From: Bispira polyomma
Taxonomy: Eukaryota
Direction: 5' to 3'
DNA length: 64,000 nucleotides
Assembly: GCA_965649765.1 (NCBI GenBank)
Contig: OZ287752.1
Location: forward strand, 52,638,001 to 52,702,000
Part shown: positions 1 through 64,000 of the stretch, piece after piece
Position numbering within the stretch: the first letter of the stretch is position 1
Layout: the number at the start of each line of letters is the position of its first letter
Translations under genes and position numbers: made by a program
The notes under the pieces: model-generated
The model's database searches: none
What the model saw: only the letters and a program-made list of their open reading frames with translations
Told to the model about the DNA's origin: nothing

Positions 1-2470
1 ACATCTTCTAAGGCAGAAAGAAGTAGTCAGGTTTCTGAAGAACATGGTGTCCAAACCCGTGTAAATAATGGTAAAATGTTTAAAACTAGAATTGTGTACA
101 GTAATACATGTCTGCATGGAAGTAGCACGCACTGGAGGGCCTATTGGTTTAAAAGTAATAATGTGTCATATGCAGACGTTTTGAAAAAAACGTCCTTTTC
201 CCACATGTGTGGTTAACAGTGATATTGTGAAAAAGTGTAATATGTTTGCAAATTGTAACAACAAAGTTTCAGATAAATCGGAGGAGTCTGATCTGGTCCA
301 GAAAGGCCACAGCAGGTGGGGGGAAATAGGTGAGAAAACCCACACAATGCCCCCCCCCCCTTCTTTGCTAATAACAAAGAATATGTTACCACAAGGATTC
401 CTGACCCAACCCCAACAAAGCCATCGTCACAAAACACATCACACCTTTCCAAAGGTGTTGGTCTAAACAAAGGGGATGGGGGTAGAAGTGTGAAGGAAAA
501 CACTGGTGTACAAAAAGTCACATATAGTCATTCACAACAAAAGGCCTGGGTTTTACCCATTCAAAATAAGTTTAACCTATTAAGTGACAATAGCGACGTC
601 CAAAAATTTTCTTTCAGTGACAATACACTCTCACAGGCCCACACACGTGTGGTACAACCAAGTATTAATCTTAAGCATAACAAAGACAAAGGCCATAGAA
701 ATGTCACCAAAGGGGACAAGTACGACCTGGAACTACAGTTCAGGCCCAAGAACAGGGAACTAATTAAGGACACTTTTGGGGAGCCCCAATTTCAGCAATG
801 GAATTCCCAAACCATTGACAAATTTGGCTTTATTCCATTAGGGAACGTGCATATACCTAAAACAGATAAGCATGTTCAGACTCGAGCAACACTATTGCAG
901 CTACATAGGGAAATTAAAAAACAAAAATCCCACAATTTCATGGGCTCTCAAATCGAAATTTAATCTCAATTAAAAGCAGATGCGTGGCAAAGCTACCTAC
1001 GGGATTACTGGGATAAACAATTACCTTTCCTGATAAGGTATGGGTTCCCCCTAGATTTTAATCCACATAGTAAGCTTTCCCACACAGAGAAAAACCATCA
1101 GTCTGCCACTCAGTTTCCAGATGATGTGCGGGCGTATCTCAAAGAAGAAACCGAATTTGGGGCTTTGTTGGGGCCGTTTGATAGTGCCCCCATAAAAAAC
1201 TTACACATCTCTCCATTTATGACCAGCGAAAAGCCGGGCGCAGCCCATAGGCGAGTAATAATAGATCTCAGCTTTCCCCATGGAGAGTCTGTCAATTCAG
1301 CTGTACCAAAAGACAGGTATCTTGACACTTCATTTGCTCTGACATTACCAACAATCGATACAATCACCAATAAGATTTTAAAATTAGGCCGTGGTACTCA
1401 ATTGTATAAAATTGACGTCAGCCGCGCATTTCACCACGTCAAAATTGATCCAGCTGATTATAATTTGTTAGGCCTTAAACTGGATAAGTATTATGTAGAT
1501 TCATGTTTGCCATTCGGTTTTCGTCATGGTAGCACACTTTTTCAGCGTCTAAGTGACGCCATTAGATATATCATGAAACGCCAGGGTTATGACGTCACCA
1601 ACTACATAGATGACGTAATCGGGTATGGTGATGTCATAGAAAGCAAACGTTCTTTTGATATTCTGTATAACCTGCTTCATGAACTAGGTTTCGCGATTAG
1701 CGAGAAAAAATTGGTGCACCCAAGCACGGAAGTCACATGCCTGAGCGTCCTGGTAAATACAATAGATTTAACAGTTTCACTGCCCTCAGACAAACTAACT
1801 GAAATTAACACTCTTGTTCAAAATTGGCATGCTAGAGGTCACTGTACAAACGACAATTGCAGTATCGCGTGTCTTTCTTAACCGTATGCTAGATGCCTTG
1901 AGGTCAGTCGGTGCTAACCAAAAAATACAGCTTACCTCTGAATTTCAACAGGATGTCAACTGGTTTCGTAAATTTCTTAATGGTAAGGCTTTCTTTGAAC
2001 ATAAACCTACCACAGACTGTGTACAACTGGATGCCTGCCTTCAAGGGTTGGGTGGCAGGTGTAATGATCATGTGTATCAATACTCAATTCCTTTGGGATA
2101 CCTAGATTTGACTATAGTGCACCTCGAAATGTTGAACATCTTGGTAGCCATCAGGGTCTGGAAATCACAGTGGGCAGGAAAAAGACTTATAATACAATGT
2201 GATAATGCAGCTGTGGTCACAATTTTGATCTCTGGTAAGACTAAAGACTTGACCCTTGCAGCCATGGCCAGGAACATTTTTATGGAAGTGGCTTCTGTAG
2301 ATATTAGTTTGAAAACCATACATACCCTAGGCAGACTGAATACAGTCAATGATCTGTTGTCTAGATGGCAGCTCACCAGCAATAATAATAGCAAACTAGT
2401 AGACCTTATTCCAAATCCTAAGTGGGTTCAAGTTAAAGATACCATGCTAAACATAGACTGGTCTATATAA
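1..2470 (+). pseudogene. E1 pol (RT + RNase H), broken by stops and frameshifts
   Basis: ORF pieces 490-963, 1126-1881 and 1814-2470 align with the intact E4 pol (YWDxQLP..GFPLD, SPFMT, RRVIIDLS, LPFGFRHGS, YIDD). Confidence 0.9.
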
Positions 2471-2476
2471 TTGCAG

Positions 2477-3479
2477 ATGTACCCTCCCAGTTAAGAAAGA
2501 TTGCTGTACAGGCATCACACAGAGCCCATCAAGCTTTCAGACCAGCCACTGAAAGGGCCTACACAAATATGTTTAGGATCTTCTTGGCCTATTGTTGTGT
2601 TTCACAGGTCAGACCACAGCTAGTGTCTCCTTTAATATTATTGGCCTTCTTGGAAGTTTTAGTGGTAAATCACGTCTCTTCCCCTTCAATTGCAAACTAT
2701 CTTTCTGCAATTAAAGCAAAATTATCCCTTTTTGGCCTGGATGTGTCTGCATTTGCAGATCCTAGAATTAAATACTACCAAAAAGCGTTAGTGCTCAATA
2801 GCCCTTTTAGGGCAAAAATTAAAGCAATTATTGACATACCACTCCTTCATCAAATTGTGCAAATGTGTGATAACATGTATATGGGCCAGGTGTTTAAGGC
2901 ACTTTACTTAATTGCATTTTTCTCTTTTCTTAGGATTTCAAATCTAGTCCCTCATGCAGTGTCCCAATATTCTCCTCTTGTTCAACTGGCTAGGGGGGAT
3001 ATTATATTTGCCCCCCCCCCCCCCCCCCCCCTGGCCTCCATATAATAATAAAATGGTCTAAGACCCTTTAATCTAAAAATGTAGCTAAAGTATTGAAATT
3101 ACCAAAATTAGTGGGCTCTGCATTGTGCCCAGTGACTGCAGCAAGATCCTTATTGGCCATCACGTCTGGCCCTAAAAATGCCCCTCTCTTCCAATTTAAA
3201 AAAGATGATAATTGGTACCCAATGACGGACACCAGAGTTCGTGCAAATTTAGCTCAAATCCTCAATCGACTGGGACTTCATAACTCTAATATTACTTTTC
3301 ACACTTTACGGCGTTCAGGGGCCACTCTGGCTTTTAATAATAACGTACATCCAGACATCCAGAGCCATGGCACCTGGACGTCAGACTGTGTCTGGAAATA
3401 CATAATTCAGGACCATAATGCATTCCACCAAGTGGCCCTCGCCTTCAAGTCACTTCTCTCTAACCCTACTACTTCCTAA
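2477..3479 (+). pseudogene. E1 tyrosine recombinase, frameshifted at a C-homopolymer (3011-3030)
   Basis: ORFs 2569-3045 and 3093-3479 carry the R, HxxR, H/W and Y motifs. The frame is open from the splice acceptor at 2475-2476. Confidence 0.9.
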
Positions 3480-3489
3480 TTGGGTTTTG

Positions 3490-3911
3490 GGGCTTTATTT
3501 ACATACAACATATACAATATATACCTTAATCTTTGAAATGTAAAATTTTGGGCCACCTTAGCACCTCATTTCACCTAAACTTTATATTACACACCTTTAC
3601 TAAATAAATTTTGGCAACCTTAACAAAATTTAAGGTTACCTCAAACTCTAAAAACTTAAACTCAACTTAGGTAACCCTAACTTTTAAGTTAGGGTCACCC
3701 TTAACTTAAACTTCTTATTCCAAATTTAACCAACCCTAACTTCCACAAGTTAGGGTCCCCTTAACTTAAATTATTTTGGCCCCCTTAGCTCTAAACTCAG
3801 TATGTAAATAAACTATTAGTGATAACATAGATATTAATCTAATATCCCCAACCTATCTCTTTTATTGACTTGTATTTATAATTCTCCCAAGGTCAAAAGG
3901 GTAGGGCACTG
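3490..3911 (+). repeat. E1 repeat B1 (direct repeat of ~4930-5418; B1 lacks ~70 bp that B2 has)
   Basis: Near-identical sequence ending ...AAGGGTAGGGCACTG in both copies. Confidence 0.9.
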
Positions 3912-4929
3912 TGCGGGGTAGCCCCGTAGGGGATAGCTAGTTCAGTGCTACCAGCTATCAGTATTTTGTTAAACTTACCTGTGGGGTCATAACCCTCGAA
4001 CCTTGTGCTGATTGGCGAACTCTGCACTAATTAACCTCACTTTTTCCGCTTCTCTTTAGAAATCTCCACTTGTAATATTGAAGTCAATTAGGCAACAACA
4101 CCATTTAAAAAATTTTTTACTCCCACCCTCTTCCCCTACTACTTCCTCTGCAACTTTCAGTTATTCTCCGTCCGTTGGAGCAAGCTTCAGTCCCCGGGGT
4201 TCCTGAAGTCTCTCTTTACACCTTGGCGCAGGGGAGTGAGGGGTTGGGGCTGTGGGCCCTCTAGATATGCATTAATGCTGGTCTTCACGGCTTCTTCCTC
4301 GTGCGGGCCTTCAGGGGCCTCAGGTGACTTGTCTCCCGAAACCTCTGGGTAACTCCAGGGTCCTTATGGGGCCACACTTATTTCAGGTAGCTGGAAGTTG
4401 CTGAGATTGTTTCCCTTTTGTTTTCATCAATTGTATTTCACATTTCATGTTTTCAGGGTTATGCCCCCACTATGATGTCATTCAAGCGTGTTTTAACTAA
4501 TAGAATTATATGTTATGAAGTGTTTTCAGGGTTGTCAACCCATGAGAATGCTAGTATATGGTTGTTAACTTAAATAGTATGTCATCACGCGAGTGTGTGT
4601 TATATAAAGTTATGGTCACATGCTAACAATTAAGTATGTAGTTTCAGACACATGGACTCAGCAATGGCTGTGGTGCAATGGACTCTGAGCAATATTCATG
4701 GACTCTGTGGTCATGGACCCGGCGCCTAGAACGAAGGTCAACACGATTTAAAATTTGGCTCCTGTCTGTATGCATGTTCTAATAAGCCATGGTCATTGTA
4801 TATGCCAAGGGTTTAAGGTTTAGTGAGCTTTATCTGCTACTTCATTGGACTCTAACTCGGGTAGCATAGGTTTTTAGTTTTAGCTAGGTACCATGGTTTT
4901 TAAAAATTTTATTTTATTTTACCCTTTTT

Positions 4930-5418
4930 TGGGCCTTTATTTACTTACAACATATACAATATATACCTTAATGTTTGAAATGTAAAATTTTGGGCCACCT
5001 TAGCACCTCATTTCCCTTAAACTTTATATTATACACCTTTACTAATTAAATTTTGGCAACCTTAACAAAATTTAAGGTTACCTCAAACTCCAAAAACTTA
5101 ACTTAGGTAACCCTAACTTTTAAGTTAGGGCCACCCTTAACTTAAACTTCTTATTCCAAATTTAACCAACCCTAACTTCCATAAGTTAGGGTCCCCTTAA
5201 CTTAAATTATTTTGGCCCCCTTAGCTTAACTAGTTTAGGCTAAGGTGACCTTAACTCCTTTCTTCTAAATCTCTAAAATTTTGGTGCTAGGGTGGCTCTA
5301 AACTCAGTATGTAAATAAACTATTATCGATAACATAGATATTAAACTAATATCCCCAACCTATCTCTTTTATTGACTTGTATTTATAATTCTCCCAAGGT
5401 CAAAAGGGTAGGGCACTG
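4930..5418 (+). repeat. E1 repeat B2 (3' terminus)
   Basis: Direct repeat of B1. It contains AATAAA and ends GGGCACTG(TG). Confidence 0.9.
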
Positions 5419-6085
5419 TGATAGAGCAGAACCTATTTTAACTGCTTGTACACCATTTGAAGACAGTGCCTTAGAAACCAAACCATAATGACAAACAGTC
5501 AAGAAGTGTACTGTGATCAATTGTACCAAAGTCAGCCCACGGTACAAGCATCACTAATGCCATGGGTTCAACTTTAGATAAAGAAATATGTGTATCATTC
5601 TTTATAGACAATAAAGCTGTTTTTGTGGAACGACCACTCTTTTAGGCTGATTTATTTAAATTTCACAGTCCATTGACATGCTTCGTTTGACCACTTAATA
5701 CTTATAGATGTAATGATTGTGCTATGAATACAGATTTACATAGATTCACAGATTGTATATTAGTTGATCTTGCATATTCAGACATTTTAATAAAGAAAGA
5801 ATAGGGATATGAATATGACTGCTACAAAAGGATTTACTGTATTTACAAGGATACAAGTTTTCTGTCATCTATTTCCAACAGTTTTTTTAAACATGTATCT
5901 AACAGTCAGAGAAAGACAAATTCACAGAAATAGTGGCATATGTCATTACTACAACTTGATCATTTTAGTGGTGAAGAAATTTGCTGCGTTGTAGTCAATA
6001 CTTAGTCAACAATGTAAGCTTAAATTTACAAACCCTTGTGTTGTTTTTCATTCATGTATAGTGTTATATATTGGGGAAATGTTAC

Positions 6086-6234
6086 TTGATTCTGATGCAA
6101 GTGACTCATTCCTCTGGCCACTTGCTCTGCAAAGCTGTTCATCTGGTCTTCTATGTCACTGGTAATCTTTTCCAACTTCTTCAGCCACTTAAGTAACTTG
6201 CCCTCTTCACAGTACTCCAAAATGATCATAGGTC
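6086..6234 (-). CDS. RTK-like kinase exon (subdomains V-VIa)
   Basis: GPMIILEYCEEGKLLKWL..QVARGMSHLHQNQ, flanked by ttttcag and gtaaca. Confidence 0.85.
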
Positions 6235-9200
6235 CTGAAAACAGTAGCACATTGTTTAGTTCCAAAAGGAGAAATAAAGTCAAATGAACATGGCATTAAC
6301 CCGATCTGAATTACACATCAGCACAGATCATAATGGAGCAATGAAGTTGTAATTTGGTAGAAGATTTGTCTAGAATTTTGCGACATCATTTGTCGAATCT
6401 ACTTTAGCATTTATAAGATAAAATGTATAACCAATAAAAAGAACATATTACTCTTCAAAACTAACTGATGAATTTAATTTAAATCCTTTCTGATCAAATG
6501 TCATAACTTCCTGATACAAAACAAGTGTGTACTAGCCAACACAGATTCGGCAGACTACATTTATGAAAGGAAATCACAAAATCAAATACAACTTCAGCCA
6601 TCATAATCCATGTGAAATGCTTATTGCTAGAACCAGCCAAATGTTTTTCAGCAGGGTATAGATGAAGGTTCGTTTGGCCTAGTTGTTAGGGCGTTGGTCT
6701 TCGGACTGTTTTGTCCCCAATTCAACTCCTAGTACTATTACAGTAGGTACTGCAAATAAGATACTTGCACTAGATGTGAAGACACAATAACCTCTCCATT
6801 AACAACTGGTACAAAGTCAAAGTTCAGGGTTTTACGTCCCGCTCAACAGCCAGGGTCATATTGGGACAGGCCCACAGCATTTGTCACTTGTGGGAGGCGA
6901 ACCCACACAGAGGTGACAGCCTGTGATTAGATGCCAAACTTGCAAACCACTCGGCCACTGAGGACAACTGGTACAAGATTATAAGACTATCCCTCCTTGG
7001 AGAATAATAACCTCTACTAGCACTATCTAAATACTTTCATGATTGGGTTAATTTTACTTTCAATAAAGTTAGATTGACATTATCATGTTGTATAATTATC
7101 TATCTTGTTGTTATATTATCCCAATAATGGAATATATAACACTATTAACCATATTATAATAGATTTTAATGTAAAAATTTCTCAATTTATAATAACAATA
7201 CCAAGTAAAAATATGGACAAACCTATTATAAAACATTTTAAAATTATATCTATTATACACATGCTATAACTAAATGTATGATGGGAGAAAGATATGAGTT
7301 TGACTGCAAAACCTGTGATTTTACTCATATTTTTAATCTTGAGATATTAATTTTATGATAATTTTAAAATTTCATTCATCTTTGTTGAGAGTATAATTCT
7401 GATACCGAAATAACCCTTTTGAGAAAATAGACACACTAACGTTTTGTCACAACAATGATTTAGATTAAAGAGCCTAATGGTCATTAGCAGGAATTAATTA
7501 AATATGGAAAATCATTTAACCAGTATTAGCATGATAAATTACTGGCATCGCCCTGATTACTGATAATAATGGCTAGTAATATGCTAAATATATTACATTA
7601 AGTATACGTGGCTGCATGGTATTTATGGTTTAGCAGTCAGAATGTTCGACTTTTGATCAGAGGGTCCCAGGTTGGATCTAATCTGCCTGCAAATGTTACT
7701 GTTGGGAAAGATATTATACACAAAGTTCTCCTTCTTTAATCAGGTGTATAAATAGCTAACAATCCACTAATGAGTGCCAGTCCTAGTACCATAAGAGCAT
7801 GGCTAGTTTTCTCCCTTTGGGAGCAGAAAACCTACAACTGAATGAACATACCTTCGGGTGTAGGAACTGCAGCCATAAACTTTAGGACATTTTCATGTGT
7901 TGATACAGAACTAAGGAAGGCCATTTTTGCCTCCATTAGAGATTTATCTTTCTCTGTGGCACCAACTGGGACAGGCAGAAATAAGGAAATATCACAAGTT
8001 ACAGGTATATGTAAATACATTTAAGGCTTTAGTAACGTAAACACACAAATGTGCGGCCCGTAAATTGTACTGCACTTACGAAAATATTTTAACCATAAGT
8101 ACCCACTATGGTAGCCTTAAAATATGTCTTTAGTGACAGTTTTTAGCAGTTTTACATGCAAATACCATTCAAAAGTTTACTATTTTGTTGAAAAAGGGTT
8201 AAAACGCACATATAACAATTCGTGTATTGTGACGTCACACAACTTGAAATCTGTAGTGGAACGTCATATTTGTAAACATTTCTCGCAGAGAGCCCCTTCT
8301 ATTGTGACACAATATGAGTATTGATCCAGCATATATAAAGATATTATATAGGCTACACAACTTTAAAAAACGTGTATATTGTTTTGAATGAATTACATTT
8401 TTAGATATGTTTCCCTAAGTTTTATAAACGAAGAATACAAAGTATCTTTCTATTTAGAAGAGTGTAACTTTAAAGTTTTACTAAAATTATCCGTTTTTGG
8501 GCTTTTATTAAAAAAACGAATTCATTTAAAATATTGCTGATGTTTTCTTTTTTCTAGTCATGTATAATACTTAAGTATTGATCCCTTCTTGGTATATGAA
8601 TTGTGTCACGTTTGTGAAGCATGTACTTTGAAAATATTACCCATTTTTGTTACAATTTTACACACTACTATATGCATTGTATGTCTCAAAATATGTATTA
8701 AAATGATACGTAAAATATATGAATTAGTATATAATTAAAATAGATGTCATGCTTTATTATTTCTACCCATGAAAATGTAAATATGTTATCTATAAATAGA
8801 GTTTAAGGCCACAAAGAAAAAGTTGTGCAGTTTCTGAGAAGCTCAAGCACACATAACGTAGTTATCCGCGATCGTTTTTTGTGTTTACGTCACTAAAGCC
8901 TTAAAAGAAATTAACAAAGTTTTGAAGGAAAACAAGTGCTGTAAAAGGTGCAGATGAATAACTGCTATTAAGCTTTCACATGACATTTGTTGCAAAACCA
9001 CTAACACGTCAACTGCATTTATTGGCTTTACAATATGTTCTGGTCTTTTTCCAGTTTCATACAGTTGAACTATGACGTCTATGCTAATGGATAATATTTG
9101 GGTCTAATGCATGTTTATTTCTTACTTATGAGCTTGCTTGCCTAATGACTACACATTGAGATAACAGAAATAATTGATAGCGCCATGAGTCCTACATTGT

Positions 9201-12200
9201 GAAGGAGGTACAGTGCCAGCCAAGATTATTAGCACAGGATATGACACAAAATACGTCAATCCATTCCTACCTTTATTTACTTTGGCAACTACATCAATTG
9301 ACTTTCTTGACTGTTGTAATTTTGCCTTGAGTATCTCAGCAAACGCCCCTTTGGCCAAAGGTAAGGGATCACCTAATGCAACTGTGTCATTAGTCAGCTA
9401 TGTTGATAAAACAAAAAAATAATCTCTAATAAATTATATATACTGAATATTTAGTACATTATTCATTTAGACTTAACATCTTCAGAAACTGCTCAGCAGA
9501 ACATAAGATATATATTGTATGTGTGTTGGTTTATGCAGAAATAGTTTATTGACATTGAAGACTAGCATCATTAATATACATGTATAAAAGCTCATTGTAT
9601 TTGGATCCAATTGAATATGAAAATTTTATTGATCATTCCTTTATGCTGAGTTTTATATTTACTAAAGGCTATTAAACAGTTTGCAATTTTGATTGTCATA
9701 CTTATTCCTGCACTAAAAATACAACCTGATATAGCAAATTTATGAGGTCAGTTTAGTTTCTATATAGATTGACAAATAAACAATAGATATATATTTCCAT
9801 ATCATTTACTATATATGTCATTTATGTTATGTGGTACCTTCCATTCCATAGTTCCTAAAGGTTCTTCACCACCATCGGAGTAAAAATTATCTTCTATCTC
9901 CCCATCATATGCAACCCTGTATGTCTGGAATATATGTGAAAAAAGGAAACAATTAGGTGATATACACAGAGGATGTTCTTCAGCAAATGTGAAACAAGTT
10001 ATCTTATTGAAGCATAACTTGATAGCTCTTTCAGTAATGGTTGGTATATAACATATTACTGACCTTGGCTTTTGTGCCCTGCTCTAAATGTTCATCGTGT
10101 TCATATGGATTCCTCTGGTATATCCTGTTGTTTGTAGTGATGCTACTTACTGCTTGTCCTGGGTCAACAATACATAATGTAACAAAGAATTTGCTTAGCA
10201 CGACCATGGAGGGGTCTGCTGGTTCAGTTCGACTTTATTTATGTATAACCTTAATTAGCTAGGTTCACTCTGTTATCCCCCTCTTCTCTCTATCATCAGT
10301 AGCCAATCATATAGCTACCCTGTCTTTGGGGATAGCTTTCCCTTAGCATTCCACCATTTTACATTTATGTTTACATCCATCAACAAGTGGAAAATTTATT
10401 TCTTTTTAATTCCCACCTTCCTCCCCTCATTCCACCTTATCTAAGGTTTCTCTTTATCTTATTATTTACTTTTCAACAACACACTCTAATGCTAGCAGGT
10501 TCAGTCTTGTGTTCATTTCTTGCTGGCCTCATCACTTTGCAGCTGTAAGTTTTCCAAAAATTATACATTGAAATTTTAACTTGTCTCTTCCTACTTTTAA
10601 CATGTAACGTTTTACTCTAGCAACTTATTTTCTTACTATTGTTATTGTTGTTTTGCTAAAAGGCAAGTACTATTATACTTTATCTTTTATGCTATTGTGG
10701 TGAGAGCCACTCTATTATTCCTAGTTATTTTACAGGGACGTTGTATACTATGTTTTAACCAGGGCTAGTCCCGTTTACATTGTGTTGCACATGCTAGTCA
10801 TGGGTATATTTAAAATCTCTACCAAGGTTTCAATTTTAAACCTTAGTTTTTATAATTGTATATGTAAAATTAATACTAACTTGTACAGAATAAATTCTGC
10901 AAACACATCTTTCATTACTTCTCAAGGTCACCTTTACTTAACTGACCTCAACCTCACCTGGCCTTAAAGTGGAACTGTTATAAAAACCATCAAAGCTAAT
11001 CTTTTACAAATATGTAGTTTCTCAGGGACAATTTCATTGCATTTCCATTTTATTCATTGGAGTATAGGAAAATTAACCTAGAAAAAACTATTATATTTAA
11101 ATTTTACTTAGACCAATGTAGCTTTTCAATATTTTTCTTGCATATGTATAGTTACATCTTGTCTTTTGCGACTTCCTGACCCTGTAAATTAGCAACTAAC
11201 AAAGGACCATCATTTTATGGTTGTAGAGGATGGTCAGGTGACCGGATAGTTCCCATCAATTCCATTCCCGGGCACAACATAGTAGTAATCATTATTTCAA
11301 TAGACAGTTTAAACTATTTCAAATATACAAATATATATACGTATTAAGAAACTTTAATATAAACCACAGTATATATATATATATACGTATTAAGAAACTT
11401 TAATATAAACCACAGTATATATATATATATATTTGTCCCAGTATATTTTGTGTAATGAAAAAATTCACAAAATCCTTCGAAATTTTAGGAATTTCATAGA
11501 ATATCTAATTCACCCAGTGCCTTTGCAAAACCACTAAAATTTTCACTGATTTCATGAAATTCATAAACCTGATACAAAGTATACACACAAGGTGCAAGTC
11601 AAAGATAGCAACATTACTACGTCTTTTATCTCGATACTATTATTTAATCAGGTTTTAGGCCAGCTTGGGAAACAACATATTTTATACATTAAAAGACACT
11701 TGGTCAACAGATAATACTGCTGCCTATTCTCTGAAATAATATCCTCTTCCTTTGTAATAATATATTTATTTATTTTTGTCATATTTCTCAAACAAATTCT
11801 TCTTAAATTCATCACCCAAGACTAATTAATTGCAATTACTTAATATTTCTTTTGATCTGTCCATTGTGACCTAACAATAACTTAGGTTCAAAAGCAAATA
11901 AAACATATTAGAATAGATCTACTCAGGTTAATTTCTAATTGCAATAACTCCAAGCAAGATAAAAAGAAAGTATTTACACCTGTCCCGTTAAACCTACCCG
12001 GGACTACTTATTTGTTACAGCTGAAAAGAACCTATTAAACATACAAGAACTGGTAACTTTTATCTCAACTGGTACTCTGTGGATAATCACTTAATTTAAG
12101 TAACAGAAAATTGTATTTCACAAATTTATTAAAAGTCATGCAGTAAGAATTTAGAGTAAAATTAACATAAATTTTAATTTTGCAAAATCCATAAATTGAT

Positions 12201-15200
12201 CAGGGATTTCATAAAAACCCTAACCTTTCTGGCAATATATATTACAAAATCCATGATTTTCACACGTTTACTGTACCATATATATCCAACAAGGTACCGT
12301 TCAGAAACTTATTTTTACAAAATAAATTTCTCCATACCAGGTTGCGAGCCAATAGCAGTGATCATGCTGAGTATGTTCCTCATGTTGTTGGTTGGTATAA
12401 CATCTTTGTTGTTTCTCCATATTATAAGACACACTACCAGGACCATGACAACAAGGAGAATCAAAGCACCTTGAGAAAGAGGTAACAAGTAGTGTTTTAT
12501 TGGAAATTATTACTAGATAATCTTGAATTATTAAATGCATTAATATTTATACATGCGCTTAGTTAAACAGTAGAGACACAAGATGAATGGGTCTAGCAAT
12601 TTGAGGTTTATTAAACGTTCATATGTAGAGATAAGTAAACTTTTCACCTCTCCTGAGCTAATCTGGAGTTTTGCAGTTTGCTTCTAGATTTCAAATTTCT
12701 GTGAGATCCAAGGTGCTGACTTGAATACCGACACAAGGAGATACATATGTGTAATATATCAACCGAATTAATTGTTAAATACTATTGTTAATAACTTCAT
12801 AATTCCACACTACTGCAGTGATAAAAAGGTTGTTGCCATCCAAGTAGAGGACTAATATTGCACAAACACTTCAAATAACTAATAACCTCATTGTGTTGCT
12901 CACAAGGCCTGCAAAAAGATGTTACTGAACCATTATATAATCATTATATATCACATTTGGCTAGGTTAGATATAATTTGTTGAGGAAAACTGTATATCAC
13001 CCAGACCAATAACATTTTTTATTATATTATTTTTTTTTATTATTCCTAGCAAAATATACTTGCTGGTCATAAATAATCTGCGCAGACAAATTGTATATTT
13101 GTACACGATGCCTTGTTTGTACCTAATTTTGAGCAAAAAATTATAGTTTTTAATCAATAAATCTATACAATTGGTTATCATGCTCTAAATCTAACGAATT
13201 CTTATCAGACTTTCAGATGCTAAGACTCTGTACTAGCATATTGAACTTATTGATCAGTGTATTAAGTTTCATTTTCTCAGTAATTCTACAATTAATACTA
13301 ATGATTTTGAACCAATTTTGGTAGTCTGTATCTTGATATATGTTTACTTAATTTACTTTACTTGTAAATAGGGTATAGATCTAGGTTTACAACAAGAGTT
13401 AGACACTTTGTATAAATAAATGCAAGCTTACATATTTTTGTGAAATGTTATCTTCTGTCTACAAGTATATTATTTTTTAGATGTGGCGTTTATGTTACTT
13501 GTCCTTCAAACACAGCCTAAGTTCTCATGTGTTTTAGATTTGGTAAAGATGTGGAGATGCTATGATAACATTCTAATAAAGTCACATAACCTAAAAATAG
13601 TTATTGCTTCCTCTCAATCCAGTGCAGGAATGTCTGATTCAGGGGAAAATTTATAAACATGGCAGAGTCAAATGACTATTCAAAATATATATCAGGCAAT
13701 GTTTTGATCACATTATCATCAACAATTCTTTCTCCCTAGTCGCATGACTATCAATATGTTCGATACACACAAAATCACACGACCCTTTCCAATACCATAT
13801 TAGGCAATGTTTTGAATGCATGACCAATCAATGCATTAACTTTTTCCAACCTTACTTTAAATCCCTAATCATATAACTTCCATATTTGACAATCTTATTT
13901 ATGTTCTATGTTCATGTGACCAGTGTTTCCTGTAGAATTCCAGAGACTGTAATCTCCGTATGACTTATGGCATGCATGCCAAGGTTGTGTATATACAAGG
14001 AACAGTCTAGGTTGTGTACATACATAACATGATGGTATGACATAAGATAAGCACAACATTCTGGGCCTCGTGCCCAGAATCTGTAATAAATAGCCAGTTA
14101 TATCAGGCTTTAAAGAAAAGTACCATCAAGGTTTTATGTGATACTACAATTGCTGTTTGTTAACCATTTCAAAGTATGTTAAAATGAGAAATAAAATATA
14201 GAAAAAAGGCCTACAAAATAGACTGGTATTAAGATGTGGAGATGCTATGAGAATGAGCTTTTAACATTCTAATAAAGTCACATAACCTAAAAATAGTTAT
14301 TGCTTCCTCTCAATCCAGTGCAGGAATGTCTGATTCAGGAAAAAATTTATAAACATGGCAGAGTCAAATGACTATTCAAAATATATATCAGGCAATGTTT
14401 TGATCACATTATCATCAACAATTCTTTCTCCCTAGTCGCATGACTATCAATATGTTCGATACACACAAAATCACACGACCCTTTCCAATACCATATTAGG
14501 CAATGTTTTGAATGCATGACCAATCAATGCATTAACTTTTTCCAACCTTACTTTAAATCCCTAATCATGTGACTTCCATATTTGACAATCTTATTTATGT
14601 TCTATAATCATGTGACCAGTGTTTCCTGTAGAATTTCAGAGACTGTAATCTCTGTATGACTCATGGCATGCATGCCAAGGTTGTGTATATACAAGGAACA
14701 GTCTAGGTTGTGTACATACAGAGCAGCACATGCTTCAGATGAATATATAATATGATGGTATGACATAAGATAAACACAACATTCTGGGCCTCGTGCCCAG
14801 AATCTGTAATAAATAGCCAGTTATATCAGGTTTTAAAGAAAAGTACCATCAAGGTTTTATGTGATACTACAATTGCTGTTTGTTAACCATTTCAAAGTAT
14901 GTTAAAATGAGAAGTAAAATATAGAAAAAAGGCTTACAAAATAGACTGGTATTACTCTGGACTTTAACTGTTGTCAAGTGGTAGAGCCCTTCGGAAACAC
15001 ACAACTACCACAGAGCCATATTTACAGAAAAATCTGAATTCAGAAACCACTTGACAATTTGAACTACTGTCCACATGTTTACCTATTCCTGCACCTACGT
15101 CAATAGTGAGCTTCAACTTTGCACCATCTGTAAAAAGTAGAGTAAGAACTATATCACTTAATATAAATGCTTTTAAAATGTGACAATCTCCTTGTTGTAG

Positions 15201-18200
15201 CCTTTTTTCATGCCTTTTTATTTTGGAATTGTTACAAAAAAAACATTTATTTACTGCTATTTTATGTGTTGAATTTTCTTGTTGCATTATAGTATCTTAA
15301 TATATGTGTGTGCATATACATATTTGTAAAATATAGCAAAATTGTAATTTCAATGTCAATTTATTTCCAACAAACCCATGTGTACAATATGATAATTTTT
15401 GATCTCATCATTTCAATTTAAGCATTCATATGTACTTTTTCGTATCCATTAATATCCTACCATCCGTGTGATCTGGTCCATGGTCATCATCCCCAGTCAA
15501 AAATGTTGCTTTTGCACTTGCTGCTTGCCCTCCTTTATAACCCAGCTTGACCATTATAGTATACTCTGTCAAAGGTTTTAGTCCATTGATGAAAACATAT
15601 CTCTGTGTTTGTGGCACTTCAACTGTCTTGGTTTTGCGACCCGCAAAGTACACTACGTTGACATTCGAACTAGTGTAACACACTGGGGCATACTGCCATG
15701 TGACATTCACTCTGTACACATTTTTGGGAAACTCAATAACCTTTACATGTTCTGGAGGTGGATCTAAAATAAAAAGGAAATGGTGATTGTCATTGTCTAT
15801 TATCATTTTACTTTATCAAATAAAAACAACAACGCATAGTATTTGAAAAGCATGTAGTGACAAGTATTTAATGGTTAGTTGCAAGTACAAATGTATACAT
15901 CAATTGTATTGCATTTTACACTGATGTTACGATGCAAATACAATTACAAGGTATGAAACACTCCTAACTTATGTAAAGTAAGTAGCAACAATCATATGAA
16001 ATATACTTAAGATAAACTTCGATCAAAAACAATAAGTTTATGTAAGCTAACTTAATTGTTCTAATGAGAGGGAATAATGTTTCCTTTTCTATTAGTTTAA
16101 TATGGAAAGTTTGCTAGTGATGTAAATCTTCCATAGTTTTAGAATACAACGGTAAGTATATACAATGTTAATCATTCTTACAATATTCTATTCCTTTCAG
16201 ATTCTTTAAATTTCCAATCTACAAAACATAAATTTCAGAAACATTAATGTAATTGCTTTGATAAACTCTGTTTTTATATTTTGTGAATACATGACTATAC
16301 AATCTTCTTTAACTTCAACTTAGAAAGCATTTTGTGTTGAAAAATAATGATAAAAATAGCAAGGAATTAAGAAACATAACATCGCTGTGACATTATAATA
16401 TGTTACAAACTCCTTCGTCTCAACTAATATGCTTTATATTTAGAACATCTTTGAATATGTCATGACAGAACTTTGACAACAAATCATTAAATGTCGTACA
16501 TAATAATTTTATGTAGACTGCCATGACAATCCCGCACCATTAACCACGTTAAAGTCTAATCTGAAGCTGTGTTCATTCAGGTCTTTCAATTCACAATGAT
16601 TGATCCAGATAACCTGTTGGTTTGTGTAGCAGTCGATATCAGGAACACAATAGCATTCTCCACTGGCTGCACATTCACCCTCAGTGTTGTACTGGGTAGA
16701 AAAAGACAGCATTGTATAACAATAAGCACACAAAGCGTGCATTCATATCAATACAAAATTAAATTTAAATACTAACTAGTGTTATGCATTTTGAATGATT
16801 TCAATTACACAAGTATTCATTGCAATTTAATTTCGAGCTGTTTAACCATGACATAAAAAGTACTATAACACCACTCTGTGCATATCTGATACCAGCATCT
16901 GTAACTTAAAAGACCTGACATGAGTGTGTTCTTTGAATTATGTCATTATATTTACTTCAAAGCTCAATGTATCCCTTAACTATATTTAGTTTGTATATTT
17001 TATTAGCACACTGTGGTAATAGAAATAAAATTTAAAAAAATAGTAGCATATTTCTTAGATCTGTTTCACCTTTGAATGAATCTGTCCGCTTTGAGAGTCA
17101 CTAAACACAGTAGTGTCAGTTCCAGGTACTGTCATGTCAACTACACTGTAGTTGATCTTCTGTATGCCACTCTCTCTATCTTCTACATGTATAGTGAGAC
17201 TGTAATTATAACAATCTTGATAATTAGAAAACTTTGTAGTCATAGCATTACATAACGTAATATGGTGGTGTATTATTCAAGATGATTAAGATTCTCGACT
17301 TATCTAGATTAAGTAGCAACAATTATTATGTAAACTAAACATAACTTTTAGACCACCTGTACAATTACAAATACAACAAGGTAATTTAATATGAGCTACT
17401 GTAGCGTCAAAATATGTTCAATAAATACAGCAAATTATGAAAGATCAAATTTCAAGTAGTACATATACCATTTTAAATAACTGTACTGATATGCGGCATA
17501 TAGTATGCATATAACTGTATGCAAACATAGGTATATGGATACCTGGATACAAAAGGCTTTCCAGCTATTGTCACATCAACATTTTGGGTAAATAACATTG
17601 TTTGCTTGAGTATGGCTAAAGAAGCATCCAGTCTAATCTTGAACTTCTCACCCTGGTCAATAAAACAGTAATAATGGTGACAATCTATTTGGTCTGAATG
17701 CCTATGTGGAACATTATAATACAACTTTGTGCGCTTTATTATTGATATATTTTGATAGCTTGATCTACTTGTCACATGTTTTTCAAAAAAGTTCAGTTTA
17801 AGAATCTCACCTTGCTGTTACCCACAATGTCAGTTGCCACTAGGTGTAAAAACATCACACTATTCCCTGAAACAGAGATAGCTTCTGTGTGTTCTTGGAC
17901 AGATGGAGCTAAAATAGTATATTTCCCTATTGAAGGTTCAGCTTCTTTACTGGTAAAGGCTATTCCAAAATGGTTTATACCACGGGAGTTTGGAATCTGG
18001 CTGACGTTTTGCATTCCGTAGTTGTCATCAAATGTAACATCTGTACGTGGTTTTACTTGCTTGTTATCGTGCAGAAAGTTATTCCTGTATCTGAAATAAT
18101 GAATTTATATTCCACAATAATGTTAATTATAGTTGTAACTCATTTCTATACTCTAAGTCTATGAAGCAAATATCATGTATAGAAATTGGGTGATTGTTGG

Positions 18201-21200
18201 CTGACAGTCAGCCGGTCTTTCGTAAAATGTAAAGTATCATATGAGCTGATTGTTGTGGGTATCATGTATTTTATGTGATACTGAACAACATTTTACAGAT
18301 TCTGTTTAAGGGGCTATGAACATAATCACATAAACTGGTCACTGATTACCACGTTACGTGTGTTCGAGCTTCACAACTTTTTTAGGCTCGATTTATAGAT
18401 TACACATTTACATTTTCATGAGTTGAAATAATAAATAATGACAATTATTTTAACTGTGTGCTGATTTATATATTTTTATATGTAATGTTAATGGATATTT
18501 TTGGACACACAATACATATAGCAGGGTGTATAATTGTAACAAAAAAAAGTTCATATTTTTTAAAGGACATGTTTTACAAATGTGACACAATAAACCAAAA
18601 AAGAAGGGATCAATATTAAAGTCTTGTACATAACAAGAAAAAGGAAAACTTTAGCATCATTTTTAATCTTTTATTTTTTTTAATTAAAAAACAAAAACTG
18701 GGTCTATTTTAGAAAACTATTTAGGTTACCATTTCCTAAAAGAAAGAGTCTTTTCTATACTTCGTTTTTATAAAATAAGGAAACCTATTTTAGAATATAC
18801 AACTCATTCAAAATTTAAAAAAAAAACACGCTTTCTAAAGTTGTGTAGCGCAAAAATAGTCTTCATATATGCTGGGTCAATACTTATATTATGTCACAAT
18901 ACAACAATCGTAAAAGGGCTGTTTTAATGACTTTTTACCATATGATTGAAGCTTCACATTGTGTGTATGTATCAAAAAGTATCACCAAATAACCAATTTA
19001 CAGTTATTACAATTTTACGTCAGTAGTTTATATATAGGTTTATAATTAATTTGTTAATGCAGTATAATTTACAGTGGCGCATTTATTTGTTTACGGTACT
19101 AGCCCCGTAAGTGAAACATTACATTTAAGTTTTTAAAAAATCAAGCAATATTTTTATATTAATTAAATAATTCAGGTTTAACTGTATACCTGTTTCTCCA
19201 GGAAATTGTTACAGTAGCTTCTGTGGTTGTAATCCAGTATGTAGAACCTATTACTTTAGTTCCTTCTATCTGTACTGCATGCTTATCATCAATGTCTATT
19301 CTGCTGTTGTTGTCATGTAAGAACAATGCCCTGGCCTTGACAATGTTGCCAGTATGGTCAACAGCTTCAAAGATGGCACTGTACATGCCTGTTGTAACAA
19401 CACAGTTGACAAATGAGTTGATCGATAATCAGTTTTCAGTTAATCATTTTATAAAATGATATAAACTCAGTACAGCATCTTTGATTCAAAACATAATTTT
19501 TTATTAAACTAAAGAGGTAAAACCATCTTCAACATCAGTACAACTGCCATAATACAATTATTTTGCTTGCCACTGGTATATAAATAAATAACTTTTCTGG
19601 TTTTTCTGGTATGTGATAATCGGAGCCTGCTATTTTGTTTAATGGTTAACATCATATGTAATCCCCATTAAACAGTATATAAGTATCAAAAGTTGTTTGG
19701 CACAATCAAATTGTTATTAAATATATATACTATATCTGGATGATTAATCTCTATGTAAGGTGACATAGCATTGAAAGGTAAGGTACGTTGTAGAACATAC
19801 TCTGACCTTTCCACAAGCAGACCAGTGCTGTCTACTTCCATCATGTAGACTGTGTACCTGAAATCTTCTAATCCAGAATCATTGTCAGTCCAGCCTGTGA
19901 AATCTAACTGGGTTGTTCCATTCTGTCACCATTAAAAGAAGAATTATGTAAACATAATAAATCAAACACATTTTTTGCAGACCGTGTGAATGACTAGATC
20001 TTTTGTTAATGTTTATCTGCAATACTCTATAGAGTGACTGTTATTTGTATTAAATTACAATATCTCTACTTGTGCAGTTTGCACATTAAATTCCTGATGT
20101 TCTGGTTTTTATGAATGACTTATTAAATCCTCTCACATTATTTTCCATTAATCAGATTTTATTTTTTCGTTTTTTAAACTTGGTTACAAACTTGGCTATA
20201 AACTGACACGTAAGTTGTTATATCTGATCAAAGATTGCACATCTTAAATATATATTAGAATTGCTTACCTTGGAAACATCTGGCACAAATTCACATGCAT
20301 ACTGTTTCCTAGCAGGGCATGTTCCATCGTATAAACAAGGTTTTGGTGGCTCACGGTCAAATTTAACCTGAAAGTCATAAGTTGTTGTGCTTCCAGTAAA
20401 CAACCTCTTCTCGACGTTATTCGAATTACTGACATATTCCTTATAGCCTCCAGATTCTGACACTATCTCCAACTTTAGATAGTCCTGGTGGGATAGTACT
20501 GTGTATGGCCAGTTGTACTTCAGGTTGTGGCAATTTAGGGACTTGTGGGGGTTTTTGGGACTGGGCTGATGTTGATCTGGACTAGTAGCAATTATACAGG
20601 CTATTTCCTCTGGACCCCAGATCTTTACACCAGCTGTTATTGACAATATAGTTACCAGATTACCATATATTTTATGATATCTAGTAAGTTATGTGTGTTA
20701 GTACTCATCATTACTGTAATTCACTAAAATTTACTATCTCTTACACTGTCGTGAAAATGTTAGCCATGATCTAAAGTAAATTTACAATAGCATGTGTATA
20801 TTGATTTATACAGTGGTACAGATAAACTTAAAGCAACAGAAAGAAAATAATGTACATTAAGAGCTCCATACAGAGAGTACTAACTGGACCAGCCAAATTG
20901 TTTGCCATAACCAGTTTTATTCGCAGGTACTGTACAATTCATATCTATCAAAACAGTACTAGAAAAAAGTGTTTACTAATAGGGAGGTTTTCTCTATTCA
21001 CAAGTGTTCACTAACAGGGGTTTTAAGATCTTCATTCTTTGTTTACCGATGATGACACTTGTGGAAAGTTTACTATTTGTTTCTATATGTTTACATGTCT
21101 TATGAAATATATATTTTGATATACACAAACTTTGGACTTTCGTTATTGTTTATAAAATGCTGCAAAACTTTATACAAATAACCACGAAAAGAAAAAATAC

Positions 21201-23240
21201 ACAAAACACAGCACAGATGGGTAAAACTCAGGCATAGGTATCAATTTAAAAGTTCCAGTTTGTAACAAACTGTAAATTAGACTAAAATCTAAAATATCTA
21301 TTTCATCAATTACTTTGATTCTAAATCTACCTTTTTTGTACATTGTCAGCATTGCATATGCCTTTATGAGTCCAAATTTAGCGACCACCATGTATTCACT
21401 CAGCCGAGGTGGTAGGTCATCACCTTGGCGAAAAATCACCTCATAGCTGATCTCTAGCACACTGGGCAGTTTTGTATTACTGTAGAGAGATGGCTTATTT
21501 CCATATCCATCTGCCATACAATTGCCGCTGAAACTGGTGGTTGATTGCCCTGCTTTGTCCACTTGAAACTTGAGGCTACATGTCATAAGTGAGCCTCCTT
21601 CCAAGACTGAATAAAACCAGCACTGACAAGGTCAATTATAAGTTTATACAAATGTATGTATCATGTAAGGCTGGTGAAATATGGGACAAAATTAGATATA
21701 TTTTATGTTGTCACTAAACCCCAGTCTTAAACGTATATTTTACAACTGATAGATTGACCTGTTTACTTACAATGTGACCTTAGGACCAATGAAAGGAAGT
21801 AGATGTTCGCAAATAATATAAAGCAGTAAAGGTTTGTGAATAACAACCAACATCACAGTTTGTCAAGACACCCATTCTTTATTATACACTCTCTACACAT
21901 TACACCATTATTTCAATAGTTTTCAGCAGCTTATACATTGATGACCAGATTCAATAGTGAAAGTAACCAGTGCTAAATCAGTGTAAAACACCCACCTACG
22001 TCAAGTATATGACAAACTTTCCCAAGTGAAGCAACAAACGGGATTCAAACTGATTAGTAAAGGCCAGTGATTGTGACTCAAATTCAACGGTATGCATGTA
22101 TTCTATTTTTTTGGACTGCAAAGTTTCCTTGTAGTCCTTTGCTTTACATTTACCAGTTCAGCAACAATACATTTTAACCTAATCTTAACTTAATCTGTTG
22201 TTTTATCTTTTTAATTTGCAGGGTTTTTTAAACATAATTCAGACTGCATTGTTTTCACACTTGGTGCAAACAGCTAAAAGTATGGTCAAAAACAAGGTAA
22301 TAAGTATTAACATCAACTATTGACAATACATATGGAGTTGTACAGCATACCACCTCTCATAATAGACCATCTTCCTCTTCATCTTGGATCTATTTGTGAT
22401 ATTTATATTTTGATAATTTGGTACATATAAAATTTACCAATATGGAAAATAAGTATGTCAACGCATTTTATCTTGTTGAAGTATGACTCACATTTTTATA
22501 TTTAATATATTTAATACATATTTATAAACCAATGTGTGTGCCGAATCAGGGGAAGTAGCCATTTTGTACAAGCTCCATAGAGATAGCGTGTGTATTATGG
22601 TGTCATTTTTAGTGTTTGGACTTGTTAAGGGCCACTCAGTAACATTCAGTTACATTAGCAAGTTACATGTCACAACAAATTTTAAACATACAGCCAGTAG
22701 GAGGAATATTGAATGTTCCTGACGTTTTGTGACGTTTTTGTGACAAATCTGACACTGATCAAAATATAACATCAACAGCTACTTTATTAGAACATACTAC
22801 TAGACTAAACTTAGGACATATCGACAATATAAGCAACACTATGACTCTGAAAACTATCTCCACATAAGAAATTCTACCTACAGATCATTAATTGCTCAGC
22901 TGCGATGTGGTATACTCCCTCTGTATATATATTGAAACTGGGTACAGATCCGATAGAGGATGAGCAACATTTTGTATTTAATTGTTATGTGTTTTATTTG
23001 ACCAAGCAATTGCCCGACAATAATCATATACTAGTTTGTCTTAAAGCGCTTAGAATGTAAGACAATAAATATATGTTATTTAAATTCCTATAACTAGTTT
23101 ATCCTTTATTCATACCAACTTCTTAGTATAATATATCATAACTTAACTTTTGAACATAAATTTGTACTGACTATATCCTAAATGTCTTGTAGTTCAAAAC
23201 TGGCAGACTGGTTTAATGTACATCACTTTGTGTGCTGTCT

Positions 23241-23301
<61 letters not shown>

Positions 23302-26300
23302 ACACATTTTACTACAAGGTTACAATTAATTAAATAATAAAAACAAATAGTAACTAGGTAGAGCCACTTACTGCTACTTTATGCTACGTACTGCTACTTA
23401 ATGCTACTTTGGTAAAACGTGTTGTGACGAATCCAGTTTGAAATAAATGTGGCAGAAGACTAAATGTCATATAACGTCAGGAAATGACCGGGTGGTTAGT
23501 TGATATAGTGATGTATAGTAAAAAAAGCTTTCAGTGCAGTAAGTCCATCCAATAAAAGGATATATAAATAAGTTACTCACGTATATCACAATTTGTCCCT
23601 GTGTATCCAGTACAACAGTTTCTTCTGACCCTTGCTTCAGCTTCATAGTAGTCCACAGTTCTGTACTTAACGCAATTTTTTGATTCCCTAGATAAACACA
23701 CAAGTCACCTGAGTATATCTTTAATATAATAGAAATAGTAGTGCCTTGCTGCAGCTTGTCATCTCTCACATTCACTGTTGTAACAGTCATAAATATTTGC
23801 TGCAACGAAGAAAATAAAAGGACAACTACTTCAACAACATTATTAAGCTTAATGCTAATACATAATTCTAACACAACCAAAAAAGAAATAAAAAAAATTA
23901 CAACTTCATTAATAATATAATAAAATCAAGGTTATTACATTACATGATACGTTATATTCATCCTAAAACAGAATAATTATAATATTTAAGATCAATAGCT
24001 CAGTGCCAATGCAGTTTAAGACGCATGTCATTAGTTGCACAAATAGCAATACCAATTGTAATTCAAAACCAGGTCGACCTAAGATATTATTTCAAATATT
24101 TATTAACTTTTCAAATATTATCGCACTACCTAAAATTTATTTCTAAACTAGAAGGACCCGTGTCCCATTAGTACATCAGAGATCTATCTGTTTTTATGCT
24201 TCCCAGCTGTGTCTGAAAATATCTGACGCCGGTCGATTTCTTCCAACCATTCCACAAAGACATTACATATTTTCAATATGGCCCCACACTTTTCAAAATG
24301 AACTCAATATCAAGCTGTGCCTGATAACAAAAACAAAAAATTACACAGACTATAACCTCAATCTTTTCTTACCGACATGTGGACCACCACAAAAACTAAA
24401 AAAATCTGGTCATAAGGTTTTGTGCAAAATGCCTGTACTAATTGTAATGCAAAGCAAGATACAAGAATTGTCCTTTAAAAAAGTATTTAGCACACATTGT
24501 AAGTGACACCCCTCAATCTAACCAGGTTGATTGAAATCAATATCACGCCGTGCCTTTATACCAAAATAGATTTAATACAGACTGTAGCCTTAAGTCTTTA
24601 CTTACTGACATCGGGACCAGCCCCAAAACCCACATGCGGTGTAGTAATAACATGTCTGCACATATGACTCTGATCTTGTCCTCCTCACAGCTGTGGTGTA
24701 GCGATTGTCACAGAAACCACTACAACAATACAGAGCCATCATTATGTGCCTGTAGTTACCGGAAACTGTAGGATTCAACAAGCCAAATCAACAGTTGATA
24801 TTTTGTACAATATATAAACAAATCCCTGCATCAAGAAAACATGAGGTGTTTTTATTAATATTGTGTGTATCTACAGATTACAGTGTACACATGATCTTAT
24901 TCTTTCATAAATAACCTAGATCGATCTTAACATTTCACCAATACTCTTGGAGAAAAAGTGCAAGGTAGCGCCTCGGTGTTAACAGGGTCAGTTCTAGAGG
25001 ACCAGACTGCTACTATTATGGGATGGCTCGTCTGTTCATGTAATCATGTAAGCTTAATTTTCTTGCCTTTTAACTGGTGTTTACAGAATTGAAGCAGAGT
25101 AAAAAATGTGGTACTTCGTTTGGGTGACAAAGAGTGGGAGCTTATATGTATATATGTTTTTATTTTACGTTTTTAGTCTTTTAATCTTTCTCCTATACTG
25201 TAGTCATGCCAGTCTTTGATTGTGTTAAGTGTCTTAGAAAGCATGAGGGGCCCATGGGCAGGAACTTTACTGTGGTAACTGGATCTGAGGACTCGACTGT
25301 TGACCCGAGTGAGGTGAACTCGCTAGACACAGATCCTGATGGTGACTCGGTCTCGAGTGCCACTTTGAAACAACAAATGGGCAGGAACTTTACTGTAGTA
25401 ACTGGATCTGAGGACTCGACTATTGACCCGAGTGAGGTGAACTCGCTAGACACAGATCCTGATGGTGACTCGGTCTCGAGTGCCACTTTGAAACAACAAA
25501 TGGGCAGGAACTTTACTGTAGTAACTGGATCTGAGGACTCGACTATTGACCCGAGTGAGGTGAACTCGCTAGACACAGATCCTGATGGTGACTCGGTCTC
25601 GAGTGCCACTTTGAAACAACAACACTCACTTAGCCAAGTGTTGGAGCGAATGGACCAGCAGGTGCAGCTCAAGGAGGTAGCTCCAGCTCAGAACCACACC
25701 AGTAAAGAGGCCAGTAATTTACCTAGTAATGCTTCAACTTTGATTCTGTAAACCTAGTTACCGGCCCCACGGGTAGTAATAGTCAGGCTGTGGCCATTAA
25801 TGTTGTCCCGAGTGTCGATTTCTTAAGACAGAATGTAAGATAGAACATAGAGACAACATGTTTTATCGGAAATCAGTTGTGTATTTACTCTCCCAGGCCC
25901 TTAATCGTTAATTAATTCACAAAACAGAAAGTAAAAATTAATTACAAAATTTGTTTAAATTTCAATAACAAAATTTATATTTGAGTGTCATGTTTGAAGT
26001 TATGTATGTTACATGTATATTTAATACTAAACCTCTTTTATCAGGTTAGTAAGAACAAAATAGGCTAGAGAGCTTTGTTATCAAATTATAACAGATACTC
26101 GCGCCCAAGAATCTCTACACACAAGCACTGTATTTACTATATTTAGAGTACATAGTTTTTTATGTTGGGTTGATATCAAGTAAAACGGCAAATTAATGCA
26201 TTTGTGTGCTGACTAATGTTTGTGTGCAGAAAAAAATATTGGTTACAGTATATATACGCACACAATATCACAGAAGTCAGGCCAGCATATGAATTATATC

Positions 26301-27552
26301 ATTGCTGGTCATCTCCCGCTCAAGCTCCACAGCCTCCAATCTAGAGTGATTTTACTATTTTCGGATTCCTGGTTACAGAGTATTTGAGGTAGAAACGGGA
26401 TAGGATTGCAACTAAAATTCATGAAAGTAGTAAACATTTATAACTTTGGTAAATATTCACTGATATTAAGGGGGCATGGCTACATAATAATTTCAAATGC
26501 ATTCCGAAAGCTAATTCACTAAGATAAATCTTCAGAAGCTATTTGTTTAAGTGTCTTTCTAAAATGTTCGGCCATCTTGGATTTAACAGGAAATCTCTTA
26601 GTTCTATATTTTTCCAGATATCTAAAAAATCAAAAGTTCAGACCTGTTTTCATTTATACAGAAATGTGTAGCTATGATTGAGGTCCAGCTTTTCGTTAGA
26701 CTTCAGTATAGCGCAAAAAGGCTATAAGATAATATATAACAAAATTAATAATGTTCTGACTCCAAGTTGACTTGATGGAACACACACACACACACACCAA
26801 ATTTATTTGTGTATTAGCTCAATATAGCCTGCACACAAGCCTCTCCTGATGTTTCTTTGGTTAAATTATTATTAATTTTCTTGAATTCTCTATTAATTTT
26901 AGGAACAAACAGAAACGATTGATAAAATAAACATTAGGGGAGTCCTGGGACGAGGTTAGTGACTGAAGTATGAAGCATTTTCTTTGTATAAGTTTTTTTC
27001 TAAAGCAGAATTTCTTGGTGTTTGTTTTTGAAAATGTAAAGAAAAATATAACAGTTGCAAAGAGGTGGGGTGGGGGGATGTGGTTAAGGGCGGTTTTTAA
27101 AATGACGTGTGAAAGACATTTTCTTACATATTTAATACCGGCCATAGGTATAGTTAAGACATACAGGACATAAATTATCACATAAATTTCTTCAAAAATA
27201 ATGATGAATTTATCTCACATTAATCAAAAAAGAAAACAAACCAAGATACTCACTGGTCCTTCTGAGCATGTGCGATTGTAATTAAAACAATTTAATGGTA
27301 CCTAATACATTACTGAACCAGCTTCTAAACAAATGAAAACTATGTGTTGTAAAGTTATTATTAAAAAAAATTCTTTAGTTACTTTCTTGATATTAAGTGA
27401 CAAGCAATAAAACTTGTTTAAGATAGGGATAACAATTAATACAGAAGTTAACATTTTAAATAAGCATAATTTAATTATAGATCTTACCTGTAAACAACCC
27501 CAATAGAGCAGACACAAAGCAGAAATCCTACAAACACTGGTAAAACATCCAT
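6086..27552 (-). CDS. Multi-exon single-pass receptor tyrosine-kinase-like gene (signal peptide, EMI-like, long ectodomain, FN3, TM, kinase N-lobe). Partial model; the 3' kinase exons are not in the window.
   Basis: GT-AG exons: 27552-27488 (MDVLPVFVGFLLCVCSIGVVYS), 24719-24606 (GFCDNR..CGFWGWSRC), 23687-23581 (CVKYRT..CCTGYTGTNCDI), 21606-21331, 20633-20269, 19922-19801, 19388-19190, 18090-17811, 17652-17543, 17199-17070, ~16692-16510, 15763-15461 (FN3), 12469-12338 (TM), 10124-10064, 9924-9838, 9397-9271, 7965-7852, 6234-6086. Most adjacent splice phases match; a few do not. Confidence 0.8.
6815..6963 (-). mobile_element. Short tRNA-derived SINE with target-site duplication
   Basis: Minus strand: A-box TGGCCGAGTGG, B-box GGTTCGCCTCC and an (ACTTTG)2 tail. 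Flanked by ACAACTGGTACAA at 6802-6814 and 6964-6976. Confidence 0.8.
7608..7790 (+). mobile_element. Old degenerate tRNA-derived SINE
   Basis: Decayed A/B-box-like head (..gagggtcccaggttggatc) and a caggtgtataaatag core-like motif. Confidence 0.35.
7852..7965 (-). CDS. RTK-like kinase exon (alphaC, subdomains III-IV)
   Basis: GATEKDKSLMEAKMAFLSSVSTHENVLKFMA, flanked by cccag and gtatgt, phase 1-1. Confidence 0.8.
8025..8900. mobile_element. Non-autonomous DNA transposon (MITE) with TTAA target duplication; Kolobok-like GG..CC ends
   Basis: TIRs GGCTTTAGTAACGTAAACACA and TGTGTTTACGTCACTAAAGCC, flanked by TTAA at 8021-8024 and 8901-8904. Confidence 0.8.
9271..9397 (-). CDS. RTK-like kinase exon (subdomains I-II)
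   Basis: LAKGAFAEILKAKL..DVVAK, flanked by catag and gtagga. Confidence 0.8.
11331..11432. repeat. ~46-bp tandem duplication with (TA)n
   Basis: ATATACGTATTAAGAAACTTTAATATAAACCACAGT occurs twice. Confidence 0.8.
12338..12469 (-). CDS. Transmembrane exon of the RTK-like gene
   Basis: GALILLVVMVLVVCLIIWRNNK: a hydrophobic stretch followed by basic residues. This frame is not in the ORF track. Confidence 0.8.
13546..14953. repeat. ~0.7-kb intronic tandem duplication (13546-14230 and 14231-14953)
   Basis: Both units start AAGATGTGGAGATGCTATGA and end ATAGACTGGTATT, with high identity and small indels. Confidence 0.9.
15461..15763 (-). CDS. Fibronectin type III exon
   Basis: PPPEHVKV..VNVTW..YVFINGLKPLTEYTIMV, phase 1-1. 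Confidence 0.85.
18310..19106. mobile_element. Older MITE related to 8025-8900, in inverted orientation
   Basis: The reverse complement of 18750-18900 resembles 8320-8460 (TTGAYCCAGCATATAT..GCTACACAACTTTA). Ends are TTAA-GGGGCTA ... TAGCCCC. Confidence 0.55.
22875..22990 (+). mobile_element. Small decayed LINE ORF2 C-terminal fragment
   Basis: Frameshifted YRSLIAQLRCGILPL..IETG..EDEQHFVFNC, typical of non-LTR RT C-termini. Confidence 0.55.
23244..23297. repeat. (TA)n microsatellite
   Basis: Direct reading. Confidence 0.95.
24959..25838 (+). mobile_element. 5' fragment of a YR retrotransposon related to E4 (A repeat plus gag start), in intron 1 of the RTK-like gene
   Basis: TCAGTTCT..ACCAG..CTACTATTATGGGATGG is shared with the E4 A repeat. 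Gag begins MPVFDCVKCLRKHEGPMGRN, versus MPVYECSRCLTKHERPVGRN in E4. Confidence 0.85.
25254..25621 (+). repeat. 3 x 123-bp in-frame tandem repeat in the gag fragment
   Basis: ATGGGCAGGAAC at 25254, 25377 and 25500; units near-identical. Confidence 0.95.
27488..27552 (-). CDS. First coding exon (signal peptide) of the RTK-like gene
   Basis: ATG followed by a hydrophobic peptide. Its AG|gtaaga phase-2 donor matches the acceptor at 24719. Confidence 0.65.
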
Positions 27553-28827
27553 GTCTTGGTGAATGCTTGGCAGAAATGATTTGCAAACCGACTACTTTTA
27601 GGAAGTGAATTATATACCATTTATAACTTTCGTTTTACCAAATTTAACAGATTCTATTGTTACTTTATGGTGCTATGTCATGAACCAAAATAGTCCAATA
27701 TATAGTTTTCTTTTATTTTAAGATTGCGGGGTATTACGTTATTAAAATTGATCACATGCAATATTAAGGACCTTTATATATGGTTGTACATATTTAAATC
27801 AACTACAATTTTTTTATTCTGGTCATATACATGTATTTTGTAATTCAGTCTAAAATGTAAATTCAATTAATATGTTATACCAAAATTCAATAATATTTAA
27901 GCTTAAGTTGAATTTCAACAAGTGTAGTCGTGGTCACTGTACGGCTTAAGATGATTGATGGTGAGATAGAATAGAGAAGATATATAGAATATATATATAT
28001 GAAATATATACAAATGAAAATATTGCGGTTTTGTAGTGGCAATATGTTATATTTTAGCCGACATTATAAATTAAATATAATTTTTTGCGTAATGAATCCA
28101 TAATGCGTATGCTTGCGTTACTCAAATCAAAATATTGTAAGTATTCAGATGTGGTCTATGTGAAAGTAAAGATCTTATGTATATATTAGCTTTATAATAG
28201 GTTTCAAGTTTGTATAGGTCTTTATGTCAAATTGCTGTCGCTTTTCCATCCATTTGTGGTAAAAATATTTTAATCAACATTTAAATTTCATGCAGTACAC
28301 ATCTCTCGTTTGTTATTTCGTTTCTAGCATTTCTTATTTTGTGTACTATGTTCACACAACCGCTCAATTCGTCCAGTAAGGTTTTACTTTGTTTGTGTCA
28401 TTATAATTTTGCTTGTTTATTTTGTTGTGACCTATACGAAAGGCTTTGTCATTCGCTTATTTCATTAACAATGTCTTGGTAAAAGCCTGGTCACACCTAC
28501 ACGTAGTAGATAATAAAATCCTACCAGTAAAGGGACCGTTTTTTGCCCCTGCACCGTGTGTAAAAGTACCAACATCGTCACGAAACACCACAATTGACTA
28601 CCTCTTTATGGAAATGACGTCACTTTGACACGAAACTACCACGTTTTCAGTGTATATTGCTTGGGTACGTTGGGGGACATTAACACGTGTACGTGTGACC
28701 AGGTGTGACCATAATGCATTGTACATCATTCACTTCGTCAATTCATATCAACAGATCTTCATTTGAATTTTGGTTTTTATTCGGGATGCATGTATTTGAT
28801 ATATAATTTTTGAGTTTTGATTTAACA

Positions 28828-29120
28828 ATGGTTAGACTTGCTAGGAAAAGAAAAACAATTCAGCATGTGCCAGAGCCAGAGCCTGATGGCATTGACATAG
28901 AGGCCATAGTGTAATGGTGCTGGACGTCCAGATCCAAATGTCTCTCAGGCCAAGAAACTTTCCATGAAGAGGGTACTAACTACTGAGCAAGAACAATAAT
29001 TGTTAGACTGGCTGAAGGAACATCCAGAATTGTGGTCTAGGGCTCCAGAATTTGTGCATATCTGTCTGGCTAAGAAGATGGCACTCTGGACAGAAAAGGC
29101 AGCCGAGTATATTAAGACTG
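28828..29120 (+). pseudogene. Decayed MADF/Myb-SANT-like fragment, probably PIF/Harbinger-derived
   Basis: EQEQ*LLDWLKEHPELWSR..KKMALWTEKAAE. Harbinger-like end motifs GCCTGGTCACAC (~28485) and GTGTGACTGAGCC (~29936-29948) flank it. Confidence 0.45.
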
Positions 29121-30298
29121 GTGGGTTTTCAGTATTATTTCAAAATTATTTTAATTTTAATTACTGTATAATAATGACCCTCAGTTAACCGGCCATCTTA
29201 AGAGAGTAAAGTTTTGTTCAGATAATGGGATATCCATAGTAAAATCTGTGGGAGTTAAATTGCTTTCATATTATTTTTCATTGTTTACCAGCAAGTATTC
29301 ATAAAAACATAGACTGGTCTGCGATGGATACATGGCCTAGTCTACATCTGCCCAGGTCTTTTCCTTCTAATACCATTCTGAGATTGTTCCTTTTGTTCTA
29401 AGTATTAATTCGCATTCAGAATATTTCTCATGGCATGAGGTTGAAGCATCATTGCATGCAGTTGTCCCAGTATGTAGTTGTAAGCCATCCCTCAAGTTTA
29501 CACTAGATCTAGAAGTACAATAATGAGCAAAACATATATATGCAAAACGGCTGAAGAAATGTTTCTTGCATCGAGGGAAAAATTTGAGATGTCATCACCG
29601 CGTATATGAACGTAAAGGATGCCCCAAAGTCGTAATATACGTCTAAAGTGTCATGAAAAAGTACTAGAAAAAATAAAAATGTCAATGAAGCGAAAAACAA
29701 TGTATCTGACATGTGGTAAACGAGACCAAAACGCAAGGAATTACGTGATAGTTACATATACAATATATTCAAAGTATCAAAAGACGTCTCTAACAGCATA
29801 GTTGAAACGTCTTATGCATCTCAGTATGCATGAAAAACGAAATGATAAATGAAACCCCAATTTTACTTTGTGTATTTCTGTTTGCTTACATTTCATGAAT
29901 CACAAACAATAATAAATGTAAAGCCAAACGTTCCAGTGTGACTGAGCCATAAGATAGCACCTTGAGGTACACCTTTTTCACAGTACAACTTGCCTCATAA
30001 CAGTGCATATAAAATAACACAATCTTTGGATTTAACAGTTTTAGAACACGTGCCATTTAGTATGAAGCCACAAGTTTAAAACTATACTGTCTATTATTTT
30101 AGGCACCAATCTAAAAATGGATCAGTCTGAGCAATCTTGCCAGAAGAGCTCTTTTAATGGTAACTATTCTAACTACACTCTTTAAGAAGGTCATGGTGAA
30201 GTATCTGTAAAGAATAATCATAGCACTCTTTTAATATTTATTGAATGTGAAAATGTATCTTTTTTGCAAGTTTGTCAACAAATATTGCTAAAACTTAC

Positions 30299-31199
30299 TC
30301 ATCCTGGGTATAATCTTTGTCATCCAGAAATGACATCTGCGTTTGCCATTTCCAGCAACGCATCTTCTTGGAGGCACTTCCACTCCTCTTCAATTCGCTA
30401 TCCTTTCTCTTGTAACGTGTGCGGATGTCTCTGAGTGACGCCCAACTAGATACTGTTTTCCCAACTTTAAATATACACAAAGAAACAAATAAGAGAAAAT
30501 GTAAAAAAGATGTAAAGTAAAACAAATACACAGACAAAATATAAAAAAATAAAATTTAAAGAGGGCATTTGATGGGGTACATGCGTAGAAAAGAAATAGA
30601 AAAGCTCCCAAAAGAACAACAAATTTTTGGGCATTCTTAAGTCACCAATCTCAAGATTGAAGAGATCTAGGATAACTGGACAGTCATATTATTATGTATT
30701 TCTCAAAGTTAATATGCTGTTTACATACAAATAATATGCAGAACATTTGATAATAAGGAAAAAATAATTATAAGATTGATGTCTTTTCTTAAAGTAAAAC
30801 CCCCTAATTAATATCTCAATAGCTTTATAATAATAAGAATAATGATAATTATTAACCATAATAAAAAATATTACATTACACTACTACAAAAAAATACGTT
30901 AAACAACTGTCACTGCTTTTATTTCACCGGCTATTTATTTAAGTGGCTGTCAAACCGTAAATTTCAGCAGGCACAAACGAGTGAAAAAAAAATGTAAACA
31001 AACCTGAAATGTCCAATTTGGCGGCAATTTTTTGCCAGATAACATCCTTTTTTGGCCTGTCTCTGTACTCCTTAGATGCCTTGTCATACAGTGATGGATA
31101 ACTCCTGACTTCTTCAATTAAAATTTCAATTTTTTCGTCTGGAAGAGCTCTCAATCCAGATCTTTTAGTGTATGTACACATGTAAGCGGCTTCCGACAT
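30299..31199 (-). CDS. MADF (Myb/SANT-like) domain gene, exons 31199-31004 and 30464-30299; Harbinger-type accessory ORF or domesticated derivative
   Basis: ILIEEVRSYPSLYDKASKEYRD..KDVIWQKIA | WASLRD..SGS..WKWQTQMSFL, with phase-consistent GT-AG splice sites. Confidence 0.8.
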
Positions 31200-31514
31200 C
31201 AGACGTCCGATTTGCAGCTGCGATTTTTTGTCTCCTCATATATTTTGTTAATTTGTTCACATATGTCAGACTGCAAATTGCGACGCACGATCTGCGGCTT
31301 CCGAATGCGAACTTTTCGCTCCAGGACCGAAAAAATCGGATGAGAATATAAAATCGCACTGTTTAAGGTGATAATTCAATAGTAAGGGGAGGGGGGCGGC
31401 GTGGGGGGAGAGGGGGGCGTCGGAGTGGAGAAGTAAATTGCAATTTGCAAGCCGCATACACGTGTTTTCTGAAATCCGCTGAATATATCCGTCGTGGATT
31501 TAGAAAAAAAATCC

Positions 31515-31650
31515 GTGTAAAAAAAATTCGGGTGGGATCCATAGATCCGCATCCGGATTCGGTCCAGTGTGTCCCCCCACACTGTTAATGATGTATAACC
31601 GGATCGGCGATCCGGATCCGCATCCGGATTCGGCTGTGTGTGTTTAGACC
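31515..31650 (-). repeat. Putative Harbinger-like terminus with subterminal ATCCGGAT palindromes
   Basis: Minus-strand GGTCTAAACACACACAGCCG end and GATCCGCATCCGGATTCGG twice, upstream of the MADF ORF. No partner TIR found. Confidence 0.45.
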
Positions 31651-34600
31651 TTTAATGTGGAAATTCGAAGAATAATATTTCTTTTCAACCTTATTAATAT
31701 GATTTGTCCAAACCATTTTCGAATTAGATATGATTTCTAAATCAGTCAGACTGTTCACTTAATCAAGGTTGTGCTTTTCCCAAGAGTAATCCTGGGTGTT
31801 CTAATTTGCAACCTTTTTGCAAAAAGTTATATGTCATGTTTTTGTCTGATTAAAGTTAACAAGCCCAATTTTGGAAGTTTATTTTATCATTTGAAATAGC
31901 AGTACAAAACTCCAATTCCCAACAAGTAGATAAGTCATAAAAAATACCTATTTCTTAGTAGTTGTTAAAGCAGTGAACACTGTTCTAGCTACAATCCATA
32001 TATTATGTTCTTTAGTGAAATATACAAAGAATAAATTACAAATGTACATGCTGATCATCATACAACAGTCACTCCAATATCTTGGCATTTCCTATTTTAT
32101 TTCCATTACTAGCCTTGTACAAGGCTTATAGATCTTATGTGTTTAATACTAATATATAATAATAAAGTAAATACTCCACGGTAAAAACTACATACTTACC
32201 TAAGACCGCTTCCCCCTTATGCAAGTTATTAAAATGATGTTCACACGTTTGCTGTGATAAGCTGTTCGCATAGTAATCCTCAAAGTATTTAAAGAATGTA
32301 CAGTGATTTGAAAGCACAGGCATTCCCGTCTTAAACCCCAGTAAGCATTCAAATTTAAATCACTTTGGGTGAATAGAGTGCACCTTGTGGGAGCTATCTA
32401 TAATATGTGTATGGTTGAGAGGTAAATTAATAGTGGCATCTTTATACTGTTGTTTAAATCTGTTTGTGTTCTGTCGTTTCACTGTATTTTTTCGACTTCA
32501 AATAATTTAAGGTATAATTTGAAAATAAAATAATATTTCATGTGCTCTTCCCTGGAACTTGATTTTTTCCACTAAAATATTAATAAGAACTCCCAAAAGT
32601 GCCTCTATTTGAAAGGGATTTTGTTGCCTGTTTTCCTTATTTCTTTGTTGACGCCCGCCAGTTGACTGAAGATTATACTATTCTGACCATGTCCTTTGCT
32701 GAGCCCCACACACACATTGATTTCCCTACAAGTGCCTCACAGGCCAGGTTCTTTGATCTTTTGCTTACCACAGGGCGAAATTTAACTAGATAAACTTGTT
32801 TCTTAGCAGACATCTGGTCAATCAACATTTCAAATCCAAAAATGTATGTGTGAGTAATAAAACGATCACATGAACCCCAGAAAAGTGTTCCGTACTATTA
32901 TATTGTATAAAAAAAAACACTGTTACTAAAATAATAGCTTGAAAAACCTTTTTCAAAAGGTGTACAAATACTACAGTTTTCTTATACCTTTGTGGCCGCC
33001 ATGTGATATAAACGGTTGATACAATGGTTTTTATATACCATGATAGTAGAGTGGGATATGTGGGGTAGTGTGAAATAACGCTTGTTTTACATGAAATACA
33101 CTCATAGTAAGGTTTTTATGTTGCTATAACTGGTATATATTGTGGGTTTCTTTCCTCAAAGTATCTTTTAATTGTGGCCGTTTATAAAAGGCTTAGTGGT
33201 AGCAACTGAAAAGGCATCAGTTGTAGGAATACTTCAATAACATTATATACAAGCACTTACAAATATGTAAACTGAAGAAACACAATTCAAAATCGACTTA
33301 TACACTCTTATGCCCTTTTCAAATTGAAAAAAAATGTGGATATACAAATTCGTTGGTTCTTATCAATTAACATGAGCATTCACACTGCAACGAATCAGGA
33401 TAATAAACCAGAAATTCTGTTAGGATCAAAAGTTGCAAAAGATTGAAGAAGATAAATAAATGAAATTGGTAATAAAACAAACCCATCTAAAGTATAATAA
33501 AAAGTGCTATCTAACTATATCACACAGTTAAATCTGTCCTCCTCATATGCAGAATTTCATCCAGGCTACCAAATAAGCCTGGAACCAGAACAATTTATCC
33601 TGGCACACCCGGAACTCGGAGATGGAGCCATGCAGTTGGGTCCGAAAGACCCTGCAAGTGGTTCTGAGAAGGCCTGGCAAATAGGGCCCGAAAGACCCAG
33701 CAAGTTGGTCCCAAAAGGCCTAGCAAGTGGGTACCAAAAGGCCCGGAAAAGTGAGGCACAAAAGGCCGGTACTAAAACTCGGTAATACCAACTCATTTAA
33801 TCTTTTATAGGATAGAACTAAAATTAAACACCATATTAAATTGAAGTGAACATCAAAATGTATGCACATTATGTGTTTCTAAAATTGTAACAATATGTAG
33901 ATGTATAATACAACAAGTAGAGCTTGATCCATTCATTCTGTGTTGGTGTAAAGGAAAATACAAAAACAGATGCAGGAAGAACATTTGATTTACAGATATT
34001 TGGCAATAGTTTAAATAAAACTCTTCTCTATACAGAACACATATTGAACCTGTCTTGTATTAGAAGGTTCTGAGCTTAAATTTCTTTTGTTAGCATCAAT
34101 AAAGCGCATTAAAAATCTATAATAATAATAATACATAATAATAAATGGTATTCACAAATGGAGGCACAAGTCTTAACTTGACTTGACTTTAATTGCAATA
34201 ATACACAAACTATTATACATTTCTGAGCCCCTTCAAAGAATTTATCATTCAAAATGTCATGAATTATAAAACTTTTTTTATGATTCTTGACAGGTTACAG
34301 TTAGGTTTGTTTAATTTTCAAAATAATACTATAAACTGTAAATGCTTATAATTCATAATAAAAGTACAAGACTTTATTTGTAAAAGTTATGTAAAAAGCC
34401 TAAGACTTTTTATTTTAGAGTTAGGCCCACTACTTACCTGTTTTGAGGTTAAACCCTTGGCTAAACTAAAACTTTGGTCATAGAGGAGTGATTCTCTTTA
34501 TATTACAACTGATTTACAGTAAAGATTGAACCCAGTAGAAAGACTAACTGTAATCTCTATTTTTTGGCATGCTGTCCATTTCAAAAGAGGAATAGCAGAC

Positions 34601-36363
34601 TGCACTGACCATAGCCTTTTTCAGGCAACCATCAGTCGAGTTATAAATTTATCACTGTGATTGCCCCATATTTCAGAACACTTGGTTTATACCAATAAGA
34701 ACTAGCTACTGGTTCCATACAGGCGACCTCGCAACATGCAACAGGAGTAAATGATCTCTTCTAAAAACAGAACATAAAAACCCCCAGTAAACGATCTCTT
34801 CTAAAAACAAAACATAAAAATGAACACACAACAAACACCATGAGACCTGCCTTGAAGTGATTCGTGGGACAAAAAGGCAGCATATATTTAAATATGCAAA
34901 TAATGGGGTACCTTCACATTGTATGGATACAATGGATATATGTATCTGACACACATACAGCTGTTTTGAAGGGGGGGGGGGGTCTTTTTATTGCATGTAT
35001 GATCTGTTTTGTGTGTGTGTATAAGCATGTGCAGACACTGCTTGTTCTAAAATAAACCTGATTAAATCATATACAATTAATGACACTTTACATAGTAATA
35101 TTTGTATTACTTTATTGATAAATTTGCAGTAATCTTATATTTATTCAATAAAACTATTTTTGTGAGGGTATAGTAATGTTGTGAGTTGTTATGAGACAGA
35201 TGCATTGACATTTAGCTCTATGTACGTATTTTATTTCTATAATTATATTGGAGTACACACACAGTGTTTACAATTTACGAGAACTGAATAAAACTGTTTC
35301 AATAATTGATAATTATATACAGATACCTACACTTACACACAATGAGTAACATTTACAGCAACTAACCATGTTTTCATAATGTACTCTTATAAGACTGTAT
35401 ATGATATTAAATAGTACATATTACCTATATTTATAGAAAGCTTGGCTTGGCTATTATGTCAGATTTAATGTTGAGATATATCACAGTATGGTGTATAGCT
35501 GTTCAAGGATGCTTTTTTTTATTAGATAAACACTGTATGAAGGAACACTCAGCTGAATGTTGTGTGGGAGTTTCTTTTGGGATCAAACATTTCGATGATT
35601 ACACATGTTTTATTGCAATAACCTGTATTAATTTCAGAAAAATCAATGTTCCTGATATCGATGGTAAGTAATTTTGAAATATAGACATTATTAATGAATT
35701 AAGACCCTCTTCAAATACAATTTAATCATCAACATACTATGATAATGTTATAATTAGGAATCACGAAGTTATTTATGTTGTATAAAGACTCTAAGTGAAG
35801 TTCACACACATCAGTTTGTGATTAGTCCAATTTAATTCAAACACTGTTCTCAATTGGTTTAAGTATCAAAAACCTAAATCCAATGGCCTTAAAGGATGTC
35901 AATTTTTATATGACAAAATATATAACTTTATGAAAGACTAGTTATCTCCCATGATATTGTAATTTTCATATCTCTCAAAGAGCAACAAGAAATAACTTCA
36001 AATTGTAAAAGATTATTTACTGTGGAATTAACCAGGCATTTTTAAGTGCCATCATTAAATTGAAAATAATGGCTTCTTCATCCTCACATTTACTTGATAA
36101 TACTTGAAAGTTGGATATAGTGATGCTATATTGTTGGGCTGACGCCTATGCGGCACTCCCCTCAGTTCTGGTGGCAGGTCACTGGGGTGGGGGTGGGGGG
36201 GTGGGGGGGGGCAATTAGGCCACCAGGGGTCAGGGGGGCAAGTATAAAAGGATTTGCCGCCAATAGGCGCCATCATTATTGTAAGAGCAATTGATAGATA
36301 AACAATTGGGGCTTTTTACTACCCCTAGTTTGTTTTTAAACCTCGTTTTATATCTATGTAAAT

Positions 36364-37224
36364 ATGCCTAACAAGGAATATCCTTGTAGTGTGTGCTTTG
36401 GCCGACACGAACGTCCGGTTGGCAAAAAGTGTAAATATAACTAGGTGGACAGCGTCGTCGAGGAGGTGCCTGCCGCCGATTCTGCTACTCCAGAGGTGTC
36501 TGATTCTGTTTCTGGGTTGATTTTACAACAACTGGTGGCAATGAATGAGAAAATGGATAGCATGGACCGACAGGTACAGGCTACTGAGGCGGCCCTATGT
36601 AACACTTCTTCTAAATCAACTTCTTGTGTAGTTAATGCTAATGAATCAGTAGTTGAGGTCGTTGTGCCATCTTTAGAGTATTTACAAAGAAATGTGGATT
36701 GGCCACAGAACTTTGTCCTGTCTGGTGTAAAAAAGGTCATACCCACATATGATGACCTCTTGTTGGTTCAATTCGTTCCTGGCTTTATCCGGTGTACTCA
36801 AGAACAAAAGCTACCTAACGTCCGAGAGGCCATGTTAGAATATCTCGCCAACTTAATGGACGACGTCCATGATTTTTCATGGGACGCTGCCAAAGTCTCA
36901 CATGCCATTCTATTAACCAATATGGAAATGGATCGTCTCAACTGGACAGATGTTGATAGAGTCGACCGGATAAGACGTGCTTATGCACAACGTCATGTTA
37001 CTTCGGCATCGAGTGGGTCTGGCCCTTTTAAAAACAATAGTAATGGTAAAACCAAAGCACAAACAAAAACTTCAGGTGTAAATTGTCGTTTCTTCCAAGA
37101 AGGAACATGTAAATTTAATGCTAGCCATAGAACTTCCGGGCAGTGGTTTAAACACAGCTGTGAGAGTTGTGATGGCGCTCACCAGACCAAGCTATGTCCT
37201 AAAAAAGGGGTTTCAAAAAACTGA
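36364..37224 (+). pseudogene. E2 gag-like ORF (N-terminal CxxC-H-C motif, C-terminal Cys/His fingers) with an in-frame TAG at 36442 and an internal deletion
   Basis: MPNKEYPCSVCFGRHERPVGKKC* followed by ORF 36445-37224, homologous to E4 gag. Confidence 0.85.
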
Positions 37225-37249
37225 GGGGCCACTGCGACAGTGCAGTGGC
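37215..37249 (+). promoter_or_regulatory. Predicted -1 ribosomal frameshift signal (E2)
   Basis: A AAA AAC (37215-37221), spacer TGAGGG, stem GCCACTGC-gacagt-GCAGTGGC. Pol lies in the -1 frame. Confidence 0.8.
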
Positions 37250-39749
37250 TGACAAAAAACCTGTAAATAAAATATACTCTAGGATTGTATATAATTCTAC
37301 GTTTTCTGATTTTAAACTGTTTAACTATGTACATTTTAATTCTCATGTGTGTGCAAAACAAAGTGTCCCTCGATCATATCGGGACGTGTTAAAACAGGGC
37401 ACAGGTGGTGTCGGTGAAAATTGTGGCAAAAAATCTAAGGTGGGCGAAATTGGGGAAATACTCAAGATCAGGGCCCAGCCGGCCACAATCCTGTCAAGAA
37501 ACTTTTCCCCGAGGAAAAAGTGGTAAACATGTTGTTAACGCATCATTGTTCCTCACAAAACGTGTGGGCACAAACAAAGTTACACCTCTTGTCTACAAGC
37601 CATTGTTTCGGTCGAAAGCAACTGTCAAAAAACGTGTTTAAGACAATTCAGTGAATGTGCCAAACTGTAGCCGTGTTTCCCCGGTCAAACCAATTAAGTT
37701 GAGCAGTGTCGGGTGTGACAATAGACAAGGAGTTTCCCCCATGGTTCAACCAATTAAGACAGGTAATGTCAAACAGAACAATGAACCGGGTGCTTTTAAA
37801 TTGGCCCTTCACAACAGGTTTGCTTGCTTAGGCAATCAGTGTACAGAAACAATTCAGGAGAGTGACACTCCACTCAACAGGAGTAGTCAGTGCTGTAACA
37901 CGACTTTATCACAAAATAAACAGCTGACTTCTAAATTATCACAATGTGATGACAAATATGTTTGGAGCTCCTCAGGGGCCTGACAAAAGACAACATTTAA
38001 ATGAGGCCAAGGACTGTGTGACATATAAGTTGTGGGACGTTCAAAACAGTGGCAAATATGGTTTTATACTAATCAGCCCTTGGGGTGACCCTGCAATTGA
38101 CAATTCAAGTGACAACTTATCAATGGACGTGTTTACTCTACACAGGCTTCTTAGGTCAGATGGACGACCCAATTATAGGGGCCTGCAAGTACCTGTCAAT
38201 ACACAACTCAATGCACAAGTGTGGGCTAAATATCTGAAGGACTATTGGGATTGGGAACTCCCCTTATTGATCAAATTTGGGTTTCCCTTAGATTGCAATA
38301 GTGAACATGAATTTAAGTCTGAGATTAGTAACCACTCTTCTGCCAATCAATATCCAGACCATGTGACTCATTATTTGGAGGAAGAATGTTCATTGGGTGC
38401 TATGTATGGGCCGTTTACAGTTCCCCCTATTAAGAATATTCACACTTCCCCATTTATGACTAGGGACAAATCAAGCTCGACTAACCGACGGGTCATCATT
38501 GATTTGAGTTGGCCCGAGAATCATTCAGTTAACGCAGCAGTGTCTTCCAGTTCATACTTGGATAAGAATTGTATACTGACCTACCCCTCTATTGACACTA
38601 TCACTAGCCAGGTTATGGCTATGGGTTCCTTGATATTTAAAGCGGATATAAGTCGCGCCTTCCGGCACGTGACCATTGATCCAAAAGACATAAATCTGCT
38701 AGGTCTGTACTGGACTGGCTACTACATTGACGGTTCGTTACCATTCGGTTATCGGCACGGTTCGGTTATTTTTCAGAGAATTTCAGACGGAATAAGGCAT
38801 ATAATGAAGGGTGAAGGTTACCAGATTACGAATTATATCGACGATCTATTATGTTGCTCTTTTCCCTCTAAAATATACAAAACCTATAATAGACTACAAG
38901 CCCTCCTGGCAGAGCTAGGTCTGACCCTCAGCCAGAAAAAACTAGTTCCTCCAGCGGCTCGGGTAACGTGCCTTGGCATTGTCATAGACACAGTCAATTT
39001 TACCTCTTCTATACCAGAAGAAAAACTAGCCAGTATTCAGACCATGTGTAACAAATGACCAATAAGAAATCTTGTACCAAACGAGAACTCCAATGTTAGT
39101 TGGGTTCTTTATTGTATGTTTCTAAATGTGTAAAGTACTCAAGGTTTTTTCTAAACAGAATGTTGCACCTTCTGAGGAGCAATCACAAGAGTAAAAATAT
39201 GAAAATAACCTCTGAGTTCCAAAAAGACCTCAATTGGTTCCCCATTTTCCTCCACAAATATAACGGGGTCACTTTTTTCCACCATGCCCCTGCTACTGCT
39301 ATGATCGAGTTAGATGCCTGCCTCACAGGTATGGGGGGAATTTATGGGAAACAAGTCTATTTTCTCTCTATCCCTGCTTGTAACAGCAAAACATTGCTTC
39401 CTTAGAAATGCTAAACATTCACATTGCCTTGAAACTGTGGGGACGACATTGGCAGGGACAAAAAATATTAATAAAATGCGACAACCAGGCTGTTGTAAGT
39501 GTCCTTACTCATGGTAGAACTCGGGACAGTGAATTAGCTTTGTATTCCCGAAATATATTCATGCTGGCTAGCCAGTTTGACATGGAGCTAAAAGTGATAC
39601 ATATTTTAGGAAATGACAACACAACGGCTGACCTCCTGTCTCGTTGGACTAATTCCACAAAAGATAATGTTCTCTTGCAGGAGCTGGCTGGCACTGTCAA
39701 ATGGTGTACAGTGACTGAAGACCATTTGTTACTTAACAACTGTATATAA
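37221..39749 (+). pseudogene. E2 pol (RT + RNase H), disrupted
   Basis: ORF pieces 37245-39749 contain NYIDD, ELDAC, CDNQAVV and ADLLSR. Confidence 0.9.
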
Positions 39750-39793
39750 TGTATCACCATGTCTCCTTCTCCTGGTAGTATTCTGTGTTACAG

Positions 39794-40755
39794 ACAGAAA
39801 TCCACTGCAACAATTGCTATATAGAAATGCAACCAAGAAGCTTCACCTGGCCTTCTGCAGGTCTACTGACAGATCATATACAGCTATGTATAGGGTGTAC
39901 TTAGCCTATGCTACATTCCTGCATCTGCCCGTTGGCCAGGTGACAGTTATTGATCTTCTTGCAAAACCTGCCCATATGGCAAACAATTTATCTGCCATTA
40001 AGGCCAAGTGCATTGTCTATAATGTACCAATATGTGCCTTTAGTGACCCTCGTGTGGACTATTATCAGAAATCCGTGCAGCTAGCTGCCCCTCTTCATGT
40101 AAAGCTTAACAAGGTTATCGATATCCCACTGTTGACCAGTATAGTGAGTATTTCACTCACTACTTATATGGGATTAGTATTCAAAGCACTTTACCTAGTC
40201 AGCTACTTCTCATTTCTCAGGTTGTCAAATCTAGTACCTCATTCTTGTGCTCAATTTTCCCCTTTGAAACATTTAGCTAGAGCAGATGTCATGATTCATA
40301 AACATAAAACTGTTCTCCTCATTAAATGGTCGAAGACTATGCAAAGCAACAACCAGATCAAATTGATCACAATCCCACGTTTGCTGGGTTCCCCTCTTTG
40401 CCCAGTTGGGTCATTGGAGCGCATTTTGGCCAATACACCTTCTGAACCCAATAGCCCTCTTTTTCAGTTTAAAGATAATGCAAAGTGGGTACCTCTTACT
40501 GACACTCGGGTCCGTCGTCATTTTAAAAATGTACTTGCCAGGTTACAATTACAAGACTCTGGCCTTACTATGCACGCATTCCGACGTTCAGGTGCAACTT
40601 TTGGTTTTAACCATAATGTAAGCATTCAAAACATTCAAAATCATGGCACTTGGACGTCGGACTGCGCGTGGAGATATATCACCGACTCGGTGGATGCTGG
40701 TGATCAGGTAGCTGATACATTCAGACAACATCTCTCTGCTACTCCCCCTTCCTGA
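39794..40755 (+). CDS. E2 tyrosine recombinase (open frame, small internal deletion)
   Basis: FLRLSN..MHAFRRSGA..HGTW..WRY. The ORF-track start is TTG, and the frame opens at the acceptor 39792-39793. Confidence 0.85.
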
Positions 40756-43700
40756 ACTCCTACATGCTGGGTTTGGGTGTTTGTAGTCAACCTTAGTTTA
40801 TATCTAATTTAAATCATTAAGTAATGTCGTTGATTCAGTGTACTGAAATGCTAATAATGTACAGTGTCACCTGCACATTCTAACTACCTCTGTAAATTAG
40901 TATTATTTGCATGTTACAACAATTACTTTAACTGATCTTGTTAACTTTCTAGTGACTTAAAATAGTTAACTTTGCAGTAGAGGTCGGTAACAGTATTTAA
41001 GTGCAAATTCTTAAGTTTAACTTTCTCAGTTCAAAACATTAAGGTCACCTTATTCTGGTAATTAGCCTATGGGCCGTGTAAATTAATATAGACAATAAGA
41101 GTAGGTAAGGTGACCTTAACCTTTCTTACAAATCATATCACGTAAAATATTTATTATTACTTAAGTGACCTTAAGTCACCAGAATTGATAAGTAATTTAA
41201 TCTGAGTTAAGGTTACCTTAACTTCTTTGTACTAAACTTAGTATCACCTTAACTCACCTTGTATATAGTAGTTTTAACATTTAGACTAACAATAAAATAA
41301 ATATTTTACCGCATTCTGGTGTAAAAACAATCTTGCCTTCTTGACCTCTGACTCTCTGACCTGTCACTCGAGAAAATGAAACAGAATTCACGGTGTTGCC
41401 TAAACGCAATCACAATCTCAGTGCATCTGTAGTGTTGGAAGGGGATGATTCTGTAGGTATATTTGGCGATTTTACATCAAAATAAAAATCAAAGGCTTGA
41501 AGACTAATTGTAATTGTTTGTACAATTCCCAGAAGGGCTAAATTCATTAGTTATATAATTGTTGCCCAACTGTAAGTAAAATATGTTCAAACTTAATTTC
41601 AAATTGTTATTTATGTAATGCATTATAAAAGAAAATTACACAACTACGTTCTATCATTATCAACAGATTTACTGAGGCTAGCAGAAATAAATATGATGAC
41701 ATGTTTATCTATACAGTAAACCGCTGTATTTGTGAATATTGAACTGTATTTGCAGATAACCTTGAGTTGCAATCTGCAAGTTTGGGGTGACAGCCATACT
41801 TGCCAGCAAACTCTGCCATTGTCTTATTTCTGGACTTCCTTCAGTTACTCAAACTTTTTATTTTATGGTGGCAGTACAGTGAGGAATATAAATTTCGCCA
41901 CTGTATCAGATATTGGCCAACTAAAAAAAATGTAGTGTTTCTGGTAGAATTTTAGGTAATATTTGGTGAAATTCAGTTTGTTGTGACTATTTTGCTTCAC
42001 TTATGTAAATTCCAGCTAATGTTCGAGGATATGAATGCCTGAATGAACATATCGTCAGCTTCCTTCAATTGACCTTGGATATTACCATTAATATGATTGA
42101 GTCATAAATAAATACCCTAGAAAGTTGAATGGCATTACATAAATTAATACTTCTTTAGATATGACACGAAATACTGAAAATTTACCTTTAAGATTTCATT
42201 TTGACCTTGAATCCAGAGGTTTAATATTACTCGTGCACAAGATTCTATGACTCTGGTTTTATATATGCTCACAATAAATTACAACTACCTAAACCCAAGA
42301 TTGAAGAAAATATAAAGCAAAACTATCTAACTTGTCATAAAAGTGACCTTGAAATTTCTCTGCATTGTTCACAAGCTTTCTGCTATATAGAACACTACAA
42401 GGACATTATATCAAGTTTGGTTGCATTTTAAGTAATAATTTCTGAGATGTAACACCAACATACTGGAAATTGACTCTCGTGACCCCAGTTTGACATAACA
42501 AATTAAATGGTAACATGTACAGTAACAACATGTAATACATTAAAAAGTACATATTATTCATGTAATCTAGAAGTTCTATGCTGTGAAGTGTAAACTGGCT
42601 ATATAAAGGTCAATTTCTGATATTTTGAAAGCTATTCTAAATATTATTAATTCTAATATATTGCATTGATGTCTGTAACACTAAATACAATTTCTTTTAA
42701 CGTTTTGATTGAGGAGAAACAGAAGCATATTTATGGTACACATGTATATATTTTCACAGGAATATATTAACTAGATAAAACTAAATATGACTAGTTGAAA
42801 TAAATCAAATACAATATGTAATAAATAATTATTCCATAAGTAGGATCTCAAAAATGCATATAATGTCCTAATAATTAATGAAATTTTATCCATATGATAT
42901 TAAATACAAGGATTACAATGTATATGTCACCGTAAAGTTGTGTTATGTGTATTTTACAAATGAAGGATACTGTCACCTTGACTATAAGAATTGTCTAATT
43001 AATGACATAGGATATTATGAATCCAGTAAATTTCTGAAATTTGCTGATTACGCATATTTAGTACAACATGTTTTCTTTCATTTGAAGAACTTTAAGTTGA
43101 ACCTGGGTTGAATAAGAGATCTTAGCCTTAACATTTGTCTCCAGCTTAAGATTTATGTCTAAAATCTTTACTTTACCATTAGTTGTAGTATAAAGCGCTG
43201 AATTACTACCAAGCTAAGACACTGGGACTAAGACAGAATAGTTTAAATTTTTTGGCCAAAACTAAAGGGCAAAATATTAAGCTCTTGACTAAGTTAAGAA
43301 TCACACTCTTTGCTAAATCCGGCCCTAGGCAAATAATTCTATGTAAATTGAATTTCCACCCTCAACAGGGAAAGTATGGTACACATTTTCTTCACAAAAT
43401 AAATATATCTTTGTTACAGACTGTATAAGACTTCTACTGTTGTGTGAAGTTATTATATAATAGGTCTGACATGAAATTTGGGTCAAATGTCCTGCACTCT
43501 GACATTTTGCGTGAGCATCAGTTTTCTTTACTTTGTTTTGAAAACTCAATACCACAGGATTTTCTGTATGTTTGACATAATTAAAATTTGGTGAATTTTC
43601 TGAAATATTTATTGGTAAAATTTCATTTTGACCCTGCTCACTTAAAATGTCGTAGTTCAAAGCAGAGCTCATTACTCATATGAATGTTAATGATTTATTT

Positions 43701-45427
43701 TTTGAGAAACTGTATAATTGCATTTGTTGGCTGTTCTAACCACTATCAGCCTACGAAACCATTTTCTTTGGATTGGTTTCTGTGTGTTGTTTGAAACTCT
43801 ACAAATCAAATCAAATTAAAACATTAAAAAATCTATTGTCACTTGATATTTTTATTTGTGTATACCTATATCTTAATTGTTTCATTGAAAAAGGATTATG
43901 CATATATACTTCCAGGTAGACATCAACTTACAATCATTACTAATTAACCAGGGTTCTCGAACAAGGTCTCATGTTCGACTGCTTGTTCTGACTGCTACTT
44001 TCATTTGGTGGGATAACATCCTTTAGGAAGATGTGAACACACATTTGCTTAGTTGCTCTGATGACCGCTTAAAATGGTGGTAATAACTCAATCAATACTA
44101 TCTCCAGTGTCAGATTAAAGATCGTTGGGCACATTAAAGAATGATCATCATCAAGCATTGGCGCCCACAGTGCCTGCCCATGAGGAAGTGCTATTGAAAT
44201 AACCCTATACTTTGTGCTTAAGAAATATCATATGTTAAATATGCAATTAAGTTAGGGTGCATTTTTGTATTTATTTAATTAGAGTTTAACATTGACATTA
44301 TATGTCACATCACAACGGGAAGTTTTACTTATGGGGAAACGAGTGGATACTAGTTGGTCAAGACCGACCATCAGCAAGTAACTGCCAACTTTAGGGCCTA
44401 AATTGTTGCTAACCTACTAGTAACACCCCCTATATCTAATAATAATAAACATGTTATCAATATCTATATATCATTGGAAATATTAACCCTTAAATTTACC
44501 ATAACTATGTCATCTATTATTAAGATTCTTCATTATTGTTAATCCTATCTCAAAATATATTGAAAGATTTAACAATGTGAATTAAATTTATTTATTTATG
44601 TTATTTTACGGCTGATGTCACCATGCCATCTTGTATCCAAACCATTTCGGCTGTCCCCATCAAGTTACATACTTTAAATTCATATTCAGGTTGTTGAAAC
44701 CTTGTAGCTGGTCCTCCACCTATGCACATTTTAATTAAGTCTTATAACACATTTAAAAAACATAAGTTCACGAAAAAATTAAGATGTATTCCTTTTTTCT
44801 GTGCAACAATGCCTTTAACAGGTACAATATGTACTCTTATGCAACATACACGACAATAATTACATATGTAAGAGTACATTGTAAATCCATTACAAATAAT
44901 TTGATGCCTTCAACAGGTTCAATACATACACATATATAACATACACTGTAAAAACTACACATGTATGAGTACATTGTAAACCCATTAGAGGAATTTTATT
45001 TACCAATTAACAAATCAATGTCTTAATTTTAATAATTACACTAGTTATCAGATGGGCAAAATTTACAATTACTTATTTTATAGAAGGTTAAACATATAAA
45101 TTATAAATATGACATCCTATATGTTAAGCAGGACAACTTTAGGGGACTGCTACGTCAGTCCACAACACTGTTACCCAACTACCTTAAACTTTATCAGGTT
45201 ACAACAGCTATTATTAAGCCATCTGTCCATCTTAATACCAGCCAATGGGAGGGCTTGAACGCTACCAGCTTCCCGCAAAAATTGAAAGCCACCATATTAA
45301 TTATCGAATCTGAAGGAACAACAAGTGAATTTTAAAAAATTTACTTTTACATTTGTTTTATATTAAGTTGTATTTAGAATTTTATATATTGTATAGCACG
45401 GTTAGTGCAAAAGTGTTTTAATCAATC

Positions 45428-47696
45428 ATGGGAAAAAGTACAAAGGGGGCTCTACACAGTGTTGTGAAACAAAAGAAGCCCACGACTCGAGCTACCAAAG
45501 TACTGAAGGTGACAAGGGACACGGTTGATCAGGTATCGACTTCACTAAATGCTAGTGTAACAAATCCTATGGTAAATACTGGACAGAGTACACAGTCCTC
45601 GGCTAATAATAGTTGCTTTGACACGATCCCGTCCTCCGAGCAGGGATCGAACGAGATGCTCTCCATAAATAAAACGTCTCGAGTCTTCCAACATATCCCT
45701 GGCCCAGCGCATAGAAAGAGTTGAAGCTAGAACAGCAAATACCGTACCCGTACACAACCCCCCAAGCAACTCGGCGATGGAAACCCAGCACACGGCTATG
45801 CCTACCGATGGGATGGGGTTAAGTGCTGTTCACACTCAATCGTCACCTCAATCCACGTTGTCAAATACTCTTGGGAACCAGCTCTCGGCTATGCCTACCA
45901 ATGGGAGGGGATTAAGTGCTGCTCACACCCAACCATCGCTACAATCCACGTCGTCGAATCCACTTGGTAACCAGCTCACGGCTATGCCTACTACCGGGAG
46001 GGGGTTAGGTGCTGCTCACACCCAATCGTCACTACAAACCACAATACCAAATTCTATTGGCGACCAGGCCATTGATTTCATCCCACGTCAGGCTCTGCCG
46101 ACCAGCGGATTGGGGTTAAATGCCGTTCACACACAACCGACAACACAGTCGACAATGCACACATCAGCAGGTGTAGGGGGTATATACAACCCCATAGTCC
46201 AACAACAGGGGCATATAATGAACCAATTATCCTTAGGTGCTCCTCACACTAGGCCGACACCAGCCCATAACCCACTGACACTGCAAGCAGGACATGGCTT
46301 GCCTCAGGTCCAGCAGATCCAGCAGCAGCCGATTAATGTTTTTGATTATCAGAAGGACAGAATAGTGCCCAGTGTTGATGCTCTCAGGGCCATACCTAGT
46401 GTTCAATCTGCTGTCTCGCGCCAACTGGCCGAATATGAAGCATTGGCACACAAACACTTGCTCCAAGGTAAGGTGAACTCGAGAACAAAGTCCGGCAGGT
46501 TTAACAGTACCGACGTCACGACGGGGGATGCTCAATTTCGGTGGCCGAATGAGGGATGGGTCGGGGGTACCGCCCGAAAACGTCCGACCTACGACGAACT
46601 CTCACTGCCCCAGTGGGCGGCAGGGCAAATTTCCAATGCTCTGCAAGTACAAGACAACGCGCTTATGAAGAGCATGATGCTTCAGCTCGTATATGCCATG
46701 TGGGATGCCGCTTCATTACCATGGCCGGTGGTCAGGACAGCCTGGGCCCTCAACATGCAGGAGGTGGAGGAGGGTCGGCTGTCCTGGCAGGAAAACACGC
46801 AATGGGCGTTGAACAGGCTTAATGCCTCTCAACTCGCAATGGCTAACAGTACTCACAACGACAGTAACCGTACAACGCAAGGAGGAAGTTCGAACGAGGC
46901 CAAGGTGATCTGCAAACTGTTTAACACTGGTAAATGTTCCCAAAAATCAGACCACGGCAATTATAAACATAATTGCTGGTATTGCAGCAAGGTACTAGGT
47001 AAAGAACAAAGTCACCCTGAATTCAAATGTTACAGGGCTAATGCCAACAAACAGCCAGAAAACTCTGTATCAAATAAATGGGTAAATTTTCAACTAGCAG
47101 AATCACATGCCATAAGTACTGAGTGTAATAATAAGGACAGAAAGAACAGTCATTTAATTGCTAATAGAATAGTAGAGATTGATAAGAAGCAGCAATTAAA
47201 TGTCGATAAGAACAATTACAAACATATTGAGACAGTAAATAATGCTGAAATTGATATAGTAGTTACCCAATCTGTAAACTATATGTCAAATTGTCACAGA
47301 GTGATAAATGTCATTAATGGAAATAATGTAAGTCATAATGCTCTTGTTCAAGGTTTTCTAGATATGGGCTATAATGTACACAACACAGATGTGTCACAAG
47401 CAGACCATATGGGAAATAATGTGAGTCATAACGTTCTTGTACAAGGTTCTACAGGTAGGGGTCATGATGTACCCAACACAGGTGTGCCACAAGCAGAACA
47501 TAAGAACACTGGTCAGTATGTCAGATCTGATAGCACTAGAGATCTAGAATATAACCAAGTATTTATGAACAACAGCAGCAAAACATGTGAAGTAAGAATA
47601 GACATCACAAATTGGAATTACATAAGTAACAGGGGGGAATTTTCCTCTCCCATAGTATACATTCACAGTCACAATGACTTCTTTAAACATTTCTAG
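45428..47696 (+). pseudogene. E3 gag-like region running in frame into a long AT-rich linker
   Basis: ORFs 45428-45724 and 45777-47696: WPNEG..PTYDELSLPQW, CKLFNTGKC..H..HNCWYC..H..C. Confidence 0.8.
45793..46160 (+). repeat. ~90-bp coding tandem repeats (3-4 copies) in E3 gag
   Basis: AMPTxGxGLxAxHTQ unit repeated. Confidence 0.85.
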
Positions 47697-47780
47697 GCTC
47701 AGGCTGCTGGTGTTCATTACTATAACCAAATTGAATTCAAACCTTCTGGTTTACCAACAATTTTAAATTCGTTTTCTGTA

Positions 47781-49917
47781 ATGTTAGAATATCAGGAATG
47801 TCAAGATATCCAGTATGGTATTGAGTACAATTATGTTTCTGCAAAAGACAAACGACAAGCTGAGGACATTAAATCGTTTTATGACAGAGATATTACATGT
47901 TTGGACAGATATAACATGGACTATACTACGTATATGGAACAAGTTATTGACTGCATGATTGATGACTGTAAAGGGACTGACAATAACACAGATAATGTTA
48001 ATAATGATGAATGTGTAACAAGGAACAGGGAGACTGACAACATGACTGGGAAAAATGAAACAGGTAAGAGTCGTTCGCTTTGTGATGTCATCACAAATCC
48101 GGCTTCTTCAGAACATTTTAGGGACATGCTAAAAATGGCCAGTGAACCTGTTATCAGAAACACCACTGACATTAACAATCCCAATAAGGTTATAGGGTTC
48201 ATAGCTCTGTCTCCCACAAACTTTGAATTTATAGGTCCTGATAGGCAGGCCATTACCATTAAGGATATTTCAGAAATTTCAAGGGTTGCTGAAATCATTA
48301 AGGAAACAGGGCTTCCGAATTATAGACAGGCTAGGATACCTATTAACTCGGGTTTACATATCAAAGCATGGGAGAACTTACTACAGGAATATCCTGACCA
48401 GTTATTAATCCAATACATTAAGTTTGGATTCCCTCTGTCTTTGACACAACCAGATGAGATAACAAATCATAAGGTAACTAATCATTTCTCAGCTTCTCAG
48501 TACCAGTATGCAGTAAGGCAATACTTGGAAAAGGAAAAATCATTAGGGGCCATGTTGGGGCCTACTAAGGACATTTTGGATCCACAGTATAATTGTTCAC
48601 CACTACTTACTAGGCCCAAAGATATTACAAAGCGTCGAGTCATATTGAACCTTTCTTACCCACAAGGGGCCTCGGTTAATGATAATGTTGATAGGGACAA
48701 ATTTGACGGAGTGGCCTTTATATTAAAGTTTCCAAACATAGATAACATTACAGAAGCAATTCAGAATACTGATGATCCGGTACTATTTAAAATTGGCGTT
48801 ACACGCGCGTTTCGGAACTTACATGTTGACCCAGCTGACGCCATGAAACTAGGAATATTTTGGGACAATGAATATTATGTTGATCCGGCAATTGTGTTCA
48901 GCTGGGTCCACGGTAGCGCGGCCTTCCAGTGATGTACCGACGCAATAACGTCATTTATGGGTAACCATGGTTACCAGGTATTCGGATATATAGACGATTA
49001 CGTTTGCGTTGCGTCAAGAGAACATGCCCAAGCGGGTTTTGATATGTTATATGATATCATGACAAAACTAGGTTTACCTCTTAATGCAGATAAGCTTACT
49101 CCACCCACTAAGGAACTTACGTGTCTGGGCATTGACTTTGACATCACAGCAGGCACCATTAGTATTCAGCTCGAAAAATTACAGGAAGTTCACAAAACAT
49201 GCCTCGAAGTGCATGATAAAAAATATATTTCTAGAACAAAATTTCAATCGCTCCTGGGTCAATTGTTTTATATTCATGAATGCGTTGCCCCTGCCAGGAT
49301 ATTCATTAACAGGTTATTAGCTGCTTTTAGAAATAATAGCATGAACAAAAGATTTAAGGTCAGCAGTGAAATGCAAGCTGACATCCAATGGTTTATAAAA
49401 TTTTTGGAAAAATTTAATGGTATAACATATATACGAAAAAACATTATTTCGCACGCAAACGAGTTGCATTTGGATGCCTGTCTCACCGGATTCGGGGGAG
49501 TATGAAATAATGAGGTATATGCCACCCCGTTCCATGATATTTTCAACGGCGAATTGACAATTGTTCATTTGGAAATGTTGAATATCATCATCGCATTAAA
49601 AATTTGGGCCGAACAGTGGAAACACCAGAAATTGAGCATCAACTGCGATAATATGGCTGTGGTTCTGGTAGTTGAATCACAGAAAACTAGAGACGAATTT
49701 TTAGCACTTTGCTTAAGAAACATATGGCTAATCACAGCAGCATACGATATTACTCTTGAGATTAAACACATTCCTGGGAAAACAACATAATTGTTGATGC
49801 ATTATCTAGAATATATTCAGTAAAAGGCATTGACAATAATTTATTGCAATCAATTAGAGATAATAATGTTTGGAGGTCAGTCCCACTTAAATATTATAAC
49901 TTAAACTTAACAATTTA
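47781..49917 (+). pseudogene. E3 pol (RT + RNase H), disrupted
   Basis: IKFGFPL, SPLLTRPK, GYIDD, LHLDAC, LEMLN and CDN, with several stops. Confidence 0.9.
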
Positions 49918-49924
49918 ATTTCAG

Positions 49925-50902
49925 GTTCTCCACCTATTACACAGCAGCTCATGGACACAGCATGGGCCAGGATCAATACTGCTTTAAGACCAAAGTCTAA
50001 TTCAGCATATGAAGGACAATTTAAAACATTTCTAACCTTTCTACAGTTCTCAGGTATCCAACACATTACTACACATGCTGTAATTGCCTTTTTGGAATAT
50101 TTGGCACAAAATGAACTATCCCCTGGAGCCATCAAAAATTACATGGCTGCACTTAGGTTTATTGCAAATAAATATTCTTGGGACCTCTCTCCTTTCACGC
50201 ACATTCAGTGTCTCTTTTTCTCAGGAGTTTATCTCACAATTCTACATTTAGACCCAAACCTAAGGGGATTTTTACTATTCAGCAATTACTGCAGATTTCA
50301 GCTACATGTGAGATTTTGGATGACCCAATCTTGTTTAGAGCATTCTTCTTGGTGGCATTTTTCGGGTTTTTAAGGCTATCAAATATAGCCCCCCCCACTC
50401 TAGGGCAAGTTTTGATTCGTCCAAACATTTCCTCAGACAAGATGTGGTCTTTGGTCACCCGGGAGCCCACATCATACTAAAGTGGGCGAAAAACCTACAA
50501 AACAGAACGGACACACATATTATTCAAATTCCAACCCTTCAGAACAAATTATTGTGCCCAGTTAGGGCTTTAATGGCTCTCCTCCGATCTAGGAAATTGG
50601 ACAATAACCAACCTCTGTTTGCACAGGCTAAAGCACCTTATCCCACAATAGTGGATTCACACATTAGGGCAGCATTGCAAACAGTTCTCTCACACATAGG
50701 ATTGCAATATAGTTCCCACAGATTTCACACTTTCAGAAGGTCGGGAGCCACTTTCGCTTTTAACAATAATGTATTGCTTCAAAATATCATGTCCCATGGC
50801 CTTTGGAGATCTTCTGCCGTGTGGACCTATTTACAAAAAACATCCCAAGCAGCTTCCGTGGTCCCTCTAACTTTAGCGGCTGCCATTCCCTCTTCTTTCT
50901 AG
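49925..50902 (+). pseudogene. E3 tyrosine recombinase, frameshifted
   Basis: FLRLSN, FHTFRRSGA, HGLW and WTY spread across three frames. Confidence 0.9.
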
Positions 50903-53060
50903 TTTGGCTTGGGGCTAAAAATTTTACTTTTATTTTAAAAATTTTAAGCACTTCTTATACTATGTTAAGGTCATCTGTGAATATATATATATATACTAAC
51001 ATGTAAAAAATAAATACTCAAACTGAATCTTTTACTACCTTCTTATTATCTTTACAACATATTATGACCTGTGAGAATTACACCTTGACCTTAAACAATC
51101 TTGACCTTTAATTTCAATAGCATCACTCAGTGATGGGGACTGTGTTAAGCAGGACACCTTTAGGGGACTGCTATGTCAGTCCACAACACTGTTACCCAAC
51201 TACCTTAAACTTTATCAGGTTACAACGGCTATTATTAAGCCATCTGTCCATCTTAATACCAGCCAATGGGAGGGCTCGAACGCTACCAGCTTCCCACAAA
51301 AATTGAAAGCCACCATATTAATTATCGAATCTGAAGGAACAAGTGAATTTTAAAATCCCACCTCCTCCCCTTAACCTCAGCATAAGGTGCAAGATAATAT
51401 GACTTATTTCCACTACCAACTGCCTCTCTGTGTGCATTCATGACGTACACAGGTAGAGACGCTATTGTAAGGTTAAGATAATTGAGGTTATTTATACTCA
51501 TTGGCTGCCTCTCTGTGTGCATTTGTAATGTACACATGGTAGAGATGCGATTATGTATTGGGACAAAATAACATTGTGGACAAATATAATGTAAGGTCAC
51601 AAATAGGCCCACCTGATTTCCAGTTAGCCGGAACCTACGGACCTTGTGGAGGATCCTGTTTCCTAAACCCCCTCTGAGTCCACGTTTAGGGGGCCAGGGT
51701 TGAATAGGAGCTCTGGGAAGCAGGACCCTTTGCTGGGCGATTAGGTGCCCTAGGTCGGGGTTCCTGCACTGAGAATAACGGGGCACTATGGACATGACTG
51801 AACTAGACTAATGGTCATACAGACGTTAATTTGACGGGGTTTAAGCCCTATTGATTGCTAAAAAGACAGGACGGACTATGACAAGTTATGGGGCATTTAG
51901 GGTGTCTCTAAGATAAATTTAAAGTGTGGTGTATATGTATGGAAAAAGGATCTGTTAACGATCAATGTGACTAACACTGGCTAATGCCTTTAATGAGCTA
52001 TGGAGGATAATGTACCAGTATGTAACTAGATATACGTGAAGTACGAGATATTCTTGTCATGTTCAATATGTACGGGCTAGTCTCTTTGTAAACCACTATG
52101 AATACTATGTGGACTATGATATGAATTTACTTTGTTCATGATGAGAAAGTTTATATGCACACAACACACAACATGAAGCTAGTATGGTAAAGGTTAATAT
52201 ATGTGCGATGTAATATGACATAAAATCAGCACATGTTATAGTATTTTAAACGTAACTATTTTTATACTTTATATTTAAAGTCTGTGATGGTTATAGCTTC
52301 GTCATGGGGCTAAAAATTTTACTTTTATTTTAAAAATTTTAAGCACTTCTTATACTATGTTAAGGTCATCTGTGAATACATATACATACTAACATGTAAA
52401 AAATAAATACTCAAACTGAATCTTTTACTACCTTCTTATTATCTTTACAACATATTATACTTGTGAGAATTACACCTTGACCTTAAACAATCTTGACCTT
52501 TAATTTCAATAGCATCACTCAGTGATGGGGACTGATGATACATTGTCATATGCATACATTAAATGATAGATACCGAATTTGAAAGACTTCTTCCTTAAAA
52601 AAAGGAACACCCAGACATCTGCATAATTACACACACACACACAGACATCTATTTGGCACAGTTCTCCTGGTTTGGAGCAGAAGGTGATATGAAGGTAACT
52701 AACCAATAGCCTACTGTGTTGTTCAAGGCCAAATGTTGTACGTTCTGATATTTCATGTATTTCAAATTATAACAGTGGAGCCATGTTTGAGATATTTTTA
52801 TTTGACCTTCTAGTCAGATTTATGTACAGTTTCAGGGTTAAGTGTAAATTTTTTTAAATATTTGCAGATATTTTTAAATACCCACAAAAAAAAAAATATC
52901 ATAAAATATATCATAACAAGTAACAGATGTTCACAGACCCCATAAAATACCCATAATAATTCTTCAGTTAGCATGAAAAAAATCATCTTTTCAAAAGCAG
53001 TGTAATAAAGTTTGCACCCCATTCACTGAGAGGTTTTGAGAATAATATATCCATCCATTT

Positions 53061-54282
53061 ATCAGTAACATTTTCCAATGACCTTAGGTCACATACTCAA
53101 GTAAGCTATCATCAGAAATATTCAATTGGCCGCATCATACAAGCCCTTTAAATCTTGAATTAATCATTTACTTTACCATCTCCAACGAAACCACTGCCAT
53201 GGTCCTATGGCACCTAGTCGCCTAGCAGTGAAGGTTCCCGGCCGCAGGGCATTAATCCCCGGTAGCCCACACCATTGGGTAGTTTACAATCTGGGAACTA
53301 GCAGCACACGGATCCGGGGTCGAACCATTAGCAGTGGCACGTGAGTTATACAGGTAAGTAAACTGACTTAAATCTTACTTAACAGTCCTTAATGCTGAGG
53401 TAAAGGGGAGGTGGGGGGGAATTTAAAGCGGTTTCTCTGTCAGTGTGTGAGATCAATATGGTATGTGACCCCCCTCGTTTTGCATGCATTTCTATCATAT
53501 AATGAATCTGATTGAAGGGGACATACTGAAGCCCTACAGTCAAATCTGCCCCTAGGGGTTAAGGTGGTAATGTAACCTAACGGGGAACTGCGCTAGCAGA
53601 CCCCTCTGTAATCGTTCTGTACACACATTTTGTGAATACCATTTTAAGACGAAACAAAAGTCTTAGATTTTTATCAGTAACATTTTCCAATGACCTTAGG
53701 TCACATACTCAAGTAAGCTACCATCAGAAATATTCAATTGGCCGCATCATACAAGCCCTTTAAATCTTGAATTAATCATTTACTTTACCATCTCCAACGA
53801 AACCACTGCCATGGTCCTATGGCACCTAGTCGCCTAGCAGTGAAGGTTCCCGGCCGCAGGGCATTAATCCCCGGTAGCCCACACCATTGGGTAGTTTACA
53901 ATCCAGGAACTAGCAGCACACGGATCCGGGGTCGAACCATTAGCAGTAGCACGTGAGTTATACAGGTAAGTAAACTGACTTAAATCTTACTTAACAGTCC
54001 TTAATGCTCAGGTAAAGGGGAGGTGGGGGGGAATTTAAAGCGGTTTCTCTGTCAGTGTGTGAGATCAATATGGTACGTGACCCCCTCGTTTTGCATGCAT
54101 TTCTATCATATAATGAATCTGATTGAAGGGGACATACTGAAGCCCTACAGTCAAATCTGCCCCTAGGGGTTAAGCTGGTAATGTAACCTAATGGGGAACT
54201 GCGCTAGCAGACCCCTCTGTGATCGTTCTATACACACATTTTGTGAATACCATTTTAAGACGAAACAAAAGTCTTAGATTTT
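53061..54282 (-). repeat. 2 x ~612-bp tandem repeat made of an A-repeat + spacer fragment from another YR retrotransposon family
   Basis: Units 53061-53672 and 53673-54282. The minus strand has GAGGGGTCTGCTAGCGCAGTTCC (E3 A: AGGGGACTGCTACGTCAGTCC) and TTTAAATTCCCCCCCACCTCCCCTTTACCTCAGCAT (E3: TAAAATCCCACCTCCTCCCCTTAACCTCAGCAT). Confidence 0.75.
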
Positions 54283-55893
54283 AGGCCGAGCTTAGTCTTA
54301 GTTTTTGGTTACGTCTAGGACTGTTGGTGAACATGGGTCCTGGTGTAACGTTAATCATAACATAGACTTGCTCACAAGTCTTTGTATTTTAACCTTATGC
54401 ACCATGCATGAAGTCATTATGATTCCGTGGTATGAAAAGGCCAAGTGTTGTCTGTGGAAATATAAGAGATATGCACTCTTGTCAGACACCAGTACCAGTG
54501 TCATACTGTTCTCATATAATGCTTGAGACAAAAGGACTTGAAAAAAGTCTAATCACACCACCACTGGAATATAAATACACAAGAGAGCTACAGATGGCCA
54601 TTCCAGCACATGTACAGATTGTGTAATGTCATTTAAAGATTACTCAGATGTATTTAAGAGTAACGGTATTGTTATTGTAACGACTATTTTAAAAAAATAC
54701 ATATTTTTATTGTTTCTATTTTTTGTTAGGCACTTTTATGTTGACAAATACATTACAGGACTCTTCATAGGACTGCCAGTTGAGTCCATCCCTCTAGTAA
54801 TATAAATTTTGCAGTACCATAAATCTCTTTGGCATGGCTATCTTTGCCCATTTTTATGTCCATCCAGATTCCCTTTCATCACAATCCATCACACCTCAAG
54901 CTTCTACATGTTGAAATCTATATTGAATTAACACTATAACCAATAGCAAGGACAACTTAATATGGTATTGTGATTGTTTTGCCACATTCACAAGCACTTC
55001 TCGTGACTTCCATTGTGCGGGTGAAGCCAAATTCGGTTTGCTATTCCGCTCAGATTCCTGGCCTTTGAGGATTCTGACATGAAAGGGTGAACTGTCTTAT
55101 AAGGAATTTTATGTGGCCCAGAAAATTGCACTATTTTGTAGGGTGCAATTGTATATTGTTTACAGCAGGCTCCAGCCAGGTATTGTGTCACTGTCACAAT
55201 GCGCCACCATTAAAAAGGGTGCCACCATCCTAGAAATAATATAGAAGGCCTTCATAAGTTGGTTGGAACAAATCGACCCGTCTAAACTGGTGTCAAAATT
55301 ATATTATCAGACGGTAATCAGGCCCAGCCATCATGTTGATAATAATATGTAAAGCCTTAATTGATAGGTTGAAAACAATCCACCAGGCCACACAGAGGGG
55401 TTCGCAGATGTATTTTTGAAAATATAATTCTTGTTTATATTGTCTGCATTTGCCGGAAATACATTCGATCCTTTTGGAATATTTAGAATGTATGGCAAAA
55501 AATACAGTAATTAGTAGTTTGGGGTAATATTACTTAAATATGGCTATAAAAAATTTGAATTGTGAAGCAGATTTCTAAACATAAAAGGTTTGCCATTATC
55601 CTTGGTCCTAAGGATGCCTATATTCGGAATGGCGGCCAAAAACATGCGACAGAAGTTGTGATAAGAAACAAACAACTGAGCCCATCAAACTGGATAGTAC
55701 TGTGTAACCATTCAGTCCATTAAATGCCAGTGCACTGATATTTACAGCCGATTGTATGTTTATACATAATATCATTCAGAGAGCATACTAAAATATATAT
55801 GGTTCTCAGGTATCACTACTTTTATTTATCATAGATATACATTTGTAAGCACAATTAGTATATAGTCCAACTTCTAGGTGAGGACTGGGTTTT

Positions 55894-56044
55894 TGTAAGC
55901 GAACGCCCTCAGCGTTCGTGGCCTCAGTTCTGGGGTACCAGCCTGGTCTACTATTATGGGATGGTGTACGACTATATAAGGCTCTCCTTTTCAAAATCTC
56001 CCGCCTTTATCGTTCGTCAGCAGAGCAACAACTAGTTTAAAATT
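55894..56044 (+). promoter_or_regulatory. E4 A1 repeat, putative internal promoter
   Basis: 5' hairpin GCGAACGC-cctca-GCGTTCGT and a TATATAAG box at ~55973, upstream of the gag ATG at 56120. Confidence 0.6.
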
Positions 56045-56119
56045 TGTTTGGGTGCCATTTTGTTGGTGGTGTATATGTTTTTATATTTTACAGTATTTTA
56101 GTGGAAACACCTTTTAGTT

Positions 56120-57187
56120 ATGCCTGTCTATGAGTGTAGTCGATGTTTAACCAAACATGAGCGTCCTGTAGGGCGAAATTGCGTTATTGCAACCGTTGAC
56201 TCTGCCTCTGGGGAGGAGATCGATGCTGCCTCTGACACTGAACCCGCAAACGGTGAGTCTGGCGATGCAGTTACGAACGCGATATTACTCCAACTGCACT
56301 CGATGAACGAGTTAATGGTAAAAATGGACCAGCGGGTTCAGAGGAATGAGGCCGCATTGGCGACGAACCTCACCAGTAGTCAGCCCAGTCATCAGGTCCC
56401 CGTTCAGGCAAGTAGTAGTTTGATCAGTTCTAGTGTTGACAGGCCTGCTAGTTGCTCTGCTGGCGTAGGTAAGAGCCCATCTATCGCTACGTCCGACAGT
56501 ATAATTCCTGGCATAGATTTTTTAAACCAGAATGCCCTAATACAGCTCCAAGTGGAGCAGAGATTGAAAGATCTCAAGACGTTGAATGAGACCACCTCGC
56601 AAGGTAAACTGAAGTCCCAGCGTAGTGGGGCGAATGAGGTGTTGGTAAGAAAGGTCACCGCCTGGCCTCAAAACTATGTGCTCACGGGTAGTTCTAAGTC
56701 TCGGCCTAGCTACGATGAGTTAACCGTGTTGCAATGGGTGTGTGGTTTCGCTCGGATTGCCCACGAGGAGAAGTCGATCGAAGTGAAGAATGCCATGCTG
56801 GATTACATGGGGGGTCTTATGGAGGATGCCCAGGATTTTTCTTGGGAGTCAGCTAAGGCCTGCCATGCAGTCGTATTGACAAGTATGGAGATGGATAAGT
56901 TGGGGTGGCTAGAGGTAGATAAGATGGATCGAATCCGAAGAGCCCATGCTCAGCGCCATGTGTCGAACAGTAGAAATTCCTCTGGGGCGAATGGACGGCC
57001 AAGTAACTCGAGTAGCAGTAGGTCTGTACGTCGTAAGGGTGCAATGTCCTGTCGCTTTTATCAGGAAGGAAATTGTCGATTTCCCAGCTCTCACAATACT
57101 GGAGGTCAGTTATATAAACATCATTGCGAGACATGTGAGGGTAGCCACCAGACTAGTGAATGTCATAAGAAAGGGGCAAAAAACTGA
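56120..57187 (+). CDS. E4 gag-like protein, 355 aa
   Basis: N-terminal CxxCxxxHxxPxGxxC, a predicted coiled-coil stretch, and C-terminal CRFYQEGNC..H..HHCETC..H..C. Confidence 0.9.
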   Translation: MPVYECSRCLTKHERPVGRNCVIATVDSASGEEIDAASDTEPANGESGDAVTNAILLQLHSMNELMVKMDQRVQRNEAALATNLTSSQPSHQVPVQASSSLISSSVDRPASCSAGVGKSPSIATSDSIIPGIDFLNQNALIQLQVEQRLKDLKTLNETTSQGKLKSQRSGANEVLVRKVTAWPQNYVLTGSSKSRPSYDELTVLQWVCGFARIAHEEKSIEVKNAMLDYMGGLMEDAQDFSWESAKACHAVVLTSMEMDKLGWLEVDKMDRIRRAHAQRHVSNSRNSSGANGRPSNSSSSRSVRRKGAMSCRFYQEGNCRFPSSHNTGGQLYKHHCETCEGSHQTSECHKKGAKN

Positions 57188-57212
57188 GGGGCCACTGCGT
57201 TAATGCAGTGGC
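57178..57212 (+). promoter_or_regulatory. Predicted -1 ribosomal frameshift signal (E4)
   Basis: A AAA AAC (57178-57184), spacer TGAGGG, stem GCCACTGC-gttaat-GCAGTGGC (57191-57212). Confidence 0.85.
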
Positions 57213-59607
57213 TAAAAGTGGGAAGCACAAATGTAGGTTTGTTTATAATACTGAATTTAAGAGTGCACAATTATTTGAGAGGTCTGTGTGGCGAAAAACG
57301 TGTAAATATGTGAAGGGCACTAGGCCAGGCTTGAGTTATAGCCAGGCGTTGCAAAAGAATGGCCCAGTTCAAAAGTATGGGTGTGTAAATAGAAGTGTTA
57401 GTGAGGTGCCGGTAAAACAGGCAAGGGTTGACAAGAGTAAGGTAGACATATTACGTGGCAAAAGTGACACATTGTTGAGGCCCCTTGGTACCTCTGTGGG
57501 ACAATGGACTTCCATTGTGAAGCCAGGCCGGGGTGCGAAACAAGGCAAGGTGATAACAAAGGAGGTCAAGTGCTCGAGTTTGAATGGGGGCGAAGAGAGG
57601 CGGGTCAATGGGGGTGTGGCTGTCCTCCCTCTTGCTAACAGGTATACAGCTTTAGTGTCGCTGCCGGTCGATGACGGTGAAAATGTGGACGAGCCCGTTC
57701 GATTCCTTTCTGGCCCTAGGGACAAGCCCGTTGACCGAGGCGAGGGCAGGAGTAAAACTGCTTCCGAAGATAGCCCGGAAAGTCTCGAATGTCCCGATAA
57801 GTACTCTTGTGCCTTGAAACAGAAAGTAAATAAGAAAGGCATGTTACCTAAGGCTGCCTCAAATCCTACTTACAGAAAATGGCAAGCTCAAACCCAACAT
57901 GCATATGGATTCACTCCTCTCTCTGCTCTGGGCTGTGAGATGGCAGATCAGGGTGAGGGAGGGCCCGAACTTTCCATTTTGCAAATGCATGACTTAATTC
58001 GGGCTGACGGCAGGCATAATTATGAAGGGTTGCAAATCCCTGTTCCCTCTCAATTAAGACCCGAGAGTTGGAAAAAATACCTCAAAAATTACTGGGATTG
58101 GCAATTGCCTCTCCTTATAAAATATGGATTTCCCCTGGACGTCGATCATTCAGTAAAATTGGAATCCAGTGAGAGTAACCATAAGTCGGCTGAGGAATAT
58201 CCACAGCATGTAGAGGCTTATATGAAAGAAGAATGTGAGTTCGGCGCCATGTTAGGGCCATTTGACAAACCTCCTCTTCCGGGCCTGCACTGTTCTCCCC
58301 TTATGACAAGGCACAAACCGTACTCAATTAACCGGAGAGTAATTGTAGACTTGAGTTGGCCTCAAGGGGGGTCGGTTAATGCGGGAGCTTCTCCTTCCTC
58401 TTACTTGGGCGTTGAATTTCTACTGTCTTATCCGTCCATTGATAATCTCACTAGTGAGGTGGTAACATTGGGGAGAGGATGTGAGATATTCAAGGTCGAT
58501 ATAAGTAGGGCGTTCCGCCACGTACCCATTGACCCTGGCGACGTTGACCTCCTAGGTCTAAAGTGGAAGTCCTATTATGTGGACAGATCTCTGCCGTTCG
58601 GATATCGTAATGGTAGCACGATTTTTCAGAGAATTTCGGATGCCGTGCGATTCATAATGCACTCTGAAAATCATAATGTCCACAACTACATCGACGATTT
58701 CTTGGCTATTTCTGTTCCCAGCAAAATTCAAAAAACTTTCCTCAGATTGCAAGAACTGCTACAAGAGTTGGGGTTGACAGTAAGTCCGAAAAAATTGGTT
58801 CCTCCCAGCACGCAGGTCGTCTGCCTGGGCATAGTAGTGGATACCATTCGAGGTACTACTTCCATCCCGGGTGAGAAATTAAGTCAAATTAAAGATAAGT
58901 GTCACGAATGGAAATCCAAAAAATTCTGCACTAAGAGAGAGCTCCAGTCTTTACTTGGCTTGTTATTATATATCTCTAAATGTGTAAAGTATGCTCGGGT
59001 CTTTTTGAATAGGATGCTGGAGCTGTTACGAGATAATTACACCAGAAAGTATATCGCCATCACCCCTGAATTCAGGCGTGACTTGAATTGGTTTACTACT
59101 TTTGCAGAACACTTCAATGGAGTCTCTTTTTTCATGCCTAAGCCCATAACTGGTGAGATTGAATTGGATGCCTGCCTTACTGGAATGGGGGGTATTTTTG
59201 AGAAACAAGTGTACCAAATTAACATTCCTCCAGAAATGACTGAGGTCAATATTGCTTCTTTGGAGATGCTTAACATCTTGGTAGCTCTAAAATTGTGGGT
59301 TCATAAATGGAAAGGTCGTAGAATATTGGTCAGATGTGATAATCAGGCAGTTGTAAGTGTCTTACGGACAGGGCGCACCAGAGATCCCGAATTAGCCACG
59401 TATTCTAGGAACATATACATGTTAGCTAGCAAGTTTAGTATTGATATTGTTGTCATACATATTTTGGGTAAAGAAAATAAAATTGCAGATTTGCTGTCAA
59501 GATGGAAGGAAACTGAAGCCGACCATTTGTCGTTATTTAGGTTAGCTGGGCCTGTCCAGTGGCTGCCTGCTTGCCGCAGTTTATTAAAAGTTAACTCACT
59601 TATATAG
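57184..59607 (+). CDS. E4 pol: reverse transcriptase + RNase H, probably translated as Gag-Pol
   Basis: Uninterrupted ~800-codon frame with KVDISRAFR, LPFG, NYIDD, ELDAC, LEMLN, CDNQ and ADLLSR. The first ATG is ~210 codons in. Confidence 0.95.
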   Translation: MRGHCVNAVAKSGKHKCRFVYNTEFKSAQLFERSVWRKTCKYVKGTRPGLSYSQALQKNGPVQKYGCVNRSVSEVPVKQARVDKSKVDILRGKSDTLLRPLGTSVGQWTSIVKPGRGAKQGKVITKEVKCSSLNGGEERRVNGGVAVLPLANRYTALVSLPVDDGENVDEPVRFLSGPRDKPVDRGEGRSKTASEDSPESLECPDKYSCALKQKVNKKGMLPKAASNPTYRKWQAQTQHAYGFTPLSALGCEMADQGEGGPELSILQMHDLIRADGRHNYEGLQIPVPSQLRPESWKKYLKNYWDWQLPLLIKYGFPLDVDHSVKLESSESNHKSAEEYPQHVEAYMKEECEFGAMLGPFDKPPLPGLHCSPLMTRHKPYSINRRVIVDLSWPQGGSVNAGASPSSYLGVEFLLSYPSIDNLTSEVVTLGRGCEIFKVDISRAFRHVPIDPGDVDLLGLKWKSYYVDRSLPFGYRNGSTIFQRISDAVRFIMHSENHNVHNYIDDFLAISVPSKIQKTFLRLQELLQELGLTVSPKKLVPPSTQVVCLGIVVDTIRGTTSIPGEKLSQIKDKCHEWKSKKFCTKRELQSLLGLLLYISKCVKYARVFLNRMLELLRDNYTRKYIAITPEFRRDLNWFTTFAEHFNGVSFFMPKPITGEIELDACLTGMGGIFEKQVYQINIPPEMTEVNIASLEMLNILVALKLWVHKWKGRRILVRCDNQAVVSVLRTGRTRDPELATYSRNIYMLASKFSIDIVVIHILGKENKIADLLSRWKETEADHLSLFRLAGPVQWLPACRSLLKVNSLI

Positions 59608-59630
59608 CATGTGTTAGTCATGTTTTCTAG

Positions 59631-60616
59631 ATATACAACCTGTGGCCATCTCCTTGATGCAGAAAGCTTGTGACAGACTTGTACTTGCCTTCACCCCTGC
59701 CACTAACAGAGCCTACAACAGAATGTTCAGGCTGTTCTTGGCGTTTGGAGCCTTTATGTCTTGGCCTCCTCAAAAGGTGACTGTGTTATATCTCTTAGCT
59801 TATTTAGAGTTTTTAACGTTTAATGGTGTGTCGGCTAGTCAAGTTCTTAATCATCTTTCTGCCATTAAGGCTAAGTGTGTCCTCTTCCATATATCCGTAG
59901 ATGTTTTTTCTGATAAAAGAATTACCTATTATAATAAAGCTTTGGCGATGCATAGACCGTTGCAAGTAAAACTTAAGTCAATTTTCGATGTTCAGTTGTT
60001 GAGGTCTCTTATTATAAAGTGCGACAGTACTTACATGGGTCAAATTTTTAAAGCAGTCTATCTTACCAGTTTCTTTTCCTTTCTGAGGCTGTCTAACCTC
60101 TGTGCTCATTCGGTTGCTGCTTACTCTCCTCTTAAGCAGCTTGCAAGGGCTGATGTTCTTTTCAAGCCAGGGTACGCTGTCCTCATTATTAAATGGTCTA
60201 AAACCCTTCAAAACAATAATGCCGTTCGCTTGCTCACCATACCAGCTTTAACCAATTCCATCTTATGTCCGGTGCAAGCTTTAAAAAACTGTTTGGCTAT
60301 TTCTCCTAAAGGGAAAGATCTGCCCTTGTTTCAATTTAAGCAGAATGCCATTTGGTTGCCCCTTACTGATACTAGGGTTCGGAGGCATCTTAAGAATGTC
60401 TTACTAATGCTGGGCCCGCAGTACTCTGGCTTGACCTTTCACGCTTTCAGGCGTTCAGGTGCCACCTATGCCTTTAACAATAATGTCACCATTCAGGACA
60501 TCCAAAGGCACGGCACCTGGACGTCCGATTGCGTCTGGCGTTACATTTCGGATTCTGCCAATGCTGGTACTCAAGTTGCCGATTCCTTCAAAACTATTCT
60601 ACAAAATACCTACTAA
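59631..60616 (+). CDS. E4 tyrosine recombinase, probably exon 2 of a spliced Gag-YR mRNA
   Basis: FLRLSN (R), FHAFRRSGA (HxxR), HGTW and VWRY (Y). Preceded by the acceptor tgttttctag. Confidence 0.95.
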
Positions 60617-63249
60617 AATTTTGGGGTTTGGTGGCATCACTGTAAGATCTAGTCAGTTTAACAGTGCAAGTAGCATATTAATTACCTGTAAACTAAATGA
60701 ATTAACTGTGGGCATAAGGTCCCCCTGTATTATTAAAGTACATATTGTACTCATGTAATTAAAGTTCCACTTAAAACCTAAGTCAAACTTTAATTTGTTA
60801 ATCTTCAAAGTCATATCTAAGTTTCAACTTAAATCTAAATTTCTAAAGTCAACTTCTTTCTTAGTTAGGGTGACTTAAACTCATTCTGGTTTAACCTAAA
60901 GTCCTAAACTCAGTTGACTTAAGGGGACCTTATGCTCACTCAAAGTGCATATCATGTCAAAGAACTGTACATAAATATCTTAGTAATAGTAGCTGTAAAT
61001 ATGAAATAAATATATTTAACCGCAGTATTGTCTTTCTATGACTTGTTCGGTTAATTGAGTTTCCTCAGGCACTACTCCGAGGAACTGTGTAAGCGAACGC
61101 CCTCAGCGTTCGTGGCCTCAGTTCTGGGGTACCAGCCTGGTCTACTATTATGGGATGGTGTACGACTATATAAGGCTCTCCTTTTCAAAATCTCCCGCCT
61201 TTATCGTTCGTCAGCAGAGCAACAACTAGTTTAAAATTCCCACCCTCCACTTACCCCCTTTGAACTGGAATGTCGCTACTATTAGTAGGAATATATTGGT
61301 ATAGATGTCTTAAGAAGTGTTGCACATATTATTGTCAAATGCTACTGTAGTCAGTTATGTATTTTCAGACAAATGGGAGTCAGAATAACTTTGTCAAATG
61401 CCGCACTGCTTGTTGGTGTCCACCACTGGGACCTGCCGTTTGTGTGTAACATCAAGGGTTGTGTCATCAGTTTGTAGAACAGTCTGGCAGACGAGTGTCT
61501 GGGCGGTGTAATACGTCAGTGGTGGACTCTGCGTAAAGCATTATAGTTTACATTATCTACATTCTACTTCAAAGTTTACCTATTCTTATGCGAGTTTGTA
61601 TTACATGTGTCAATTATTGGATAAGGGGTCGTATTATTCGATCACGTAAGGGCGTTGCGGTATGAGCTAGATGTAATGTAGCATAAGATGGGCTAAAATG
61701 TATATGTAAGTTTCTTTTAGTAGCATAATGTGGTATTTGCCTGGGGCTTTATACATGACTGTTTATAAATTTGTTGGGCAGGATAAAGTTTACATTGGTT
61801 TTAACTTCCTCAATCATAGTGCATGAACTATTTTATATCATTTTATATCTTTTACATATCATTGATTGTAACTTTTGTTATGAATATTTTAAAAATTCAG
61901 TCGCAACTGAGTCGCTACTGGGGTTCTGATGTACTATGGTTGGGGGTTTATGATATGCATGATAGAGTATGCGGGTTGGTGGCATCACTGTAAGATCTAG
62001 TCAGTTTAACAGTGCAAGTAGCATATTAATTACCTGTAAACTAAATGAATTAACTGTGGGCATAAGGTCCCCCTGTATTATTAAAGTACATATTGTACTC
62101 ATGTAATTAAAGTTCCACTTAAAACCTAAGTCAAACTTTAATTTGTTAATCTTCAAAGTCATATCTAAGTTTCAACTTAAATCTAAATTTCTAAAGTCAA
62201 CTTCTTTCTTAGTTAGGGTGACTTAAACTCATTCTGGTTTAACCTAAAGTCCTAAACTCAGTTGACTTAAGGGGACCTTATGCTCACTCAAAGTGCATAT
62301 CATGTCAAAGAACTGTACATAAATATCTTAGTAATAGTAGCTGTAAATATGAAATAAATATATTTAACCGCAGTATTGTCTTTCTATGACTTGTTCGGTT
62401 AATTGAGTTTCCTCAGGCACTACTCCGAGGAACTGATATATTTATTTGATGTGTACAACACAGTTTGCAACACAGTCATCCCATACATCTTTTTAGATGT
62501 TTAAACCAATGTTAGCCTTTCTTTTACATTATATACAGCACATCCTGTGGTAGTATAAACATCATTTTCACAATAAATTTACATCAAGAAAACAGCTTCA
62601 TTACTCAAGATTTGGCCGAATAATTCATGTCAGTATATATACAAGTACAAAAGTCCAAAATCCCATTCCACCACAAAATTTGCACAGGGCTGTGTTTTTT
62701 TTCAAATGGCCATTTCAGTATATTTAACTCCATGGCTTGTGGATATTGATACCTTTCAGATCATGTAGAAGGGAAATGAGTATAAAATCAAATGCACAAC
62801 GAGTTTTTAGCTGTTACATTACAATCTCTTACATTTAGTATAAAGTGTTGCATATATTATAGCTATTACTTGTTTGTAATGTCACCAATAGTTCCTCTTT
62901 GTGCTTATTACTTAAATTACTCTTCCTTCTGTTGGACCCATGTGCTTGTTTCTACACAGTTATATAACTCTCACTTGTTTTGTGTTTATTCAATTGAATA
63001 TGTTTTATACTTGAACAACATTTATAACAACAATAGACGTATACTCATGTAAGTCTACACTTGTAACAGAGTCCTTAATGAAGCATGCTACAATATACAT
63101 GAATTAGAAAAATGTAATACAAGGTAATATCTGAAAGGGTATTTCAATGTTTTAATTTCGAGGTACAGTGAGATACAGCACTATTTAGTTGCAAATAAAC
63201 ACTTTTCATCCTTTTTGAAGGTAGCTACTTCTACTACTATAGTAGTACC

Positions 63250-63692
63250 ATACTATACAGAATTTTATTTCACAAAAGAAACAAAACAATGTAGTAACTA
63301 CTGAAGTAAAAATATCACTAATGCATAATAAATGTCTAAATATAATACAGAATTTTACTTCATAAAAAAACCATTGTACTAACTACTCCAGTAAAGATAT
63401 CAGTAATGCATAAAAAATGTATAAATATTATACAGAATTTTATTTCAAAAAGAAAGAAAACATTGTACTAACTACTCGAGTAAAGATATCAGTAATGCAT
63501 AAGAAATGTCTTAATATTATATAGAATTTTATTTCAGAAAAGAAAGAAAACATTTTACTGACTATTCGAATAAATACATCAGTAATACATAAGAAACGTC
63601 TTCATAAAATATAGAATTTTATGTTAGGAAAGAAAGAAAACATTGTATTAACTACTTGAGTAAAGATATCGGTAATGCATAAAACATGTCTT
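63250..63692. repeat. ~89-bp minisatellite, ~5 diverged copies
   Basis: TACAGAATTTTATTTC..GTAAAGATATCAGTAATGCATAA recurs at ~63257, 63346, 63430, 63520 and 63610. Confidence 0.85.
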
Positions 63693-64000
63693 ATTTTCTA
63701 ACTTACTACAAGTAAACCAATTAGCTGGCGATAAAAACAACCATTGAATTAATCAATTCTCATTCAAATACAGGTACATATTTTATATTTTAACAAAATC
63801 TGTTGCAGTATATTACCATAAAAAGTCCCAAAAATGATATGACAAAACTTACTCCAGCTGAATCTACACCTATTGAGAAAGCAAAGTCAAAAACACATTA
63901 GGCTAGGGCATAGTGCTGGCTGCTGGCTATAGATTGGTTCTGGTAGAGGTCTCCTGGTTCATACGCATAATGTGCATTGTTACTCCCACCACTGAAGTAG

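Follow-up and report, generated by a model that had tools for sequence, protein, structure and literature searches.

The tyrosine recombinase (YR) retrotransposon that we call E4 carries, across the stop codon of its gag-like gene (57178-57212), a slippery heptamer followed at a fixed short distance by a hairpin, and we suggest that -1 ribosomal frameshifting on A_AAA_AAC, aided by this simple hairpin, very probably gives its Gag-Pol protein. The observation itself is real, and the signal is strongly conserved. The frameshift reading for E4 draws on the motif, its phase, the open -1 frame, the conservation and the covariation described below. The hairpin would hold ribosomes up while tRNA-Lys and tRNA-Asn occupy AAA AAC, both tRNAs would slip to AAA AAA, and decoding would resume at CTG, so that the junction would read ...GAKN then LRGHC.... 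Most ribosomes would instead stop at the next codon and release the 355-aa Gag, while the minority slipping back one base would make a 1,162-aa Gag-Pol, a Gag-RT/RNase H fusion. Slippage would thus set a low Pol:Gag ratio, as in retroviruses.

The window, by which we mean the whole 64,000-nt stretch of Bispira polyomma DNA analysed, holds four Ngaro elements of four families, E1 to E4, within its 64 kb (1-5420, 36445-40755, 45122-52534 and 55894-62435). E4 (55894-62435; Table 1) is intact, with the order A1-gag-pol-YR-B1-A2-B2, and is a Ngaro-type YR retrotransposon, an assignment made by layout and domain content. Split direct repeats of the form A1-ORFs-B1A2B2, found in both E4 and E3, are the Ngaro layout (PMC8547959; this and the other papers given by PMC number are cited from excerpts). 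RT/RNase H is followed on the same strand by a YR, recognized by its catalytic motifs, with no DDE integrase, and there is no methyltransferase domain, an absence that separates Ngaro from DIRS and PAT according to an excerpt of PMC4157794. Pfam searches identify RVT_1 (E=4e-11) and RVT_3 (E=1.6e-5) in pol, which ends just after RNase H and gave no methyltransferase match at E up to 5. The E4 YR falls below the Pfam cut-off (Phage_integrase, E=0.12; integrase SAM-like, E=0.085) and has no PDB sequence match; its homologue in a metagenomic relative, L181, scores E=5.7e-5 for the SAM-like domain. The gag-like ORF has no Pfam match. It encodes an N-terminal Cys/His finger, a predicted coiled coil, a helical domain and a C-terminal Cys/His finger, and its structural model (pLDDT 76.5) found no Foldseek match at E <=0.001 (best VIA Z 4.7). 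Tandem repeats unrelated to the elements lie at 13533-14954, 25254-25622, 53058-54282 and 63250-63724 (units of ~700, 123, 612 and 90 nt), and an inverted repeat pair (8297-8909 / 18300-18904) is 74% identical across 10 kb.

Table 1. Positions in the window of the E4 features and of the related junctions in E2 and E3.
Feature	Position	Strand	Remarks
E4 repeat A1	55894..56044	+	100% identical to A2
E4 gag-like ORF, 355 aa, ends ...GAKN-TGA	56120..57187	+	gag by position only
Predicted splice donor, phase 1 (last exon base 56603, intron GT from 56604)	56601..56609	+	
pol ORF, -1 frame, 812 codons stop to stop: ~240-aa linker, RT (YIDD), RNase H	57169..59607	+	
Slippery heptamer A_AAA_AAC, last two gag codons	57178..57184	+	
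Spacer with gag stop (TGA in E4; TAA, TAG in other families)	57185..57190	+	
Hairpin GCCACTGC-N6-GCAGTGGC, predicted stimulator	57191..57212	+	invariant 6-bp core, covarying flanking pairs
Predicted phase-1 splice acceptor before YR	59609..59630	+	
Tyrosine recombinase ORF (R, HxxR, H/W-Y motifs)	59631..60616	+	
E4 repeat B1	60622..61087	+	99.6% identical to B2
E4 repeat A2	61088..61238	+	matches A1
E4 repeat B2	61970..62435	+	matches B1
E2 signal, like that of E4	37215..37249	+	E2 is a degenerate copy of another family
E3 gag/pol junction codon	47079..47081	+	TGG here, in-frame TAG in relatives

The gag of E4 ends GCA AAA AAC TGA, so that A_AAA_AAC sits in X_XXY_YYZ phase with the upstream ORF. 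This heptamer ranks among the shiftiest in eukaryotes (PMC5009743, in excerpt). An earlier note on this DNA had described a shared A AAA AAC TGA GGG-arm-N6-arm unit in E2 and E4; the 35-nt pattern indeed matches exactly at both, and at no site in 100 dinucleotide shuffles. Its statement that the loops diverge also holds (GTTAAT in E4, GACAGT in E2), as do the peptides that it quoted upstream of any ATG in E1, E2 and E4, all present in the sequences. Its description of pol as -1 relative to gag and open through the site holds for E4; E2 is a broken copy with a fragmented pol and with a gag that is missing the KSQR/donor region. The E1 signal lies 42 nt before window position 1 (L110:3959-3993); its stop comes one codon later, and its flanking pair is G-C instead of C-G. 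E3 has no such signal and belongs to a clade with an in-frame UAG, discussed below.

Searches of the assembly (1.04 Gb, 75 contigs) identified ~1,180 sites that match AAAAAAC-N8-CACTGC-N6-GCAGTG. The two forms of the signal gave 729 matches, a few of which have a 7-nt gap, and, for the E1 form, 458, and reversed controls gave 0. Other spacings were found at 17 sites, none of them at the frame-preserving 5, 11 or 14 nt, and TGG after the heptamer, which the pattern allows, was absent from the 100 matches listed. Two Gag protein searches, which yielded 7,000-8,400 first-look candidates genome-wide, supplied 99 loci; each list of 150 contributed its top 30 and a further 19 or 20 chosen by hand for diversity. 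All 19 specified bases are present in 80 of these loci, a single mismatch is seen in 12, and the signal is gone from 7, three of them (L040, L041 and L096) by visible deletions; the heptamer, in phase with gag, is exact in 88 of the 99. While the E4 Gag query included the terminal KN, the E1 query was made without the gag C-terminus, and its 50 loci comprise 40 exact signals, 6 with one mismatch and 4 lost. The earlier note had named loss of heptamer and stem from other intact copies as evidence against its reading; all 46 loci in which the -1 frame stays open for at least 400 codons keep all 19 bases, as compared with 34 of the other 53, an association for which Fisher's p of 1e-6 is inflated by near-identical copies. 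Among 20 copies chosen as aberrant for their odd ORF lengths, the motif was exact in 8, had at most two mismatches in 3 and was not found in 9.

The conservation reaches the level of individual codons. Near-invariant Gag residues number 43 across the 15 families that were gag-selected and whose gag end is open, and the median share of the commonest codon at these residues is 0.53; it exceeds 0.9 only at the Lys (1.0) and Asn (0.93) of the heptamer. The stem codons are CAC in 15/15, TGC in 13/15, GCA in 14/15 and GTG in 15/15 families. TAA, TAG and TGA are all used as the gag stop, either abutting the heptamer or set one codon further on, and within the E4 family a TGA/TAA swap causes no amino acid change in the -1 frame. 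This DNA-level conservation comes from one genome, and other genomes contribute protein-level evidence in the form of Gag ends. Of 83 Gags found in databases for other genomes, which share no more than 69% identity with the own-genome Gags compared, 28 have no finger, 1 has a long tail and 54 have a short tail behind the finger. Of those with a short tail, 40 of 54 end in KN or KNx; none of the 26 sister-clade Gags with a short tail, out of 36 in all, does so. Viral contigs contained no Gag relative, and two pattern matches in them (L182 and L183) are due to chance, having no gag or RT. Metagenomes yielded one relative, L181, in which gag and pol share a frame across a TGA and the heptamer is absent.

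The hairpin folds at -17.4 kcal/mol in E4 and -17.1 kcal/mol in E2, with 0/200 shuffles as good for each 29-mer, and overall the fold energy has a median of -16 kcal/mol (range -20 to -6). To follow it across copies, 113 loci, made up of E2, 20 loci selected by the pattern and the 92 gag-selected ones that have no more than one mismatch, were grouped at 85% linkage into 40 families with a median nucleotide identity of 0.51; 17 of the 40 were pattern-selected and are uninformative about the core. The pair that adjoins the core (27:46) is fixed by no pattern and is nevertheless paired in 39/40 families by four pair types (CG in 21, GC in 15, UA in 2, UG in 1, unpaired in 1). Its covariation score, in which cells count sequences, is 0.211, against 0.067 when shuffled and at most 0.064 in slid controls. 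The check for covariation that the earlier note proposed is thus borne out at the flanking pairs. The outer eighth pair forms in 24/40 families and the inner closing pair in 33/40, so that the 6-nt spacer and 8-bp stem of that note, correct for E2 and E4, give way to 7 bp at a 7-nt spacer as the conserved unit. The spacer, fixed at 6-7 nt, is inside the 5-9 nt usual before stimulatory structures (PMC7618472, in excerpt). GNRA tetraloops occur in 13 of the 33 families with the closing pair, as compared with a background of 0.04. The hairpin is short, which is a point against the frameshift reading.

The 6-bp core behaves differently from its neighbors: it shows no compensatory change across the 40 families and, being invariant, is uninformative about a stimulatory structure, so that its pairing is deduced from complementarity and from the covariation flanking it. 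The CG/GC swap at the flanking pair may reflect one event on the tree, and template switching can 'correct' inverted repeats without selection. Each core pair involves a non-synonymous position, and a required H-C-x-x-A-V peptide combined with pairing could therefore lock the core; a bound protein could also lock the six pairs. As these pairs are invariant across 40 families while their neighbors covary, we considered that the hairpin might be bound in a sequence-specific way, for instance by the zinc finger of the element's Gag, and might thereby both turn frameshifting on and mask an in-phase splice acceptor, the sister clade having swapped in a UAG and a TMV-type CARYYA, 3-8 codons downstream. 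We hold this extension to be unlikely; if it were true, one 35-nt element would set the Gag : Gag-Pol : Gag-YR ratio.

The element appears to use splicing to make its recombinase. The Gly codon at the predicted donor in gag is GGT in all 32 frameshift-clade family representatives in which it was located (7/39 were not located), nearly all reading AG/GTA, while all four codons occur at a control Gly a little further on. The same donor occurs in sister-clade loci and in L181, and T-rich phase-1 acceptors precede YR in both clades and in L181. A first acceptor scan over a wide range found matches in 71 of 73 loci with YR, several of them off position, and we relied on a stricter scan. The predicted intron is 2.6-3.4 kb long (56604-59630, 3,027 nt, in E4). 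Judging from these conserved in-phase signals, splicing would join N-terminal Gag to YR, yielding a 489-aa protein from the first 161 Gag codons and YR and removing the frameshift signal from that RNA. Among potential spliced retrocopies, the 40 DNA matches scored at the YR acceptor were all unspliced, and none of the 20 copies with odd ORF lengths, which came from a search with the gag N-terminus, was joined at the donor. No GT..AG joint was seen among 15 joints listed of 16 in contigs, of unrecorded kind, from three runs, a result that says nothing on splicing or expression. Contigs in all three runs join across the whole element (55839-62436, starting 54 nt upstream of A1), and possibly represent an empty-site allele.

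Pol itself could in principle be made by alternative splicing from the gag donor to an AG within the 3' arm of the hairpin (GCAG/TG, at 57208/57209 in E4), which would produce an in-frame Gag(N)-Pol with the hairpin regulating the acceptor. That AG is in phase 1 in the pol frame and so matches the conserved donor, from which the element already appears to splice; such a use would account for the invariant GCAG, and in the sister clade a phase-1 YAG lies within 33 nt of the UAG in 12/12 families, at +18 to +33 in 11 of them. Against it, the 18 nt before the 3'-arm AG contain 3.5 T, compared with 4.8 before random pol YAGs and 9.8 before YR acceptors (13 families), another AG occurs within 20 nt upstream in 40/40 families, and the failure to find a join at the donor in any of the 20 aberrant copies applies here too. 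As it also leaves the fixed heptamer, its phase and the fixed spacer unexplained, we regard this route to Pol as very unlikely.

Frameshifting calls for a downstream ORF in the -1 frame that is open through the site and has no start of its own, and this is what is found. Nine families whose -1 frame is long have the first Met of this ORF at codons 33, 34, 36, 43, 70, 92, 166, 222 and 382, the last of these beyond the conserved GFxP motif, and in L174 it falls after conserved pre-RT motifs; Pol has no conserved AUG. Pol might still be initiated independently, whether through reinitiation, from an internal promoter or at an AUG further downstream, with the motif doing another job such as packaging or termination. 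The first Met of E4 pol, at codon 225, is upstream of RT, and the element Tca2 has a promoter at its junction (PMC2194720, in excerpt). The lack of a conserved Met argues otherwise, as do peptide blocks after the stem and upstream of the first Met that are shared between families, and the paucity of stops in the -1 frame, where the 50 codons after the stem contain 5 stops as compared with 49 and 176 in frames 0 and +1 (in 22 representatives chosen for long -1 frames, and hence biased). We find an independent start for Pol scarcely credible. A point against translation of pol from the signal onward is that the linker after the stem is weakly constrained, with dN/dS of 0.85 for one related pair and 0.52-0.62 for three others; values in other frames are 0.72-1.03 and those for RT 0.09-0.11. 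Readthrough of the E4 TGA was ruled out, as frame 0 closes after 41 codons. By analogy, Tca2 also counts against reading any junction as recoding from its looks, since one resembling a recoding signal can fail in reporters (excerpt of PMC2194720).

Equally hard to credit is that the arms are a DNA site of the recombinase type, or that the His-Cys-x-x-Ala-Val peptide is what is conserved, with pol reached by polymerase slippage on the A run: tyrosine-recombinase sites typically have 6-bp spacers between inverted arms, which the 6-bp spacer here suits, and the core is invariant rather than covarying, but neither the A/B junction nor the element ends carry the arms again, synonymous positions are fixed in both heptamer and stem, the enriched GNRA loops are an RNA feature, and both the final C of the heptamer and its constant distance from the stem are in keeping with ribosome geometry.

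The relatives of E3 appear to have arrived at a different solution. Their gag and pol share one frame, split by TAG followed by G in 12/12 families (in 40 of the 46 loci whose junction was located; 4 of 50 were not located), and Pol would be reached by reading through this in-frame UAG. In 10/12 families an in-frame CARYYA is present at a distance of 12-27 nt, counted from the first base of the stop, while in TMV it is directly adjacent to the stop (PMC2754532, in excerpt), and the UAG junctions have no strong hairpin. In a quick RT tree of 55 rows (own-genome elements and L181), the two junction types fall on separate branches with support of 99 each; the tree is midpoint-rooted and does not set the order of events. 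One locus off its branch, L197, was mislabelled, its assigned RT being 2.7 kb away and probably another element's. Single copies show how such junctions can be altered. In L041, a young copy with 99% identity, a 20-nt deletion removed the hairpin, so that pol now follows the stop in frame; this one natural copy illustrates how a -1 junction can turn in-frame. In L205 a junction-spanning deletion leaves one gag-pol frame of 1,105 codons. Two database proteins from other genomes are natural run-throughs, P0028 with KKRIRYCSFAVP after a frameshift-clade Gag and P0234 with RQP after a UAG-clade Gag, and their downstream peptides are those of the own-genome elements.

How YR retrotransposons produce their RT and recombinase has barely been studied. 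The comparative data provide a testable scheme in which Gag is made alongside Gag-Pol, through a -1 frameshift in one clade and UAG readthrough in the other, and Gag(N)-YR arises by splicing. Such a scheme would extend retrovirus-style control of the Gag:Pol ratio to a retrotransposon order without protease or integrase, would show two sister clades in one genome with different recoding, and would put right annotations in which pol and YR begin at arbitrary AUGs.

The type of signal is textbook; its carrier appears to be new. In the literature searched, available in part, a gag-pol slippery site in YR retrotransposons is not described, and an earlier mention in Goodwin and Poulter 2004 or Poulter and Butler 2015 is possible. 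E4 shares with Ngaro the A1-ORFs-B1A2B2 repeats, the order gag, RT/RH, YR and the absence of a methyltransferase, and the excerpts of the Ngaro literature give no gag-pol recoding signal (PMC8547959, PMC4157794, PMC9210276). Poulter and Butler 2015, as quoted in an excerpt of PMC13003380, proposed frameshifting where RT/RH and YR overlap; here, there is no overlap of pol with YR, their junction looks spliced, and the frameshift would be at gag-pol. Among 51 animal LTR retrotransposons surveyed, 28 have pol in the -1 frame, and such elements likewise make Gag-Pol via a heptamer at the gag end, although they belong to a different order with a DDE integrase and LTRs (PMC5009743, in excerpt). The earlier note compared the site with MMTV gag-pro, and the likeness stands for the heptamer AAAAAAC (listed in a table of PMC3835772) and extends to the 7-nt spacer. 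It fails for the structure downstream, as MMTV needs a bent pseudoknot (excerpts of PMC3835772, PMC7618472), and here the loop pairs with no second stem of the MMTV type at +3..+47, where complementarity (4.35) gave no signal above the control with swapped partners (4.34). We therefore consider HTLV-II gag/pro and human astrovirus 1a/1b, both of which use stem-loops, to be the closer counterparts. The signal described here differs from theirs in its shorter stem, in having the stop codon inside the spacer, in being known from sequence alone and in its carrier, a host-genome YR retrotransposon without protease or integrase; it shares with them the heptamer, the 6-7 nt spacer and a simple GC-rich hairpin, and with HTLV the location at the gag end (excerpts of PMC7618472, PMC3835772).
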